Part shown: in pieces, positions 1 through 64,000 of the stretch
How positions within the stretch are numbered: position 1 is the stretch's first letter
Layout of the letters: the number at the start of each line of letters is the position of its first letter
Virus record (IMG/VR): IMGVR_UViG_3300012668_000143
Location: 26,403 to 90,402 of that record
Direction: 5' to 3' (one strand)
Length of the DNA stretch: 64,000 bases
From: a virus
Translations under genes and position numbers: made by a program
The notes under the pieces: model-generated
What the model was told of the DNA's origin: nothing
What the model saw: only the letters and a program-made list of their open reading frames with translations
The model's database searches: none

Positions 1-2
1 AG

Positions 3-1328
3 GGACAGACCGAAGCCGGGGCGCTGGCTAAGTTCGACAAGGAATACGCCGACCTGATAACTAAGCTAAAGATCGGAAAGGATGATGTCGGCCAGGGTAA
101 GGTAAACGAATTGCGGCAACGTACAGGTGCGCAGGCACAGTTCAACGAGGCGCTGTCGGTTAGTTCGGAGTTGTATCAGAAACTTGGATTGGAGGAAGAG
201 CGTATCGCGCTGTCGCGACAAATAGGTGCGATCACAGAGCTTGATGCGCTGCTACTTACCGGCGCCGCCAGGCAGCAAAAGCTGGTTCAAATAAAAATGG
301 AAGTGCAGGCCAACGAGCGGCTGGCGGCGTCCTATCCTGACAACGAGGATTTCGCGATCAAGGCCGAACAAGCGCGCTTCGAACTCGAAAAACTAGCGGC
401 AACAGCCGACGTGCTGGGCGACAAGTTCCGCACCTTGTTTGCGGACAATGTAAGCGGCCCGCTAACCGACTTCATAGATGGCACGAAAACCGCCAAGGAA
501 GCGTTCACGAGTTTCGCCAAAAGTATCACGCATGAACTGAACAGCATGGCCTCGAAAAGCATCGCAGACATGCTGTTCGGGAAAAAAGGGGCAATAGGAG
601 GGGCAATAGGAGGAGTAGGCGACTGGATTGGGAAACTGTTTGGAGGCGGCAAGGCTGAAGCTGGGGCCGGAGCGGAAGGCGGTGGTTTGGCCGGCGTCGG
701 CAATGATCTGTTCAGCGCGTTTGCCGGGACGGGCGCAGCAGCACCGGGCGCGAGCACAGGCGTCATGTCTACACTGCTCGGCAGTCTAGCCGGCGGCAAG
801 AAAGGTGATGCGCCGAACAATCCGATGTACGTCAAAAGCGTTGATCTACTTGCCATGGCTGGCGGGGCCGGGCTAAGCAGTGTGATACCAGGAACGTCAG
901 GTGGCGGTGGTGGAGGATTGATCGATGCCGGAATAAAGATCGCGTCCAGTTATTTCGGCAGTACGGGCGGCGCGACTGGTGCGACCAGTTTTGCCGGAGG
1001 AGCTGATTCAGTCGCAGCAGAGAATTTCTTCAGCATGTTCGCCGAAGCCGCAGCCGGAGCAGCAACCGGCGGCGAGACTACGCCGGGCTGGTTCATGGCC
1101 GGCGAGGAAGGCCGGGAGTTGATCCGCACCAAAGGCGGCGCGCGTGTCTACAACAACCGCGACACGGAAAAGATGCTCGGTGCCTCTGCGCAGAAGCCGA
1201 GCGAGACAGTCGTAAATCACAATTACAACATCACGGTGGCGCCTCCGGTTGGCTCGGATCGGAGAACCGCGCTGCAATGGGGAGAATCTGTCGGGCAGCA
1301 GATTAGAGGGTCTGGGAGGAATTCCTGA
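3..1328 (+). CDS. Tail tape measure protein, C-terminal part (5' end outside window)
   Basis: Frame is open from the window edge. Ala/Gly-rich helical sequence ending in GGETTPGWFMAGEEGRELI, a typical TMP C-terminal motif; lies directly upstream of tail-tip genes. Confidence 0.85.
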   Translation, partial: GQTEAGALAKFDKEYADLITKLKIGKDDVGQGKVNELRQRTGAQAQFNEALSVSSELYQKLGLEEERIALSRQIGAITELDALLLTGAARQQKLVQIKMEVQANERLAASYPDNEDFAIKAEQARFELEKLAATADVLGDKFRTLFADNVSGPLTDFIDGTKTAKEAFTSFAKSITHELNSMASKSIADMLFGKKGAIGGAIGGVGDWIGKLFGGGKAEAGAGAEGGGLAGVGNDLFSAFAGTGAAAPGASTGVMSTLLGSLAGGKKGDAPNNPMYVKSVDLLAMAGGAGLSSVIPGTSGGGGGGLIDAGIKIASSYFGSTGGATGATSFAGGADSVAAENFFSMFAEAAAGAATGGETTPGWFMAGEEGRELIRTKGGARVYNNRDTEKMLGASAQKPSETVVNHNYNITVAPPVGSDRRTALQWGESVGQQIRGSGRNS

Positions 1329-1993
1329 TGGCGTTTTTAGACGACATGATTTTCCCGCAGATTGTCTCTATGGGCGAATTCGAAGGCGATATCGAGCGCC
1401 TTAGCGTCGCCGGTACCAATCAAGGCGGATTCAGGCAGACGATTCTCGTGTGGGATCGCTCGCTGCGCACCTATCAGGCCGGACTTGTCGTGCGCCCGTT
1501 GAGCCAGTGGGTCGAGATCGAGCAATTCTGGGAATCGTGCGACGGCAATGCGCACGCGTGGCGGTTGCAAGACCCGTTTGGCTACACGTGCGCTACCGGC
1601 GATGGCCTTCTCTGGCCGATAGACATAGATGGAAACCCGGTTGACGATGTAGGGTTCGGTAACGATGGCGCGGAGTATCGGTTGTTTCGGCAGGGCGGCA
1701 ATCCGTTGCATCCGAAGTACCGCGAGATTCAAAAACCGTTCGGAACGATCGTCGTAAGGAAGAACGGCAGCAGCGTCGGAGGCGCTGCTGCCGTGGACAT
1801 GAATACCGGCATCGTCACATTTTCCGGGACACCGCCATCGCCAGGCGACGAACTCACGTGGTCTGGAAACTTCCACACGCCGGCACAGTTTATCGATACC
1901 AAACTCAAACGCGCTGTCAAAGCCAGGCAGCAAGGCGGCGAGTTGTTGGTAAACACGCCGAGCATCATCATCGTCGAGGCGCGGCTGCCGTGA
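1328..1993 (+). CDS. DUF2460 family distal tail protein (GTA-like)
   Basis: Motifs WDRSLRTYQ, FWESCDGNAHAWRLQDP, VDMNTGIVTFS..P.PG..LTWSGNFHTPAQF; position after TMP. Confidence 0.85.
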   Translation: MAFLDDMIFPQIVSMGEFEGDIERLSVAGTNQGGFRQTILVWDRSLRTYQAGLVVRPLSQWVEIEQFWESCDGNAHAWRLQDPFGYTCATGDGLLWPIDIDGNPVDDVGFGNDGAEYRLFRQGGNPLHPKYREIQKPFGTIVVRKNGSSVGGAAAVDMNTGIVTFSGTPPSPGDELTWSGNFHTPAQFIDTKLKRAVKARQQGGELLVNTPSIIIVEARLP

Positions 1994-2868
1994 GAAACGT
2001 CCCGCTAGCTAGACGCGAATACTTGGCGAAAGGGGATTTGACCGAAGCGCGTATCTGGCGTGTCGTGCGCAAGGACGGGCAGGTTTTCACGTTTGCATCC
2101 ATCGACATTGATCTAAAGGTTGATGGATTGACCTATTCAGCGGCGACCGGATTCAGTGCCTCAGCAGTATCAAATACAGGCAGCCTTGCGGTTGATAACC
2201 TCGAAGTCGCTGGCTTCATGCATTCAGCATCGATCACTGATGCGGATATCGTGGCTGGACGGTGGGATGCGGCGACAGTCTACGTCGCCGATGTGAACTA
2301 TCGCAACGTCACGCAGGGTCGTACGGTCGTTGCGACCGGCTTTGTTGGAAACGTCAATTCCGGACTGATTGGGTTCTCGGTTGAATGCCGAGGACTATCG
2401 CAATTACTCTCGCAGAATATCGGACGGACTGTTACCGCGTCGTGCGATGCCAACGTGTTCGACGCGCGCTGCGGGCTTGATCCGGCGCCGTATCTGGTGA
2501 CAGGCATAGTCACAGCGAGCGCCGATCACAAGCACTTTGCGGATACGAGCATCACGCACGCAAGCGGCTGGTTCGATTTTGGATTGGTGACGTGGACATC
2601 TGGAGCGAATGTAGGATTGTCCCAGGAAATAAAACGGCAAGAGCTAGGAAATTTCACGCTCCAACTAAGGATGCCTTACGTGATCGCCCCAGGTGATACC
2701 TATTCGATGCTGCCGGGATGCAATAAATTGCTCAAGGGTGGATCGTCTGGTGATCTCGGCGAATACAACGGCGATTGCAAGGTGAAATATAACAACGTCG
2801 TCAACTTCCGAGGGCATCCAGAGGTGCCACGGTTGAATCGCACGATAGGGGAAGCGAATGCCCCTTAG
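1990..2868 (+). CDS. DUF2163/BR0599-type tail hub protein
   Basis: GTGA overlap with the upstream stop; R.DG..FTF, C.A.VFD.RCG, GWFDFGLVTWTSGAN.G, PGCNK...C..KYNNVVNFRG.P motifs. Confidence 0.85.
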   Translation: MRNVPLARREYLAKGDLTEARIWRVVRKDGQVFTFASIDIDLKVDGLTYSAATGFSASAVSNTGSLAVDNLEVAGFMHSASITDADIVAGRWDAATVYVADVNYRNVTQGRTVVATGFVGNVNSGLIGFSVECRGLSQLLSQNIGRTVTASCDANVFDARCGLDPAPYLVTGIVTASADHKHFADTSITHASGWFDFGLVTWTSGANVGLSQEIKRQELGNFTLQLRMPYVIAPGDTYSMLPGCNKLLKGGSSGDLGEYNGDCKVKYNNVVNFRGHPEVPRLNRTIGEANAP

Positions 2869-3289
2869 CCGTGCCCAGGTCGTGGCCGAAGCGAGAAGCT
2901 GGCTGAAAACGCGGCATGTGCATCAAGGACGAACAAAGGGTGTCGGCGTCGATTGTGTAGGTCTGCTTACTGGCAGTGCGGCGGCACTCGGGCAGTCTAC
3001 TTATGATCGCACCGATTATGCGCCATTGGGGGATATGTCGCACCTCGTCGGCTTGCTCGACGAGCACGCGCTACGCATCCAGAGCACGGAGATTCAACCG
3101 GCGGATATTGTTGTGCTCGATATCAACGGGCAGCCGCACCTTGGCATTCTTGGCGACTATCCGATAGGCGGTCAACTGACGCTGATTCATGCGCTGGTCG
3201 CGCGTGGCGAGGTGGTCGAGCACCGGCTGGATTCGGTATGGCGTCGCAGGATCATTGGTGCGTGGAAGTGGCCTGATGTCGAGGTTTAA
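2858..3289 (+). CDS. Phage NlpC/P60 family tail-associated peptidase
   Basis: ARSWLKTRHVHQGR.KGVGVDCVGL (catalytic Cys), HLGIL and LIHA His residues. Confidence 0.9.
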   Translation: MPLSRAQVVAEARSWLKTRHVHQGRTKGVGVDCVGLLTGSAAALGQSTYDRTDYAPLGDMSHLVGLLDEHALRIQSTEIQPADIVVLDINGQPHLGILGDYPIGGQLTLIHALVARGEVVEHRLDSVWRRRIIGAWKWPDVEV

Positions 3290-6200
3290 GTGAGTGCCTG
3301 GGGACTGGCTCTAGGGGTCGTCGGAGCGGTTGCCGGCAGTCTTATCTTGCCTGGAGTAGGCACGCAGCTCGGATGGTCTATAGGCGCTGCTTCAGGAGCC
3401 GGGATCGGGTGGGCAGTAGGGTCGGCGGTTGGCGGCATGATGGATGTGCGCAACACGACACTGCGCCGAACCGGGCCGACACTCAGCGATTTAGACATCC
3501 AGCCATCGATCTATGGTGGTTTGGTGCCGATACATTTCGGCACCGTGGCGGCTATAGGCATCCCGATTGATCTCGACAGAATCAAGGCACACGAACATAC
3601 AGAATCGTCAGGTGGAGGAGGAAAGGGCGGCGGTGGCGGCGGATCAGAGACCACGACCACTACCTACACCGCATCGGTGGCGATCATGTTCGGCGAGGGT
3701 GTGTGTCTTGGCATCCGCAGGATATGGATGGACGGCAAATTATGGTTTGCGGTCGCGGATGATGCAAGCGCGGAAACCATTATAGCCAGCTCAGCCAACT
3801 CTGGAACATTCAAATTCTATTCCGGTACGGAAACGCAATTGCCAGACCCAACGCTTGAAGCGATGCACGGCGTTGGCAATGTATCGGCCTATAGGGGTGA
3901 AGCGTATGTCGTTTTCACCGACAACGCGGAAATCCTGAATGGGAATGCATTGCGGCAGTTGAAGTTCGAGCTGGTGTATTCGGGGTCTATTGGGATAGCT
4001 AATCGTAAGTGGGGAAAGGGGCCGGCGTCAGCCGGGAATCTGGCAAACGGCGGGCCGCAGTCGTTTATCGAGAGCGATGGAGACGAAATAATCTTCATGC
4101 GACATCGGGCTGGGACACCGGATGCGTACGAGGTGTGGTCGATTACGCCGGTGTCACAAACGCGGAGCAATGGTTTTTCTATTTCGGATATGTCCGGTTA
4201 TCCTGGCCCATCGGCAGGCGCGGCGGATGAAGTAGGACATCTGCGTGCATGGCTAGTGGAGGACGTTTTTCAGGGTGTATACCGCTGGATCAGGCCGGAT
4301 GGCAGCTTTGCAAGCTACGAGACCGGTCTCGACTTTATTGCGTTCGAGCCGGTCAATACGTTGGCGTTTTCGAAGCTGGGAAGTGACATGCTCCTGCTCG
4401 GTGCGCACTCAGCGACGGTGACGACGTATACCCAGGTAAAACTATTCCATGGGCCATCAGTTAGCGGTAGCGCTATCCCAAATATTAATGTGACGCGCGA
4501 CTTTGTGGCGGATTTGGCAGTCGGAGAGACGATCTGGGCCGTGGTTCTGACGACCACGAGCGCTTGGGTAATGTCGGTGAATTCTGCTGGTGCCGGCGCG
4601 TACATCCTGCGCAAATGCAGTTTGTCAGACCTCTCGACGCTGAGCACGGTCACGCACGCATTTACCGGCATCATACCCGGCGGCACAGGAGAGCAGTTCG
4701 GGTCATTGTTCGCAGGCGACACCGAAATCTGTCTCGCGGGCGACATTTTTTACATGCGGTGCCGCAACCCGTCTGCTGCCGGGAACTATTTCATTCTGAA
4801 AGTCGATGCAGATGGAGGCATAAGCATCGAAGGCAGCGATGGGATCGGCGCGGCGGTTGTTGCAGGCACGGGTATCGGGCCGGACATTGGCGCCGGTAGC
4901 AGCGGCGTTGGTGCCCAAGTCAGCTTATATGGTAGTGCGTTTGGCTACAATCCGTCAACCAAAGTGGCAACGTTCATGGCGAACGAAAACCTTGGGCCGG
5001 ATTACTTGGTGTGGCCGTATAGCGTGAATATGGGAGCAATCTCTAGCACGTGGCCGACAGATGGAGAAGTTATTGCGGCCATTTCACAGCGCGCCGGATA
5101 TACGCCGGAACAGATCGATGTCGCTCAGATGACCGACCCGCTGCATGGGTATTCCATACTGTCGGTCGGCACCGGACGGACATCGATCGAGCCATTGTGC
5201 AAATACGGGCTGGCCGATCCGGTAGATTCGGACGGCAAGACAAAATATATCAAACGCGGCGGGCCACCGCTATTTACTGTCAACTTCGACGACCTTTGTG
5301 CACATGAAATAGGCTCGCAAATGCCGGAGCCGTTCGCTGCAACACGGCGGCAAGAGCTAGAGCTGCCGCGTTCGTTGGTAGTCAACTTCAAGAATCCGCT
5401 GGCGGATTACGACTTCGGTAGCGAGCGCAGTCCGCAGCGAGCGACGCTGAGCCAAAACGATGTGGTGGACGATTTGCCGATCGTTATGTTGCCGCAAAAG
5501 GCAGCGGAACTGGCATCTGCGCTGTACTTCGATCAGATCATTCAGCGCACACCACGCACCTTTTATGTGCTGAAAAAGTTCGAGCACGTCGAACCGACCG
5601 ATCCAGGCTGGGTGGAATATCCGCGCGGCACGTTCAATCCGGTGCGCATCGTCAAGCGCGAAGAAAACGGCCCGGTGCTCAAGTTCGATAGCGTGCCGGA
5701 AGATGCTGACGCTTACACGCCGAATGTCGTAGCATCGTCGGTAGTTACTGCGCAGACCAGCCTATCGCTGCGAGGGCCTACAACGTTTGTGCCGCTCGAT
5801 ATTCCGATCCTGCGCGATGCGGACGACGACGCAGGTTTTTATGCGCCTATGAGCCGCAATACGGTGACGTGGAGCGGTGCCGTGCTCGCTCGCAGCATAG
5901 ACGACGTGACTTATGCGGATATCGGCACCGTAACTACGAGCGCTGTCATCGGCTGGGCAGATACGGTACTTGCAGACTGGACTGGCGGCAATGTGTTCGA
6001 TGAAATCCACACACTCGATGTATCCATCGGAACGGTCGGAGCGCTTAGCAGTGCGACACGCGATGTGGTGCTCGATACAGGCGCGAATGCGGCAGTAGTC
6101 GGATCAGATGGGAGATGGGAGATCATTCAATTCCGCGCTGCTACCTTGGTATCGCCAAACAAGTATCGGCTTTCCAGCCTGTTGCGTGGGCGGCGCGGAA

Positions 6201-6718
6201 CTGAGTGGGCGATGGGCACCCATACTATCGGAGATCGGTTCGCATTGCTCGGCACGTCAGGTACGTTGCGCCCGAACGAGGGCAACATGGCGCTCAACTC
6301 GCGGCGTTATTACAAGCCGGTCAGCATTGGCCGCTCATTGGCAAAGACCTATGCGCAGCAGTTCACCAATACCGGCGTTGGTCTTAAGCCGTTTAGCCCG
6401 GTAAATTTGCGCGGAACACGGGACGGCAGCGGCAATCTTACTGTAACGTGTGATCGGCGCACGCGCCTCGCGATCTTCAGTCGCAGCGTACCCGTGCCGC
6501 TTGGAGAAGCATCAGAGCTTTATGATATGGACATATTCTCTGACAGCACGTACACGACGATAAAGCGGACATTAAGCAATGTCGGCTCATCCGGATTAGG
6601 ATATTCTGGATCGGATCAGATAGCCGAGTTTGGCAGCGTGCAAGCGGTCGTGTATGTCAAGGTCTATATGAAATCAGCAATCGTTGGTCGCGGCTACGCG
6701 GCCTCGCGAGGAGTCTAG
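3290..6718 (+). CDS. Tail tip / host-specificity protein (phage-tail_3 / GTA-like)
   Basis: YGGLVPIHFGT, IRRIWMDGKL, FYSGTETQLPDP, AYRGEAYVVF, GRWEIIQFR, LLRGRRGTEWA motifs; 1142 aa. Confidence 0.85.
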   Translation: MSAWGLALGVVGAVAGSLILPGVGTQLGWSIGAASGAGIGWAVGSAVGGMMDVRNTTLRRTGPTLSDLDIQPSIYGGLVPIHFGTVAAIGIPIDLDRIKAHEHTESSGGGGKGGGGGGSETTTTTYTASVAIMFGEGVCLGIRRIWMDGKLWFAVADDASAETIIASSANSGTFKFYSGTETQLPDPTLEAMHGVGNVSAYRGEAYVVFTDNAEILNGNALRQLKFELVYSGSIGIANRKWGKGPASAGNLANGGPQSFIESDGDEIIFMRHRAGTPDAYEVWSITPVSQTRSNGFSISDMSGYPGPSAGAADEVGHLRAWLVEDVFQGVYRWIRPDGSFASYETGLDFIAFEPVNTLAFSKLGSDMLLLGAHSATVTTYTQVKLFHGPSVSGSAIPNINVTRDFVADLAVGETIWAVVLTTTSAWVMSVNSAGAGAYILRKCSLSDLSTLSTVTHAFTGIIPGGTGEQFGSLFAGDTEICLAGDIFYMRCRNPSAAGNYFILKVDADGGISIEGSDGIGAAVVAGTGIGPDIGAGSSGVGAQVSLYGSAFGYNPSTKVATFMANENLGPDYLVWPYSVNMGAISSTWPTDGEVIAAISQRAGYTPEQIDVAQMTDPLHGYSILSVGTGRTSIEPLCKYGLADPVDSDGKTKYIKRGGPPLFTVNFDDLCAHEIGSQMPEPFAATRRQELELPRSLVVNFKNPLADYDFGSERSPQRATLSQNDVVDDLPIVMLPQKAAELASALYFDQIIQRTPRTFYVLKKFEHVEPTDPGWVEYPRGTFNPVRIVKREENGPVLKFDSVPEDADAYTPNVVASSVVTAQTSLSLRGPTTFVPLDIPILRDADDDAGFYAPMSRNTVTWSGAVLARSIDDVTYADIGTVTTSAVIGWADTVLADWTGGNVFDEIHTLDVSIGTVGALSSATRDVVLDTGANAAVVGSDGRWEIIQFRAATLVSPNKYRLSSLLRGRRGTEWAMGTHTIGDRFALLGTSGTLRPNEGNMALNSRRYYKPVSIGRSLAKTYAQQFTNTGVGLKPFSPVNLRGTRDGSGNLTVTCDRRTRLAIFSRSVPVPLGEASELYDMDIFSDSTYTTIKRTLSNVGSSGLGYSGSDQIAEFGSVQAVVYVKVYMKSAIVGRGYAASRGV

Positions 6719-6722
6719 CTAG

Positions 6723-8693
6723 ATGGCAGATTCAGGAACAACCAATATCCCGCAGTTGTCCCCGTCGCAAGCCAATCTTGAGCTGCGGTTAAATGAGATA
6801 ACTGCTGCTGGCAGTCCAGCGTTGATGTATGGCGTCGATCCGGCTACAACGACGGGATTGGTATTTGGATGGATAGGCGGCAGATGGGGCGGATTTGCCG
6901 TGCCGAATGGATCGGCAGTGCTCACGGCGAGTACTACGCAATATCAAGTCGTGGCAATCGCCACGGGCGCGCCGTCATTCTCTACTGGGACGACCAATTG
7001 GAACGACAGTACGAACTATGTGCGGACATACAAGATTACCGTAGGCACGTCCAGCCTGACTTATGAAGATCACCGTGGCGGGCCAGGCGGGATTAACGGA
7101 GGCAGCGCTGGAGGCACAGGCGTAGGTAGCGTAACCAGCGTCGCACTCACGCCGCCCGCCGCAGGCATTACTGGCTCGGTGGCAGACGCAACCACGACAC
7201 CGGTCATAACGCTGGGGTTGGCGAATGATCTTGCTGCCGTAGAGGGCTTGGCAGCGACAGGGATCGTGCGGCGTACAGCAACCGATACATGGTCTGCCGG
7301 AACCGCCGTAAGTCTCACCACAGAAGTGAGCGGCGTACTGCCGATTGCCAATATCGCGACCGGCACGCCAACCGGAACGAAGTTCGTGCGTGACGACGGG
7401 ACGCTTGCGATACCTGCCGGAACTGGCGGTGATGCGTTGACATCCAATCCGATGAGTCAATTTGCAGCGACTACCAGCGCACAACTAGCTGGCGTAATGA
7501 CCAACGAAACCGGCTCTGGCGCGTTGGTGTTCGCTACCTCGCCGACGTTGGTTACGCCAGTACTAGGAACGCCTGCAAGCGGCACACTGACGAACTGTAC
7601 GGGCCTGCCGGTGGCCGGAGGAGGAACGGGTATCGCCGCGCTGACGGTCTACGCGCCAGTGTTCGGCGGCACGACAACGACTGGGGCGGTACAGAGCGGA
7701 ACGGTAGGCACATCGGGCCAGGTGCTCACGTCCAATGGAGCCGGTGCACTGCCGACGTTTCAGGCGGCTGGCGGCGGTGCCAGCCTGTCGAACTGGACGG
7801 AAGGCGTAGCTACTGCGTCGCCCAACAACACTGTTCCAGTAGTCTCGCTGACAGTTAGCAATGCCGCCTCATCGGTAGACGCGGCGATCATCCCGAAGGC
7901 ATTAGGCGCCTTGCTAGGGGCAATCCCGGACGGAACTACGACCGGAGGCGATAAGCGCGGGCAGCGCGCGGTTGATTGGCAATTGTCGAGAACAACGGCT
8001 GCGCAAGTAGCTAGTGGCTTGGCGGCAGTGCTCGCCGGTGGCGCTGAGAATAAAGCCAGCGGGAACTATTCATCTGGCGGTGGTGGTTTTGGCAATTCAT
8101 TAACCAATCACTATACAAGCAACCCAGGCGGGCAGGGCAACATTATCAGTGGGTACGGAGCGACCGTCCTCGGCGGCACCAGTAATGTTGGGAGCGGGGA
8201 TTACTCCACAGCCGGCGGGACGTGTGCCACGACTCGCGGTATCCAGGGGATGCAGGCGTTCGCGCCTGGCAAATTAAATGTAGTAGGTGATGCCCAATCT
8301 GGCGCCTATATTTTATATAACCAAACTACCAATGCCACGCCAAAAACACTAACGGCCAACACCGGAGCGGCCACGACTACTAACAGTATGGTTCTGCCGA
8401 ACAATGCCGCGTTTAGCTTTATCGGACAACTCGTGGGACGCTGCAACGCCAGCGGAGACGCATCATCGTGGCGGCTTGAGGGACTTATCAAGCGAGGCGC
8501 GAATGCGGCATCGACGGCATTGGTCAGTGCCGTTACGCCTGGGCTGATAGCACAGGATGCGGGTGCATCTGCGTGGGCGGTAACTGTCACAGCGGACACG
8601 ACGAATGGCGGGCTGAACATAGCCGTTACCGGGGTTGCAGCAACCACGATAAATTGGGTGGTGGTTGTCCGCACTGCGGAAATAGTTGGTTGA
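6723..8693 (+). CDS. Tail fibre / receptor-binding protein
   Basis: Gly/Thr/Ala-rich, 656 aa; segments such as TNETGSGALVFATSPTLVTP.LGTPASG.LTNCTGLP are common in tail fibres; follows the tail tip gene. Confidence 0.75.
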   Translation: MADSGTTNIPQLSPSQANLELRLNEITAAGSPALMYGVDPATTTGLVFGWIGGRWGGFAVPNGSAVLTASTTQYQVVAIATGAPSFSTGTTNWNDSTNYVRTYKITVGTSSLTYEDHRGGPGGINGGSAGGTGVGSVTSVALTPPAAGITGSVADATTTPVITLGLANDLAAVEGLAATGIVRRTATDTWSAGTAVSLTTEVSGVLPIANIATGTPTGTKFVRDDGTLAIPAGTGGDALTSNPMSQFAATTSAQLAGVMTNETGSGALVFATSPTLVTPVLGTPASGTLTNCTGLPVAGGGTGIAALTVYAPVFGGTTTTGAVQSGTVGTSGQVLTSNGAGALPTFQAAGGGASLSNWTEGVATASPNNTVPVVSLTVSNAASSVDAAIIPKALGALLGAIPDGTTTGGDKRGQRAVDWQLSRTTAAQVASGLAAVLAGGAENKASGNYSSGGGGFGNSLTNHYTSNPGGQGNIISGYGATVLGGTSNVGSGDYSTAGGTCATTRGIQGMQAFAPGKLNVVGDAQSGAYILYNQTTNATPKTLTANTGAATTTNSMVLPNNAAFSFIGQLVGRCNASGDASSWRLEGLIKRGANAASTALVSAVTPGLIAQDAGASAWAVTVTADTTNGGLNIAVTGVAATTINWVVVVRTAEIVG

Positions 8694-8759
8694 TGGCCTA
8701 CAGAGAATGTAGAAATCATGTTCACTAGAGCCAACCGTCGCTCCGAAGTAAGCGTGGAT

Positions 8760-9044
8760 ATGCCAGATTCAAGCGGTATCGGCGCGATCATTGATCTCAA
8801 TAAGCAATTGGATAGAATCTACAAAGCGATGGTCGGGCACGGCAAACTGCAAAAGCAGCAGCACGAAGAATGGACATCAGAGATGGCATTACTCCAAAAC
8901 GAGGTGCTTGCGACGCGACTAAAGATAGCTGCGATCAACAAGGCGCTGGAAAATAGTTTGGATTCCCACGCGACGAAAAATAAAGAGCTGAGGATGTTGC
9001 GCGAGCTTGGAGGGCGCAGGGCGAGCGATAAAAGTTCGCGGTGA
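8760..9044 (+). CDS. Hypothetical coiled-coil protein upstream of endolysin
   Basis: Clean ORF in operon position between fibre and lysin; no TM segment seen. Confidence 0.55.
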   Translation: MPDSSGIGAIIDLNKQLDRIYKAMVGHGKLQKQQHEEWTSEMALLQNEVLATRLKIAAINKALENSLDSHATKNKELRMLRELGGRRASDKSSR

Positions 9045-9247
9045 CCGTTATGTCAGCATCCATTAGACCACTGTTTCTGACGGCACTTGGTCTAGGGGTA
9101 ATAACGTATACAGAAGCCGTGCGGTTGACGAGGCACTGTCAGAGGCAGATTGACGCGCAAAGATGCCTCCCGTTGCCGCGCTCGCTGATTCCGGCGGCAG
9201 ACAAGATTTTGCTGCTGGAGCAGGATGCGAGCGAAACGCGGCATTGA
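9041..9247 (+). CDS. Small protein with one hydrophobic segment (possible holin-like)
   Basis: GTGA overlap with the previous gene; LFLTALGLGVITY hydrophobic stretch; directly before the endolysin. Confidence 0.35.
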   Translation: MTVMSASIRPLFLTALGLGVITYTEAVRLTRHCQRQIDAQRCLPLPRSLIPAADKILLLEQDASETRH

Positions 9248-9264
9248 CGAAGGCGCACGGTTCG

Positions 9265-9822
9265 ATGAAGATGAGTCCGGCCGGACTGCAACTCTTGACA
9301 CTGTGGGAAGGCTCGAAACGTAAGGTCTACACGGATTCTGCCGGGTTGCTGACTATCGGCGTCGGCCATCTGCTGCTGAAGCACGAGATAGTGGCGGACG
9401 CGATCAAGATCGGAGGAAAGCCGGTGCGCCTGAGATATGGTCTGTCAGACATGCAAATCGGCGAGCTGTTGGCGCAAGACCTCGTGCGTTTCGAGGATGC
9501 GATCAACAAGAATGTCAGCGTAACGCTGAGTCAAAATCAGTTCGATGCGCTGGTATCGTTCAGTTTCAACGTCGGGGTCACTGCGTTTCTCAGAAGCTCG
9601 TTGTTGAAGGAGATCAACAGCGGAAATATGGAGGCAGTGCCTAATCAGATGCGCCGCTGGAATACGGTAGGCGGAAAGCCGGTGCAGGGATTGACCAATC
9701 GGCGCGAGAAGGAAATCAGGCTGTGGCTCGGCCAGACACAAGCGCGCGAATCCGCATCGCCAACGTCGGATGGCTGGCAAACGCAACCAGCCAGCGTGTC
9801 CAGCTCCGTGACGGATAGATAG
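9265..9822 (+). CDS. Endolysin, GH24 phage lysozyme
   Basis: WEG..RKVYTDSAGLLTIGVGH (E-8-D-5-T triad), LSQNQFDALVSFSFNVG, GLTNRREKE; unusual C-terminal extension. Confidence 0.92.
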   Translation: MKMSPAGLQLLTLWEGSKRKVYTDSAGLLTIGVGHLLLKHEIVADAIKIGGKPVRLRYGLSDMQIGELLAQDLVRFEDAINKNVSVTLSQNQFDALVSFSFNVGVTAFLRSSLLKEINSGNMEAVPNQMRRWNTVGGKPVQGLTNRREKEIRLWLGQTQARESASPTSDGWQTQPASVSSSVTDR

Positions 9823-10438
9823 CCTGCAACTCGCGCAGCCCGGTCAGCACGGCGTCCTTTCCGACGAGTCTTGCGGCTCCCGCGTCTGCCCGGTATTCAA
9901 AATGGCGGCGCAACGCCAGAAAACCGAGAAGTCCTAGCGCGAACAGCCAAGTGCTGTCGGTCAGTTGCACCAGCAGCGCGTAAGTGCAGGCGTAGGCGAA
10001 CGCAATCATAATATGATGCTCGCGAATGTGCGCGTTCTCGTGCGCGAGGATGCCTTTCAGCCCGTCGTTGCTCATGCTATTCATCAGCCCGCTGGTGACG
10101 TAGATGCGAGAATGACGTGCCATGATGCCAACCGTGTTGGCGTTCTGGTCTGCGTGATCGTAGAGAAAAACCGGATAGGTGGGCGGCATTTGGGACAATA
10201 TCAGCGATAGCCTACAGGTCATTGTGCGATCGCCGGAGCCAACCGGAGCCAGAAAACGCGCCGACAGCGGAGCGCCGGCATAGAAGCCGAAGAGAAACAC
10301 GATGCCGGCTATGGTTTGCGCTGTGGCCTTGTCAGTTGGATTTGGGAACAGGATGGTGGCGAGCCACATTAGAACGCCGGCCAGTTCGAGGAGGAAAAAC
10401 GCGAGGATCAGGCGGCGGAACCACGAAGACGGGATCAT
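9716..10438 (-). CDS. M48 (HtpX-like) membrane zinc metalloprotease
   Basis: Two N-terminal TMs, AHENAH (HExxH), EYRADAGAA, SHPTLAMRI. Confidence 0.88.
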   Translation of the reverse strand: MIPSSWFRRLILAFFLLELAGVLMWLATILFPNPTDKATAQTIAGIVFLFGFYAGAPLSARFLAPVGSGDRTMTCRLSLILSQMPPTYPVFLYDHADQNANTVGIMARHSRIYVTSGLMNSMSNDGLKGILAHENAHIREHHIMIAFAYACTYALLVQLTDSTWLFALGLLGFLALRRHFEYRADAGAARLVGKDAVLTGLRELQAIYPSRSWTRWLVAFASHPTLAMRIRALVSGRATA

Positions 10439-10603
10439 GGTTCACGGGCGGCAGTCTGTGCATGTGAGCGCGATTGGGATAGTTCTGTATGGCGACGCTT
10501 CTGTGCCGGCGCGGTCATCTGTGCGCATGGTTTTTGGGGTGTCAGTCGCGCAGGCGGAGAGACAGAGAACGGCGATTAGTGGTAGGATTCTTTGCATTCG
10601 AAG

Positions 10604-10618
10604 ATTTCACAGTGAAAG
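10604..10618 (+). promoter_or_regulatory. Palindromic operator TTTCAC-A-GTGAAA(G), copy 1
   Basis: ATTTCACAGTGAAAG 40 bp upstream of the 10658 gene; the same element occurs at 32316-32330. Confidence 0.6.
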
Positions 10619-10657
10619 TGTTTGGTATAGAGAGTTTATCAACAATTTGAGTAACTT

Positions 10658-10936
10658 ATGAAACGCACAGTAACCTTTGCAGCTATTCTCGCACTTGCCG
10701 CATCGTCCGCCGTTGCCGCCGATGCTCCCACAGGCCCGCTGCCAAAAGGCACGACTTGTTTCTCCGGCTCGCTCCGCGATACCGAGCAAAGCCCAATGTC
10801 GTGCAAGGGGATCGGGAAGGTGGCGAACGTGGCAGCGATTTACGAACTCGGGTATCGCGTCGTCAGTACCGTCCTGCTGCACGAAGCTGGTATGGGTACT
10901 GTTGTGCTCATTATTGAGAAGGTAGTGGATCGGTGA
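10658..10936 (+). CDS. Small exported protein (signal peptide, two Cys)
   Basis: MKRTVTFAAILALAASSAVA signal peptide; convergent with traG. Confidence 0.7.
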   Translation: MKRTVTFAAILALAASSAVAADAPTGPLPKGTTCFSGSLRDTEQSPMSCKGIGKVANVAAIYELGYRVVSTVLLHEAGMGTVVLIIEKVVDR

Positions 10937-11181
10937 GTTGGCAAATTTTCAGCAACATGGTTTGGCAGATCGTTAACGCTCTCAGCGTGTGGCTGGTTGT
11001 GCTCGTCATGGTCGGCTGGATACCTGCATTGGGGTGGTGGCTGACGGACGGCTTTAAAGGCTGGCATCGTCTGCCGCCGTCCAAAATAGGATACCAAAAC
11101 GTGCCGAATCCGCGTACAAACCGGACGATCATCGCGCCGGTGGATGAGAGAACAGGGTTTCCTGTGGCATGGCCTGATTAA
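10933..11181 (+). CDS. Small membrane protein, candidate entry-exclusion factor
   Basis: Trp-rich TM segment; overlaps the traG stop on the opposite strand, the position of eex in SXT/R391 and IncC elements. Confidence 0.45.
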   Translation: MSWQIFSNMVWQIVNALSVWLVVLVMVGWIPALGWWLTDGFKGWHRLPPSKIGYQNVPNPRTNRTIIAPVDERTGFPVAWPD

Positions 11182-14100
11182 GGCTTGATCGTCAGGTCTG
11201 ACCCTATCCCACGTTTTTGATTATCGGTTAGCTTCTCGCCGTTAGCAGTGCCGGGGCCGCCTGTAATGGCATCGAGAATCTTGCTTCCGGTGTCCCTAAT
11301 ATCCCGGCCTTCTATCTCTTCAACGACAGCCATCGGATTCGCCCGTCCTCTACCCAATTCCTTATCGTGACTGGCCCAAGCGTGCGTGTTCTCGTCCAGC
11401 GCAGCCGCGCGGTTTGGAATGCTGCCGGTAGCGTTTGGATTCAGATGCGATCTGACTTCGTGCTCGGTCGCAGGCACGATCACTGGCATTGCGGTATCGG
11501 CTGCTACCGGCCCGGTTCCTGTAAAGCCGGTTTGAGCAGACTTCGAACGGTAGCGATCTCCGATGTCGTTCGGCAGATCGCGCACGTTTCTGTCTGACGT
11601 AGCCGCAAGATCGCCGGTATTCGCCGGTAGCCGGTTGCCGTCGAAAGACGTGTTCGGCATGGCGGTAGCGCCGGTCATGGCTTCTCTTTCGGCGGCATAG
11701 TCATTTATCATCTTCGATATGCGGCCCTCCTCTTGGCCGAGAAAACGGTTTGCGTTCAAACCGTTGCGTTCGGCTACCTTTGCCAAATAGTGAGGGTCTG
11801 CCATCATATTGCGCTGAATCGCAAAGCTGCGACTCTCGCTGGTGCTGGCGCGCGTGCCTATGCCGCGCTCGGAGCGGTCTGATACGTCTTTCACGGTGCT
11901 GCGCTCGTCCACATTGGAGCGTGACGCATCGCGGCCTGAGCGGTCGGTCTGCGCCGACTGGTCGCCGGTTCCTGCGGTAACTGCGCGTTGTCCGCTGATC
12001 GAATAGCCGCGCTCGATACGGGCGTTCTCGTCTACCGAGTGGCTATCGCCTTCGGAACGATCGCGCCCGTGGCTGGCCTGATAGTTCTTCTGCGAAGTGA
12101 ATCCGACCGTGCCGCCGACGCCTGCGCCGCTGGTCAGGCCGGAGCCGGACTGCGCACCTGACTGTCCGCCGCGGTAGTTGCTGAGGGCGTTGTCGATCTC
12201 GGACTTGCTCGCGCCGCCCTTCTTCATGCCATCGGCGATGCGCTTTTCGTCTGCTTGCATTCTGCCGTCGCCTGGCGACGAAGGATTGATCGGATTGCCG
12301 CCGACGCCTGATCCGCCACCGCCGCCGTTCCAGCCGACGTTGCCGCTGAGATTGGCGCCCATGTAGCCGCTGTCGCTGGCTCCGGTAGACGCGCCAAACG
12401 TCGAGCGATCGCTGTATTGCCGATTCAAACTCTGGCCGGTGCCGTGGCTGCCGTGTTCCTGCCCGGACATTCCAACGCCAGCATTTACGCCGGTATTCTG
12501 GAATGCGCCGCGAGTCGTATCGTGGCCGGTAACGTTGGTCAGCGTGGCCGAGTCGCCGTGCCGGTAGGACGCCTGCTGGCCGGACGATGTGATCGCCGTG
12601 GCGTGGCTTTCCCGTGCGCTGTCGGACTGGAACCTATGATCCGCGCTCGCCGATGTAATCATGTGGTTCTGATATTGCTGCAAGGCAGCGGTGCCGTTCG
12701 GAGCCATGATGCCGGTCGATCCTCCGGCATAACCGATGGACGAGCCGCCGCCGGTTAGTCCGACATTGGAATCGTATTTGTGCATCGAGGTCGAGTTGAC
12801 CGAGGCCGTGTCGAGTCCGACCTGGCCCATGCTCAGATTGCCGGATGCCATGCTTGAGCCGACCGATGCTCCGGCACTGCTGAAACCGGAAACCATCATC
12901 GAGGCGACGCTCATGAAGCCCTGTTGCGACATCTTGATAATCATGCCGGAAATGATCGGCACGAGGATCACCAGATAGCCGATAGCAGCCTGTTCGTCGC
13001 CGAGCGTGGCGTCGAATACGTCGGACAACTGGAACGGTACGCCATTGGCAAGACTGAGCGCGGCCATCTTGTGGCGCAGATGCAGTAGCGACAGGTGGTT
13101 GATGACTGCGAACATGACCGGCCACATGCCGATCCACGCGAGCAGCATCATGTAGCCGCCGATGAGCCGTTTCGCGCCTTCGGCGGATACGACTACCATC
13201 AGCACGACCATCACCGGGAACATCGCGTACAGGATGGCTTCCAGCCAGTTACGCATGTGCGGCAGTGTTTCCTGCCCCAGCATTGAGAGTGTGGCATTGG
13301 AGCCGTCGGCCTGACGCGCAGCCTGCGCCGCGCCTGCCATGTGCTGCAATTCCTGAATCCGCGTCGGGTCGCTCATCAGCGCCGGCAGTTCCGATCCCGC
13401 ATCGCGCCAGATGTTGTTGAACATGGCCTGCTTCATGGCGTCGGATGCGCTCGCGGAACTCGCCAGAATCCAGTCGTAGGAGCTGCCGATTGACGTGGCG
13501 AACATGCTTTTCGCTACGGCGTCGGTGCCGACGCGGGTAAATGCTTGTCTGCCGTAAAAGGTTTGTGCGGCATCGATGCCAGCGTTGACGCGGCCTTTCA
13601 GCACCGCGGCGGTATTCGTGCAGGTATCGGTCGTCGGTGTAGCCGTCAGCGTGTTGTAGGTGACGAAGCGGGCCGGACTGGTATTGGAAAATACCGTGTT
13701 CCATGTGTCGGTTTGGCCGACGATCTGATCCGGCGTGATTACTCCGTCGCGGATGTCGTACAAGGTGCATTCCTTGAAGAACTGCATCAGGTCGGAACGC
13801 AGCCCAGGCTCGCGGATGATGACGTTGTTGACGTTCTTCAGAATGCGATGGCCGAACGCCAGATCGCCTTTAGCGAGTCCTAGATCGTCGGGTACGCCGA
13901 ATACTGTTTCATAGGTATGCGTCGCCCAGCCGAAGGCAAGATTCGTGGTTTGCGCGACGACGGCGAGAGAGAACGGCACATTGTCGATGACGCGCGGCGG
14001 CTCCAGATCGGTTTTGTCGGTCAGCAGAACGCGCGCAATCGGCATGTTCAGCAGGGTTGTAAAGATCAACGCCTGAATGAACCATGTGAAAAATTCCGCC

Positions 14101-14267
14101 TGCTTGTTGCTGAAGGCGAGCGCAAAGACGCCGAGCAACAGGGCGAACAGGAAAACCATCTTCAGCAGACCGGCAAAGCCTTCTCCAGCCATGATCGAGG
14201 CCACGCCGTTGAGGACGTAGTACAACGTCTCGACATTCCAATATGTCGCGATTTCGAAGTCGATCAT
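11178..14267 (-). CDS. traG: TraG mating-pair stabilisation protein (F-type)
   Basis: TraG_N-type start (TYWNVETLYYVLNGVAS, PRVIDNVPF), multiple TMs, long low-complexity C-terminus; follows traH. Confidence 0.92.
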   Translation of the reverse strand: MIDFEIATYWNVETLYYVLNGVASIMAGEGFAGLLKMVFLFALLLGVFALAFSNKQAEFFTWFIQALIFTTLLNMPIARVLLTDKTDLEPPRVIDNVPFSLAVVAQTTNLAFGWATHTYETVFGVPDDLGLAKGDLAFGHRILKNVNNVIIREPGLRSDLMQFFKECTLYDIRDGVITPDQIVGQTDTWNTVFSNTSPARFVTYNTLTATPTTDTCTNTAAVLKGRVNAGIDAAQTFYGRQAFTRVGTDAVAKSMFATSIGSSYDWILASSASASDAMKQAMFNNIWRDAGSELPALMSDPTRIQELQHMAGAAQAARQADGSNATLSMLGQETLPHMRNWLEAILYAMFPVMVVLMVVVSAEGAKRLIGGYMMLLAWIGMWPVMFAVINHLSLLHLRHKMAALSLANGVPFQLSDVFDATLGDEQAAIGYLVILVPIISGMIIKMSQQGFMSVASMMVSGFSSAGASVGSSMASGNLSMGQVGLDTASVNSTSMHKYDSNVGLTGGGSSIGYAGGSTGIMAPNGTAALQQYQNHMITSASADHRFQSDSARESHATAITSSGQQASYRHGDSATLTNVTGHDTTRGAFQNTGVNAGVGMSGQEHGSHGTGQSLNRQYSDRSTFGASTGASDSGYMGANLSGNVGWNGGGGGSGVGGNPINPSSPGDGRMQADEKRIADGMKKGGASKSEIDNALSNYRGGQSGAQSGSGLTSGAGVGGTVGFTSQKNYQASHGRDRSEGDSHSVDENARIERGYSISGQRAVTAGTGDQSAQTDRSGRDASRSNVDERSTVKDVSDRSERGIGTRASTSESRSFAIQRNMMADPHYLAKVAERNGLNANRFLGQEEGRISKMINDYAAEREAMTGATAMPNTSFDGNRLPANTGDLAATSDRNVRDLPNDIGDRYRSKSAQTGFTGTGPVAADTAMPVIVPATEHEVRSHLNPNATGSIPNRAAALDENTHAWASHDKELGRGRANPMAVVEEIEGRDIRDTGSKILDAITGGPGTANGEKLTDNQKRGIGSDLTIKP

Positions 14268-14276
14268 GGCCGATCC

Positions 14277-15686
14277 TCAGTGCAGGCTCTTGCCGTAGGC
14301 CAGCGACGTGCGCAACGTGCCGGACAGATTGGCGGTCATGGCGCGCTCCATGTACGCTACCTCCTCCGCGATGTGGTAGGTGCTGATGGTCTGCGTGTAC
14401 GCGGTCAACAAAACGGCGCGCGCGTCCTTCTCAATCGTGTCGATGTCCGGTTGCAGCTTTTCCATGACTGCAGAAACGGACGGGCTTGCTTGTGCCGAAT
14501 ACTTGGAAAGCGCAGCCCTGAGATCGTGCGCGGCCCGCTGTAGATAGACTTCCGCGTATTTGGCGGCGAGCAGCTCTTGATAGCGGTTGACCAGGTTATC
14601 GGCCACGGCGGTATTGTCGAGCGAGGTTGCGACGGCGAGGATTTTGTAGACCGGAATATCGGTCGCGTTCAGAAATTTCATGATGCCGGCGGGATCGGCA
14701 AATGCTGAACGAGTAGAAATATTGTCTGTGATGTCCCACATTTTTTTACGAATCATGGCCCGGAAGCTTTTGGTAGTCAGGTTTTCTTCGTGAACCGTGA
14801 GGCAATCGACCGGCTCATCGCATTTCCAGATCGGCAGGTCGATCTCGCCCATTGGCTTACCATCCTCATCGACTACATTGCCGCCGAGCAAGGTCTGTAC
14901 GGTGATTTCCTTGCGGACGAGGACAATAGGGGGTGTTTCCTTGTCTGTTGAAAATATCGACGTGCCGATCATCGACATTAAGAGCATCTTGTATTCGTCG
15001 GTGAGTCCGTCGAGGCTCTTGAGCGCGTTCCACGTTACATTGCCGACCGGCAAGGCGCTTTTTACCTCCGGCTTTGATTCAGCTACTTTGTTGATGGCGT
15101 CGTTTGCCTTGGCCTGATTGCCCATGACGTTCGTCCACGCATCGGTGATGTCGGAGAACACGCCGGTATCCACGCCATAGTTCTTCGCCGTGTTCTGCTT
15201 GTCGCGCGTCCAGTTATCTGGAATGCTGGCGTTGACGAAGCCCTTGGCCGTTTCGCACGAATCGATGTTCTGCCGATTTATCGCCTGCGCCGTAGCTTGG
15301 AGTGCCTGCATTACGTTGTCGCACGTCGGGCACAGATTTTGCACGGCAAGTTTGAATCCGTAACCGAGAGCGTTCGAGCCGATATTCTTCAAAAGTGCGA
15401 CGTACTGTTCCTTGTTGATGTAACTGAAGCCGCCAGCAAACAGGTCGATACCGCCGCAACCGGCATTCCAGCTTGGTGGGGTGAAACTGGCGACGTTGTA
15501 GGTTTGCTTCGGCATGCGCAAAAACATGCTGCCGCCAGATAACATATTTAATGTTTGTCCCTGAAGGGCTGCCGGGCTTGAGACATTGCCTTGCGCGTTA
15601 ACATCATCGAACAACTCTTGCATACTCATTGCGCTGGCGTTAGCAGTTAAAAGGCAGGCGGCAGCGATGCCTGTTATTGTTCGCAT
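14277..15686 (-). CDS. traH: TraH pilus assembly protein
   Basis: PSWNAGCGGIDLFAGGFSYIN, CPTC and SCETAK motifs; start moved to the signal peptide MRTITGIAAACLL. Confidence 0.93.
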   Translation of the reverse strand: MRTITGIAAACLLTANASAMSMQELFDDVNAQGNVSSPAALQGQTLNMLSGGSMFLRMPKQTYNVASFTPPSWNAGCGGIDLFAGGFSYINKEQYVALLKNIGSNALGYGFKLAVQNLCPTCDNVMQALQATAQAINRQNIDSCETAKGFVNASIPDNWTRDKQNTAKNYGVDTGVFSDITDAWTNVMGNQAKANDAINKVAESKPEVKSALPVGNVTWNALKSLDGLTDEYKMLLMSMIGTSIFSTDKETPPIVLVRKEITVQTLLGGNVVDEDGKPMGEIDLPIWKCDEPVDCLTVHEENLTTKSFRAMIRKKMWDITDNISTRSAFADPAGIMKFLNATDIPVYKILAVATSLDNTAVADNLVNRYQELLAAKYAEVYLQRAAHDLRAALSKYSAQASPSVSAVMEKLQPDIDTIEKDARAVLLTAYTQTISTYHIAEEVAYMERAMTANLSGTLRTSLAYGKSLH

Positions 15687-15705
15687 GATTGGTAGTGCCA
15701 TCGAT

Positions 15706-16197
15706 CTATGCCTTCGCAAATGCTTCAAGTGTCTTTGCCAGCGGTAGTGCTTGATGTGCTGTTGTAACGTGCGCTTCGATGCGCTTGATGTTCGGCTGCG
15801 ATGCGAACGAAGTCAGCGCACCCATCATCGACATAAAGGCGTTCTGCTTGATCTTGGATTCGTTCGAGAGCTTGTCGAATTCGACCGCAGCCAGCTTGCG
15901 AATTGAACGACGCGATACTCGTCTGATGCGCCTCAAGTCTCCCTCCGAGGACGCGATAATGTCGTCATCCTTCAGCCGTGTGACGCCGACATTCCTGATG
16001 GATGCGAAGACCATCCGCCGGTCGTACAGCGCCTTATGAATCGCCGATACGAGAATGTGTCGGCTCCGGTATTGAACGTCGATACCGACGAGGCCGGATA
16101 GCTCTGTGTATTGAATCTCGTCTCCGACTTTTGCTGCGATCAGTCGCTCGAAGATAAGACGAGCATCGACTGATAGTTGAAACTGTGGGCGTGCCAT
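15706..16197 (-). CDS. Uncharacterised basic protein, accessory to the RAMP/pentamer-array module
   Basis: Own RBS (AGGAG) fused to the end of array 4; Arg-rich helix RRIRRVSRRSIRKL; possible wHTH-like N-terminus. Confidence 0.75.
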   Translation of the reverse strand: MARPQFQLSVDARLIFERLIAAKVGDEIQYTELSGLVGIDVQYRSRHILVSAIHKALYDRRMVFASIRNVGVTRLKDDDIIASSEGDLRRIRRVSRRSIRKLAAVEFDKLSNESKIKQNAFMSMMGALTSFASQPNIKRIEAHVTTAHQALPLAKTLEAFAKA

Positions 16198-16215
16198 TTG
16201 AATCTCCTAGAAAAA

Positions 16216-16280
16216 ACGTTGCGATGCGTTGCGTGGCGTTACTGTGCCAAGTCAAGCCGAGTGCAGTCTTGCCGTGCCGC
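16216..16280 (-). repeat. Pentamer array 4 (13 units, NN+nRY), putative guide RNA
   Basis: Minus strand: GCGGC ACGGC AAGAC TGCAC TCGGC TTGAC TTGGC ACAGT AACGC CACGC AACGC ATCGC AACGT. Confidence 0.88.
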
Positions 16281-16317
16281 TAAACCATACTTCCATACTG
16301 TCCTGCTAATCCCGTAA

Positions 16318-16372
16318 ACCTTGTCTCGCGCAGAGTAGCCAGACTACGCTTTGCACAGCGCCGCGTAGCCGC
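16318..16372 (-). repeat. Pentamer array 3 (11 units), putative guide RNA
   Basis: Minus strand: GCGGC TACGC GGCGC TGTGC AAAGC GTAGT CTGGC TACTC TGCGC GAGAC AAGGT. Confidence 0.82.
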
Positions 16373-16391
16373 TCCTGCTAATTCTGTAAAA

Positions 16392-16456
16392 CCCTTGTCT
16401 TGCGTTGCGTGGCCGCGTCTCGCCCCGTCCAGCCCCGTCTCGCTACGCCTCGTTAA
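16392..16456 (-). repeat. Pentamer array 2 (13 units), putative guide RNA
   Basis: Minus strand: TTAAC GAGGC GTAGC GAGAC GGGGC TGGAC GGGGC GAGAC GCGGC CACGC AACGC AAGAC AAGGG. Confidence 0.88.
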
Positions 16457-16458
16457 AT

Positions 16459-17022
16459 CTACGCATCCGCCCATTTCACTGCATCCACATTAAACCGCCC
16501 ATAAAACCCGTTCTTGATTGGCCTAAATCGCCCAATGCCGATAAACCTTCCGGCCTGTCGCAAGTGCTCGGTAAACACATCCTCAGTGATAGTTTCATCG
16601 AGCACATGAAATGTCACATCACCGCTCCAGTTCTGGATAACCGGCATGCACTTGTCTACCCGCTTCCCGCCGCCGCGTACTCCGTCTGACGGAAGAAACA
16701 GCCATTCTCCTGGAACATCGTTTTTCTTGATTGGCAAGGTCAGCACATCGAACACCAACACGCCGGCCTCAAAGTGCTTTTTGTACGAGTTGTTTCCCTT
16801 TCCAGGTATTTTTACGCCAAGATACTTCGCTGCATCCGATAGGCAGTTCTTGAACGTCATCGGAGGGATGAACACGTTGCCGTCGCTGTCCACATGAAGC
16901 CGCTCTCGCCAAGTGCGCTTCTCATAATCCTTGGGCTGCTCTTTGTCCAACTTCGGCACGTCGTAATGCCGACTTTGGGAATATGGTGAAAAACTGCTTA
17001 GTGTTGCTGTTGCTGTCTTCAA
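16459..17022 (-). CDS. Minimal Cas7/RAMP-like RNA-binding protein (Vipr-like)
   Basis: N-terminal beta strand plus SPYSQSR; FIPPMTFKNCL (cf. RAMP IPgsslKG); C-terminal Gly-rich loop QAGRFIGIGRFRP..NGFYGRF. TTG start with AGGAG RBS; no other cas genes in the window. Confidence 0.8.
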   Translation of the reverse strand: MKTATATLSSFSPYSQSRHYDVPKLDKEQPKDYEKRTWRERLHVDSDGNVFIPPMTFKNCLSDAAKYLGVKIPGKGNNSYKKHFEAGVLVFDVLTLPIKKNDVPGEWLFLPSDGVRGGGKRVDKCMPVIQNWSGDVTFHVLDETITEDVFTEHLRQAGRFIGIGRFRPIKNGFYGRFNVDAVKWADA

Positions 17023-17040
17023 TTTGTATCTCCTGAAAAA

Positions 17041-17105
17041 CCGTTGAGTTGCGATGCGACGCCTCGCCTGGCCGCGCCATGCCTTATCTAGCCGTGTCCT
17101 GCATT
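17041..17105 (-). repeat. Pentamer array 1 (13 units, mostly NN-GGC), putative guide RNA
   Basis: Minus strand: AATGC AGGAC ACGGC TAGAT AAGGC ATGGC GCGGC CAGGC GAGGC GTCGC ATCGC AACTC AACGG. Confidence 0.9.
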
Positions 17106-17112
17106 GATACTT

Positions 17113-17367
17113 TTACCCCACATTCTTCGGCGCCATAGCCTTCAGCACGCGCGCCGCAATACCCTGCAATTCCTCTTCACTCACTTCTTGCTTGAAGTCG
17201 TCAGCAAATGTCTCGCGCACAAACTTTTCGGTGGAATTCCGCAAGGCTTCGTGAGCGACAATCTTCGCTGCGAACGCTTCCTGCGCGACCACAGACCAGT
17301 TGATGCCGTCTAACACGTCCATTCTGGCTTTCAATTCATCAGGGATAGAAATGCTCATTCGTGCCAT
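17113..17367 (-). CDS. Ribbon-helix-helix (CopG-like) DNA-binding protein
   Basis: MARMSISIPDELKARMD...INWSVVAQEAF fits the RHH beta-alpha-alpha pattern; first gene of the module. Confidence 0.8.
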   Translation of the reverse strand: MARMSISIPDELKARMDVLDGINWSVVAQEAFAAKIVAHEALRNSTEKFVRETFADDFKQEVSEEELQGIAARVLKAMAPKNVG

Positions 17368-17397
17368 GTCTTTTCTCGTTTGTTTGAGCGATGATGC

Positions 17398-17425
17398 AGT
17401 ATAGCATGTTTATGCGTATGTGCAA
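17398..17425 (-). promoter_or_regulatory. Sigma70-type promoter of the RHH-array-RAMP operon
   Basis: Minus strand TTGCAC-16 bp-TATACT with an extended -10 TG, 30 bp upstream of the RHH start. Confidence 0.6.
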
Positions 17426-17540
17426 GTTGTTTTGCGCCGTCTAGCCACATGCAGTCCCGTATAGCTCCATACGGCTCCATCAAGCTGTGCTGTGCGTCTC
17501 AATGCGTCGCAATACGTCTCAGTACACAACGGTACACTGT
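17426..17540 (+). repeat. Pentamer array 5 (23 degenerate NN+nRY units), divergent orientation
   Basis: All 23 consecutive 5-mers end in C/T and 21 have a purine at position 4, e.g. CTAGC CACAT GCAGT CCCGT ATAGC TCCAT ACGGC TCCAT CAAGC TGTGC TGTGC GTCTC AATGC GTCGC AATAC. Confidence 0.65.
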
Positions 17541-17565
17541 ATGCGACAATCTTCTACGCCACATT

Positions 17566-17640
17566 CTCGCCGTAGTTCAACGGATAGAACACGTGCCTCC
17601 TAAGCGCGAAATGCCGGTTCGATTCCGGTCGGCGAGACCA
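17566..17640 (+). tRNA. tRNA-Arg(CCT)
   Basis: Folded by hand: acceptor CTCGCCG/CGGCGAG, D arm GTTC/GAAC, anticodon stem CGTGC/GCGCG with loop CT-CCT-AA, T arm GCCGG-TTCGATT-CCGGT, discriminator A plus encoded CCA; 75 nt. Confidence 0.92.
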
Positions 17641-17648
17641 GTGATAGT

Positions 17649-18422
17649 CTAAAAGCTCTCGCCAGGCTTGGTGCCGGTCAAAACAAAAATACGATCCACG
17701 ATCTCGGTCAAAGACATAGCGCCGAAGCCGATAGCCGTCTTGTCACCGGTTTCCTTAGACCCTATGAACAGCGCCGGTACGCGCTCGATGCCCCATGCCG
17801 TAGCCTGTGCGCGCCCGTCGCGCGGATTGGGAAACTCAGGCAAGCCGCCGCCGTCCACGGTCACGCCCAATACGTCTATGCCGTATTTCGCGGACAGCAT
17901 CTTGAGCACCGGAGCCATAGCGTGACAGTATGGGCAGTCCGAGCGAAAGAAGAATATGAGTCCGTGCGCCTTGGCTAACTCGCGCAACTGTTGATCCTGC
18001 ATGGCCTCGCGGCTGGCATCGTAGGTCTTGATCGCAGCGTTGTTGACGGGCCGCTTGAGCGAATAATCAAGTTCCGGTGTCTGCCACACCACACGGCGCC
18101 AGTTCTCGGCGAATACCGATCCCTTGTTCTGTGTCTCTTGCCACAGGAACATATAGTCCTTCAGATTCGCGTCGGTCGGCTGCATGACTGCAATATCTTC
18201 CCGGCGCTTTATCTCCTCGCGCATCTGTTGCGCGGTCTTGATGTCTTTGTTCTCGATGCGCTTTGAGACTGGAGCGACAGGAACCGGAATGCTAGGCGTC
18301 GGCTCATCGTCGCAGTACCAATAATATTTCGCGGCGTCACATACCCAAACTGATTGGTAGTCCAAGCTTTGTGCGTGGGCGACGCTGCCGGCGAATAGGA
18401 GTGCGATGGCGTGCAATCGCAT
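17649..18422 (-). CDS. traF: TraF thioredoxin-like pilus assembly protein
   Basis: YYWYCD, LIFFFRSDCPYCH, WGIERVPALF motifs. Confidence 0.92.
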   Translation of the reverse strand: MRLHAIALLFAGSVAHAQSLDYQSVWVCDAAKYYWYCDDEPTPSIPVPVAPVSKRIENKDIKTAQQMREEIKRREDIAVMQPTDANLKDYMFLWQETQNKGSVFAENWRRVVWQTPELDYSLKRPVNNAAIKTYDASREAMQDQQLRELAKAHGLIFFFRSDCPYCHAMAPVLKMLSAKYGIDVLGVTVDGGGLPEFPNPRDGRAQATAWGIERVPALFIGSKETGDKTAIGFGAMSLTEIVDRIFVLTGTKPGESF

Positions 18423-18713
18423 CTATCGCTCTCCATTGGGACGAAGAATGTTCCACGGGCCGAATCGCGTTGATTCATCCGCTGCAATATCGTTTGTGTA
18501 CGGAAGTTGTAACTTCATCGGCTGCTCGCGAGTAGCGATGAGGACATGAAGATCGTAACCTTCGCCATCGTTGGTAAACTGCGGCGTCACGCCACGCCCG
18601 GTCTTGAGCGCATCGTCTACCGCAGTTCGTAATTGCTGCAAAGCCTCTCGCGTTCCGCAAATGTATGCTTCGTCATGCCATGCGCCTTGCGCGTATACGT
18701 GGAGGATGTTCAT
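18423..18713 (-). CDS. Hypothetical protein between traN and traF
   Basis: ATGA-coupled to the traN stop; HDEAYICGTREAL and NDGEGYDLHV look like a conserved small domain. Confidence 0.65.
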   Translation of the reverse strand: MNILHVYAQGAWHDEAYICGTREALQQLRTAVDDALKTGRGVTPQFTNDGEGYDLHVLIATREQPMKLQLPYTNDIAADESTRFGPWNILRPNGER

Positions 18714-19963
18714 GGATTGTCTCCGTAGTAATTGGAAACCTTGTTATTGACCGTGGCGCTGACATCAGTCGTCACTTGTCCGGTATTTATGGCTGTTGGC
18801 GAGATAGTGGCGATAAACTCGGCCATGTCTATCGTAGAAAAGTCGAGCGCCTGAAGCTCAGTTGGAGTGAAGCCGCCGCATTGATCCATCGGCATTCCCA
18901 GTTGTGCGCGGCCCTGACGATTGATGATCTTGGCGAGCACGCTGTTAAAGCAGCAATGGCGTTGCTTGCTTACGGTGCAGACGCCGAAGGCATTGGTGGA
19001 ACAATAGGTATCGATGTGGACGCAGAGATTCTGGCCTTGCTTCATCGCCATTACTTGTTCTTCCTGCTCGCAACTGAGCCATTCGGTGACGGCATACACG
19101 GCGATGGCGAAGGCGAAACTGTACGGATCGAAACCGACGAAAGCGAAGCCGCCGGATGACGAGTAGGAGAAGGTGAACCCGTAGGCGCCGAAGTTTGTGC
19201 CAGCCGAGGCTGCTACGCCTTCGGTCGCTCCCGGAGTCAAGCCGCCGGCTGCCGCGCTCGCACCTTCTGCCGCAATAGTGGCGTCCTGAACCTGAAACAG
19301 CGCGTCATACATATACTTCGATCCGGCCTTGATCTCTTCCTTGCCGACGGCATAGGCGGCTTTCGCGCTAAGGCCGACTACTGTGTAGTTGGTGAAGGAA
19401 CCGCCGCCGCCGGTCGCTCCACAGCAACTTTTGATCGAACTGCCGCCAAGTACCTTGATCGAGCATTCTTCCATGTAGCCCTTGAAAATCTCGACGCCGT
19501 TAGGATCGATGCCGTATACGCCGGCCTCGCGCGCCGCTTCCATACTCGCTGCCGCGATGCCGAAGTCCTTGTCGGCAGGGCGCGTAGTATCGAAGCAGGC
19601 CGCGCTTCCGTCCTGGCAAAAGCCGGTATTGCAAACTATCTTCTCTTCTGTTTTGGCAGGCGCAAGGGGGCATTGATAATGCTGCTCGTACATCGAGCAC
19701 GATCCGTCCGCTGACTTGTCCACGCAGACAGACCCGATTTGCGTGCAGCCTTGGTCGCGCAACGGCTGGCATGTGCTGGTGGTATCGGCGCTGCGGCATT
19801 GGTAACTATCCTGCCAGCGCCAGCATGCACGCGTGATCGGAACGCCGTCTATCGAGCGCGTCTGATGCGGCTCGGCGCAGACTTCGCCGGTCTTGAAGCA
19901 TGTCGGCTCGCACAGGGCCGGGCCGCAGAAGAGAAGAGCCAAAGCTGCGACGAGAGTTTTCAT
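18710..19963 (-). CDS. traN: TraN, Cys-rich C-terminal half (separate gene)
   Basis: Own signal peptide; C.HIDTYCS...RHCCFNSVLAKIINRQGRAQLG, CGGFTPTELQALDFSTIDMAEF. Confidence 0.88.
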   Translation of the reverse strand: MKTLVAALALLFCGPALCEPTCFKTGEVCAEPHQTRSIDGVPITRACWRWQDSYQCRSADTTSTCQPLRDQGCTQIGSVCVDKSADGSCSMYEQHYQCPLAPAKTEEKIVCNTGFCQDGSAACFDTTRPADKDFGIAAASMEAAREAGVYGIDPNGVEIFKGYMEECSIKVLGGSSIKSCCGATGGGGSFTNYTVVGLSAKAAYAVGKEEIKAGSKYMYDALFQVQDATIAAEGASAAAGGLTPGATEGVAASAGTNFGAYGFTFSYSSSGGFAFVGFDPYSFAFAIAVYAVTEWLSCEQEEQVMAMKQGQNLCVHIDTYCSTNAFGVCTVSKQRHCCFNSVLAKIINRQGRAQLGMPMDQCGGFTPTELQALDFSTIDMAEFIATISPTAINTGQVTTDVSATVNNKVSNYYGDNP

Positions 19964-21093
19964 CGTGCGCGTGTGGAGAGAGGAGCGCACTGGCTTTCAT
20001 CCCATGAATCGGTGCAGACACGCGGGCATTTCTGGCGCGTGGTGAACTGGACAGCGCCCTCGCCGTTGCCGGCAACGATGGTGCGAACGAAAACGCTGTT
20101 CGATCCTTCTTTCAAGAGGTGGATCAAATCGATGTTCAGGCTGTTGTTCCAACTGACGCTAAGTTCCGGCTCGCCGAAACAAGTCTCGCAATACTGGATT
20201 TTTCCGGCATTGACATCTTTCGGATCAGCCGGTGTATAAACGTTGAGTCGGTCGCCGCCATACGGCCCGACATAGGCCAATTGGTCATTGACTTTGACCA
20301 TGATCCAGTCATCGAACGCGGCGCGGGTCAAGGAGAAGACGGTAATTAGCGACAAGTCCTTTACGTCGAAGGTCAAGGTGCGGTCGAATACTGCGCCGTC
20401 TCCAGACCAATAGTTATCCTCGATGGTGCCGAATTGCAGGATGTAATTGCCGGCGCCGTCCGATGTCCATGTCGTCGCCATGTCGCCGGCCCAGCTACCT
20501 GCGACTATGCCGCCCTGGTCGCAACCATCGGCAGATTCAGCGCACGCTACGGTAAGGACGCGATTGCAGGTCAACGGCTCGCTGGTAAACGCCTCGACGC
20601 AGGTAACAGTGCTGAATGTGCCTGGGACGGTTGTTTTCTCGATGTGGCACGCCGATGTGCCGCTGCCTGGAATGGTGCCTGGACTGGCGATGGTGCTCTT
20701 CGAATTGACCATGAGCGGATCGGTTTTCTTGTCGATCACGAATTTAGGATGCTCACTTGGCTGCTTGGTCATGTAGTTAACCGCATCGCAATCTTGCTGG
20801 TCGTAAGCAGTGGCGGCTTTGAATCCCTTGCAGTTCGCCTGCTTGGTGCTGCCGGCGCCGCCGATCAATGCCTTGCCGCCAGCGTAGACGCTGGTTTCAG
20901 GCGGACTGGTGTTGTACTTCGGGACATTGGCCGTGCCGGTTGTGGTGTTGATGGTTGCTGTGGCGGCTGCGCTGCCGGCTGTGCTGTTGGAGAAGTCTTG
21001 GCCGGCTTTGAAGGCGTCGGCTGTGGTGGTGATGGTTTGGGCGAGCGATGGGAAGGCGATGGACAAGCAGGCCAGCAACAAAAGGCGGTTCAT
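19960..21093 (-). CDS. traN: TraN, N-terminal half (separate gene)
   Basis: Signal peptide, Cys pattern, RAAFDDWIMVKVND motif; ATGA overlap with the C-terminal half. Confidence 0.8.
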   Translation of the reverse strand: MNRLLLLACLSIAFPSLAQTITTTADAFKAGQDFSNSTAGSAAATATINTTTGTANVPKYNTSPPETSVYAGGKALIGGAGSTKQANCKGFKAATAYDQQDCDAVNYMTKQPSEHPKFVIDKKTDPLMVNSKSTIASPGTIPGSGTSACHIEKTTVPGTFSTVTCVEAFTSEPLTCNRVLTVACAESADGCDQGGIVAGSWAGDMATTWTSDGAGNYILQFGTIEDNYWSGDGAVFDRTLTFDVKDLSLITVFSLTRAAFDDWIMVKVNDQLAYVGPYGGDRLNVYTPADPKDVNAGKIQYCETCFGEPELSVSWNNSLNIDLIHLLKEGSNSVFVRTIVAGNGEGAVQFTTRQKCPRVCTDSWDESQCAPLSTRAR

Positions 21094-21752
21094 CGGAGCA
21101 TCCGCCCATAACGCACCGCCATTTCCGAAAACGGCGGCGAGCGCCGGGCAATGTCATCGAGCGCGAAACCAAGTCCGACATCGCCGGCAACCATCACGTA
21201 CTTGTCTGGCAGTGCGCAACCTTCAGCATCGACCAGTTCCGATCCTTCCGGCTTGACCAGCACCACTGCCGGCACCGAAGTTATGCGGTACTTGGTGAAG
21301 GCGTTAGGGTTGATCTGTACGTTGCCGCCAACCTCGCCTAGTTCCTTGATTGCGAGTGCCGTAGCCTTGATCGATCCATCCTTGAAGCCGCGCATTACTA
21401 CGGTGCCGCCGGCGCGAGTGGCATCGGCGATAGCGCGCTTGAGCGATTCGGCGGGCATGGTAAAGCTGGCGAATACCATCAAGCCATCGGCATTGCGTGC
21501 CGCGGCCTTGTGCTCGTAGCGAGCTGCCAGCGCTTCTACATCGACGCGGCTTGGCTCCGGCGTGGCGATGTTCGGAAAAGAATTTACGGGATTAGCTGTC
21601 GCTGGATTGTCCGTGGCGAACATGGATTTGCGCTCTGCTTCGATGCGCGTGCGCTCTTTATCGATCTGGGCCGCTGTCGGTGTCTGCGCGCAACAGAACG
21701 GAGGGCCGGTGAAAATGAGGGCGATGAGAGCGCCGATGAGCGTGGTGTTCAC
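21090..21752 (-). CDS. trbC: TrbC pilin assembly protein (F-type)
   Basis: LMVFASFTMPAESLKR, VVMRGF, INPNAFTKYRITSVPAVV, GDVGLGFALD; GTGA overlap with traU. Confidence 0.9.
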   Translation of the reverse strand: MNTTLIGALIALIFTGPPFCCAQTPTAAQIDKERTRIEAERKSMFATDNPATANPVNSFPNIATPEPSRVDVEALAARYEHKAAARNADGLMVFASFTMPAESLKRAIADATRAGGTVVMRGFKDGSIKATALAIKELGEVGGNVQINPNAFTKYRITSVPAVVLVKPEGSELVDAEGCALPDKYVMVAGDVGLGFALDDIARRSPPFSEMAVRYGRMLR

Positions 21753-22741
21753 AGCCCCACTCCGAGACAGCAATTCCTCTTCCGAAAAACCATATAGGCG
21801 AAATCCTCGCCCTTGTACGGATAGGACTTGCCAGCGCCCCACACGGCAGTCGAGCGCCCGAACGGTTGACAGCACTTGCCGGCGATCTTGATCGTTTGCG
21901 GGATCGGGTAGACCATCTGATATTTGTATTGGGTCTTGTCCATGACTGGCTGCGGGTAGTAGCCGCACACAGCATCAGGGCCGGACGTACCCCACATCAG
22001 GAACTCGCGATGCAGCTTGGCCGTCATGCGCTGCGCCACGAGCGAGCTTGCCTGCACCAGCGAGACGTGCGCCTGCACATGGCCGTTGAACGGATAGATA
22101 CTGCCGTTGCAACCGGCACACCAGAAGAGAGTGTTCGAGCCGAAGCCGGCTGTAGCCAGTACGCAGTCGGCGGCGCAGGCGGCCTGTGCGATGGGATTGC
22201 CGAACAGGAACGTTTCAGGGTTGAGCAGCATCGTCAGCTCGTCGTCGTTCCACGTCGGGTCTAGTTCGGTCATGTACGCCACGTCGAACGAGCCGGTTTC
22301 GAGGCATGGGTTGTCGAGCACGACTTCGAGGTAGTACAGCACCGGATCGACATACCAGTGCGCCTGCCAACTGGACTGCCGCGTGTTGTCGGCCTGAAGT
22401 CTGACTTCTCCTTCCGGCGCGCGTACTCCTGGATCGAGCGATAAGCCGCCGAGAGACACGAAACAGTATGGGGTGCGGGTCACGTCTACACGGCGCGCAG
22501 GTTCCCAAAAGGATGTCTTGATGCCGACTATCGGCGGCGAGGAGCAGGCGCAGAGAAAGCCTTCAGGATTAATCGTATCGTCTTGCTCTGGGCCGGTAAT
22601 CGTCGTGCCGCCTATCGTCATCGGAAACATGCATGACCAGCAAATGTCGGTGATGGGATTGGCGAAGGCACCGACGCAAACTCCGGCGAAAGACTGGTTA
22701 ACGGCAAAGAGCAAAAAGGCGCTGGCAAGGATGCGGCTCAT
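21749..22741 (-). CDS. traU: TraU
   Basis: NPITDICWSCMFP, FWEPARRVDVTRTPYCF, YMTELDPTWNDDEL, KRNCC. Confidence 0.95.
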   Translation of the reverse strand: MSRILASAFLLFAVNQSFAGVCVGAFANPITDICWSCMFPMTIGGTTITGPEQDDTINPEGFLCACSSPPIVGIKTSFWEPARRVDVTRTPYCFVSLGGLSLDPGVRAPEGEVRLQADNTRQSSWQAHWYVDPVLYYLEVVLDNPCLETGSFDVAYMTELDPTWNDDELTMLLNPETFLFGNPIAQAACAADCVLATAGFGSNTLFWCAGCNGSIYPFNGHVQAHVSLVQASSLVAQRMTAKLHREFLMWGTSGPDAVCGYYPQPVMDKTQYKYQMVYPIPQTIKIAGKCCQPFGRSTAVWGAGKSYPYKGEDFAYMVFRKRNCCLGVGL

Positions 22742-23373
22742 TGCAGCGATCCTGCCGGCACTTCTTCCAACAACAGCATTGCGCCTTGCTGACTGATAAC
22801 CGTCGGCACGGCGTGCACGCCGAAGCGCTGCGACAACTTGCCGTGCTGGTCGTAGTAGACTTGAGTTTTCCACGCCTTTGACGTGTCGTACCATGAGCCG
22901 GCGACGAGGATCGGTTTTACTTTTGTAGCGTACTTAATCACTAGCTTGTGTACGGCTTCGACCTGGGCTTGATCGCGTCCGTCGAAGAATACGAGGCGCT
23001 TGCTGAGTTTGGTGATGAGAAGCGGATTTATCTTCGCTCCGGCGGGTACGACTATCTGCCCGTCGTCGGTTTTGATCGCATGGGTGTAGGTCACGGTCGG
23101 GTCGATCAATCGCTGTGAGCGTTCGCGGACGGTTGCGATGCCTTCGACCTGACGTGGATTCTTGGCGCTGTGGATCGAGCGCCGGACGGCCTCTTGCTGA
23201 ATGCGCTTCAGATCGCCGCTGCGCTCTTTCTCTTTCAGGCGCTTCATTATCGTGGTTAAAGCGTTTTCTTCGCCGATGGGATAGGTGGGGCCGATGGTGC
23301 CGAGATTGGACGCTGCGTAGGACGGCACAGCAAGAGCGACAAACAGAATGGACAGAACTCGTATGTGGTTCAT
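22738..23373 (-). CDS. traW: TraW
   Basis: LGTIGPTYPIGE, IDPTVTY, INPL, LVFFDGRDQAQV, YYDQHGKLSQRFGVHAVP. Confidence 0.93.
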   Translation of the reverse strand: MNHIRVLSILFVALAVPSYAASNLGTIGPTYPIGEENALTTIMKRLKEKERSGDLKRIQQEAVRRSIHSAKNPRQVEGIATVRERSQRLIDPTVTYTHAIKTDDGQIVVPAGAKINPLLITKLSKRLVFFDGRDQAQVEAVHKLVIKYATKVKPILVAGSWYDTSKAWKTQVYYDQHGKLSQRFGVHAVPTVISQQGAMLLLEEVPAGSLQ

Positions 23374-23524
23374 TTCAGAGCACGCGCCCATATTCCACCA
23401 AGCATCGCAGATGCTAAACTTATAAAAACATTATCGAAGTCACTTATTGGATGCGTGGCTATTGCCCTTAATGCGATATAAAACACTATCGTGCCGACCA
23501 ATATTTTTATGAATTCTTCCACGA

Positions 23525-24076
23525 TCAAAAAACCTCGTAAGCCTTGCCAATAATGTCCGCCTGCTTGACATTCCCCGTCAGCGCATAGCGTGAGTCGAGG
23601 CTGTTGGGGTTCGGCGTGGATAGGAAATATTCGCCTTTCGGTATAACCCCGCCTTCAGCCGGAACGAGCGGAACGCCGGCAAGAGACCTAGGCTTGGCTT
23701 TGCCGATGTGGTCGTTGCCTACCCAGAAGTCATCGTATACCCGCGTTACCGTATCGCCCGGAACGCCCGACACGCGCTTGATGAACGTGGTGCCAGCCGG
23801 GTACGTCGCGCCGCCAGTCCATCTGTAAGCAACGAGATCGCCTTTTACAAACGGCTCGCCCGGCTTGTGCAGGTAGAAGTGACCTGGAAGGCTCTCGGTC
23901 AGGTTCTCGGTCATTTGGTAGCCGAATAGGTAGGCTATAAGCAGGGCGATGGTGATCGCACCGACGAAATAGCCGAGTCCTTTGAATATCTTGATCGGCA
24001 TGCGGAAATAGCCGCAGACCGCAGGGGATACGGCCAGGCCCCAGATGACGAGCGACGTAATGGCTACGGTCTTCAA
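23525..24076 (-). CDS. trhF: S26 conjugative pilin-maturation peptidase (TrhF-like)
   Basis: NLTESLPG (Ser), FIKRVSGVPGD (Lys), NSLDSRY; TTGA overlap with the upstream gene. Confidence 0.85.
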   Translation of the reverse strand: MKTVAITSLVIWGLAVSPAVCGYFRMPIKIFKGLGYFVGAITIALLIAYLFGYQMTENLTESLPGHFYLHKPGEPFVKGDLVAYRWTGGATYPAGTTFIKRVSGVPGDTVTRVYDDFWVGNDHIGKAKPRSLAGVPLVPAEGGVIPKGEYFLSTPNPNSLDSRYALTGNVKQADIIGKAYEVF

Positions 24077-24438
24077 GTTGGCCTCTTCGCGCGTTCGCGG
24101 ATCAGATCGGTGTAGTCGATAGTCGTGCCGCCAAGTAGCGCGGCCTTGTTCACGAGCACGCAACGGCACTCGGCGCCGAGTGTGTCCAGCGCTACCGATA
24201 GGCGCTTGGCGAATTCGACCGTCAGTTTTTCTACGGCGGCGCGCTGCGCTTCGCTGATGCTGTCGCCTTTGCCAAGCACGTCTATCGTCGGCTTCTGCGC
24301 TTCCTGTACGAGCTTTTGCAGATCGACTGTGGCTACCGGCGCGGGCATGTTGCGATAGGCCATGTAGCCGACGGGCGTGAGCGCAAGCAAGGTGACGAAT
24401 ACTGAAACGAGGACGGTGAGGAAGTATTCGCTACGCAT
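24073..24438 (-). CDS. trbI: TrbI-like F-type pilus protein
   Basis: N-terminal TM followed by VATVDLQKLV; position immediately after traC. Confidence 0.6.
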   Translation of the reverse strand: MRSEYFLTVLVSVFVTLLALTPVGYMAYRNMPAPVATVDLQKLVQEAQKPTIDVLGKGDSISEAQRAAVEKLTVEFAKRLSVALDTLGAECRCVLVNKAALLGGTTIDYTDLIRERAKRPT

Positions 24439-27043
24439 CTATGCCTCTGCGTTCTAGCATGATCGTCAGCGTATCGAGCGTGCTGTAGCCTTTCCCCAAT
24501 AGCGCTTGCGCCTCGTTGAAGTCCGCCGGCTTGCTCGACGCCATCAGGAGCGAGAACGGATCGGGAATGTGACGCACTACCGCATCGCCATTGGGCGAGG
24601 AGATCAGCATTTCCGAGTATTGGCCGCCTTCGGTGCGCAGCGACGTGAGCATTTTGAGGACTGCCGGGCTGAAGGAGATAACTTCATCGGCGATGAGTTT
24701 GTCCAGGCTCTTGCGATCCTGCCGCAGCAGTATCTTCCAGTCGGCATTGTTATATGCGGCTTCGGACGCGGCGTTGGCGTAGGCGTCCTGTATCCCTTGC
24801 GTGGCGACGCAAAAAAAGCCGTCGTATTTGCGAGCGCGCCGGTAGCCCTCTTCGATGAATTCGGCGCTTTCCTTGTCGGCCCCAAGGAGTTGCCACGCTT
24901 CGTCGATAACACAGCCCTTTTTCCGTGTGCGCGTGCGGTACATATCGTGCGTAATGCGCGAGATGAGAACGAACAGCACGACGCGGCGCAGATCGGGAGC
25001 GGCCTTCAGTTCTTCCAGTTCAAGTCCGATCATGTCGCCGTCGAGATTGATCGTGGCGCGTCCGTTGAAGTAGGCGCCGTAGATGCCGTCGGTGGTGAAT
25101 GGCTGGAGTTGCTTGGCAAGTTCATAAGCAACCCGCTCCGGTTCGCCGTTCTCGTTGAGCATGCCGGTAAGCAGATAATCGCGGATGAGCGTCGGATTCG
25201 TGTCTTGTCCGTGCTCGTGCCACACCGCAGTAATTGCTTCTCCGATCAGGGCGTATTGAAACGGGGTGAGCGGTTCATTCGGCGATGCCATGCGCGCCAC
25301 CATCGGCTTCAGGAGCCGCAGTTCATCGTTAAAGCTGTTCTCGCTATCCTCTCCTACCCATGAAAACGGGTTGAGGCAGATGTGGCTGTGCGAGGCGAAC
25401 TCGATGAAGGTGCCTTTCTCAAGGGCAATCAGGTTCTTATACGAGCGGCCCACGTCGATCACCCATAGCCTTGCGCCGATGCCGCGATACGAACTGATAA
25501 TTTCATTCATCAGCACCGACTTCCCGGAACCGGACACGCCTGCCACGAAAATATTGAAATTGCCCTGCTTGTTCGAAAAGAAGTCGAGGAAGGTAGGCGT
25601 GCCGCGTCTGCCGAAAAACAGCATCACAGGATCGCCAGCGCCTTTCCATTCGGCGATGACTGGCGACATATCGACTGCGTTTACAGTGGTTTTCGTCGTC
25701 ATCACGCGAAAGCTGCGCAGATCGGCGCGTGCTCCTGCGGTGAGCGTCATCGGCAGACTGGCGTACAAGAGCGGCAAATGCAGTGCGTCGAGCGTGCCGA
25801 TGGTGAAGCGCTCGGAGCGCCAGATGTTTTGCGCAACCTGTGCGGCGCTGTTCATGAGCTTGGTCGGCGCGAACAACAGGAGCGTGTGATACAGCTCTGT
25901 CATCGTGCCGCCGGAGTTAAGCTGGTGTATGACGGTTTTCCAATCGTCGGCCTGCCTGGTAAGCTCCGGCTGATACTTCGCCATCTTGCTTTCGGCGTTT
26001 TGCTGGGCGCGCATCGCCTTCATCTGCGCCTTGGCGTCAACTTCGGCAGGATCGAGCGTGAAGATGCCGCCGCAAATCAGGAACGGGCATGGGTACTGCA
26101 AACCATCATCGAAGAAACTGCCGATGATGTTCGCCATCTGCCATAGTTCTTTTTTGTGCGGGTATTGCAGCACGCCAAAGGCGCGCATGGCAATCCGCTT
26201 GTCCGGCTCCGATACGGTATCAGGCGGTATGCCGAACAGCACTTCGTTATGCTTGACGCGCACGTGCTGACCGAATGGGGTGATTTGCTCCTTGATCGAT
26301 TTGCAATCGTCGTAGGCCATTTCAGGAACCGGCGCGTTGCCGAACATCAGCGCCGGGTCGAGCAATGGTCGAACGAAACTAATCAGTGCGGCTGCGTCGA
26401 ATGGAAACGCGGGCAAGCCTGATGTCTTTAGCTGGCACAGCAAGGTCTCGCGCAACTCAGACATTTCATGGCACAGCCGTTTATCCTGATACGTGCCGCT
26501 GCGCGTTACGGAAAACACGAGACGCATGGTTTTCACTACGTAGTTGCCGGACGGAAACAGCGGTCGTCCTTTGGATCGGCTGACGTAATCGACGCGACGT
26601 TGTGCCAGTTCGCTGAAGAAGGCAGAGGTACGGTCATTGTCAACGGCCACATGGCGCAGGTCTAAATACGCCTGAAACTGGTCATCGAGCAGCGGGCTAC
26701 CGAACAGGCACCATTGCACGCCGCAGCCGGGAGGAATCGGCGTGAATAGCTGCGTCAGCTTGTTGGTCATCTCGCTGTCAGCGCCGGTCTGCGGCAGCAC
26801 TTCGAAGCAGAATGCTACCGAGTTGTCGTTGTAGAAAAGTCCGTTGTCGGCGTCGTATTGATCGTATTTGAGAATGTTGTGAATGCCGTGGATCGATTTG
26901 GCTACATCGTGAATGTCGCCGCCGCCGGCGAGTAGACGCTGTGAGACTTCTACCGGGGCAGATACCTTGCCGTGATCCGGGCCTTTGCCGAGAAACTTGG
27001 CGTCGAAGAAGTCTTTAAAAATGTTTGGCAGAGAGAGTGCCAT
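24431..27043 (-). CDS. traC: TraC VirB4-family ATPase
   Basis: Walker A GVSGSGKS, VIDVGRSY, Walker B VIDEAWQLL, RRARKYDG. Confidence 0.96.
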   Translation of the reverse strand: MALSLPNIFKDFFDAKFLGKGPDHGKVSAPVEVSQRLLAGGGDIHDVAKSIHGIHNILKYDQYDADNGLFYNDNSVAFCFEVLPQTGADSEMTNKLTQLFTPIPPGCGVQWCLFGSPLLDDQFQAYLDLRHVAVDNDRTSAFFSELAQRRVDYVSRSKGRPLFPSGNYVVKTMRLVFSVTRSGTYQDKRLCHEMSELRETLLCQLKTSGLPAFPFDAAALISFVRPLLDPALMFGNAPVPEMAYDDCKSIKEQITPFGQHVRVKHNEVLFGIPPDTVSEPDKRIAMRAFGVLQYPHKKELWQMANIIGSFFDDGLQYPCPFLICGGIFTLDPAEVDAKAQMKAMRAQQNAESKMAKYQPELTRQADDWKTVIHQLNSGGTMTELYHTLLLFAPTKLMNSAAQVAQNIWRSERFTIGTLDALHLPLLYASLPMTLTAGARADLRSFRVMTTKTTVNAVDMSPVIAEWKGAGDPVMLFFGRRGTPTFLDFFSNKQGNFNIFVAGVSGSGKSVLMNEIISSYRGIGARLWVIDVGRSYKNLIALEKGTFIEFASHSHICLNPFSWVGEDSENSFNDELRLLKPMVARMASPNEPLTPFQYALIGEAITAVWHEHGQDTNPTLIRDYLLTGMLNENGEPERVAYELAKQLQPFTTDGIYGAYFNGRATINLDGDMIGLELEELKAAPDLRRVVLFVLISRITHDMYRTRTRKKGCVIDEAWQLLGADKESAEFIEEGYRRARKYDGFFCVATQGIQDAYANAASEAAYNNADWKILLRQDRKSLDKLIADEVISFSPAVLKMLTSLRTEGGQYSEMLISSPNGDAVVRHIPDPFSLLMASSKPADFNEAQALLGKGYSTLDTLTIMLERRGIDA

Positions 27044-27045
27044 GG

Positions 27046-27570
27046 TTACTCCGCCGCAGGTTTAGCGGCAGCGAAGCTCGGCAGAGTCAGGCTGCTTGTG
27101 CTTGAGTCTGTAGGCGCTGTCTTGATAGGTGCCTCTGTTGCCTGCGCACTCGGCGGTCGTACCGGGCGATAGGCATCGCGGATGCGCGCATGGCTGTGCT
27201 CTATTAACCACTTGCCGCTGCTCACGGTCATGTAGAGATAGTTCTGGTCGTGCAGGTCGCCGTCGTTGTCTTCCCACGGGGCGAACCACACGCGCATCAC
27301 TACCGGCGCGCTGCGAATCGGCGTACCGCTGGAGATCGGCTGAGTCAGTGCGCCGGTCGTGGCGGCTGCTTGCGGCGCCTTGCCGTGGCGATTGACGCGC
27401 TGGCCCGGAAGGTTGTTGGCTTCGGCGTTGGCGTAGATGCCGGTCATGGACTCGCACAGCACGCCGTCCGGGGCCTTGCAGGAAAACGATGTTTTGGCGT
27501 CGAGGCCGGACATGCTTGAGCAGCCGGAGAGAGCGAGCGCGCAGAGCGCAGGAATTATGGCGAGTTTCAT
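27046..27570 (-). CDS. traV: TraV lipoprotein
   Basis: Lipobox LSGC, FSCKAPDGVLCES, VMRVWFAPWED.DGDLH. Confidence 0.93.
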   Translation of the reverse strand: MKLAIIPALCALALSGCSSMSGLDAKTSFSCKAPDGVLCESMTGIYANAEANNLPGQRVNRHGKAPQAAATTGALTQPISSGTPIRSAPVVMRVWFAPWEDNDGDLHDQNYLYMTVSSGKWLIEHSHARIRDAYRPVRPPSAQATEAPIKTAPTDSSTSSLTLPSFAAAKPAAE

Positions 27571-28319
27571 TTCGTCCCCTCGTTGAGCCAATTGTCCAAT
27601 TTCTCAGCCGGTACAGCGCCGCGCAGAACGCGACCGTCGAATCCAATTATGGTTGGCGTGCCAGTCACGCCAAGGCGTGAGCCAAGCACAATGTTGTCAT
27701 TAACTGGATTTGCGCAGGCGATTAGATTCGTCACTGTGCCGGTAAATACCGCTTGCGCCCATGCCTTCTCGCGATCCGGCGCGCACCATACCGATATGGC
27801 CTTGGCCTTCGCTTCAGGGTGGATCGAGTCAAGCGGGTACATGAAGGTATAAATCGTCACGTTGTCCAAACGCGCCAATTCGCCTTCTAATTGTTTGCAG
27901 TAGGGACAATCCGGATCGCTGAAGATCGCCACGGTACGGCTGCCGTTACCGCGTACCGTCTTGATGGCGTTATCGAGAAACTTTGCTGGAAACTCTGTGC
28001 GCTTCGCCTCTACCTTGCGCTTGGCAGTGAGATCGACCTGTTCCTGCATGTCGAACAAATGGCCGAACAGGAAGTAGCGCCCGGATTCATCGGTGTAGGC
28101 GATGTTGTCGCCCATCTGCACTTCGTATATACCGACGAGCGGAGCTTTGCGGATTTGCTTGAATTGCGTGTTCGGATACAGCGACCTGAGCTTGTCCGCA
28201 ATTGCGTCGTCTGGTTGCTGCGCTAAGGCGGTGAGCGTTAGAGCGGAGAGAACCGCAGCGGCGAGTGGTTTAATCATCATTATCATTTCGCGAGCTTTCG
28301 CGCCTGAGCAATCCACCAT
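27567..28319 (-). CDS. dsbC: DsbC-family thiol:disulfide isomerase (start uncertain)
   Basis: FSDPDCPYC, GVTGTPT, YTDESGRYFLFG. Confidence 0.92.
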   Translation of the reverse strand: MVDCSGAKAREMIMMIKPLAAAVLSALTLTALAQQPDDAIADKLRSLYPNTQFKQIRKAPLVGIYEVQMGDNIAYTDESGRYFLFGHLFDMQEQVDLTAKRKVEAKRTEFPAKFLDNAIKTVRGNGSRTVAIFSDPDCPYCKQLEGELARLDNVTIYTFMYPLDSIHPEAKAKAISVWCAPDREKAWAQAVFTGTVTNLIACANPVNDNIVLGSRLGVTGTPTIIGFDGRVLRGAVPAEKLDNWLNEGTK

Positions 28320-29520
28320 AGTTATCTTTACTGCCGGCCTTGCCCTTGTAGACCGCGCCCTTCGTTATCAGAATTTCCACCGTGCGCCCACCGTCGGTCT
28401 CGATCACCGGAAAGAGCTTGTCGGCCTGTTTGATGTAGTAATCTGCGAGCGACTTGGCCGCCGAGCCAACGCCGCCGCCGATGCCAGCTTGAGCCACTTG
28501 GCCTGGATCGACGGTCTGAGTTATTCCGCCGCCGCCGATAGAAGTTGTCGTAGACGCCGACTTAATGGCGTTGCCAATACCGGACAAAGCGCCGGCAAAT
28601 AGGGCATTGGCTAATATCTGGCCCTGCTTGGTCACTAGGCGTCCGCGTATCCCGGCCTTGCCGTCCTCGCCTATAACCGTGCCCTTTACCGGAATCTCGA
28701 CCGTCTCGCCGTTGATGATGCACGTCAGCGATTCGGTGCGGGCCATAGTGCGTTCGCTGGATAGATCGCCCCATGCGGAAGCTATGAAACGGCAGTCCTT
28801 GATGTCCAGATGGTACTTATTCGCCATGTTCGCCACGTCGAGCACGTGAAAGGCGATAGGTAGCGGGTTGCCCTGCGCTTGCCCGCCAGTTGGCGCATCG
28901 ACGCCGTTCAGCATCGCCACGCGCACGAACGAGGCGGCAGGGATGAACTCGATAGATACGCCCGTGTCGGCCTTGACCGCAACTGGCGTCGGCACGGATG
29001 CGAAGGCGATCATTTCGACCGCATCCGGCTGTGGCTCTACCGTGCCATTGATAGGCGCGTTCAGGGTAGCCGGCGGCGGGCCGACCTTGGCGCCGACAGG
29101 AAGCAAATGGGGCGATGACAGCACACGTTGCGGCCCGGCAGCGGTATTCAGCGACGTTGACAGAACGGCGGCCTGCGGGATGGGCGTGCTTACCGGCGCT
29201 GTCTTGCCGCGCTTGAAGTCTTCTAGTTCCTTCGCCAGTCTGGTATTAGCTTCTTCCTGCTCGCGCAATTTGCTCTGTATTTCAGTGAGCATCTTCGCGG
29301 TATCCTTGGCGCGAGCCGCTTCATTCGCGCGCCACACGTCCCGGTCGTCTACGGTGCCGGGCGGGGTAATACTGACAGCTTTGGCCCTCTCGCGTGTGAT
29401 CGGAGGCTTGCCGTCGAATAGAAACATGCCGGCCATGACCAGTCCGCCGATGCCGACCAGCGCCGAGCCGAGAATGATGATCTGGTTGCGCTTCGTATTA
29501 GCGTTTGGATCATTACTCAT
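28270..29520 (-). CDS. traB: TraB (VirB10-like)
   Basis: GVDAPTGG, DLSSERTMAR..SLTC, DGKAGIRGRLVTKQG, FPVIETDGGR. Confidence 0.93.
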   Translation of the reverse strand: MSNDPNANTKRNQIIILGSALVGIGGLVMAGMFLFDGKPPITRERAKAVSITPPGTVDDRDVWRANEAARAKDTAKMLTEIQSKLREQEEANTRLAKELEDFKRGKTAPVSTPIPQAAVLSTSLNTAAGPQRVLSSPHLLPVGAKVGPPPATLNAPINGTVEPQPDAVEMIAFASVPTPVAVKADTGVSIEFIPAASFVRVAMLNGVDAPTGGQAQGNPLPIAFHVLDVANMANKYHLDIKDCRFIASAWGDLSSERTMARTESLTCIINGETVEIPVKGTVIGEDGKAGIRGRLVTKQGQILANALFAGALSGIGNAIKSASTTTSIGGGGITQTVDPGQVAQAGIGGGVGSAAKSLADYYIKQADKLFPVIETDGGRTVEILITKGAVYKGKAGSKDNYGGLLRRESSRNDNDD

Positions 29521-30132
29521 GGCGGGCCTCGCGCACTACAAAAATGTCGGTCGAGTCGCCGGGGGCGAGTGTCTGATTCTTGACCGATACGGCCAGCACG
29601 CCACGGCGATATAGCTCTTGCTCGACCAACAGCAAGTCGGTCGGCGATGTATTGGTAAGCCGATACTTTTCGCCTACGATGTCGTTGCCTGGAAATTTGG
29701 CGACAAAGAGCAGCGTGCCTTCCTGCCACAACGGGATTTCCTTGCCTACCGGAACGCTTCCGGCGCCGTCGCCGGCCATGAGCAGGATCAAATTCTTGAT
29801 GCCGCGCTGGTATGAGGCGGCACGCGCATCGTGCTTTACGGCAGCGATCTTGTCGGCTGGCGGCTGTACCGATATGTCCTCGCCGGAGATCGGGCGCGGC
29901 ACGAGAATCAGGGTGTAGGTCGTACTCTGGTCGTCTGAAGCCCGCGCTGCGCCGGTACGACGCTGGTTATCCGCCGTCCGGCAATCGATAGCCGGTTCGT
30001 TTCGCTCGCCGACACATCGACCTGCACGCGCTGCGTGTCGGCGCCTGAGATCAGTTGAGCGGCGTCAACTTGCTGACTGATGAGCAGGCCGAGCAAGATC
30101 GGCTTTGACCAACTCTTTGACTTTGGATACAT
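29513..30132 (-). pseudogene. traK: traK, apparently disrupted by an internal deletion with frameshift
   Basis: 5' frame (VSASETNRLSIAGRRITSVVPAQRG) stops at 29908; the TraK continuation (SDDQSTTYTLILVPRPISGE...LAPGDSTDIFVV) is in another frame from about 29940. Confidence 0.75.
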
Positions 30133-30661
30133 AAAGGCGCCCTGAACTGTTGATGATGAATTCGACCAAGAATGTTTTGTCGCGCTCGCTGGTTAGTACG
30201 TCCGATATGAAGGTCTTGAGCCGGCCAGTGACTTCTACTTTCTTGTCGCGCGAAAATACTTTTTCAGTGCGCCAACTCCACAAGGTAGTTACGCGATCGC
30301 GTTTCAGGCGCAGCGCAGCGGCATCGAGATCGGACTTCAGCGACGCGTAGCCGTCCGGGTCGGTCATCTTCAGAATGACCGCGTTGTTGTGGTCAACGGA
30401 ATCCGGCGTTACCGTGAGCACGGTGCTAAGGACGTAATTCGCCATGTCCGCAAGGTAATCTCGGTCGGCAAAATTTGCGCCGACCTCGTACTGTCGTCGG
30501 ATTTCAGGCGGGACGAGAACAACGGTGCTGTGCATCGTCTGCCAGACCATGCCGACGCCGAGCACGGAAGACAGACCGAGTAAACCGGCGATCGTGTAGC
30601 GATGAAACGATAGTTTGCCGGATAGCACATCTCGATCGTTCTTTGCATTCAATGGCGTCAT
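30065..30661 (-). CDS. traE: TraE
   Basis: TVVLVPPEI, DYLADMANYV, VTGRLKTFISD; lies between traL and traK. Confidence 0.9.
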   Translation of the reverse strand: MTPLNAKNDRDVLSGKLSFHRYTIAGLLGLSSVLGVGMVWQTMHSTVVLVPPEIRRQYEVGANFADRDYLADMANYVLSTVLTVTPDSVDHNNAVILKMTDPDGYASLKSDLDAAALRLKRDRVTTLWSWRTEKVFSRDKKVEVTGRLKTFISDVLTSERDKTFLVEFIINSSGRLYVSKVKELVKADLARPAHQSAS

Positions 30662-30665
30662 GGTC

Positions 30666-30959
30666 TTAGCCGGTGAGGTCTCTAAGATGAGAATTGGGAA
30701 GGTCGTTGGGCTGCGGCATGCCAGTCCACCAGTACAAAAGATGCGATGCCAGGCCGGGGTGTTTGCCTGATTTCATTTTGTTGTAGACATACGCCAAGCC
30801 AACCCCTACCGCCAAGCCACATACTTTGTAGTCGGTGCCGATCCCGATCAGCAATCCGATGATGCCCACTGCCGCAACATCCAAATCCCAAAACAGGAAC
30901 TTGGATGCTGCGTCGAGCGAGCGCGGGATGTAATGCGAGAGGTCGTCAGGTTGGGACAT
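30666..30959 (-). CDS. traL: TraL
   Basis: IPRSLDAASKFLFWDLD and HLLYWWTG motifs. Confidence 0.92.
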   Translation of the reverse strand: MSQPDDLSHYIPRSLDAASKFLFWDLDVAAVGIIGLLIGIGTDYKVCGLAVGVGLAYVYNKMKSGKHPGLASHLLYWWTGMPQPNDLPNSHLRDLTG

Positions 30960-30976
30960 GACTCGCTCCGCTAACG

Positions 30977-31318
30977 TTAGACAATCGCCGTGAAGCTGGC
31001 GTTGATGATGCTGACAACAATGCCGACGCCCATGCTGATTACGACGGCGCCAAAAAACCAGCTCCAGTCCTTCTTGACGGCGGCCATTAAAGCGCCAGCG
31101 GCCAACGCCACGAATGCCGCAGTCTTGCCGAGATTGCCCTTTACCCAAAGCTCGAATTTGTTTACGGCATCGGAAAACTCGGCGCCATCGGACGAGAAGA
31201 CTTGCGTGGCGAGTAGCAAGAGACCCGCGGCGAGGACTATGAGAAGGAGTCCGCGCCCAAGGCGCTTGCCTTTCTCACTGGTAACAAATGCGGGTATTGC
31301 GGTAATGGTATTGCTCAT
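30977..31318 (-). CDS. traA: TraA pilin precursor
   Basis: Long leader plus two hydrophobic segments, WVKGNLGK; directly before traL. Confidence 0.85.
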   Translation of the reverse strand: MSNTITAIPAFVTSEKGKRLGRGLLLIVLAAGLLLLATQVFSSDGAEFSDAVNKFELWVKGNLGKTAAFVALAAGALMAAVKKDWSWFFGAVVISMGVGIVVSIINASFTAIV

Positions 31319-31358
31319 TAAACTCTCCTGGTTACTTCGGTTGGACTGCTGGGGAAAC

Positions 31359-31562
31359 TTAAAAACGGTACTTAATGGCCCACCCGAAAATGGCGCCAGC
31401 GCAAAAGGTAGATACGGCAACGATTAGTAATGTGCGTCGTGTCCTCGCACCGTTAGTAATGAAAGGCGGCCACATGAAATACAGGGCCAATGAACCAACG
31501 CATAGCCCAAACAGGATGCTTTGCACGAACATCTGAAACGTGGGAATGTGAATCGTGGGCAT
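31359..31562 (-). CDS. Small two-TM membrane protein
   Basis: Hydrophobic ORF in the tra operon direction; AT-richer than its neighbours. Confidence 0.45.
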   Translation of the reverse strand: MPTIHIPTFQMFVQSILFGLCVGSLALYFMWPPFITNGARTRRTLLIVAVSTFCAGAIFGWAIKYRF

Positions 31563-31577
31563 TTTGAATATCCGTGA

Positions 31578-31850
31578 TTAGTGAGCCGGCATTTTGGTTG
31601 AGAAAGAGCCAGTATTCGGTAATAGAATCGGAGGAGAAGTAATAGGAATTTGAGCTATTGGCTGTCCAGCCAAGGTCTTGACTGTTCGCTCGCGGCACGC
31701 CGGCCATGCGCAGAAAATGTATTGCGCATCGCGCGGAAGTCCGAATTGCCGGACGGAGAGCAAGCGAGTTGTCGGCGTTGGAGCGACTAGACTCTGCGCG
31801 TGCGCGTGGAAACTGGATGCTACAAGCAGGGTAGCTAGCAAACGAGCCAT
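31578..31850 (-). CDS. Small exported protein after the transglycosylase
   Basis: TGATG coupling to the SLT stop; signal peptide; FCAWPACRERTVKTL. Confidence 0.55.
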   Translation of the reverse strand: MARLLATLLVASSFHAHAQSLVAPTPTTRLLSVRQFGLPRDAQYIFCAWPACRERTVKTLAGQPIAQIPITSPPILLPNTGSFSTKMPAH

Positions 31851-32293
31851 CAGCCGCGTTCCTGCGCTTGGTAGCCGCGATAAAACCGCTGCACGGAAAG
31901 CACGTACTCCACCTGTGCCGCCGTGTTTCGCGACGCTGGCCCGGCGTAGTAGCAGCCGACCGCTTTCCACGTCGAGCCGAACTTTTGAATGCAGTCTGCG
32001 AGAATCCACGCGCCGACTTGCTGGCTCATGCATGGGTCGAATAGGTGCTCTCGGCGGATGCCGTACCGGGCGAGGCGCGGCAGATGAATCGAGTTGATCT
32101 GCATCAGACCGAGCGCGCGATTGCCGTCTGGCAGTTGCGGGCCGACCGCTTGGGGCCAGCCGCGCGATTCCTGCCACGCTATCGCCTTCAGCAAGGTCGG
32201 CTCGACGCCGTAACGCTCGCCGGCGTATTGCCAGCAGGTTGCGTGGCTAAGAGCCGGTGCAACCAAAACGATGAGCGGCAGGAATTTAGGCAT
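31850..32293 (-). CDS. Lytic transglycosylase (VirB1/IagB-like)
   Basis: AIAWQES (catalytic Glu), GLMQINS, AVGCYYAG. Confidence 0.93.
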   Translation of the reverse strand: MPKFLPLIVLVAPALSHATCWQYAGERYGVEPTLLKAIAWQESRGWPQAVGPQLPDGNRALGLMQINSIHLPRLARYGIRREHLFDPCMSQQVGAWILADCIQKFGSTWKAVGCYYAGPASRNTAAQVEYVLSVQRFYRGYQAQERG

Positions 32294-32315
32294 ATTGGAA
32301 CGTTACCACAAAACG

Positions 32316-32330
32316 CTTTCACTGTGAAAG
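32316..32330 (-). promoter_or_regulatory. Palindromic operator copy 2, overlapping a probable -35 of the tra operon promoter
   Basis: CTTTCAC-T-GTGAAAG; the minus strand reads TTCACA-17 bp-TAACGT upstream of the SLT start. Confidence 0.6.
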
Positions 32331-32375
32331 TATATCAGAACCAAAAAAAACCCTGAAAAGGGTGAAGCGCAGAAA

Positions 32376-32801
32376 CTACAGGTTGCGCAACGCCAAATCC
32401 TGTCTGATTAAGCCGCAGATAAACGAATTGGCAGAGACAGAGGATCGCGCGCAGTATGCCATAAGTCGGTGATGCAGATCAGGCTCCAGCCGGATCGAGA
32501 CGTTGAGCGGACTTGGGCCGATCTTGATTCGCTTTACTGGCGCGGGCGCGGACGTCGTCAAAGACGCCTCGATTAGCTGGTTTATATAGGTGTTGGCCGG
32601 CGTGTGGATGCTGTTGCAGAATGCCATCAGCCGGGTGTTCAGGTCGTGGCCCATTTTGAGGGCGATGATTCTGCGCTCTCCGTAAATGGTGGCGCGAAGA
32701 CGGGTTGTTCCATTTCTGACTGGCTTTTTGTTGTTTTGCATACGCCACTGAAAAGGAGCCGCGTTCGCTCTTAGATACGATGATGAGCGAAAGTTCGGCA
32801 T
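32376..32801 (-). CDS. Tandem ribbon-helix-helix protein (TraY/Arc-like; start may be 32741)
   Basis: Two similar RHH units: IALKMGHDLNTRLMAFC..ANTYINQLIE and VSIRLEPDLHHRLMAYC..ANSFICGLIR. Confidence 0.7.
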   Translation of the reverse strand: MPNFRSSSYLRANAAPFQWRMQNNKKPVRNGTTRLRATIYGERRIIALKMGHDLNTRLMAFCNSIHTPANTYINQLIEASLTTSAPAPVKRIKIGPSPLNVSIRLEPDLHHRLMAYCARSSVSANSFICGLIRQDLALRNL

Positions 32802-32802
32802 T

Positions 32803-35800
32803 TTACCGCATCATCTCAGGCTGACGCTGCCCGCGTTCAATCGTCTGAACCGCGCTCGTCTTGTCCTGCCTTCCGCCGACAGCCATAGCCGCCAGCGCCT
32901 TGTCGTTGGTGTAAATCCCAAGTTGATCGCTCGCCCGCGTCGCGCCGACGTAGAAGCTGCGGTCGCCAAAAACCTTCGCCATGCGCTGAATGTCGCGCGC
33001 CTGCTGGTGCTCGTTTGTCGTTTCCGGCGCGCGAATGTGGAACAGTACGCGGTGCTGCGTCGATCCCTGCGCGGCGTGGACGGTCGAGGAGTAGGCGTGA
33101 TCCCAATGCTTGTTCTTGTCCAAATCTAGTTCGTGGCGCGTTGTCTCCTTGCCCTGTTTCAGCAAGATTGTCGCCTTGTCGCCGCTGACTGATTCGACCC
33201 GCGTTACCTCTCCATTCTTTAATTCTCCCTCGCTGCGGGTGATGCGGATCATGTCGCCGGCTGCAATCGGCAGGCGGGCGGCGTCGTAAACTTCGACGTG
33301 GTTGTGTTTGCGCGGCTCCCATTCAAAACGCGAGCCATCGGACTTTTCCAGCGTTACCGCGCCGCGCGATGCTTCTACGACGCGCGCATATTCGCCTTTT
33401 GACGCATCTATTACTTTGTAGTCGCGCCCAAAACGCACCACGTCCCCGGCCTTGTAATACTGCGCTGCTTTAGTCATGGCGCGCGTCCAGCCCTTCGATT
33501 CGTAGACTTCGCGCTCTTGTTCCTGACGCGATAGGTCGCCGCGCTCTTTCAGCCCGGCGCGCACGCCCTGATTGATTGCCTGCCTATCTTTGTTGTACGG
33601 GGTGATGACGATGGTGCGCTCGCGCTCGTGTTTGTCCAGCGCAACGATGTCTTTGACGAGCGCTTTGATCGTTCCGTCCTTGATCTCCCGCACCATTCCA
33701 GCCTTGTCCATGTGTTCGAAGGCACGGGCGCTGTACGTGCGCTCTATATTAGTCAGTGGCGCGTCGGAGCGGTCTCGGCCCGTGAGTATGTCGATCGACG
33801 CCTTCAGTTCCGGCGTGTTCTGGCGCCGAATGTCGGTCATGTAGGCGGTGTCGATGCCATGCCGCTGCGCCAGTTCGAACGGTTTGCCGGCTTCGACGCC
33901 TTGGAGTTGCAGCGTGTCGCCGAGATAAACGACCTTCGCTCCGGCCTTGTTCGCCATGTGGTCTAGCTGCGCTTTCTGGCGCTGCGATAGAAACGAGCTT
34001 TCGTCTACGATCCACAATTCTTTCTGGCGCTTGAAGTCTGGCGCGTACTTTTGGGCGAAGGCGATGTCCTTTTCCAGTTGCCGTTCCTTGATCTGGAACA
34101 TGCTTACCGTTTCGGTAACGATGCCTGTGTCCAGTGAAAGCGTCTTGCTGGCGTTGCCGGTAGCCGCCATTCCGCGCACGACGTAGCCATTCTCTTTAGC
34201 CAGTGTGTTGACGCCTTTGAGCATCGTCGTTTTGCCGGTTCCGGCCAGACCTTGCACCGCAACAAAGCGATCATCCGATGTCAATATTTTTGCAATTGCT
34301 TCCTTCTGCCCGTCGGTGTACTGGAAGCCATTCTTCTTCTCGATCCCGGTTAGCCGCTCGGTTACGGTGTCCGCACTCATGATCCGCTCGGCCTGTCCCT
34401 TGGTGTCGCGCACCTGTTCCAGCGCCCACATTTCTGAGCCGAGCATCTTTTTCGTGGTGTAGTTGCCGTCCGGCAGTCGCACCAGATCGCCTTCTTTTTC
34501 CAGCTTGGCGAACGCCAGTTCGACGGCGCGCGGCGGCACTCTACCGGAGCCGTGTTCGACGGCAACCTGTATCAGTTCGTGTTTGCTCACCACGGCCTCG
34601 CGCTCTATCAGGTGCGCCGCGGCGAATTCCAGCGCGGCGCGTCCGCTGATGCGCTCCGGCACCGTGGCGTCGATTGTCTTGTCGTCTAGCTGGCGCTCAA
34701 GTTCGGTCGTGCGATCTATGGCCCCTAGTACGCCCGCTAGCGCCATGTGATGATTTGCCGGGGCGTCCCAATAGCCTGACCATTTGCGATACGCGGCTTC
34801 TTCGAATTCAGGGGCCGCTACCGTTTCTGAATACATAGTCTGCCATTCCGCCAGCACGTCGCGCGCTCCTTCGAGATGCGAGCGCAATTGTTTTAGATCG
34901 GCAGCACTGAGTTGTTCGCGTCCGGCATTTTTATCGAGAGCGTCCAATAAGCCGGTTAGCGCCGTGTAATGTTCCTTCGGTTCGGCAGTGTCCGCCTTGG
35001 AATGCACGGTCTGCCAGTCCGCCAATACGTCACGGGCGGCGGCTATCTCTGACTGCAACCGCTGGCGGTCATCGACGCCAATCTCTACAGTGGCGATGGT
35101 TTGGCCGTGCGCCTGTTTCTGGATTGATTCGAAGTCGATACCTATTTCCTGTGCCCGGCGCTTCCAGTCGGCGTGCAGGTCGGCGTGGTTTACGTCTTGT
35201 TTGGGAGCGCGTGTCGTTAGCTTGGAGATTTGTTGTTGTGCAACTGGTGCGGTCTCAATATCTAAGCCGCGCTTTTTCATATCCGCCGTTATTTCTGCAA
35301 GACGCTGGCTGAAGTGCTCGATCTGCTCGCGGCTGATCCCGGCGATTTCGAAGTTTCCGCGCTCGTCAGTGCTTCGAATCTCGTAGCCTAAACCTTGAAT
35401 CCGAGCCGCCAAGTCTGACGTGTAAATGGCACCAATGGCGCGCTGTGCGTTGTAAATTTCCTCGTTCGAGAGCGAGCGCCATGGGCCGTCGTGCCGCTTC
35501 GTAGCGTTCATTACAACGGCGTGGGTGTGCGTCTGCGGGTCGAGGTCGCGGCTCGTGTTGTGGCGGAACATGCCGACTACGATACTGCCGGTCTTGACGG
35601 ATTCGAGTTTCCCGTCTTTCATCTGGCGTGTATAGGACAGTTCGCGCTCGACGTAACCAAGTGCAGTCTTTACAGCTTCTTCGTGGGCCGCGCGAATGTC
35701 TGCGGAACCGTGAACTTCGGCCATTATGGAAACACTCTTTGGCGCTGAAAAGGTTAGGTCGATGCCTGGGCGGTGATCGCGTACCTTGTCGCCTTCTGCA

Positions 35801-36015
35801 TTTCGCACCCATTTTCCTAGTTCCTGCCCGTCGATCTTTCCGTCGAGCGCGGCAAAGAATGTGTCTCTGTCAATCTCTCCCTGCAAGCCAAGTTTCGCGG
35901 CGCCTTTGCCAAACCACTCGGATTCCTCAAGGCCCTGTTTTTCGGTGTAGTAATTGTCCTTCGAAAAATACTGAAGCGCTTTGCCGGCACTGCCGACGTT
36001 TTGGGCGGAGAGCAT
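32803..36015 (-). CDS. traI: MOBF relaxase-helicase (TraI/TrwC family)
   Basis: YFSKDNYY catalytic Tyr pair, DLTFSAPKSVS, HNTSRDLDPQTHTH (HUH), helicase GLAGTGKTT, DESSF, TVHAAQGST. Confidence 0.96.
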   Translation of the reverse strand: MLSAQNVGSAGKALQYFSKDNYYTEKQGLEESEWFGKGAAKLGLQGEIDRDTFFAALDGKIDGQELGKWVRNAEGDKVRDHRPGIDLTFSAPKSVSIMAEVHGSADIRAAHEEAVKTALGYVERELSYTRQMKDGKLESVKTGSIVVGMFRHNTSRDLDPQTHTHAVVMNATKRHDGPWRSLSNEEIYNAQRAIGAIYTSDLAARIQGLGYEIRSTDERGNFEIAGISREQIEHFSQRLAEITADMKKRGLDIETAPVAQQQISKLTTRAPKQDVNHADLHADWKRRAQEIGIDFESIQKQAHGQTIATVEIGVDDRQRLQSEIAAARDVLADWQTVHSKADTAEPKEHYTALTGLLDALDKNAGREQLSAADLKQLRSHLEGARDVLAEWQTMYSETVAAPEFEEAAYRKWSGYWDAPANHHMALAGVLGAIDRTTELERQLDDKTIDATVPERISGRAALEFAAAHLIEREAVVSKHELIQVAVEHGSGRVPPRAVELAFAKLEKEGDLVRLPDGNYTTKKMLGSEMWALEQVRDTKGQAERIMSADTVTERLTGIEKKNGFQYTDGQKEAIAKILTSDDRFVAVQGLAGTGKTTMLKGVNTLAKENGYVVRGMAATGNASKTLSLDTGIVTETVSMFQIKERQLEKDIAFAQKYAPDFKRQKELWIVDESSFLSQRQKAQLDHMANKAGAKVVYLGDTLQLQGVEAGKPFELAQRHGIDTAYMTDIRRQNTPELKASIDILTGRDRSDAPLTNIERTYSARAFEHMDKAGMVREIKDGTIKALVKDIVALDKHERERTIVITPYNKDRQAINQGVRAGLKERGDLSRQEQEREVYESKGWTRAMTKAAQYYKAGDVVRFGRDYKVIDASKGEYARVVEASRGAVTLEKSDGSRFEWEPRKHNHVEVYDAARLPIAAGDMIRITRSEGELKNGEVTRVESVSGDKATILLKQGKETTRHELDLDKNKHWDHAYSSTVHAAQGSTQHRVLFHIRAPETTNEHQQARDIQRMAKVFGDRSFYVGATRASDQLGIYTNDKALAAMAVGGRQDKTSAVQTIERGQRQPEMMR

Positions 36016-36020
36016 ATTGA

Positions 36021-37802
36021 TTAGCCCATAACTACTAACCCGCCAAGCGCGGTGGCAATGGATACCGGCATATCCGGCTTAAAACTAATACCGAAGCCGG
36101 CGCGCTCGACAAAGCCTTCTGCAATCTTCGGTGTCGGTTCGTATTCGTACGAAACGCGCGCGACCGGGTAATCGCCAGGAACCGTCAGATAGCCGGCCAT
36201 GTCTGGCAATGTCAAAATCTGTGAGGTCAGCACTACGTCGCGCAAGTTACGTCGTGGCATGACGCTTACGCCGTCGCGCTGCGAATTTATGCCGAAACTC
36301 ATCGATTCCTCTTTTTCGTCCAGTTCTGCTTCTCCTATCAGTTTTGCTAAAACCTGCGCTGCGGTGCCGTCTGTCACGCGCAGCAATAACTTGGTTTGGC
36401 AGCCGGAAATAATCGTCTTTGCTAAATGCTGGCCGTAAATCTCGGTTAGCTGCGAAAAGTCCTGAATTCCGATCACGCAGCACAATCCGTATTTTCTAGT
36501 ATTGGTCAGAGCGAGTTTCAGAATGTCGAGTTTTTGCAGAGTCGGGAGTTCGTCAATAAAAAACCATAGGCGTTCGCGGTGAATCGCCGATAGATCGAGA
36601 ACCGCTTTTATGGCGGTGTCGATCCAGAGCGACAGTACCGGCTTGAGCGCAGTTCGCATGGATTCCCGCGCAGTGATAAACATCCACGAATCGGACTCGT
36701 CGCGTACCCAGCGCCGGATCGAGAATGGCGCTCCTTCGTCCGGTAGGAACCGGAACGACTCAAGCTGATTTTGCACGGTCATCTTTAAGTTCATGCCGGT
36801 GCGCTCGGTTTTGGGATCAACGTAAGTCGCGCCAGCCGTTCCTTGCAACAGAGCGTGTAAGTCTGCTAAATTGCTTTTAGCGATTGCGTTGTAAAGATCG
36901 GCATTGGTGCGCCGGCCCGTTGCGCCAAGAACGCGGTAAACGTCTTTTAGCACCATTCGGCCCGCCAGCGACCAAAACGGATCGCCATTCGGCGGGTCTG
37001 GAATCAGGCCAGTTGCCAGATTGTCGAAATGATAATCCTGCTCGATCTCATCCCAAATCGTCCACAATGGGCTGCGGGCATCGAGCGGATTCATCAATAC
37101 GTCCTTGCCCTCGCGATAAAACGCCTCGGTGAATTCTCCGGTCGGATCGTACACAATGGCGCGTTTGCCGCGTGCCCGCACTTGTTGCATCAGCCGGAAA
37201 AATTGCTGCGATTTGCCGACGCCTTGCGCACCACAAAACAGGGTATGCAGCGGTTCGGAACCTTTGCGCATCGGCACGCCTGCTATTTCGTATGGACTGC
37301 AATCGTCGCGCTGCTCCATGATCCCGCGCAACTGTGGCCCATCGACAAGGTATGCACCGCGCAACCGTTGATCGCGCATTTTGGATTTGCCGTAACGCCA
37401 CCATAAGACGATCAATAGAAAAACGAAGCCGGTAGTTGTCAGTGCGCCGATCAGCACGGAATTCCGCAATTTGCGCAATGCTTCATTCGCGTCGTAGTCG
37501 GTCAGGTCGGCTACTTCCTTCACTGTCAACATTTGCCGCTCGCCGTCGGCGTACAACTCCATTTTGGCGTGCGTCATGAAAAGCGCCGTCCGAACGTGCG
37601 CGAGGCCGTTGCGCACCACCGCATAGCGTTCGACCTGAGTGCTGGCTTTGGCGAAATAGACACATCCGACGATCAGGCCTACGAGTAGCGAAAGTATGCC
37701 GGCGGCAAAAATTGACACGAGGAACATATGTGCCTGATGCCGCCAAATCTCGGAGCCGCGCATGAAACTACCGGCGGCGCTTTTGTCGTCACGCTGAGTC
37801 AT
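36021..37802 (-). CDS. traD: Type IV coupling protein (TraD/TrwB family)
   Basis: Two N-terminal TMs, GAQGVGKS, VYDPTGEF, NPLDARS, FFIDELPTLQKL. Confidence 0.95.
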   Translation of the reverse strand: MTQRDDKSAAGSFMRGSEIWRHQAHMFLVSIFAAGILSLLVGLIVGCVYFAKASTQVERYAVVRNGLAHVRTALFMTHAKMELYADGERQMLTVKEVADLTDYDANEALRKLRNSVLIGALTTTGFVFLLIVLWWRYGKSKMRDQRLRGAYLVDGPQLRGIMEQRDDCSPYEIAGVPMRKGSEPLHTLFCGAQGVGKSQQFFRLMQQVRARGKRAIVYDPTGEFTEAFYREGKDVLMNPLDARSPLWTIWDEIEQDYHFDNLATGLIPDPPNGDPFWSLAGRMVLKDVYRVLGATGRRTNADLYNAIAKSNLADLHALLQGTAGATYVDPKTERTGMNLKMTVQNQLESFRFLPDEGAPFSIRRWVRDESDSWMFITARESMRTALKPVLSLWIDTAIKAVLDLSAIHRERLWFFIDELPTLQKLDILKLALTNTRKYGLCCVIGIQDFSQLTEIYGQHLAKTIISGCQTKLLLRVTDGTAAQVLAKLIGEAELDEKEESMSFGINSQRDGVSVMPRRNLRDVVLTSQILTLPDMAGYLTVPGDYPVARVSYEYEPTPKIAEGFVERAGFGISFKPDMPVSIATALGGLVVMG

Positions 37803-38164
37803 ACGGATTCCTTGAGTTTTGCCATTTTCGCCTTGGCCGCGTCTTGGGCCTTGTATAGAACCTGGATGTTTTGCGCCGTGACAATCGCAGTTAGCATCGC
37901 CTCGCTGGTGAGTAGCGAGAGCGCAATGTCGTCGGGGATGCTGCGCACTGAGGCCGGAATTGTGGCGATTAGGGCCTGTATCCTGGCTTCTACTTCATGG
38001 ATGTTTTCGGCTATGACGCCTTCATGGAGCGTTTGCCTCAGGAACTCGGCCATGCTCACACCAGCGGCATTTGCCTTGCGCCGGTAGAAGTCCGCCGTAT
38101 TCTGATCGAGGCGAATATTGAAGCGATCCGTCGCACCCTTGCCGTGGGCTTTGTTCCAAGTCAT
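37799..38164 (-). CDS. RHH relaxosome accessory protein (TrwA/MobC-like)
   Basis: RFNIRLD..TADFYRRKANAAGVSMAEFLRQ; lies between oriT and the coupling protein, as trwA does in R388. Confidence 0.7.
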   Translation of the reverse strand: MTWNKAHGKGATDRFNIRLDQNTADFYRRKANAAGVSMAEFLRQTLHEGVIAENIHEVEARIQALIATIPASVRSIPDDIALSLLTSEAMLTAIVTAQNIQVLYKAQDAAKAKMAKLKESV

Positions 38165-38209
38165 GTTCGCTCTATGTAGAACGCAGATATGCGGGAGAAT
38201 ACCACGTAA

Positions 38210-38310
38210 CGGTGTCGCCACAAAGCGGGCGTCGGTGTCGCCAAACAGCTACATAGGTGAGATGGGCGCTTGTTTTGACGTGCAACTACGTTGCGTGGTG
38301 TCTGGTGGGT
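38210..38310 (+). promoter_or_regulatory. oriT, predicted nic between 38303 and 38304
   Basis: GCAAC-TAC-GTTGC hairpin then GTGGTGTCT|GGTGG; same layout as the R388 (GCACC-GAAA-GGTGC GTATTGTCT|) and F nic regions. CGGTGTCGCCA direct repeat at 38210 and 38233. Confidence 0.75.
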
Positions 38311-38449
38311 TCTAAAGGGGTTCGGGGCATACCCCGATGCCTGCATATATCGTGCCGGTTTTATTGAAAAAGGCCGCAGCGGATTTATCGCGGTGGCGCT
38401 GGAAAACCGCGTTCGAGCCGCGTCAGCATCGCGGCTGGGTGTTGCGCAC

Positions 38450-38478
38450 TTGACATAAAGTTGATTCGGGTCTACAAT
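38450..38478 (+). promoter_or_regulatory. Near-consensus sigma70 promoter of the leading-region operon
   Basis: TTGACA-17 bp-TACAAT. Confidence 0.8.
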
Positions 38479-38514
38479 TTCAACTGTAGGCAAATCACAA
38501 AAGAGGGATACGAG

Positions 38515-38796
38515 ATGGATTTGAGTACGGAAGACTATATTCGCGGCAAGAGAGCCGCAATCCTGAAGGTGCTGAATTCCTGTTTAAGGGAACTTGGTAT
38601 TGACGATCCGGTGACGATGCAGAGCAAATGGATTGCAGAGCGCGAGGAGACGGTCGCGATGCTGCGGCAGGTTTGCGCGGAACACGGCGACAATGAGTGG
38701 CCTGACGATTTGCACTTGGCTGATGTGGTCGATAAGCACTTGTGGAACCATCTTGAGAGATTGGCTCAGAAATTACGCGCCCGCAATCAACCATGA
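38515..38796 (+). CDS. Hypothetical leading-region protein
   Basis: First ORF after the promoter; GAGGGA RBS. Confidence 0.7.
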   Translation: MDLSTEDYIRGKRAAILKVLNSCLRELGIDDPVTMQSKWIAEREETVAMLRQVCAEHGDNEWPDDLHLADVVDKHLWNHLERLAQKLRARNQP

Positions 38797-39059
38797 AGGA
38801 AATCAAACAGGATTGGGAAAAAATGAAAAGCGGCACTATTTCAGAGCACGATGAACTTCTACATGGGTGGACGCTGCGCGCGGAACGCCACAAAGCGATT
38901 CTCAATATCGCTGCAAAGCATTTTCCCAAGTGGTTGCTGCCTATAGTGCGTAGGCGCTTGCTGAACTTTGCCGACGAAATGCAAAAGTGCGCCGCGCAAA
39001 TACCGCCTATATCTGATGAGGAGTACGACGGAAGACTTTCGCCTTGGCCGCATTTGTAA
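38793..39059 (+). CDS. Hypothetical protein
   Basis: ATGA-coupled to the previous gene. Confidence 0.6.
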   Translation: MKEIKQDWEKMKSGTISEHDELLHGWTLRAERHKAILNIAAKHFPKWLLPIVRRRLLNFADEMQKCAAQIPPISDEEYDGRLSPWPHL

Positions 39060-39099
39060 TAGCCATGACCCGTCCGCACTCCGACCGGAGAATGAAAAA

Positions 39100-39492
39100 A
39101 TGAAAACCGGAATAAACATCACCATCTCGCGCAACAGCCAGGACGAGATAAATTTGACACTGATTGATTCAGCGTCAGGAATCCAGTTTGTTGACGCAAT
39201 GCTTAGCCTGGCTGACTTCGCGTCCGTCATTACTGGAATTGGTATGGTTCCCATAACAGCCGATCTGCGCGGGCTGGAATATGTCGGTAAAAACAAGGTC
39301 ATGGAGAGCCGCACAATCGAATGTCAGCTTAAGACCTCCGATAAAGAAGCACTGAAATCGTGGCTGGCTACCAACTGTAAAGAGGACGGCTGGCTGATTG
39401 ACAACTATCTCGGTCGCCAGTCGTCTGTTTTTGTGAAGGACAATAGACGATACTTGAACTACAGCGTTTACAAATACGTGGACGCCGAATGA
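39100..39492 (+). CDS. Hypothetical protein
   Basis: Clean 130-aa ORF with GGAG RBS, between repeat copies 1 and 2. Confidence 0.7.
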   Translation: MKTGINITISRNSQDEINLTLIDSASGIQFVDAMLSLADFASVITGIGMVPITADLRGLEYVGKNKVMESRTIECQLKTSDKEALKSWLATNCKEDGWLIDNYLGRQSSVFVKDNRRYLNYSVYKYVDAE

Positions 39493-39526
39493 CTCGCCCA
39501 CACTCCGACCGCTCGCATGACAACCA

Positions 39527-39784
39527 ATGGCTAATACAAAACACATCGCATACAGAGAACTAGAACGATTGATCGCTAGACGCATTCATGAGAAGGAAAG
39601 CGAGATACAAAAAGTTGAGACCGCTATTTGGCAACTGAAAATACAACGCGAAGGCGCCATGGCATACATCCGTGGTCTGAAGGATCGTGTCAATGAAGAA
39701 AGTGCCAGTAAGTTAGATGATGCGCCAGACCTGCCGGAACAGTTCGGGAGCTTCAGTGATGACCAGTGCTTCCGTGATGACTAG
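39527..39784 (+). CDS. Hypothetical coiled-coil protein
   Basis: ORF between repeat copies 2 and 3. Confidence 0.55.
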   Translation: MANTKHIAYRELERLIARRIHEKESEIQKVETAIWQLKIQREGAMAYIRGLKDRVNEESASKLDDAPDLPEQFGSFSDDQCFRDD

Positions 39785-39950
39785 GCCGCACTCCGACCGC
39801 TCGCAAGGCCGAAAGCCTCTGTATCCAGGTGAGCGCCTGGTAGCGTGGCATGTCAGATTAACTCAGGCGCAGCGCGACAAGGCGATCGCACTCGGTGGGG
39901 CACCGTGGTTGCGACGCTTTCTGGATAATTTGACGACAGGTGCAAAATGA
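39777..39950 (+). CDS. Small RHH-like DNA-binding protein
   Basis: GRKP...VRLTQAQRDKAIALGGAPWLRRFLD; paralogue of 47560-47739. Confidence 0.7.
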   Translation: MTRPHSDRSQGRKPLYPGERLVAWHVRLTQAQRDKAIALGGAPWLRRFLDNLTTGAK

Positions 39951-40117
39951 AATATCACGTCTACAAACACGACCGCGACTTCGGCATACTCGAAGCCGCA
40001 ACCACTCAGGCGGCACGCGACCTTGCGGCGCAACAGTCCGGGTACACGGATGAGGCAGACATGAAGATGCAAGAGGGTTATGCAGAGCTTGTTGCGGTAC
40101 GGGCGAGTTGGGAATGA
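39947..40117 (+). CDS. Small hypothetical protein (56 aa; below the ORF-track cutoff)
   Basis: ATGA-coupled at both ends. Confidence 0.55.
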   Translation: MKYHVYKHDRDFGILEAATTQAARDLAAQQSGYTDEADMKMQEGYAELVAVRASWE

Positions 40118-40644
40118 CCGACCTAGAACTCAGAGCAAAAGATTTCGCCACGCGGCACCACGCGGCAATAGGGCATGTGCGCAAATATACAGGCGATGCC
40201 TATATCAATCATCCTGCCGCAGTAGCCGAACTCGTCCGCAGCGTGCCACATAACGAAGCGATGCTGTGCGCGGCGTATCTACATGATACTGTTGAGGACA
40301 CGGCGGCTACGCTCGATGATGTAGAGCGCCTGTTTGGTTACGAGATTGCCTGCCTGGTTGAATCGCTGACCGACATTAGCAAGAAATCGGACGGGAACCG
40401 GGCGGCGCGAAAAGCGATAGATCGCGCGCATACCGCCAAAGCATCGGCAGACGCAAAGACGGTAAAGCTGGCGGATTTGATCGACAACGCACGGAGCATT
40501 GTCGAACACGACGCAAAGTTCGCACAAGTGTACTTGTCGGAAAAGGCGCTATTGCTAGACGTGTTGCGCGAAGGCGACGCCGAGTTGTGGAATATGGCGA
40601 ATGAAATTGTGAAACAGTCGGTGAACGCATTGGAGCAAAAATGA
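40114..40644 (+). CDS. HD-domain small alarmone hydrolase-like protein (SpoT-HD/Mesh1 family)
   Basis: H....RKYTGDAYINHP..VA, AAYLHDTVEDT, VKLADLIDN. Confidence 0.9.
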   Translation: MTDLELRAKDFATRHHAAIGHVRKYTGDAYINHPAAVAELVRSVPHNEAMLCAAYLHDTVEDTAATLDDVERLFGYEIACLVESLTDISKKSDGNRAARKAIDRAHTAKASADAKTVKLADLIDNARSIVEHDAKFAQVYLSEKALLLDVLREGDAELWNMANEIVKQSVNALEQK

Positions 40645-41048
40645 CCGGCACCGCACTAGCAGCAAAAGCCACAGCACCTACCACTGGCACGGCACCGGAA
40701 TCCCGCAATGAGACAGCGAAGGCGCTAATCCGAGAAATGGCGATGGACATCGGAAAGGAAGTAGCCGCGTACATCGAGGTCATGTACCCGGATGCTGTTA
40801 CGGCGGCATCGAGCACATTTCTCCTATCTGTGCGCAATTGCATCCACAACGAGATTATGGCCGCGATCGAAGTTAGCGACGAAGGGAAGATTGTCGCAAG
40901 GCTCGCCGAACGCAAGATATTTCGGCGGAAGTGGAAAGTCGCGTATAAGAATATTAGGGAGAATGATGGAAAAGGCTACACTGTCGAAGAAGCAGAACAG
41001 GCTATTCAGGCGCTAATTGCCGAAAACAATCAACCGGAGCAAAAATGA
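40641..41048 (+). CDS. Hypothetical phage-type protein
   Basis: ATGA-coupled; AMDIGKEVAAYIEVMYP helix. Confidence 0.7.
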   Translation: MTGTALAAKATAPTTGTAPESRNETAKALIREMAMDIGKEVAAYIEVMYPDAVTAASSTFLLSVRNCIHNEIMAAIEVSDEGKIVARLAERKIFRRKWKVAYKNIRENDGKGYTVEEAEQAIQALIAENNQPEQK

Positions 41049-41350
41049 AACCCGCCACAAAACGCACCCGCACCCCACGTCAGCCAAAAGATTTCGACAG
41101 CGAAATTGCAGCTGCCGAGGCTCGACTAACGAAGCTGCGATCCGCGAAAAGAGAGAAAGAGCGACGCGACCAAGAAGAGAACACCGAGGCCGTTATTGCA
41201 TTTATCAAGCGCAACGGCTGGCATGCGATCAGCGTAACGAGGTGGCAGTCGGTAGAAATGGGGATCGAAAGCGTACTGCGTAGTGCGCCTATCGCGGAAC
41301 CGGCGAAATTTCAGGAATGGGCGAGCGGGCCGGAACAGGAGGCAGCATGA
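41045..41350 (+). CDS. Hypothetical basic coiled-coil protein
   Basis: ATGA-coupled; charged coiled coil. Confidence 0.65.
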   Translation: MKPATKRTRTPRQPKDFDSEIAAAEARLTKLRSAKREKERRDQEENTEAVIAFIKRNGWHAISVTRWQSVEMGIESVLRSAPIAEPAKFQEWASGPEQEAA

Positions 41351-41865
41351 AAGTGTTCGGGTGTACGACGTACTACCGTAACAAACCGACACGGCTATTT
41401 GTTGCCACAACTAGCCAACAGAAGGCGGCCGACTTGTTCGGGATGACGGTACGTGAACTACACGATGGCGGGACTACGCGCGGGCCGGAGACAAACAATC
41501 CGATAGAAAGAGAGTTAGCACTGGCCGAGCCAGGCGTGGTATTTGTGGCCGACAACTTGCGCCATGAGCGAATCGAGAAAGTTGGTGCAGAAAGTGAAGG
41601 CGGCATGAAACCGAACCTAAAACGCCCGCACGATCCTATAGCGCTCGCCAAGCTCGTCGGCGATATTGCGACTGGGCAAGTTGGCGATAGCCGCGAAATC
41701 AGCACGCGAGAGGCGCTTGATGCGCTGGCGCGGCATAGGCCGGATTGCACGCAATGGCTGGTGCAAGCAGCATTGCTTATGCAATGCATAAATGCGCCTG
41801 GAGTGGATCACGCCGAACTGCACGAAATGCTCATGGAGCATATTCGGGCTATGCCGGAGCTGTGA
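41347..41865 (+). CDS. Hypothetical, possibly chimeric protein
   Basis: ATGA-coupled; internal MKPNLKRPHDPIALAKLVGDIATG segment with its own upstream GAAGG. Confidence 0.55.
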   Translation: MKVFGCTTYYRNKPTRLFVATTSQQKAADLFGMTVRELHDGGTTRGPETNNPIERELALAEPGVVFVADNLRHERIEKVGAESEGGMKPNLKRPHDPIALAKLVGDIATGQVGDSREISTREALDALARHRPDCTQWLVQAALLMQCINAPGVDHAELHEMLMEHIRAMPEL

Positions 41866-42043
41866 TGGCACAATCGCGGAAAGATTACTCAGAACTAGAT
41901 GATGCGATCTTGGCGCAGATTCAAGATGGAACAGGAACCTTTCCTACACGTTGTTTGAAGATAACGGAAAAGGCTATTCCACATTGTGGTAACTGTTCCA
42001 CGCCCTAAAGGGCTAGGCTTTCCACTATCCCGGAGCGTTTTCG

Positions 42044-42307
42044 ATGAACCTCAAATTACCAAAGCCAAGCGCCAGTATCAATCCAGCGGAGCAGTGCCGC
42101 GAAATGGGAATCAAGGTCGGAGATACTATCGAAGGCCGCGAGACGCATGAAGCCGAATGGCACGATGCGCGGCTAACGCTGCTTTGGCTCGGCGATGAAA
42201 TAGCTGTGTGGCGCGTATCGGAGCGGTGGCATGATCGATTAAATTGGGTGGATTCCGGCGAAGATGCGGATTGGACGCTGGAGTGCCGGGAGTGGCACAG
42301 GGTCTAG
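42044..42307 (+). CDS. Hypothetical protein
   Basis: GGAG RBS; Trp-rich; converges on the leftward operon. Confidence 0.6.
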   Translation: MNLKLPKPSASINPAEQCREMGIKVGDTIEGRETHEAEWHDARLTLLWLGDEIAVWRVSERWHDRLNWVDSGEDADWTLECREWHRV

Positions 42308-42720
42308 GAAACGCGCGCCAAACTTCGCAATCGCACCTGCGCAAAATAAAGCTGCGAAACGTCCAAGCGCGGCAGAATCGCATCGAAAGTGCTGACCGCC
42401 ACTTCTATCGGCCTCAGCTCGAATTCACGCAGCGCCGGAACCGCGTCAATCTTCGACGCGATCTGGTTCATAGACGATGCGCCGCCAGCGATTAGCTGGG
42501 CCTCGTGCGTGAATCTGGAATCGTTCTCAATCGCCAGCATTGCCACATTCAGCAGAGTACCGATTGCGTCGAAAGCGTCTGAGTTCGGAGAATGGCGAAG
42601 AGCGGACAGACTGCCATGAAGCTGCAAGGCGATTACACGGTGGAGATCGCCTTCGCCTACCATCGGGATGTTGATGGTGCGAGGGCGGTAGTGCTTGCGT
42701 GGTTTGGTGGTGCGCGACAT
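42304..42720 (-). CDS. Hypothetical phage-type protein
   Basis: KPRKHYRPR basic N-terminus; last gene of the leftward run. Confidence 0.65.
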   Translation of the reverse strand: MSRTTKPRKHYRPRTINIPMVGEGDLHRVIALQLHGSLSALRHSPNSDAFDAIGTLLNVAMLAIENDSRFTHEAQLIAGGASSMNQIASKIDAVPALREFELRPIEVAVSTFDAILPRLDVSQLYFAQVRLRSLARVS

Positions 42721-42723
42721 TGA

Positions 42724-43080
42724 TTACAACGACGCTCGAATGCGTTCCAAAGCGGCTTTGACGTTTCCTTCCGCAGTCGCCATTTCCGCCAGGAGCTCCG
42801 CAACCAATGCTGCGTGACCGGCCTCAGCTTCGGCCCAAATGAAATAGCGCCGCATGGCGCCAGTGCTCCCGTCCTCGCCAAGAAAAACCAAAGTCTCGAA
42901 AAGCAGCGGATCGCCGCCAGCGCCGAAATTGTGATCCAAGCCTAGAAATACGGTCGAGACCAAAGCATCGCCGACGCGGGTTTTAGCAACTATGCGGTAG
43001 GCAGTTTCGAACCATGCGGCCCAGGACAAGAGATCGGGCGCGGCGATTGCGGTGTGGCCGTCTAGGATGTAGTAGTGCAT
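42724..43080 (-). CDS. Hypothetical phage-type protein
   Basis: VSTVFLGLDHNF....PLLFETLVF motif, a conserved small phage family. Confidence 0.7.
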   Translation of the reverse strand: MHYYILDGHTAIAAPDLLSWAAWFETAYRIVAKTRVGDALVSTVFLGLDHNFGAGGDPLLFETLVFLGEDGSTGAMRRYFIWAEAEAGHAALVAELLAEMATAEGNVKAALERIRASL

Positions 43081-43123
43081 CGAGGTTTTGCTGCTAAACG
43101 CTTTTTGGTGTCGCCGTTTTGAG

Positions 43124-43146
43124 TTATCCACATTTTCTGTGCATAA
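43124..43146. promoter_or_regulatory. Inverted DnaA-box pair
   Basis: TTATCCACA (perfect) at 43124 and TGTGCATAA (1 mismatch) at 43138. Confidence 0.55.
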
Positions 43147-43185
43147 CCCTGTGCACGAATATGATGCCATTTAGCCAGCCACGTG

Positions 43186-43896
43186 TTACGGTTTCTGTGC
43201 CTTTTTGGACTTCATAAAATCTTCTGGGTGTTTTCCAGATTTTCGCCTATTGCAGAGTCCATGCAAAAGTTGAACGTTGTCATCGGTATTGCTGCCGCCA
43301 AGCGATAACGGCATGACATGATCTATTTCGCTATTTGAGGTCAACGGTAAGTCACAGACCGTACATAGTCCGGTTTGTGATGTAAAGAGCCGTTCCTTTA
43401 TATCCTCGGACAAAGAATTGTTGTCAGCATCACGCTCTAGGTCTAAATCCTCTTGTGTCAGGCGCTCTATTCGGATGTTGCCGGTGTCTGATAAATCGGA
43501 TATGGCAAGCGCCTCCTTCAGATTGGCTATTTCCTGTTCAAATGAGTTAGTCGTGTAATTCCAAGTAGCTCTCGCCCGGGGATTCTCTGTTTTATCCACG
43601 ATAAGGACTCTCTCCTTTAATTGGTATCCATTATTCCGCCCGGATCGGGTCTTAACCAGATACCCCATGTTTGCTAATTTGATGATTGATCGCTTGATCT
43701 GTTTCCCAGAGACTCCGGCTAATTCTGAAATGTGCTCGATGCTAGGGAACGAATGCCCCGTGGCTAAATTGGCGTGGCACTTGATAACGCAGTAGGCAGC
43801 GAATGCGTGCGGCCCCATCCTTGCTGCATCGCCGTTCTTAATCAACGCCTTTGAGATGTGAATTATCTCTACTGAACAGTTATCGCGCATGGTCAC
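43186..43896 (-). CDS. HTH-HNH endonuclease fusion
   Basis: N-terminal wHTH (SFPSIEHISELAGVSGKQIKRSIIKLANMGYL); C-terminal C..C...EIDHVMPLSLGGSN...NVQLLHGLCNRRKS; AT-rich. Confidence 0.8.
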   Translation of the reverse strand: MTMRDNCSVEIIHISKALIKNGDAARMGPHAFAAYCVIKCHANLATGHSFPSIEHISELAGVSGKQIKRSIIKLANMGYLVKTRSGRNNGYQLKERVLIVDKTENPRARATWNYTTNSFEQEIANLKEALAISDLSDTGNIRIERLTQEDLDLERDADNNSLSEDIKERLFTSQTGLCTVCDLPLTSNSEIDHVMPLSLGGSNTDDNVQLLHGLCNRRKSGKHPEDFMKSKKAQKP

Positions 43897-43925
43897 TTGA
43901 TGTCGCCTTTTTTCTTTGTTGTGAA

Positions 43926-44141
43926 CAACTAGCGGTTGTTCAACTACAGGATGAAACTACTTTACTTCAACTACTTATAGTGTGGGGGTACCGTTTCACC
44001 ACAGCATCGGGTACCAATTCACCACAAACCGGGTACCGCTTCACCACAGGGCTAGGGTACCTTTTCACCAGTAACAAGTATGGTTATCCGCAGAAATTGT
44101 GGATAACTGTCTCGACAGCGGCAGGGTACCGTTTCACCACA
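43926..44141. promoter_or_regulatory. Plasmid replication origin: AT-rich repeats, 5 iterons, DnaA boxes
   Basis: GGGTACCnnTTCACCA(CA) at 43986, 44009, 44031, 44055 and 44124; DnaA boxes TTATCCGCA (44084) and TGTGGATAA (44098); (C/A)AACTA(C) at 43926, 43941, 43954 and 43968. Confidence 0.88.
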
Positions 44142-45033
44142 ATTGCGACGCTATAGCGGGTGAACTATCAGGCGAAACTTCAATCCCGCCCTCTCTTGCT
44201 CCGAGTACCAGCCCTGGATAAACCGCCTGTATCTTGAGCAAAGCCGGATTGATCGCCTTGCGGAGATTGGCGAGGTCTGCATAACTAGTCCCCAGCGCAG
44301 CCTGCAACTGCCGCCAGCTCATAAACCTTGCCCGACCGCCCTTCCCTGCCCGGAATGCCTGATACGTGAGCAACGAGTACAAATCGAGCGCCAGCGGACT
44401 TCTCTTGATGGCCCTGAGCGCCCGGAGATCGACTGGCACCGGATTGGCCGTAATCGCCGCGAAAAAGTCTGTGTCCAGTTCCACGTAGCTTTGCCAAAGC
44501 GCAGATTGTTGTGCCGGCGCCGGACTCCACCAATAAACCGTTTGCTTGGCGACTTGCATGTAGGCCGTGACTTGGGCTACATGGCCGTCCTGCTCCAAGC
44601 GGCTTTTGAAACTGATCCGCGCGGCAAACAGGCGGCGCATCTGTTGTTCCAGCCGAACTCGGTCGCTGCGAGGCCCTTTCCCGCGATCATCCAGTCCGAG
44701 ATCGTCCATGAAGGCTGCCAGCGTATCTCCGAGCACCAGGCGCGGCGTCTTGGTGCGGATGGCTTCTGTGGTAAGCCAGTAGAGCAACAGGCGCGGGATG
44801 ATCCCATACGGGTGTCCTATGGGGGTGCTGTCGTCGTTGTAGCCCTGCTGAATAGTCAGAGTTAGGTTGCCATTGCTGCGCGACCACACAGGCACGTTGC
44901 CTGGGTCAGCGTGCGGTAAAGTCGTTTGCACAAGCTGCCGCGCCAGAAACGCCTTATCTTGGTCTGTGGGCCGGTCGAGGGCGATTGAAACGCCGGCGTC
45001 TACGATCTTAGTTTGCTGGCGGGTGGCGCGCAT
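44134..45033 (-). CDS. repA: Plasmid replication initiator RepA (RepA_C family)
   Basis: FLARQLVQTTLPH.DPG, PYGIIPRLLLYWL, PVPVDLRAL.AIKRSPLALDLY; adjacent to the iterons. Confidence 0.88.
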   Translation of the reverse strand: MRATRQQTKIVDAGVSIALDRPTDQDKAFLARQLVQTTLPHADPGNVPVWSRSNGNLTLTIQQGYNDDSTPIGHPYGIIPRLLLYWLTTEAIRTKTPRLVLGDTLAAFMDDLGLDDRGKGPRSDRVRLEQQMRRLFAARISFKSRLEQDGHVAQVTAYMQVAKQTVYWWSPAPAQQSALWQSYVELDTDFFAAITANPVPVDLRALRAIKRSPLALDLYSLLTYQAFRAGKGGRARFMSWRQLQAALGTSYADLANLRKAINPALLKIQAVYPGLVLGAREGGIEVSPDSSPAIASQLW

Positions 45034-45359
45034 TAACACGTCAAATTCAACGACGCAAGCGCATCTTCGAGTCTCCCGCATTTCTCGCCGCGCAGTCCGC
45101 GCGGTTCCACGCCGAGGTCGTTGCAATGCGTCACAAGGTTTGTGCAAATCTGTTGTTGGCGAGATAGGTCTGACTTGGACGTGCTCTTGCGCTCGCGTAA
45201 TTGTTCCAGCGTTGCTAGATGCCACTCAGTTGCAGAAGCCAGCACAATCGCCAATTGCCGCGCAGCGGCCTCTGGCGTGCGGTTCTTGAAAAGCGGAGAT
45301 TCAGTCTTCCAATCCATATCGCCAATTGGTATTGATTCAAAAAATTCGCTCAGCGTCAT
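45033..45359 (-). CDS. Hypothetical protein
   Basis: Translationally coupled between the partition genes and repA. Confidence 0.65.
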   Translation of the reverse strand: MTLSEFFESIPIGDMDWKTESPLFKNRTPEAAARQLAIVLASATEWHLATLEQLRERKSTSKSDLSRQQQICTNLVTHCNDLGVEPRGLRGEKCGRLEDALASLNLTC

Positions 45360-45592
45360 TGGATGCGCTCCATCTTTTCCGCTGCGCTCAGAACAATGAA
45401 CGCACTTCGACTAATACCAAGCCGTCGTGCGCATTGGTCAATTCTGGTCAACAAGCGGGAAGGAATGCGGATCATGGTCGGCGTGCGGCGATCTCGTTCG
45501 TCTCCGTCCGCCGGTTTCCCGGCCTTGGAGATAAAAGCCTCTGCCTGCCGTTCTTTAACGGTGTTGCCGTTGGGATTCTTAGCGATTGCCAT
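45356..45592 (-). CDS. RHH centromere-binding partner of ParA (ParG/CopG-like)
   Basis: Flexible N-terminus plus TMIRIPSRLLTRIDQCARRLGISRSAFI; overlaps the parA end. Confidence 0.75.
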   Translation of the reverse strand: MAIAKNPNGNTVKERQAEAFISKAGKPADGDERDRRTPTMIRIPSRLLTRIDQCARRLGISRSAFIVLSAAEKMERIQ

Positions 45593-46259
45593 GTAACCTC
45601 GATACGCTATCATTTGTATATACAAGTGCAACAGATAGAAATGCGACAAGCCGAGCCATTTCGTCGGTCGCTTTTGGGTCGTCGTGGGATTCGAGAACGG
45701 ACAAGCCCATAGCTGCCGCGTTCGGGAAAGCTTTGCGGCGTCCAATAGTGACGGGGGCAACATCAAGTCCGGCAATTTCCGCCAAGGCGTCAAGCGTTGC
45801 CTGGTTGTCTCTGCCCTGCGGGTCGGCCTCGTTAAGAACCGCGATGGCGCGCAGGGCGTCGTTTATTTCCCGAGCTTCAACTACCAATGAGGCGGTCTGT
45901 TCGGTGCGCCACAAGTCGAAGCTACGCGGTTTGACGGGTATCAATACGGTATCCGCCACGGTGAGGGCCGCGCGCAAGCTTCCGGTCGCGTCCTCCCCGC
46001 CTATATCAATCACGATGTTCGAATACTTGGCGGCGAGCTGTCTAGCTTGGGTGCGGATGCTTGCCCCTTGCAAGGCCACGGCGGTATAACCGGCCCGTTT
46101 CTTCGCTTGGGTGCGAAGGTTCGTAAAGCTGAGCGCCGTCCCTTCGGCGTCAATCAGCAACACGTCGCGGCCCTGATTGGCAAGCGCAATGGTGAGGTTG
46201 ACGGCAAGGGTTGTCTTACCGACGCCGCCTTTGAGATTTCCGACGGCGTAAATAGGCAT
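45579..46259 (-). CDS. parA: ParA partition ATPase, short type Ib
   Basis: Deviant Walker A KGGVGKTT, IVIDIGG, ADTVLIPV..RSFDLW; no N-terminal HTH. Confidence 0.92.
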   Translation of the reverse strand: MPIYAVGNLKGGVGKTTLAVNLTIALANQGRDVLLIDAEGTALSFTNLRTQAKKRAGYTAVALQGASIRTQARQLAAKYSNIVIDIGGEDATGSLRAALTVADTVLIPVKPRSFDLWRTEQTASLVVEAREINDALRAIAVLNEADPQGRDNQATLDALAEIAGLDVAPVTIGRRKAFPNAAAMGLSVLESHDDPKATDEMARLVAFLSVALVYTNDSVSRLHGNR

Positions 46260-46460
46260 GTATGCGCTCCGGGTGCGGTGAGATTGACAACGTACGAACA
46301 TACGCAATCATAGCGATATACGAGCGATATGTCAATGCGTTTTGGAGTAGTGACTCACCCCCTCGGCGGCACAACCCGCGCCCGCCGACGGCAGGGTGTA
46401 CAGCGCTGCGCCGATCCTGATCTACATGGTGACTCTAACCAGTCGTGGCGGCATAATCTT

Positions 46461-46760
46461 TCAATAATCCCATTTTTCTACGCGCGGCTTCGCGCCCTGT
46501 GACTCTATCCACGGCAGTAGTTTGGCCGTGAAGCAACTAGGGCAGATATCGACAATTGTTCTAACTCCGTGTCCGCTCTCCGGATAATTAACGCCGTCCT
46601 CAAGTTGAATGGTGGCGAAATATTTATCGTATCCATGTACCCCGCGCCAATCCTCTCGGTCGTCTGTCGTGGCGCCGCACAGGTCGCATGAGATATGAGA
46701 AAACAGATGTACCTCATGCGCCGGAACATCTGGCACGATGACGCTTTTTGTATATTCCAT
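46461..46760 (-). CDS. Hypothetical Cys-motif protein
   Basis: CDLC and DICPSCF..KLLPWIES; flanked by an 11-bp direct repeat. Confidence 0.7.
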   Translation of the reverse strand: MEYTKSVIVPDVPAHEVHLFSHISCDLCGATTDDREDWRGVHGYDKYFATIQLEDGVNYPESGHGVRTIVDICPSCFTAKLLPWIESQGAKPRVEKWDY

Positions 46761-46953
46761 GTCAAATCCTTAGAGGCGTGGCGGCATTGGTATATTTTTA
46801 ATTTGGTGGAATTACACCAGATTAAACTCAGCGAGTTCATCAGCAGATAACTATTATTATCTGCTAAGCGTTTCATGTGCGAGAAGTGGCCTGATGGAAA
46901 ACTCGAATATGAGTTTTGCAATGTTTTCAGTTACTTAGAACGCAAGGCACCGT

Positions 46954-47268
46954 TCAATGAATACTAGGCTGAATACGGCGAGCCTGTTCAACCAGTTTCT
47001 CCGTGTGCACGGCTGGAATGGCGAGGAATGCCTGGGCGTGCTTGGTAGGGATCGTAAGCAGCAGAATCGGCCACTCGCACGTCGGTGGCATTCCTCGCAA
47101 CAACGCCTTAGCAGTTATTTTGTAGGTGCCAGCCTCTTTCGGTGAGGCCAATACCGGAGGCTGATCGGCCATAATAATGACGAAACGATGCCCATCAGGG
47201 AGCCGCAACGTCACTTCTACATCAGGCGAGCCAATCGCAACTGCACAGGTTGTTTTGACATTACTCAT
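46954..47268 (-). CDS. Hypothetical protein
   Basis: Clean ORF in the leftward direction. Confidence 0.45.
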   Translation of the reverse strand: MSNVKTTCAVAIGSPDVEVTLRLPDGHRFVIIMADQPPVLASPKEAGTYKITAKALLRGMPPTCEWPILLLTIPTKHAQAFLAIPAVHTEKLVEQARRIQPSIH

Positions 47269-47464
47269 CGCTCAGCTTCCAGGCCAAAGATGCGTCAATC
47301 GTTTCCGCAAACGTCGCGCCCGGCTCAAATCGCAACTTGTCCCCGACCACTGGAACGCCGGCGCGCTTCAGATGAACATAGACCGTTTGCCACGGCAAGC
47401 CAACGTCGTTTGCTGCTAATTTCAGGTTCTTGTGTTTCTCGTAAGCGTCTATAACGGCCTGCAT
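47261..47464 (-). pseudogene. Probable truncated phage HTH protein
   Basis: NLKLAANDVGLPWQTVYVHLKRAGVPVVGDK resembles the N-terminus of a longer phage family (from memory); stops soon after. Confidence 0.35.
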
Positions 47465-47559
47465 GCGTTCAAAGACTCCGATGTGGTTTTGCAATGACGT
47501 TATTGTGATTCAAAAAGCAGTACTTGTCAACCCCTTTTGGAATCACATATACTTACCGC

Positions 47560-47739
47560 ATGGAAGACTCAAAAAACATTGGAGGCAGGCCCACGAAGCC
47601 GGACGCAGAAAAGCTAGTGCAACGCTCGTTACGTTTGACTCCGGCACAATGGGCCAAGTACGACGCGGAGGGAGGCATTGCTTGGCTGCGCAAACTCATT
47701 GATCGAGCGCGGTCAACAGTCAGTAAAAACCTTGGCTAG
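47560..47739 (+). CDS. Small RHH-like DNA-binding protein
   Basis: GGRP....[16 protein letters not shown]...[11 protein letters not shown]; paralogue of 39777-39950. Confidence 0.7.
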
Positions 47740-48206
47740 AATGGGACGTCCAGATCGTCTGGCATGTCATCAAATGATCCCCCCGTCTGCTTCGCCGGAG
47801 TTCGCACAGTTCCTCCTGCCGGCGCGCTCTTGCGCTCTGCTGGCTTATCCGCTGAAGCGCCGCTGCGCTCGCCGGGCGATCCGAGCATTTGCATCGTGTC
47901 CGCACGAATCTCTGTCGTGTATCGATCCTGACCGTCCTTGCCTTGCCACTTGCGCGTTTGGAGCTTGCCTTCGATGTAGACGGATGATCCTTTCTTCAAA
48001 TATTGGCTCGCCACTTCAGCGGTTTTTCCAAACATCACAACGCGATGCCATTCGGTATTTTCTTTGCTTTCCCCAGTGGCTTTGTCGCGCCACTTGTCCG
48101 TCGTGGCAACGCTGATATTGGTTAGTGCGTCGCCAGAAGGAAGGTATCTGGCCTCCGGGTCTTGCCCCAGATGTCCGATGATGGTTACGCGGTTTACTGA
48201 AGCCAT
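47736..48206 (-). CDS. ssb: Single-stranded DNA-binding protein
   Basis: [35 protein letters not shown], acidic tail DDLDVPF. Confidence 0.97.
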
Positions 48207-48335
48207 GAATGTCCTTTGTTGACGCGCCGCCTAGACACGGCGCTAATGAGCGAAAGCGTATTTATACATAGGTGCCGGGCGCTACTCCGGCTGGTCTCTT
48301 GGGTATCCGGGGACTCCCACCCCGGCTGTAGCGCA

Positions 48336-49490
48336 CTACTTGTCGGCCGACAACTCCCGATACCGCATCGACAACTCCTTCCGCTGCTGCTCGTCTGGAA
48401 TGTTCTCTACGGTGATAAGCGTGGCCGCGTCATCACGCGCCTGCTGGCTGGTTGCCTCATCGAGCGCGTCCATGATGGTCGGGTACATTGCGCCGACCGG
48501 CGCGACTGGGGTTGGCTGCTTGGCTTGGCGCGGTTTAGCCTCGGTCTTCGGTTTGTCAGCGTCCGGCTGTTCCTGCGCACCGCCGCCCGTCTGCGCCTTG
48601 TTATCCAATACCTCGCGCCACGTCGTCTCGCCGTCCTTGATCGCGCCCCAGGTCGAGAATAGATCGGTCATTTCCTGCGGCGAACACGAGTCTAGCGAGT
48701 GCCCGAGATAAGCCACAAGATCGCTCGCCTTGACGTTGATCGAGCCATAGGCATCGACCATCTTTTTGCGCGCCGCGTCCGGGTCTTTGGCTGCTTCGTC
48801 TCGCCGAATTGCCTTGATTATGTCCTCTGCCTCATCCTGCAAGTCGCCCGGAATGATGCGCAGGCCGAGCGTGCGGATGGCCTTCGAGACGAGCGCGGCG
48901 CGCTTGTTCAATAGATCGTCGTCAGTCCCAACCACGGTATAGACCGGCTTGTTGTAGCTGTTCATCCGCACGGCGAAAAAACTGCCGTCGTCGGCAGGCT
49001 TTGAACGCTCGACCGTTTTTGAGACGCGAATATCTTGCGGGTAGGTGACGTTAGACTCCAGATCGGTCACGGTCACGCGATGGATTTCCTTTTCCGCATC
49101 CTCATAGATCATCGTCGTTTCGGTCAGCACATTCGTCATGCACCGAAAGGCGACTTCCACGAAGCGGATGCCGAGACCTTCCACGCCATTGCCGATTGGC
49201 TTGCGATAGAACGCGCTTTTGTTGTTGGCGAAACTCGGGCGCCTGCATTCCCGCAAGAGGGTTTGCCGCACTTGATCCCAATCGCGCGGGCGCTGCATCG
49301 CCATGACGTAGCGCGCCTCGACCATTGCCTTCGCTTGGGCGGCGACCGCTACGGCGGCGTTTTCACTGCTGGCACGATGTTCTGTTGCGCCGAACTCGGT
49401 GCGGACGGCGATGGCATTGTTGCCGTTAGAGGGCGGCTGGGCGCTGCCGCTTATTTGACGGAGCGCATTGGATGCTGATGGGACTGCCAT
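48336..49490 (-). CDS. Putative phage recombination (single-strand annealing) protein
   Basis: Between YqaJ exonuclease and ssb, the usual position of an annealing protein; FYRKPIGNGVEGLGIRF. Family not established. Confidence 0.55.
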   Translation of the reverse strand: MAVPSASNALRQISGSAQPPSNGNNAIAVRTEFGATEHRASSENAAVAVAAQAKAMVEARYVMAMQRPRDWDQVRQTLLRECRRPSFANNKSAFYRKPIGNGVEGLGIRFVEVAFRCMTNVLTETTMIYEDAEKEIHRVTVTDLESNVTYPQDIRVSKTVERSKPADDGSFFAVRMNSYNKPVYTVVGTDDDLLNKRAALVSKAIRTLGLRIIPGDLQDEAEDIIKAIRRDEAAKDPDAARKKMVDAYGSINVKASDLVAYLGHSLDSCSPQEMTDLFSTWGAIKDGETTWREVLDNKAQTGGGAQEQPDADKPKTEAKPRQAKQPTPVAPVGAMYPTIMDALDEATSQQARDDAATLITVENIPDEQQRKELSMRYRELSADK

Positions 49491-49493
49491 GGA

Positions 49494-50384
49494 CTACCTT
49501 TCGTTGTGGGCGAGACGTAAGACGCGGGAAGCGCCGGTTTTGGTGAATCTGGTGTAAATCTCTGGCTCCTCAATCTTGAGCCGATCCGTATCCAATCGGC
49601 GCGATTTCTGACTGCGCCAAGTGGCAAGCGTCTGCCCGTCATAGACCAGCGACGTGTTATCGCCGATGAACCGACCGACGCGCAGCTTCAGCCGCGACTC
49701 GTCGGTTTCAAGGTCTTTGATCTGCTGCTTTACGTCGCGCAGGTCGGCCACGGCATCAGCAATCGCGCCGTCGGCCTCGATGCTGGTGCCTGTGTCTTTG
49801 GGAAATAGTTTAATAACGTCTGCGAATGTACGCGGGTCTGGCGGAACAATGGAAAGAACGTGCTCGCTCCAGAATTGAATCGCCCGTGCTCGCATACCGG
49901 ATATCGTTACATCGTCACGTTCAATGCGGTAGATGCGGAAATCATCGAAACCAATCATTGCTAAAACGTAGCAAAGATCGCGACCTGTCACACCTAGGCC
50001 GTGCATCGCTTGGGCGGCAACATAGATGGGGATAGCATCTTCGCCTTGTGGCCCCCAATCGCCTGCCGCGAGCGGATGGCACGTCTTGATTTCGATATTT
50101 GCGTCTGCTGTCTCAGCGTCAATTTCTGCTTTGATGAATGAATGTTCCTGATCTACATAGCGCTCATTGCGCTTCACAATGGCAAGACCTGTTTCGTGTT
50201 CAAATAATTCTGCGGCAAACGGCTCAATCTTTTTTCTGCGATTGAAGAAGCGTTCTTGTTCATCAGTTATTGGCTCGGTCAATCCCATAATGGTTAGATA
50301 CTCGTCCAATGGAGTCTTGTATGGTGATATACCGAGAATGCCGGCGATGTTTCCACCGCCGATGTAGTAGCGATCATTCGACAT
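49494..50384 (-). CDS. YqaJ / lambda-exonuclease family nuclease
   Basis: YIGGGNIAGILGISPYKTP, EIDAE...IEIKT, QAMHGLGVTG. Confidence 0.92.
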   Translation of the reverse strand: MSNDRYYIGGGNIAGILGISPYKTPLDEYLTIMGLTEPITDEQERFFNRRKKIEPFAAELFEHETGLAIVKRNERYVDQEHSFIKAEIDAETADANIEIKTCHPLAAGDWGPQGEDAIPIYVAAQAMHGLGVTGRDLCYVLAMIGFDDFRIYRIERDDVTISGMRARAIQFWSEHVLSIVPPDPRTFADVIKLFPKDTGTSIEADGAIADAVADLRDVKQQIKDLETDESRLKLRVGRFIGDNTSLVYDGQTLATWRSQKSRRLDTDRLKIEEPEIYTRFTKTGASRVLRLAHNER

Positions 50385-50387
50385 GGG

Positions 50388-50999
50388 TTATCGCGCTCCT
50401 GTAGGCTGCGACCGTTTGCGGCGAAGTGCCTCGGAAATATTGCGTTTATGCTCCTCTGTCCTAGGAGCACGCCTCTTGCCTGTAGCGGCAGCGGACATGC
50501 GCCGCCTCGTCTCTTCGCTACATGGTGGGCGACCCATGTTTAACTCTGACAACTTCTTCTTATTGGCGTCAGACCATACAGTGGGCCGCTGAAGCCCAAG
50601 CGCATAAGCATGTCGCATGTTTTCACTTTGCGACACCCATTCAAGATTGTCAGCGCAATTATTAAGTTTCACTCCATCTATATGATTAACTTGCTTCTTT
50701 CCATCCGGGTTCGGCACAAATGCAAGAGCGACAAGCCTATGAACAGATTGTCTGTGGTCTTTACCTAGCTTTATCTGCGCATATCCACGAGACGTGACTG
50801 ATGGTGCCAATATGCGATTGCGTCTAATCGAGAACACTAGTCCTTCTGATGAGATCGCATAATCTGTCCTTTGATCTACGCGCTTCCATATTTCGCCATG
50901 CCGCCATTTGGAGTAGGGCTGCTCGTGGGAGAGGAGCGAAAGCGCGGCGTCGATCGACTGCGGCGCGTGGATGATGGATGGGGCGAGTACGGCGCTCAT
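50388..50999 (-). CDS. HNH homing endonuclease (NUMOD4-HNH-NUMOD3-like)
   Basis: EIWKRV...YAISSEG, VHRLVALAFVPNPDGKKQVNHIDGVKLNNCADNLEWVSQSENMRHA, SEETRRRMS. Confidence 0.92.
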   Translation of the reverse strand: MSAVLAPSIIHAPQSIDAALSLLSHEQPYSKWRHGEIWKRVDQRTDYAISSEGLVFSIRRNRILAPSVTSRGYAQIKLGKDHRQSVHRLVALAFVPNPDGKKQVNHIDGVKLNNCADNLEWVSQSENMRHAYALGLQRPTVWSDANKKKLSELNMGRPPCSEETRRRMSAAATGKRRAPRTEEHKRNISEALRRKRSQPTGAR

Positions 51000-51074
51000 T
51001 TGGGTGCCTCTACATGAACATCGTCGCAAGGACAACGCCGAGAACGAAGCAGGCGACCCCTGTATAGACAAGGC

Positions 51075-51284
51075 TTAGGGCTTGCGCGGAGTCCATTGCG
51101 GGAAGCGGAATGGGTGCGGGCCGGAGACATGTGCTCGATGGGCAGTGCGCGTGTGCTGCTGCGAATGATGGCAAAGCCAGCGATCACCCAGAAACGCGAT
51201 GGCGCGCTTGATCTTCAGCGCGTGGCGAAATTCGCGTGAGTCTTTGAGCAGTGCTTGGCGCTCTTGGTGGGCATGGTCGGTCAT
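51075..51284 (-). CDS. Hypothetical protein
   Basis: Short ORF with AIAFLGDRWLCH. Confidence 0.5.
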   Translation of the reverse strand: MTDHAHQERQALLKDSREFRHALKIKRAIAFLGDRWLCHHSQQHTRTAHRAHVSGPHPFRFPQWTPRKP

Positions 51285-51630
51285 GGCGTCCCCTTCTTTG
51301 GCAGCAAACGCATGGACTCAAGTTCTGCCATGCATTCGTCATATGACAGAAGCGGTCTACGTACTATTTCAAGCGCTACTTCCTTCGCGCGGTAGAAGCC
51401 TCTTTCTTCTGCCGCATCCATTGCCTTCACGAAGGCTTCTTCATCGGTCATTGCGTCTCCCTATAAGACAGTGGCCGCGCAACAGAGCGTAGCCGATGTT
51501 GACTCGGCAAATCGAGACTCAATCGAGCCGCGTCCGTGTCCGCCCGGCGCTCAAGGAACATGCCGGCGAGGATTCCTGCGACGATCAGGCCAAAGAAAAC
51601 GAAGAGGAGCAGGGCGAGCATGGCTGGCAA

Positions 51631-51915
51631 TCAAAGTGCGCTGTACCGAGAATCGGCGATAGCCTCGCGCCAATCCATAATGCGTGGATCAATAGATTTA
51701 TCATCGATGGCGCGCACTTGCATGAATGTTTCTAGCGCCTTAACCATTGGCCCTGCATCGTCGTATCCACTAACGGTCAAACGCTCATCGCGTGTCGTGA
51801 GGAATCCGCAGAAATCGAATAGCGCTCCGAGTATCAGGGCGATATTGGCCCGCTCATCCCGCTCGCTCTGCGCTGCGACGCGAGACGTTGGCGTCAGATT
51901 CAATTCGTCGCTCAT
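51631..51915 (-). CDS. Hypothetical protein
   Basis: ATGA-coupled; ILGALFDFCGFLTT. Confidence 0.65.
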   Translation of the reverse strand: MSDELNLTPTSRVAAQSERDERANIALILGALFDFCGFLTTRDERLTVSGYDDAGPMVKALETFMQVRAIDDKSIDPRIMDWREAIADSRYSAL

Positions 51916-52331
51916 AGCCGCTCCACCAATTCGTCATCGGCCTCATCGTCGGCTTCTTTCTCAAGATCGAGCGTGGCCTGATGCTTGATCGCAGCCTCGA
52001 CTAGTGCCCGGAAGTACATGCCTAGCGCCAGATCGCTTACGCCAGTGCGCGCGGCGGCGCGCATCAGCTTTGCGAAGCGGACGTTAAGCGGCGCCTCGTA
52101 ACTAATATGCTCAATGATGTCTTCGTGATGATGCCGGTCGCGGCCGTAAAATTCGTATGGTGTTTCTGCGACGATCTCGGCCTTGATCTCGGCGATACGT
52201 TCCTCTAATGCGTAATTGCGGCCAATATCTTCCGGCTTGGCGAGCTGCACGCGCGGCGGCATGGGACGGACTGCCGAAGGATAGAGCGACATATGTTCTT
52301 CGAACGTCGCTTGCAGTAGGGCTGTGCTCAT
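51912..52331 (-). CDS. Hypothetical protein, first gene of the leftward early operon
   Basis: Clean ORF downstream of the OL-like sites. Confidence 0.6.
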   Translation of the reverse strand: MSTALLQATFEEHMSLYPSAVRPMPPRVQLAKPEDIGRNYALEERIAEIKAEIVAETPYEFYGRDRHHHEDIIEHISYEAPLNVRFAKLMRAAARTGVSDLALGMYFRALVEAAIKHQATLDLEKEADDEADDELVERL

Positions 52332-52580
52332 CGGGCTATTCCAAATGCGGATAAATTAACCGGGTGCCGATAAACCAGCCCGGACTAGTTGCCTCGAACC
52401 GCGCCAATCGGCTGCGCGGAGACATGAACATCAATGCGGTACTGCTTCTAGCCTTCCACCGTGCTTCTTCGTGCAAGCTACGTCTGTCGCTTAACGGCGA
52501 TATCCCAACATAGGGGACTGCGACTACGCGGTGGTTATTTCATCCGCTTCTGGTGTGAAGCGGATAGATGAATAGTAGCA

Positions 52581-52610
52581 CAAGATTAACTTGCAAACAA
52601 GCCCACCTTG
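52581..52610. promoter_or_regulatory. Left operator-like sites
   Basis: CAAG-ATTAA-CTTG (52581) and CAAG-CCCAC-CTTG (52598). Confidence 0.5.
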
Positions 52611-52892
52611 CATTTGCAGGCAAAATAAATCCGCCGAAGCGGATTGGTGTGGGTGGAGTGGATTTATGCCGTGGAGGAAGTCAATTCAGCGACCTCTAAA
52701 TGACATGCCTCTTCATACAGAGTGTCTATCATTTGCCGCGTGCGCGGTATTTGACCGGGGGCTGCAAGTGAGCCTATGCAGTTGACTAGGAAGGCGCCCG
52801 TGCAGCATTCGGCGACGTAGGCTAGTCCAGTTATTTCTCCTTTATCGACAAGGGTTGCGAGTTCCATCACTACGGCGAGGGTATCAAGGCAT

Positions 52893-53360
52893 TCAGCCTG
52901 CGTCGTTTGGCTGCGTTTGTTTCGCGGCATCGGGCTTCTTGTTGTCAAGTGTGGCGGAACCACGAGGCGGCGGATATTCAATCCCAATGAACACCTTGCC
53001 GCCGTTATTGCGATGGGCTTTTACATCTTGATCCAGAAACGGTCGTATTAAAGCAAAAATGTCGTGCGCGAGTCGAGCCGCATCGGACATTGCAGGGACT
53101 TCGTGGATTTCGCCAGATGCGCTTGTAATAGGCACATTGCGCTCTTCCCATCCGTCACCAGTGACGAGGCAGGAAAGAGATAATTTTAATCTATCTGCGA
53201 CGGCAGCCATGCGCGCGCGCACTGGTGCCGTGCCTTTCTCGCCTTCTGGCAGCTCCCATTGCTGCGCCGCCTGGTACGAAACGCCGCCAGCCGCGCCCAA
53301 TTCAGCCGGGGTCAGCCCTAGCTCTTTGCGGCGGATTCGAATTCTATCGTGAATATCCAT
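52893..53360 (-). CDS. CI-like XRE repressor lacking an S24 peptidase domain
   Basis: RIRIRRKELGLTPAELGAAGGVSYQAAQQWE HTH; divergent from the cro-like gene. Confidence 0.82.
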   Translation of the reverse strand: MDIHDRIRIRRKELGLTPAELGAAGGVSYQAAQQWELPEGEKGTAPVRARMAAVADRLKLSLSCLVTGDGWEERNVPITSASGEIHEVPAMSDAARLAHDIFALIRPFLDQDVKAHRNNGGKVFIGIEYPPPRGSATLDNKKPDAAKQTQPNDAG

Positions 53361-53375
53361 TAGGAAATTATAAAT

Positions 53376-53427
53376 ACAAGAAAATATTGTAGCAACGTAA
53401 TATGGTCTTGTGTCGCAAGCCCCGCTT
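53376..53427. promoter_or_regulatory. Right operator-like sites between cI and cro
   Basis: CAAG-AAAAT-ATTG (53376) and CAAG-CCCG-CTTG (53416), related to the left sites. Confidence 0.45.
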
Positions 53428-53443
53428 GTGTTAGAGTGAAGCC

Positions 53444-53731
53444 ATGACGACTAAAGACACATCTACTCCACCGGCCCCGCCAACGCCCGAAGAGATAGCC
53501 GCACAGCGAGCTGTCAAATTGCTTGGTGGAGCCGGGACTGTGGCGCGACTACTGAACATCAAACACTATCAAAGTGTGCAACAGTGGAAAACCGTGCCGC
53601 TGCGGTATATCCCAACAGTGGAACGGCTTACGCGGGAAAAGAAGCCGGACGACTACGTGAGGTGCGAGGAAATGATGCCTGGGGTCGAATGGCATTACCT
53701 CAGAGCTACGGCTGAGCAGGAGGCCGCATGA
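53444..53731 (+). CDS. Cro-like (YdaS family) regulator
   Basis: AVKLLGGAGTVARLLNI...SVQQW...P....PTVERLT....CEEMMPGVEWHYLR. Confidence 0.85.
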   Translation: MTTKDTSTPPAPPTPEEIAAQRAVKLLGGAGTVARLLNIKHYQSVQQWKTVPLRYIPTVERLTREKKPDDYVRCEEMMPGVEWHYLRATAEQEAA

Positions 53732-53742
53732 GCGTATCTTCA

Positions 53743-54120
53743 TCAACTCCTCGGCGTAAACGGCCCCTTATCCAGCACGCAGCGCAGCGCCGCGAGCTGA
53801 TCCAGCAGCACCCTTTCATTCGGCGGAATCTCGGCGCCTGGTGCAGACGATCTCGGCTGGAAGCCTGGCACGAGCAGTTGCCACGGCTCGATGCGGAACG
53901 CCTTGGCGACTTTCTCGATGAGTTTGGCGTTCGGCCATGTATTTGCATTGAGCGTGCGGCTGAGAGTTGCCTGTCCGATCCCGGTTTTTTTGCTCAATTT
54001 CTCCTGGGTGTCGAGCGCTGGGGTATACGCCATCAGTGTCCTGACGTTCTCTGCAATCGTGATTCGTAGGGGAATGACCTTAAAAAGTCTAGGTACTTTG
54101 TTCACTTTCCCATTGAACAT
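53743..54120 (-). CDS. Second XRE-family HTH regulator
   Basis: IAENVRTLM...TQEKLSKKTGIGQATLSRTLN....IEKVAKAFRIEPWQLLVP. Confidence 0.82.
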   Translation of the reverse strand: MFNGKVNKVPRLFKVIPLRITIAENVRTLMAYTPALDTQEKLSKKTGIGQATLSRTLNANTWPNAKLIEKVAKAFRIEPWQLLVPGFQPRSSAPGAEIPPNERVLLDQLAALRCVLDKGPFTPRS

Positions 54121-54202
54121 GAATTTTTTATCCTTTTGTCGTTAAGTTCTTCCACGCGCGGATAGTTTCCGGCGCAGCGACGCTCAATCAAACACAATTT
54201 TT

Positions 54203-54631
54203 TTGCATCCGAACATGGTTGATTCACCCCTTCAGCGCCGCCGAATTCCCCGTCCATCCTCTACAGGCGAGTGGGAAAAGTGGCAAAACGAGGCGCACGC
54301 GCTGCGCGTGATGGTGTCCCGCAGCGGCCTGATGGGTAAGGTCATCGCCGATCGGATCGGGACGCTGGAATCCATTTTGAGCAAGGCGCAGCAAAACGAT
54401 CCGCGCGCACGGCTTCAGGAAGAGCAGATCGACCGGCTAATGGACGTGTGCGAGTCCGAAGCGTGGCTGTTTTACTGGGTCGCCAAGCGGGGATACGACC
54501 CGGCGAGCTTGAAGAGGCGGCAAACGGAGGTCGAAGAGGAAAACGAATCGCTACGCGCGCAGATGGACGAAATGCGCAAGGAGCGGAAATTCACGCTTGA
54601 TTTGCTGCGGGATGCGCGGGGCGTGGCGTGA
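54203..54631 (+). CDS. CII-like phage regulator
   Basis: Position after cro; HTH-like core, WLFYW, C-terminal coiled coil. Confidence 0.55.
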   Translation: MHPNMVDSPLQRRRIPRPSSTGEWEKWQNEAHALRVMVSRSGLMGKVIADRIGTLESILSKAQQNDPRARLQEEQIDRLMDVCESEAWLFYWVAKRGYDPASLKRRQTEVEEENESLRAQMDEMRKERKFTLDLLRDARGVA

Positions 54632-54713
54632 GCGCGCTAGAAAGTGATCGCCGTCTCCTTCGCAATTTGCGGCAGCGCGTAGACCGAGCGCGGCTTAAAT
54701 CGCGGGGCGTGGC

Positions 54714-64000: not shown

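Follow-up and report, generated by a model that had tools for sequence, protein, structure and literature searches.

The 64,000-nt stretch of DNA analysed here (the window) is part of a 100.6-kb element of soil origin, and it carries what is almost certainly a VIPR system. The predicted architecture is type II-like and comprises a Vipr protein of 187 aa, a winged-helix accessory protein of 163 aa and four guide-RNA genes. The explanation as a whole, namely that of a VIPR cassette lodged in a transfer (tra) operon with guides aimed at the traH gene of rival plasmids, is probably correct. The preliminary description of this DNA had read the locus as a VIPR-like system, and this reading is borne out by the homology of its protein to Vipr, by arrays that resemble vrRNAs, and by two guides that can be decoded to traH.

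The vipr gene (16459..17022, minus strand) is an open reading frame for a stand-alone Cas7-like RAMP protein of 187 aa. Its start codon is TTG, with an AGGAG ribosome-binding site in front, and the start residue is shared by its relatives. A profile built from 54 relatives of this ORF matched PDB 36pp_D, the 'SUSP1 Vipr protein', at E = 3.3e-11, residues 23-184 of the query being aligned with residues 39-192 of the chain. The protein displays a Cas7-type minimal RAMP fold made of a single RRM core, a glycine-rich loop (residues 162-176) and a thumb hairpin (residues ~105-127). RAMP hallmarks had been pointed out in this ORF by the preliminary description; both structure and homology of 16459-17022 agree with it, in that the RAMP fold with its RRM core is accompanied by the profile match to the characterised Vipr of SUSP1. 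By tblastn, the 187-aa protein also matches genes of Mooglevirus, LESphi2 and DSL-LC04, beside which clean YNNGG arrays are found. Close relatives (68-78% identical) have the same vipr-vap pair and arrays terminating in CAAxxCAA[G/C]G, and all of them are located in ordinary phage early regions, without cas genes.

As for single residues, R179 of SUSP1 Vipr corresponds to an invariant R167 and W178 to another aromatic residue, F166; D177 is replaced by R165 and R138 by M126 (F in most relatives), while H17 is not alignable. At thumb residue 126, M or Y goes with loci whose first constant position is C, and F with those that have G there. D177 and R138 are essential for the guanine contacts of SUSP1 Vipr (bioRxiv 10.64898/2026.04.26.720920,.720927, 10.64898/2026.10.15.759431), and their replacement here counts against the VIPR explanation. 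The base-contact residues H17, R138, D177, W178 and R179 mark the SUSP1 clade and do not necessarily mark the whole family. The earlier claim that no cas genes surround vipr holds, its neighbours being a ribbon-helix-helix (RHH) gene, the 163-aa gene, traF and traH. Membership in class 1 CRISPR-Cas (including type IV) was rejected, for there is neither a repeat-spacer array nor any further cas gene beside vipr; in the whole 100.6-kb element no CRISPR-like repeat array was found, as no 20-mer is present at least three times.

The accessory gene of 163 aa (15706..16197, minus strand) encodes an N-terminal winged helix and a helical hairpin. Genes of 160-166 aa located 3' of vipr in five related loci (L006, L007, L009, L011 and L013) encode products 33-41% identical to it, and the 163-aa gene downstream of the LESphi2 vipr (L002) shows a weak profile similarity. 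The protein has no sequence match in PDB, and its homology to the neighbour gene in the SUSP1-like Mijalis was not supported, the hhalign probability being only 5%. By position, context and fold, the gene may be regarded as a conserved, vap-like winged-helix partner. Upstream of the first array lies the RHH gene (17113..17367, minus strand; 84 aa), for which PF26688 RHH_12 is on record in an identical product; this gene is not kept beside vipr in close relatives. A tRNA-Arg(CCT) gene (17566..17640, plus strand; found by ARAGORN, 62 bits with Rfam) marks the border between traF and the inserted cassette and runs antisense to the tra operon.

Four predicted vrRNA arrays, read on the minus strand in the register Y-N-N-x-R, accompany these genes. 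Array A1 (17106->17042, 13 pentamers) is directly upstream of vipr; B1 (16452->16393, 12 pentamers), B2 (16368->16319, 10 pentamers) and B3 (16276->16217, 12 pentamers) are placed between the vipr ORF and the 163-aa ORF. One upstream and three downstream arrays on the strand of the gene had been described before, and four are indeed found, with 10-13 units each. Over their 47 units, position 1 is C in 44 cases and T in 3, position 4 is G in 25, C in 16, A in 4 and T in 2, and position 5 is a purine in 45 (35 G and 10 A); positions 2-3 are variable, with an entropy of ~1.8 bits. CNNNG windows with at least 7 units out of 10 occur in the 64-kb window solely at A1, B1, B2 and B3. Over the whole 100.6-kb element, YNNNR runs with at least 11 units out of 12 are confined to B3, B1, A1 and a fifth array, U, and the maximum in 20 shuffles was 10. 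YNNGG enrichment is confined to the minus strand at A1 only.

The U array (17425..17534; 17420-17539 in the scan for YNNNR runs) consists of 22 Y-N-N-N-R units and is presumed to lie on the minus strand; the strand cannot be read from YNNNR because this pattern is its own reverse complement. It is made of 10-nt duplications and terminates in a degenerate form of the 3' end typical of the clade, whose members share a constant CAAxxCAA[C/G]G with a T-rich stretch behind it; 3' of A1, the T-rich stretch (17023..17041, minus strand) contains the ribosome-binding site of vipr. In RNA folding, the arrays do not fold better than shuffles (z from -0.9 to +0.8) and no structured 3' tail was seen. The array consensus is YNNNG/YNNGR. 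The relaxed triplet alphabet, at first taken as possibly new, must be given up as a novelty: repeats of the types YNNNG, NNNGG and NNNNG are on the list of the VIPR preprint, and the consensus found here is a variant named in its methods. Nor did the single promoter supposed to serve gene and arrays come to light, a consensus scan of 15600-17700 showing no sigma-70 site and the promoter/terminator scan yielding nothing useful.

The carrier of this cassette has an F-type transfer operon and also encodes terminase, portal, capsid, tail and lysin. A plain conjugative plasmid was discarded as carrier, since the full phage morphogenesis module is present and the element is thus a hybrid. The vipr cassette, 1.9 kb long, splits the traF-traH junction of the transfer operon; it is considered an insertion because only 10-40 nt separate traF from traH in the nearest plasmids. 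DNA and protein searches of PLSDB with the cassette returned no match. The position of a VIPR system inside a transfer operon appears to be previously unreported: its possible novelty had been suggested beforehand, and 'conjugat*' is absent from the two VIPR preprints that were searched for it. From the nearest TraH plasmids, and solely from them, we infer a host among the Betaproteobacteria.

The guides were decoded by the published 1-nt-skip rule, in which two variable bases are read and one target base is skipped. The target set consisted of seven betaproteobacterial plasmids picked as nearest TraH relatives, not as a random sample; they represent a known environmental family from Acidovorax, Comamonas, Cupriavidus, Pandoraea and Mycetohabitans. 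The 9-unit core of A1 matches traH at 18/18 read positions in five of the seven plasmids, spanning five genera, and at 17/18 in the other two; one of the 18/18 sites comprises 27 nt of CP094347.1 (5594-5620). The first 10 units of B3 match the antisense strand of traH at 18/20 in six of the seven, a perfect B3 match being found nowhere. Both sites fall within the 1.4-kb traH gene and correspond to conserved peptide motifs; A1 would read the sense strand close to the 3' end of the gene, and B3 the antisense strand close to its 5' end. The skipped bases coincide with codon wobble positions; wobble bases vary among the plasmids and the bases read by the guides remain matched. Changes at wobble positions would therefore give no escape, because the code skips the wobble base.

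These matches stand out from their controls. Skip rules of 0, 2 and 3 yield 13/18 and 14/20 for the A1 and B3 cores, respectively, 600 shuffled guides searched over 194 kb reach at best 16/18 and 17/20, and the reversed-pattern controls for A1 and B3 give 0. Judged by such decoding, the traH matches of A1 and B3 very probably reflect real guide-target relations. The exact A1 core has 0 matches in 2.9 million viral contigs. The exact 20-base xNN patterns of A1, B1, B2 and B3 each have 0 in viral contigs, and that of A1 also has 0 in metagenome contigs. A relaxed B3 pattern gives 24 matches in viral contigs, all AT-rich and none in traH, and was dismissed. Along similar lines, the 88 metagenome matches of the 18-base core of B1 are ascribed to chance, because they lie in unrelated G-rich coding sequences without extension into the next units, and the one viral match of the 18-base core of B2, in an AT-rich phage structural gene, was also judged a chance event. 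Against all seven plasmids, B1 and B2 show nothing at three mismatches or fewer, so that plasmids, viral contigs and metagenome scan all failed to yield a target for either. The U array, compared with two whole related plasmids, stays within the shuffle range and has no target there.

The element possesses a traH of its own, and this bears on what the guides are for. The site homologous to the A1 target (14358..14384, minus strand; peptide STYHIAEEV) matches at 16/18 and the site homologous to the B3 target (15400..15429, plus strand, i.e. antisense to traH) at 16/20; own traH thus agrees with the guide cores at 89% and 80% of read positions, differing at 2 and 4. These are the best A1 and B3 self-matches in the 100.6 kb, they are at or above the hit cut-off used in the VIPR preprint (80% of read positions), and the cassette sits directly upstream of traH, all of which would suit guides that throttle the element's own traH or transfer operon, for instance by keeping conjugation off during a phage-like lifestyle, with imperfect pairing making the repression tunable. 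We hold such self-regulation, tunable or not, to be unlikely: foreign traH fits better (18/18 vs 16/18 and 18/20 vs 16/20), whereas selection for self-control should preserve a perfect self-match, and over whole arrays the self-sites (19/26 and 16/24) do not rise above shuffled guides in the element's own 100.6 kb. Moreover, the VIPR preprint found no self-targets in its systems.

Somewhat less likely again is a relic or passenger, that is, a true phage-derived VIPR locus that is inactive here and whose traH matches reflect past conflict or coincidence. The lack of a promoter in the 15600-17700 scan, the guanine-contact residues that are unlike those of SUSP1, the degenerate appearance of U and the occurrence of all close vipr relatives in ordinary phage early regions speak for it. 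On the other hand, vipr and the 163-aa ORF are both intact and have retained their ribosome-binding sites and the residues conserved in their families, two independent guides match one gene well above controls, and near-identical elements differ in their arrays, a turnover implying that selection is still at work. This turnover is visible in related soil contigs, where arrays are exchanged between relatives otherwise 95-100% identical and the flanking genes are kept. In some, A1 gives way precisely at 17106 to a different sequence of pentamer periodicity, and in others 17026-17106 is swapped for 195 different letters; the B1 region (16310-16451) is covered by none of four related soil runs, which do cover the flanking genes. 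The guide part of B3 diverges beyond 16234/16277, and a single contig lacks 5 nt at 16220, a unit-sized deletion. U is retained with only 3 changes in contigs whose A1 differs. The comparison supports the view of the arrays as hypervariable cassettes amid conserved genes, which would be the anatomy of vrRNAs.

That the arrays act as DNA, in the manner of operator- or iteron-like sites for the RHH or the winged-helix protein, with an unrelated RNA role of the RAMP protein, is highly improbable. In its favour, the self-complementary YNNNR pattern leaves the strand unreadable and U, with its 10-nt duplications, lies just upstream of the RHH gene. Against it, DNA operators are conserved, whereas here relatives have exchanged whole arrays; the layout recurs in homologous loci whose vrRNAs have been demonstrated by experiment; and decoding of the variable dinucleotides leads to a coding gene in a 3-nt register, unlike what a protein-binding repeat would give.

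The preferred reading, a VIPR cassette directed at foreign traH, can be set out along the published mechanism of SUSP1. One Vipr protomer would occupy each 5-nt unit, hiding its constant bases and displaying the two variable ones; the resulting filament would pair with double-stranded DNA, skip every third target base and block transcription. From its insertion at the traF/traH junction of a phage-like and conjugative 100.6-kb element, the cassette would supply A1 and B3, whose predicted binding sites lie in traH of related betaproteobacterial MOBF/MPF_F plasmids, which makes the silencing of rival transfer genes the most likely role. In co-resident rivals, traH and the downstream traG would be silenced, a form of RNA-guided fertility inhibition, and own traH would escape thanks to two substitutions in the motif that the guide reads, N to H and Q to E. 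That the silencing of rival plasmids is the function under selection seems to us slightly the better bet; for the fuller scenario of an inter-plasmid weapon that silences traH/traG of the MPF_F family, own traH escaping by two residue changes, the chances may be put at about even.

VIPR was first described in 2026 as a weapon in phage-phage and phage-satellite conflict. For the present locus a specific target could be predicted, a conjugation gene of environmental plasmids, and the prediction stands up to its controls. If true, RNA-guided fertility inhibition would have its first example here, and VIPR its first class of targets beyond phages and satellites; confirmation would widen the reach of VIPR to competition between plasmids. 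It would also provide a natural pair of sites (18/18 vs 16/18) for measuring the mismatch tolerance of the gapped code, as well as a compact repressor that can be programmed and belongs to a clade in which the constant triplet is recognised differently than in SUSP1.

Among known systems, the closest term of comparison is the type II VIPR of Escherichia phage SUSP1, composed of Vipr, Vap1 and four vrRNAs (bioRxiv 10.64898/2026.04.26.720920,.720927, 10.64898/2026.10.15.759431). The two share a homologous RAMP protein, though at ~20-25% identity, the order of vipr followed by a small accessory gene of DNA-binding type, a single guide in front of vipr and three behind it, guides of 10-13 five-base units, and variable dinucleotides from which the 1-nt-skip rule leads to coding sequence, the skips falling at wobble positions and the targets on either strand. 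Unlike in SUSP1, the constant triplet here admits G, C or A in the place of its first guanine, R165 and M126 stand in for D177 and R138, and a structured or pseudoknot tail was not detected; the carrier is a conjugative phage-plasmid hybrid with the cassette within its tra operon, and the guides are predicted to target a plasmid conjugation gene instead of the recombinase of a satellite.

A second look-alike is the Vipr of the P. aeruginosa phage LESphi2 (L002), which resembles the prophage VIPR of the P. fulva clade and is 27% identical to the present protein over 85% of the length. YNNGG arrays lie upstream of it, and the 163-aa gene downstream is weakly profile-similar to its counterpart here. 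The Pseudomonas prophage-type VIPR differs in that it occupies the immunity region of temperate phages and its reported targets are prophage regulators.

In its proposed working, the locus also recalls type IV-A3 CRISPR-Cas, a plasmid-borne, nuclease-free system that represses transcription in plasmid conflicts (bioRxiv 10.1101/2023.06.23.546257; PMC11519345). Both would be RNA-guided, with Cas7-type subunits on the guide and a conjugative carrier. Unlike type IV-A3, the present locus has no CRISPR array, no Cas5, Cas6, Cas8 or DinG and no contiguous spacer, its guide being a gapped pentamer code.

Fertility inhibition is familiar from the FinOP system of F-like plasmids, and proceeds through antisense RNA against traJ mRNA or through proteins. 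We know of no fertility-inhibition system that employs a programmable RAMP filament on DNA. The outcome proposed here would nevertheless be that of FinOP-type systems, namely a lowered expression of the transfer genes of another plasmid.

The 187-aa ORF on the minus strand at 17022-16459 (vipr) encodes a member of the Vipr family of RAMP proteins, known from three 2026 preprints (bioRxiv 10.64898/2026.04.26.720920, 10.64898/2026.04.26.720927 and 10.64898/2026.10.15.759431; hereafter VIPR preprints, 2026). A Pfam search of the protein gave no match, PHROGs assigns it to one family of unknown function, and none of its relatives is named, be it the 2678 of ~185 aa each in one collection or the 1239 clusters at 50% identity in a second. 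The preliminary description had proposed a Cas7/RAMP protein of a VIPR-like system, and both parts of the proposal hold. When 54 relatives are combined into a profile, it aligns for almost its entire length with 36pp_D, a PDB chain entered under the name "SUSP1 Vipr protein" (E = 3.3e-11). The AlphaFold2 model is confident (pLDDT 96.6), and a Foldseek search with it retrieves 83 chains of solved structure with E <= 1e-3, the top ones all being Cas7-type RAMPs (type VII Cas7, Csm3, Cmr). Distant copies (24-30% identity), detected by tblastn in phage genomes, occur in Mooglevirus phages, the P. aeruginosa phage LESphi2 and phage DSL-LC04, each with clean YNNGG arrays alongside and then a ~150-aa gene.

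In the published systems each vrRNA comprises 9-16 YNNGG units and a 3' tail, and Vipr, a RAMP, polymerises along it (VIPR preprints, 2026). Here, pentamer arrays lie on the strand of the gene, one upstream (A1, 17106-17042) and three downstream (B1, 16452-16393; B2, 16368-16319; B3, 16276-16217), just as had been claimed from the sequence. In the register Y-N-N-x-R, their 47 units carry C (44) or T (3) at position 1, an entropy of ~1.8 bits at positions 2-3, G 25, C 16, A 4 and T 2 at position 4, and chiefly G (35) or A (10) at position 5. The periodicity is confined to the vipr locus: 7/10 CNNNG units are reached at just four places in 64 kb, namely A1, B1, B2 and B3, and 11/12 YNNNR units, across the whole 100.6-kb element, only in B3, B1, A1 and one more stretch of this period, named U, which has 22 Y-N-N-N-R units (17534-17425 in minus-strand order); shuffles attain at most 10. 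None of the arrays folds better than its shuffles, hence no structured tail is seen.

The turnover of the arrays is seen when the locus is aligned with contigs of four further soil metagenome runs. Kept at 90-100% identity are vipr, U, the 163-aa gene and an 84-aa ribbon-helix-helix (RHH) gene (17367-17113, minus strand), whose product is identical to one already annotated as RHH_12. At A1 the contigs either change exactly at 17106 into other periodic sequence or have 17026-17106 swapped for 195 other letters. The guide part of B3 is divergent (B1 and B2 lie outside the coverage of these contigs), and in one contig exactly 5 nt, that is one repeat unit, are missing from its constant end (16216-16224), which points to array length changing in steps of complete units. 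Taken together, the kept flanking genes, the swapped A1, the divergent B3 and the 5-nt deletion are the behaviour of exchangeable guide cassettes. Unlike A1, U shows just 3 changes across the related contigs; it is made of 10-nt duplications and closes with a degenerate form of the 3' end typical of the clade. U may be a guide that has decayed or become fixed, or else an operator of the RHH gene.

Close relatives of vipr (64-78% identity) reside in phage early regions, near ERF, SSB, NinG, Prim-Pol, terminase or portal genes; most adjoin pentamer arrays ending in CAAxxCAA[G/C]G and then a T-rich or hairpin stretch, and most are followed by a 160-166-aa gene, 33-41% identical to the 163-aa ORF of the window (16197-15706, minus strand). 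The predicted structure of the 163-aa protein, a winged helix at the N-terminus plus a helical hairpin, fits the description of DNA-binding vap genes in the preprint. Its homology to the LESphi2 neighbour gene is weak (39% probability), and homology to the Mijalis neighbour gene is not supported.

The carrier, an IMG/VR record of 100,637 bp rated 95% complete (the window being 26403-90402), is apparently a conjugative phage-plasmid hybrid from soil. It combines a full complement of phage-type genes for morphogenesis and lysis (large terminase TerL, portal, protease-capsid fusion, tail protein, lysozyme) with the complete gene set of a MOBF/MPF_F conjugation system (TraG, H, F, N, U, C, TrbI, TrwC relaxase, TrwB coupling protein), a RepA_C initiator, a YqaJ recombinase and a methylase; the morphogenesis/lysis, conjugation and RepA_C modules occupy 1059-9888 of sequence piece L105 and window positions 3290-9822, 11178-37802 and 44134-45225. 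Two TnpB-like genes, both OrfB_IS605 with a Cas12f1-like TNB domain (piece L107:152-1378, genome 90151-91377, starting at window 63749; L107:6472-7578, genome 96471-97577), give the element, besides Vipr, candidate RNA-guided proteins of another class.

Every gene of the vipr stretch is on the minus strand, from traF (18422-17649) to traH and then traG, which follow the 163-aa ORF. The nearest TraH proteins (61-64% identity) belong to conjugative plasmids of Betaproteobacteria, in which traF and traH are spaced by 10-40 nt; it follows that 1.9 kb have been inserted here between traF and traH, spanning a tRNA gene, the 163-aa gene and everything between these two. The tRNA-Arg(CCT) is intact and runs antisense to the tra operon, inside it, on the traF side of the cassette (17566-17640, plus strand). 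It might mark the route by which the cassette arrived; there is no integrase near it.

Pairing with double-stranded DNA involves the NN bases only, one target base being skipped after each pair; most natural targets are coding sequence, where the skip coincides with the wobble position (VIPR preprints, 2026). Scanning the element's own sequence with whole arrays gave nothing above shuffled guides, and exact 20-base patterns had no match in viral and metagenome contigs. When at most 3 mismatches were allowed in a scan of the two nearest plasmids, A1 and B3 both found their sites in traH; seven plasmids were then scored. The nine-unit core of A1 (read bases AG AC TA AA AT GC CA GA GT) falls on the traH sense strand ~100 nt ahead of the stop (peptide STYNIAQEV), matching 18/18 in five plasmids (Acidovorax ebreus, Pandoraea, Comamonas pYAZ2, Cupriavidus, Mycetohabitans) and 17/18 in Denitratisoma and Burkholderia savannae. 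The first 10 units of B3 (AC AA TG TC TT TT AC AA CA AA) fall on the antisense strand, at gene positions ~264-293 (motif FSFINKEQF), with 18/20 in six plasmids and 17/20 in one. At both sites the skipped base is the codon wobble position, and read bases stay matched while wobble bases vary between plasmids, the Mycetohabitans site being 18/18 despite four wobble bases unlike Acidovorax. Scores are lower with skip rules of 0, 2 and 3 (13/18 and 14/20), with reversed guides (13-14) and with 600 shuffled guides, which on the 194 kb of two whole plasmids do not exceed 16/18 and 17/20. The exact A1 core is absent from 2.9 million viral contigs; nine PLSDB plasmids have the traH 3' end in common at >=96% identity. 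No targets emerged for B1 and B2 in the seven plasmids, viral and metagenome contigs, or for U in the two whole plasmids. The Denitratisoma plasmid record (NZ_LR778302.1) has two traH copies, both with A1 and B3 sites (16354-16382, 17397-17425, 83221-83249, 84265-84293).

The main rival reading is self-regulation, with the guides acting on the element's own traH, whose sites match 16/18 of A1 (89%; STYHIAEEV) and 16/20 of B3 (80%), at or above the cut-off of the preprint. Both guides fit foreign traH better than the element's own, and for this reason the sequence comparison favours the targeting of rivals by A1 and B3. Following the published mechanism, one Vipr protomer would bind each repeat unit, the guide would pair with its DNA target in gapped fashion, and the paired filament would block transcription; judging from the matches, the element may silence traH and, through polar effects, traG in rival plasmids that share its cell. 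In the published systems, satellites and rival phages are silenced at the level of transcription (VIPR preprints, 2026).

As compared with the Vipr of the Escherichia phage SUSP1, R179 is kept (R167, invariant in the family), W178 is replaced by another aromatic (F166), D177 is changed (R165), and R138, a guanine contact in SUSP1, is M126 here and F in most relatives. At thumb positions 110, 126 and 130, the loci with frequent C at the first constant position (the window and the compared loci L011 and L005) have L/M-or-Y/Q-or-R, and six G-type loci have V/F/H-or-T; this apparent covariation with the repeat alphabet is a mere lead, for the three C-type loci are a small sample and probably close kin. 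Seven VIPR types are described, repeats YNNNG, NNNGG and NNNNG are also noted, and 3.8% of loci are plasmid-borne (VIPR preprints, 2026). The word stem "conjugat" is absent from two of the preprints, and the preprint text consulted makes no mention of a plasmid conjugation gene as VIPR target. To sum up, systems of this kind are already in print and this one adds to their number; what is particular to this locus is its carrier, a conjugative phage-plasmid hybrid, its position inside a tra operon, and its predicted target class, a plasmid conjugation gene, for which the matches passed the controls.

What the first reader, a model, noticed from the sequence alone, without database searches (positions are those of the whole stretch)
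16198..17105. Arrays are delimited by conserved linkers and shared 5'/3' ends, like a multi-guide precursor
Seen: arrays 2/3 and 3/4 are separated by a near-identical ~30-nt element (+ strand TCCTGCTAATCCCGTAAACCTTGTCTCGC at 16301-16329 and TCCTGCTAATTCTGTAAAACCCTTGTCTTGC at 16373-16403). Array 1 begins with the related motif GCAGGAC. Arrays 1 and 4 both end ATCGC-AAC..AACG(G/T)-TTTTT-C(T)AGGAGAT(A/T)CAAAT, running directly into the RBS and start codon of the next gene. Inference: linkers mark processing sites or RNA ends that give four separate guides. Filament assembly on the arrays in the 5' leaders could autoregulate translation of the RAMP and accessory genes.
Basis: partly seen in the sequence, partly recalled or inferred. 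Interest (0 to 1): 0.72.

Follow-up and report, generated by a model that had tools for sequence, protein, structure and literature searches.

The report
VIPR guide-RNA units and their boundaries
The repeated "linkers" and shared ends are the unit boundaries of four guide-RNA genes of a VIPR system, a CRISPR-related RNA-guided DNA silencer first described in 2026, here carried in the transfer operon of a conjugative phage-plasmid, so the feature is real but of a known kind.

Summary
On the minus strand, four arrays of 12-13 five-base units (Y-N-N-G/C-G) flank a 187-aa gene. Arrays 2/3 and 3/4 are separated by two elements identical in 26 of 31 aligned columns. Arrays 1 and 4 share a 34/44-identical end that runs into the ribosome-binding site.

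The 187-aa protein is a Vipr. A family profile hits PDB 36pp "SUSP1 Vipr protein" (E 2.6e-10), and the model has a Cas7 fold. The locus is therefore a VIPR system (bioRxiv 10.64898/2026.04.26.720920), and this scan has met VIPR on other DNA several times.

Each linker has three modules:
- A 3' tail (CAAGR-CAAGG or CAACG units), found 256 times on the gene strand and never on the other strand in about 90 homologous loci.
- A U-run or TTTTAC.
- A start motif (GRWTTARC, then AGGA).

Only the tail and U-run are conserved across the clade. The rest is locus-specific. Near-identical relatives swap the variable units but keep the tails.

No promoter, terminator, ribozyme or stable fold lies in the linkers. 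Co-transcription followed by cutting in the exposed AU-rich spacers is therefore the best reading, but no RNA data exist. Translational autoregulation is plausible and untested.

The parts
17113..17367 (-). orf84, a small protein with a ribbon-helix-helix/VapB-like N-terminus, first gene of the cassette
   Evidence: NCBIfam VapB-type antitoxin model, E 4e-5, below its cutoff. No homolog lies next to vipr in 91 other loci. The gene is conserved in near-identical soil relatives.
17042..17102 (-). vrRNA array 1: GCAGGA start motif, then 12 pentamers; the last three (17056-17041: CATCG CAACT CAACG G) are the tail
   Evidence: In relatives, similarity breaks exactly at 17106 and other pentamers follow.
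17023..17040 (-). U5 run (17040-17036), Shine-Dalgarno AGGAG (17034-17030), then the TTG start codon of vipr at 17022
   Evidence: It is 34/44 identical to the matching stretch before orf163.
16459..17022 (-). vipr, a 187-aa minimal RAMP/Cas7-like protein
   Evidence: Family profile hits PDB 36pp 'SUSP1 Vipr protein', E 2.6e-10. AF2 model pLDDT 91. Foldseek top hits are Cas7 of type VII/III, E 4e-7. More than 2678 homologs exist.
16392..16459 (-). vrRNA array 2: start motif GATTTAAC overlapping the vipr stop codon, then 12 pentamers; tail CAACG CAAGA CAAGG G at 16407-16392
16319..16378 (-). vrRNA array 3, 12 pentamers and the most degenerate array; tail CGAGA CAAGG at 16328-16319
16301..16329 (-). 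linker B: tail end of array 3, TTTAC, GGATTAGC (16312-16305) and AGGA
16282..16306 (-). short leader after linker B (GCAGGA plus 19 nt with an AGTATGG duplication), ending in a second start motif GGTTTAGC (16286-16279); possibly the remnant of a lost array
   Evidence: The remnant reading is inference.
16217..16281 (-). vrRNA array 4, 13 pentamers; tail CAACG CATCG CAACG at 16231-16217
   Evidence: A relative keeps 16198-16234 (tail, U-run, RBS) but has other in-phase pentamers upstream. Another relative lacks exactly 5 nt at 16220.
16198..16216 (-). U6 run (16216-16211), Shine-Dalgarno AGGAG (16208-16204), then the ATG start codon of orf163 at 16197
15706..16197 (-). orf163, the clade's conserved accessory gene (vap)
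   Evidence: tblastn homologs (33-44% identity) lie beside vipr in 47 of 91 loci. No Pfam, NCBIfam, PADLOC or PDB match.

Best explanation
The stretch is the guide-RNA part of a VIPR system: vipr at 16459-17022, its accessory gene orf163, and four vrRNA genes. The cassette lies between traF and traH of an F-type transfer operon. Each vrRNA unit has about 8-10 variable Y-NN-G/C-G pentamers, whose NN pairs would spell a DNA target under the published one-base-skip rule. Next comes a constant 3' tail of 2-3 pentamers with NN = AA or AU (CAAGR/CAACG), and then a U-run. Shown here: the protein is a Vipr; the arrays have the vrRNA format; the tail and U-run are conserved and strand-specific across the clade; relatives exchange the variable units between fixed tails. 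Inferred: the cassette is transcribed as one RNA, either from an extended -10 (TGcTATACT, 17406-17398, seen by eye) or by read-through from tra. Vipr protomers coat the pentamer tracts. Host nucleases (the tail/U-run junction GG|UUU fits the RNase E preference, from general knowledge) cut and trim the bare AU-rich spacers. The result would be four RNPs of about 60-70 nt of RNA each. Because arrays 1 and 4 end 18-19 nt before the start codons of vipr and vap, filament assembly or cutting there may also affect their translation.
For: Vipr identity: PDB 36pp hit E 2.6e-10, Cas7 fold, His19 and the G-loop aromatic-Arg pair conserved with phage Viprs. vrRNA format. Published description of vrRNA, tail, arrays and vap: bioRxiv 10.64898/2026.04.26.720920. 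Tail: CAA[CG][GA]CAA[CG]G occurs 256 times on the gene strand and 0 times on the other strand. A T-run follows it: TTTT in 58 of 197 sequences, against 8 further downstream. Linkers are repeated within loci (identity 0.61) more than between loci (0.48). The window's linker type recurs in L091/L092. Breaks of similarity in near relatives fall at 17106, 17026 and 16234, with in-phase foreign pentamers beyond them and a 5-nt indel in a tail. No sigma-70-like promoter or terminator lies in 15600-18500. The folds of both spacers are no better than shuffles (z +1.0 and -0.9). There is no Rfam family apart from the tRNA.
Against: No RNA data exist for this element, so no RNA end is mapped. The promoter is read by eye and failed the scanner's -35 rule. 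Relatives use other linker types: 45-nt hairpins in L002 and L106, and AT-rich -10-like spacers in L005 and L068. Biogenesis may therefore differ between loci, and the window's route cannot be deduced from them. No natural target was found for any of the four guides, so guide activity is inferred from homology. The G-loop Asp that reads the first G in SUSP1 and P. fulva is Arg165 here.
Confidence: 0.7

Rival explanations
1. Each vrRNA is its own transcription unit: the linkers hold a promoter for the next unit, and the U-runs end the previous one.
For: In relatives with AT-rich linkers, the spacer reads like a -10 box at the right distance from a GACA in the tail (L005, L068; by eye). A U-run follows about half of all tails.
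Against: No promoter-like site lies on either strand of 15600-18500, where 2.4 are expected by chance. The linker hexamers (AATTAG, GATTAG) lack the invariant T6 of a -10 box. No hairpin precedes any U-run.
Confidence: 0.12
2. The leader arrays are, beyond being guides, translational operators. A Vipr filament on arrays 1 and 4 masks or exposes the ribosome-binding sites of vipr and vap, giving feedback.
For: The tails end 18-19 nt before the two start codons. In the clade, 133 of 246 tails lie within 60 nt (median 21 nt) of a start codon. In many of these the terminal AAGG(A) of the tail is itself the only Shine-Dalgarno-like sequence.
Against: Proximity is equally explained by co-transcription alone. 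The VIPR preprints I searched for it (the discovery paper and the October 2026 competition paper) do not mention regulation of this kind. Nothing here tests it.
Confidence: 0.25
3. The conserved linkers and tails act at the DNA level, as homology anchors for exchange or duplication of guide cassettes, and have no role of their own in the RNA.
For: Near relatives differ by whole variable tracts between fixed flanks. One relative carries 195 nt in place of the 79 nt of array 1. The start motif resembles the vipr stop-codon region, as if units arose by duplication.
Against: The tail is conserved and strand-specific across Viprs down to 57% identity, where neutral DNA would have decayed. In SUSP1 the tail is part of the RNP. 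The two roles do not exclude each other.
Confidence: 0.1
4. The arrays are double-stranded DNA sites (iterons or operators), for example for the RHH protein orf84, and are not RNA genes.
For: An RHH-like gene is adjacent.
Against: The motif shows total strand asymmetry (256 to 0). The arrays co-occur with Vipr but not with orf84. A 5-bp period places successive sites on opposite faces of the helix.
Confidence: 0.02

Closest known systems
Type II VIPR of Escherichia phage SUSP1 and the Pseudomonas fulva prophage (bioRxiv 10.64898/2026.04.26.720920 and .720927; PDB 36pp)
   Same: A lone Cas7-like Vipr of about 20 kDa and an adjacent small accessory gene. Guide RNAs of about 12 pentamers with fixed G-G-Y-type positions and free NN. 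One guide lies in the leader of vipr and several lie in an array. There is a constant 3' tail.
   Different: Only 22-30% protein identity. The tail here is 2-3 constant pentamers plus a U-run with no predicted structure, not a 40-nt hairpin/pseudoknot. Position 4 of the unit is often C or A. The G-loop Asp is Arg. The system sits on a conjugative phage-plasmid inside the tra operon.
Other VIPR array architectures named in the discovery preprint (staggered arrays, hammerhead-interspersed arrays, single vrRNA)
   Same: Several guides in tandem that must be separated from one another.
   Different: The window's spacers are 12-14 nt, unstructured, and have no ribozyme. Which of the seven published types this clade belongs to could not be read, because the figures and tables are not held.
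CRISPR arrays and class 1 crRNA maturation
   Same: A constant element alternates with variable guides. A RAMP backbone binds the guide with a fixed period. Trimming of type III crRNA to the protected length is the model for the processing proposed here (general knowledge).
   Different: There are no Cas6, Cas1 or Cas2. The variable information is interleaved inside a 5-nt repeat. The constant element is a tail with a spacer, not a palindromic repeat.

Membership tests
VIPR system | Vipr protein: single-RRM RAMP with G-loop and thumb, homologous to SUSP1 Vipr | tested here: met
   Profile of 26 family members against PDB 36pp 'SUSP1 Vipr protein', E 2.6e-10. AF2 model pLDDT 91 with Cas7 top hits. 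tblastn finds Ounavirinae and LESphi2 phage Viprs.
VIPR system | vrRNA of 9-16 tandem pentamers with conserved GGY-type positions and hypervariable NN | tested here: met
   Four arrays of 12-13 units. Position 1 is Y in 46/49 and position 5 is G in 37/49. The NN positions carry about 0.15 bits. Position 4 is relaxed (G 28, C 16), a 'related consensus' that the preprints allow.
VIPR system | Invariable 3' tail after the repeat tract | tested here: met
   A clade-wide, strand-specific tail (256 to 0), kept in relatives whose guides differ. Its sequence and lack of structure differ from the SUSP1 pseudoknot.
VIPR system | Adjacent accessory gene (vap) | tested here: met
   orf163 homologs lie beside vipr in 47/91 loci. 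Identity with published vap1-6 could not be checked.
VIPR system | vrRNAs expressed as small RNAs of about 100 nt that co-purify with Vipr | not testable with these tools
   No RNA run holds this DNA.
VIPR system | Natural DNA targets matching the NN string with one skipped base, mostly at codon wobble positions | tested here: inconclusive
   No self-target above shuffled guides. Exact scans of IMG/VR gave hit counts at chance level and no shared gene family.
Hammerhead-interspersed VIPR array | Self-cleaving ribozyme between guides | tested here: not met
   No Rfam match in window 14000-20000 at E <= 1 apart from the tRNA. The linkers are 12-14 nt and unstructured.

The most novel reading that the evidence does not exclude
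In this large Vipr clade the guide's 3' end is set without any RNA structure. A run of constant CAAGR/CAACG pentamers plus a U-tract would stop the filament and mark the nuclease cut. Because the same element sits on the ribosome-binding sites of vipr and vap, RNP assembly would feed back on synthesis of its own proteins. That would be a biogenesis and control logic not described for VIPR.
Probability: 0.2. Interest if true: 0.5.

Novelty: new member of a known kind. Interest (0 to 1): 0.3.

Why it matters
It adds a plasmid-borne, tra-operon-embedded example to a system described so far mainly in phages. It also defines the unit anatomy (start motif, variable units, pentamer tail, U-run) for a Vipr clade with thousands of members, which helps automatic calling of vrRNA boundaries. 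The preprints I read describe ribozyme-interspersed and staggered arrays, but not how short-linker arrays like this one are separated. This compact, unstructured linker type is a simple test case. Fixed tails with exchangeable guide tracts also suggest how guide repertoires turn over.

Tried and rejected
- **RNA evidence:** no RNA holder is listed for this DNA, so no RNA ends could be mapped.
- **Targets:** there is no self-target above shuffled guides in the 100-kb genome. Exact xNN scans of IMG/VR gave these results:
  - Array 2, 18 specified bases: 1 hit, with the skipped base at codon position 1.
  - Array 4, 20 bases: 0 hits.
  - Array 1, 16 bases: 9 hits in unrelated genes.
  - Array 3, 18 bases: 1 hit.
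  - All counts are at chance level when calibrated on the 16-base result.
- **Hammerhead in relatives:** I first read the CUGAUG...GAAA element between arrays of L002 as a hammerhead. Rfam gives no ribozyme hit even on 700 nt at E <= 10, so I call it only a conserved hairpin.
- **DNA similarity to plasmids:** only the tRNA matched.
- **Genome-contig scan:** run with a single protein, it returned one locus. The alignment-based viral scan was far more useful.
- **Supplementary tables:** those of the discovery preprint are not held, so the VIPR type number could not be assigned.
- **CRISPR reading:** rejected. There are no repeats of CRISPR length and no cas genes beyond the lone RAMP.

Full report
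**Setting**

All genes in this part of the window lie on the minus strand. In order they are TraN (19990-18710) and TraF (18422-17649), then a tRNA-Arg(CCT) on the plus strand (17566-17640). Three small genes follow: orf84 (17367-17113), orf187 (17022-16459) and orf163 (16197-15706). TraH and TraG_N come next. The window is part of a 100,637-bp IMG/VR virus record. The finding covers the two intergenic stretches around orf187.

**Checking the observation**

Read on the minus strand, both stretches are built of in-phase pentamers. In the published Y-N-N-G-G register there are four arrays of 12, 12, 12 and 13 units.
- Position 1 is a pyrimidine in 46 of 49 units.
- Position 5 is G in 37 of 49.
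- Position 4 is G in 28 and C in 16.
- The two N positions carry almost no information.

The two linkers align with 26 identical columns of 31, far above shuffles. The ends of arrays 1 and 4 share 34 of 44 columns, through the U-run and Shine-Dalgarno sequence to the start codon. GCAGGA heads array 1 at 17102-17097 and closes both linkers. The hexamer is common in the window (55 copies), but three copies in 350 nt at equivalent places is not chance. No such arrays exist elsewhere in the genome.

**What it is**

orf187 has no Pfam, NCBIfam or PADLOC match. It belongs to a family of more than 2678 proteins, mostly in phage early regions.
That led me to two 2026 preprints describing Viral Interference Programmable Repeat systems.
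- These systems have a minimal RAMP protein (Vipr) and guide RNAs (vrRNAs) of 9-16 YNNGG units. The NN pairs read double-stranded DNA with one skipped base.
- They also have an invariable 3' tail and an accessory gene (vap). Guides lie upstream of vipr and in arrays.

I tested membership directly.
- A profile of 26 family members hits PDB 36pp, "SUSP1 Vipr protein", at E 2.6e-10.
- The AlphaFold model (pLDDT 91) has Cas7 proteins of type VII and III complexes as its best structural matches.
- His19, the G-loop aromatic residue and Arg167 align with the RNA-reading residues of phage Viprs. The G-loop Asp is Arg165 here.
- orf163 homologs sit beside vipr in 47 of 91 related loci, so it is the clade's vap. 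orf84 does not recur.

**Anatomy of the linkers, from 90-odd homologous loci**

- The terminal motif CAA[CG][GA]CAA[CG]G closes arrays 256 times on the gene strand and never on the opposite strand. This is the clade's 3' tail: constant pentamers whose NN is AA.
- A T-run follows far more often than further downstream.
- What comes after that differs from locus to locus but repeats within a locus (identity 0.61 against 0.48). Examples are 45-nt hairpins (L002, L106), AT-rich spacers (L005, L068) and short boxes (L078-L082, L064, L085, L094).
- The window's type (GG, T-Y-TTAC, 1-2 nt, RRWTTARY) recurs only in L091/L092, at 74% Vipr identity.
- At 78% identity (L106) the linker is of another type.

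The tail and U-tract are conserved in homologs. The rest of the linker and GCAGGA are not.

**Evidence from near-identical relatives**

Contigs from other soil metagenomes, laid on the stretch, keep orf84, vipr, orf163 and the tails but not the variable units.
- Similarity stops at 17106, at 17026/17106 (195 nt replace 79 nt) and at 16234.
- The unlike sequence beyond these points is again in-phase pentamers.
- One relative lacks exactly one pentamer in the tail of array 4.
- Another has TTTTAC in its own linker.

This marks the tail boundary independently. It also shows that guides turn over between fixed flanks.

**How the units are probably made**

- No sigma-70-like promoter or intrinsic terminator is found anywhere in 15600-18500.
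- The two spacer RNAs fold no better than shuffles.
- Rfam finds only the tRNA.
- An extended -10 (TGcTATACT, 17406-17398) upstream of orf84 is visible by eye, and the cassette has the orientation of the tra operon.

The most economical model is one transcript. Vipr coats the pentamer tracts, and host nucleases remove the bare AU-rich spacers. The GG|UUU junction fits the RNase E preference (general knowledge), and the process would resemble length-trimming of type III crRNAs. This is inference. No RNA run holds the sequence. The preprints I searched for it do not discuss biogenesis beyond ribozyme and staggered arrays.

**Autoregulation**

The tails of arrays 1 and 4 end 18-19 nt before the start codons. 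Across the clade, 133 of 246 tails lie within 60 nt (median 21 nt) of a start codon, and the tail's AAGG(A) often serves as the Shine-Dalgarno sequence. The arrangement is therefore conserved and would place a bound protomer inside the ribosome's footprint. Co-transcription alone explains it equally well.

**Targets**

I found no convincing target for any guide. That question belongs to a separate finding.

**Verdict**

The feature is real and correctly sensed as a multi-guide arrangement, but it belongs to a kind published in 2026. This scan has met that kind on other DNA several times. The new detail is the pentamer-plus-U tail, the modular short linker, and the location inside a conjugative transfer operon.

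Noticed in passing
window 17426-17520 (minus strand): A fifth, degenerate 5-nt-phased array lies upstream of orf84 and ends in a tail-like GCAAAACAAC just before the extended -10. Unlike arrays 1 and 4, it is nearly unchanged in the near-identical soil relatives (10 differences over 17106-17587). It may be a fossil array or a regulatory site rather than a live guide.
   Followed up: partly
window 17566-17640 (+): An intact tRNA-Arg(CCT) lies on the opposite strand inside the tra operon, directly beside the VIPR cassette. Contigs of relatives break at both of its ends.
   Followed up: no
window 16528-16530 (Arg165 of vipr): The G-loop Asp that reads the first G of GGY in SUSP1 and P. fulva Vipr is Arg in this clade (IGIGRFRP). 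This goes together with a relaxed position 4 of the pentamer (G, C or A).
   Followed up: partly
L078-L082 (for example L079:1734-2477): Relatives at about 60% Vipr identity carry 6-7 tandem arrays built almost wholly of Y-NN-C-G units (CGC type). These end in CAACGCAACGT, and the arrays are separated by a 15-20-nt box (TATTTTACACATTTACCCCGA).
   Followed up: no
L085:4142-4334: One uninterrupted tract of 39 pentamers (193 nt) before a tail, far beyond the published 9-16 units.
   Followed up: no
L002:4600-5150, L013, L018, L106:240-290: The inter-array spacers hold a conserved hairpin of about 45 nt with CUGAUG...GAAA. Rfam gives no ribozyme match.
   Followed up: partly
L095:4010-4035 (minus strand): The only exact IMG/VR match (18 of 18 specified bases) to the NN string of array 2 lies inside a 594-codon ORF of another viral contig. 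The skipped bases fall on codon position 1, so it is probably chance.
   Followed up: partly

Follow-up and report, generated by a model that had tools for sequence, protein, structure and literature searches.

A VIPR module inside a conjugative transfer operon

The window, a 64,000-nucleotide stretch of a 100.6-kb sequence that IMG/VR lists as viral (IMGVR_UViG_3300012668_000143, positions 26,403 to 90,402), contains a module of 1.95 kb (15706-17640) between traF and traH. The module holds a tRNA gene, a tract of phased pentamers, a gene for an RHH protein, further pentamer arrays, vipr, and an accessory gene, arranged as follows.

15706-16197, minus strand: accessory (vap-like) gene, 163 aa
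16213-16277, minus strand: vrRNA array D
16335-16369, minus strand: vrRNA array C
16394-16458, minus strand: vrRNA array B
16459-17022, minus strand: vipr, encoding a 187-aa stand-alone Cas7-like RAMP protein
17048-17102, minus strand: vrRNA array A, directly upstream of vipr, with a purine-pyrimidine (RY) pair in 11 of 11 units
17113-17367, minus strand: RHH protein gene, 84 aa, RHH_12 type (PF26688), with a weak VapB-type NCBIfam match
17398-17425, minus strand: predicted promoter of the RHH-vipr operon (TTGCAC, 16-nt spacer, TGcTATACT with an extended -10; consensus scan)
17426-17540, plus strand: the tract, 23 phased pentamers, with a core of eleven decamers at 17433-17542
17523-17550, plus strand: predicted tRNA promoter (TACACA, 16-nt spacer, TGcGACAAT with an extended -10; start near 17557; consensus scan)
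17566-17640, plus strand: tRNA-Arg(CCT), intact, with an encoded CCA end
17649, minus strand: end of traF (PF13728, E = 1.6e-67)

VIPR systems, which were described in 2026, consist of a Vipr protein, guide RNAs built of GGY/NN pentamers with a constant 3' tail, and an accessory vap gene (bioRxiv 10.64898/2026.04.26.720920, 10.64898/2026.04.26.720927, 10.64898/2026.10.15.759431). The system is CRISPR-like, and its guide RNAs are termed vrRNAs (bioRxiv 10.64898/2026.04.26.720920, 10.64898/2026.04.26.720927). Each of these parts was found at the locus. A profile of the 187-aa protein and 29 homologues matched the PDB entry 36pp, "SUSP1 Vipr protein" (E = 4e-7), and the AlphaFold model of the protein (pLDDT, 88.9) had type VII Cas7 and Csm3 as its top Foldseek matches (E = 5e-7; probability, 1.00). 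Homologues of this Vipr protein number 2678. Arrays A to D, with 7 to 13 consecutive RY units each, are canonical, and conserved linkers and tails accompany B, C, and D; a family tail profile that was built from other loci only gave E values of 3e-7 for array B, 6e-5 for A, 4e-3 for D, and 1.7 for C, so that the tail is clear in three of the four. The accessory gene matched no Pfam family, and its homologues lie beside vipr in 38 of 81 related loci. A search for a CRISPR-type repeat with Tandem Repeats Finder returned none, and the locus, flanked by traF and traH, carries no cas1/2/3 or CRISPR array. With a Vipr protein, pentamer arrays with tails, and a vap-like gene, the whole constitutes a VIPR system.

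The tract thus sits beside a VIPR guide-RNA system that is carried on a conjugative element. The closest plasmid is Denitratisoma plasmid pI (TraH, 64% identical), in which only 40 nt separate traF from traH, so that the 1.95-kb VIPR module is an insertion into an F-type transfer operon. A DNA similarity search against plasmids gave the tRNA as the sole match, and no relatives of TraF were found in IMG/VR. Plasmid-borne VIPR is rare, accounting for 3.8% of systems in the founding VIPR paper, relative to which this module is a rare conjugative-element case. Comparison with soil metagenomes showed the module to be a mosaic of fast-changing and slow-changing parts.

The family used for comparison comprised 81 related loci with 219 arrays and 3477 units; the 179 arrays with at least 14 units were used for the lag test described below. 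Pentamer arrays adjoin vipr in 75 of the 81 loci, and 94% of the family arrays are on the vipr strand, where the family logo reads NN-G(64%)-G(74%)-C(78%) (219 arrays, 81 loci). The scaffold triplets GGC, CGC, GAC, and GGT together make up ∼77% of the 3477 units. The constant triplet (GGC, CGC, GTC, or GGT) differs among loci of one Vipr family in which the proteins are 55 to 78% identical. Locus-specific triplets are as follows.

CGC-NN: L035, L065, and L066
GTC-NN: L038, L064, and L077
AGT/GGT-NN: L052 and L071

As many as 11 arrays are present in some family loci, and single runs can extend to 41 units.

Periodicity and conservation of the tract

The tract had been picked out in a sequence-only reading as a fifth, divergent pentamer array, and a fifth, divergent, phase-locked tract is indeed present within the VIPR locus; all the particulars given in that reading were borne out. 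On the plus strand, all 23 consecutive pentamers at 17426-17540 end in a pyrimidine, which in 21 of them follows a purine (position 4). The window-wide maximum of the RY count over 23 positions spaced by 5 was at most 19 and usually 15 to 16 when the 64 kb were simulated 200 times with a first-order Markov model. Both exceptions are CTC (GTCTC at 17496 and 17516), a triplet that is also among the exceptions in array A (AACTC) and array C (TACTC) on the minus strand. The triplets were also said to be unusual, and they are, being mostly TGC, AGC, CAT, and TAC.

The real repeat unit of the tract is 10 nt. Identity was 0.30 at a lag of 5, 0.55 at 10, 0.31 at 15, and 0.46 at 20 (unit shuffle, p = 0.0002), and at lags 9 and 11 it was far below the value at lag 10. 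The decamer consensus on the plus strand is W-G-C-N-N-C-R-Y-N-N; the tract is composed of two alternating pentamer types, (T/A)GC-NN and C(G/A)Y-NN, with ∼21 to 23 units in all. Information was 0.5 to 1.6 bits at decamer columns 1, 2, 5, 6, 7, and 10 and 0.02 to 0.38 bits at columns 3, 4, 8, and 9. Local duplications are visible as TGCGTCTCAA followed by TGCGTCGCAA (10-nt/5-nt) and as TGTGC, which occurs twice.

This is not a normal guide array of the VIPR family. The difference between lag-10 and lag-5 identity was +0.25 in the tract versus -0.002 ± 0.054 in the family, and none of the 179 arrays reached +0.25. The common scaffolds GGC, CGC, GAC, and GGT were found in only 2 of the 23 tract units, and the other tract triplets each represent 0.6 to 3.4% of family units. 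The first scaffold base of the tract alternates between C and T/A. A search for the family 3' tail at the tract, made with the tail profile in either orientation, yielded E = 24 and 1.7 bits.

Alignments of the tract with arrays A to D had p values of 0.03 to 0.6 under a unit-shuffle null and were not decisive, and a matrix for a 5' "handle" derived from GCAGGA motifs did not single out the tract. RNA folding of neither strand of the tract was better than that of shuffled sequences (z = -0.79 and -0.03), the Rfam search returned only the tRNA, and no second decamer array was found across the 100.6-kb element.

The tract does not evolve like the adjacent guides. Soil contigs from three other studies cover 17106-17590 with 4 to 10 differences over that span, and the tract and the RHH gene are 98 to 100% identical. 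In soil runs that keep the tract, arrays A and D either retain only their conserved tails, with other sequence in place of the rest, or have unit indels; one soil contig has exactly one 5-nt unit deleted from array D, at 16220. The hypervariability between relatives that is expected of the NN positions of vrRNAs was not seen in the tract in these contigs. Pieces of vipr in soil relatives went down to ∼82% identity.

Targets were sought under a 1-nt-skip rule for arrays A to D and both strands of the tract, in the 100.6 kb of the element and in 523 kb from 80 related loci, and nothing exceeded shuffled-guide nulls. Five exact seeds of 9 to 10 units gave no match in IMG/VR and JGI metagenomes, or two identical chance matches with 8 of 30 positions agreeing outside the seed. 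Because arrays A to D were also without a target, the search has little power. Searches of sequencing runs listed no RNA run that carries this region.

One explanation for a conserved but atypical tract is that it is a nonfunctional relic, derived either from an old guide array or from a block of two units duplicated in tandem, that was left when the RHH gene and the tRNA came to adjoin the VIPR operon and that survives only because the divergence of the close relatives is recent. The rare scaffolds, the absence of a tail, and the lack of a detected target are in keeping with this explanation, as are the local 10-nt and 5-nt duplications. Furthermore, the tract is no more conserved than the neighboring RHH gene and so need not be selected for itself. 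However, 6 of the 10 decamer columns are informative and 4 are fully randomized, with no indel across 110 nt, whereas neutral decay should blur columns and phase alike. The first scaffold position is mostly T and C, unlike the expectation for transition-biased decay from G. We consider a relic unlikely.

Promoters, strand, and the neighboring tRNA gene

The tract lies between two predicted promoters, one for the RHH-vipr operon and one for the tRNA gene, and both of these, the best predicted promoters, fire away from it. A stricter scan returned no promoter at the RHH-vipr site. The W-G-C phase of the tract extends weakly leftward to 17403, which is within the predicted RHH promoter, and the last three or four units overlap the predicted tRNA promoter. 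Upstream of the tract, the only predicted plus-strand promoter is a weak one with 7 of 12 matches.

A decamer repeat between two divergent promoters makes a role at the DNA level a serious rival to any role as RNA. According to this alternative, the tract would be 11 to 14 phase-locked 10-bp repeats, one per helical turn, that act as a protein-binding or architectural element between the divergent RHH-vipr and tRNA promoters, and the binder could be the RHH protein, the accessory protein, or a host protein. The tract would never be used as RNA, and the 5-nt RY pattern would be a by-product of the decamer consensus; by our estimate, a random decamer repeat gives an RY pair at 5-nt spacing ∼28% of the time. 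The strict period of 10, the outward-firing promoters, and the running of the W-G-C phase into the RHH promoter are all as this alternative would have it. So is the position of the tract, immediately upstream of an RHH gene that has no homologue in the 81 compared loci, and so is the joint conservation of tract and RHH gene in relatives whose true guides vary.

Arrays of short direct repeats are bound by RHH proteins, among them ParR, omega, and ParG, and iteron operators or centromeres of this type are found in ParR-parC of plasmid R1, the omega heptads of pSM19035, and ParG-parH of TP228. Like these iterons, the tract is a long series of strictly phased short direct repeats that adjoins and overlaps a small RHH gene's promoter, with the repeats at the helical period and their phase reaching the predicted -10 at 17398-17403.

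No relatives of the RHH gene were found in IMG/VR or in JGI metagenomes, and a word-indexed protein search returned only the protein's own cluster; 109 remote RHH homologues match the N-terminal 45 residues. The RHH_12 promoters in 5 of 6 homologue loci (L085, L086, L088, L089, and L090) have ATGCAT/TGCGCAT-type boxes at or adjoining a TTGACA -35, and more copies lie on either side; these boxes are probably the operator of the RHH_12 family. The RHH promoter in the window has GCAT/ATGC boxes in the same place as the homologues (17391-17425), and another lies at 17449-17453. One homologue locus has a different 10-nt repeat, ∼CACCGCGATT, in 4 to 6 copies upstream of the promoter of its RHH_12 homologue (L086, 1379-1438), with a lag-10 identity of 0.54 (p < 0.005 versus shuffles), a further point for a DNA-level role.

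However, the boxes that the RHH homologues share lie in the core promoter here and not in the decamer: the ATGCAT motif common to the homologues' operators does not appear in its consensus, GCnYCRYnnW. The tract also differs from the RHH iterons in having no adjacent partner ATPase and no second site in the 100.6-kb element. With conserved 3-bp blocks at intervals of 5 bp, successive blocks point to opposite sides of the helix, an odd arrangement for proteins that bind one face. In addition, the variable columns fall exactly in the vrRNA register, the exceptions are the family's CTC, and the tract is within a VIPR locus, where such arrays are normally guides. A DNA-level element is somewhat improbable but is the strongest of the alternatives.

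If the tract is read as RNA, the choice of strand is not settled by the RY pattern alone, which is silent on the matter because a purine-pyrimidine pair is its own reverse complement. The plus strand, which is that of the tRNA, fits the grammar of the family better than the vipr strand does. In the plus register, the low-information columns 3, 4, 8, and 9 are the NN slots of a scaffold of three bases followed by two free bases, twice over, and the Y3 position is a pyrimidine in 23 of 23 units. The minus register would put conserved bases in the NN slots and a random base at the first scaffold position. The chance of such a partition of columns is ∼1 in 15, given fixed RY positions. The exceptions point the same way: on the plus strand they read CTC, the second commonest non-RY scaffold in the family (20 of 170 exceptions), and on the minus strand they read TGA, which is found in 0 of 3477 family units. 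The family position model slightly favors the minus strand overall (log-likelihood per unit, -6.48 versus -6.67).

It is nevertheless conceivable that the tract is a guide of ordinary sense, the operon's first vrRNA, made on the minus (vipr) strand when transcription from traF continues through the antisense tRNA. The location of the module within the tra operon makes read-through plausible, and the predominance of the vipr strand among family arrays is what this explanation would predict. The left 14 units score better on that strand (+0.54 log-likelihood per unit), and a 29-nt in-frame alignment to array B is 72% identical (p ∼0.08). Against it are the two TGA units, which would place a purine where Vipr admits only pyrimidines, the conserved columns in NN slots with a random first scaffold base, the poor score with the tail profile, and the location of the best minus-strand promoter downstream of the tract. 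A minus-strand guide is very unlikely.

The tRNA gene on the plus strand was identified with ARAGORN and scored 62 bits with Rfam RF00005 (gathering score, 29); its acceptor stem appears as an inverted repeat at 17565-17572 and 17630-17637. As previously noted from the sequence, the tract ends 25 nt before this intact tRNA-Arg(CCT) on the same strand, the tRNA converges on traF, and the AGG codon that it reads is rare. AGG represents 6.9% of the arginine codons of the element. Genes for tRNA-Arg(CCT) in soil runs are 86 to 97% identical to it and have unrelated flanks, so the tRNA of the element resembles chromosomal tRNAs of likely betaproteobacterial hosts.

The suggestion that the tRNA serves as a processing signal for the tract was upheld in part. 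A search for a terminator-like site in 17368-17640 found none; with no terminator before the tRNA, any plus-strand transcript of the tract would, by established tRNA processing, end by RNase P cleavage. On the other side, the tRNA has its own predicted promoter, so that cotranscription with the tract is not required. By hand alignment, the 30 nt that precede the tRNA agree at 22 of 29 positions with the flank of another tRNA-Arg contig from a soil run. The association with tRNAs that was envisaged for homologous loci came close to being refuted: a tRNA is present within 3.5 kb in only 1 of the 81. In that locus, a related phage contig (L040, 2794-3017), a 20-unit vrRNA with a normal tail is followed after 52 nt by a co-oriented tRNA-Met and then by a capsid gene.

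The 25-nt gap between tract and tRNA is made up of two short stretches that repeat, in direct orientation, sequences from the RHH gene. Positions 17110-17126 and 17551-17567 agree at 15 of 17, and 17255-17266 and 17543-17554 agree at 12 of 12, each pair amounting to ∼0.1 chance event in a 2-kb region. These shared repeats may be a coincidence or the scar of a rearrangement that joined the parts. A "duplicated leader-plus-array unit" was considered and dropped, as the resemblance of 17110-17144 to 17551-17579 and the 12-mer pair were unconvincing over the whole 2-kb region.

The tract and known guide RNAs

The pocket of Vipr admits only pyrimidines at the last scaffold position of a unit, and the pair that is read most strictly is a purine followed by a pyrimidine (bioRxiv 10.64898/2026.04.26.720920, 10.64898/2026.04.26.720927). 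Variants of VIPR with YNNNG or NNNNG repeats are on record, and the YNNNG type keeps just those two positions (bioRxiv 10.64898/2026.04.26.720920, 10.64898/2026.04.26.720927, 10.64898/2026.10.15.759431). As a guide, the tract would keep the purine-pyrimidine pair that Vipr reads most strictly while dispensing with the usual GGC/CGC/GAC scaffolds and the 3' tail. A plus-strand transcript would precede the tRNA in its precursor as a 5' leader, to be removed by RNase P at 17565/17566, and the tRNA would take over the role of the missing tail. The periodicity, grammar, strand asymmetry, position, and conservation of the tract are observed; transcription of the tract, release by RNase P, and binding by Vipr are steps that we infer.

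The reading that we tentatively favor, at somewhat less than even confidence, is that the tract is an atypical, guide-like (vrRNA-like) array encoded on the plus strand in antisense to the vipr operon. On this reading, its sole route to maturation would be the tRNA precursor, and it is probably a guide that is fixed, weak, decaying, or a decoy. Since the tract is conserved while the ordinary guides of its relatives change, and since its scaffolds are rare, such a guide would be a fixed low-affinity, decoy, or decaying one rather than an active, fast-evolving one. The earlier idea of an older, decaying, or decoy guide agrees with the rare scaffold triplets, the missing tail, and the lack of hypervariability.

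A more specific form of this proposal is doubtful. It would make the tract a distinct vrRNA format with two alternating scaffold triplets and no tail of its own, made as an antisense 5' leader of a tRNA, released by RNase P, and kept constant, perhaps to occupy or misdirect the Vipr protein of a rival or to serve as a "housekeeping" guide of the conjugative element. The VIPR system itself is already known, and the tract is at most a variant of it.

The tract can be compared with the published vrRNAs of type II VIPR from Escherichia phage SUSP1 and a Pseudomonas fulva prophage (bioRxiv 10.64898/2026.04.26.720920, 10.64898/2026.04.26.720927, 10.64898/2026.10.15.759431). Both have phased five-base units that keep the RY pair and two free positions, and both are intergenic, have no stable predicted fold, and occur at a locus with a stand-alone Cas7-like Vipr and an accessory gene. 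Unlike the published vrRNAs, the tract has alternating scaffolds with a 10-nt period, no 3' tail or pseudoknot, and a better-fitting strand that is opposite to vipr; it has 23 units compared to 9 to 16, is not hypervariable among relatives, and had no target under the 1-nt-skip rule.

Another parallel is offered by the solo or orphan vrRNAs that satellites and VIPR-null phages carry (bioRxiv 10.64898/2026.10.15.759431). Like the tract, they are guide-like, have their own transcription context (which is a predicted one for the tract), and may be conserved decoys or act against the VIPR systems of rivals. However, solo vrRNAs have a GGY scaffold, a pseudoknot tail, and predicted targets (bioRxiv 10.64898/2026.10.15.759431), none of which the tract has, and the tract is beside a complete VIPR system.

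In small RNAs that are freed from tRNA precursors by RNase P or RNase Z, a downstream processing element likewise would set the 3' end of a guide-like RNA. The tract differs from these in that its cotranscription with the tRNA is presumptive, the tRNA has its own predicted promoter, and a tRNA is nearby in just the one related locus. Arrays of vrRNAs interspersed with hammerheads represent another, self-processing solution (bioRxiv 10.64898/2026.04.26.720920, 10.64898/2026.04.26.720927).

Whether the tract is a guide or a DNA element, it calls for caution with automatic vrRNA callers, as an RY pair at 5-nt spacing beside vipr is insufficient for a guide call. If the tract is a phased repeat that acts at the DNA level, it would be a control region of a VIPR operon, and nothing has been published on the regulation of such operons. 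Transcription and excision of guides are known for very few types of VIPR, systems that were described only in 2026. If the tract is a real guide, then the scaffolds of Vipr guides can be mixed and alternating, tRNA processing by the host can take the place of a guide's own tail, and guides that change fast can be accompanied by a constant one on a conjugative element.
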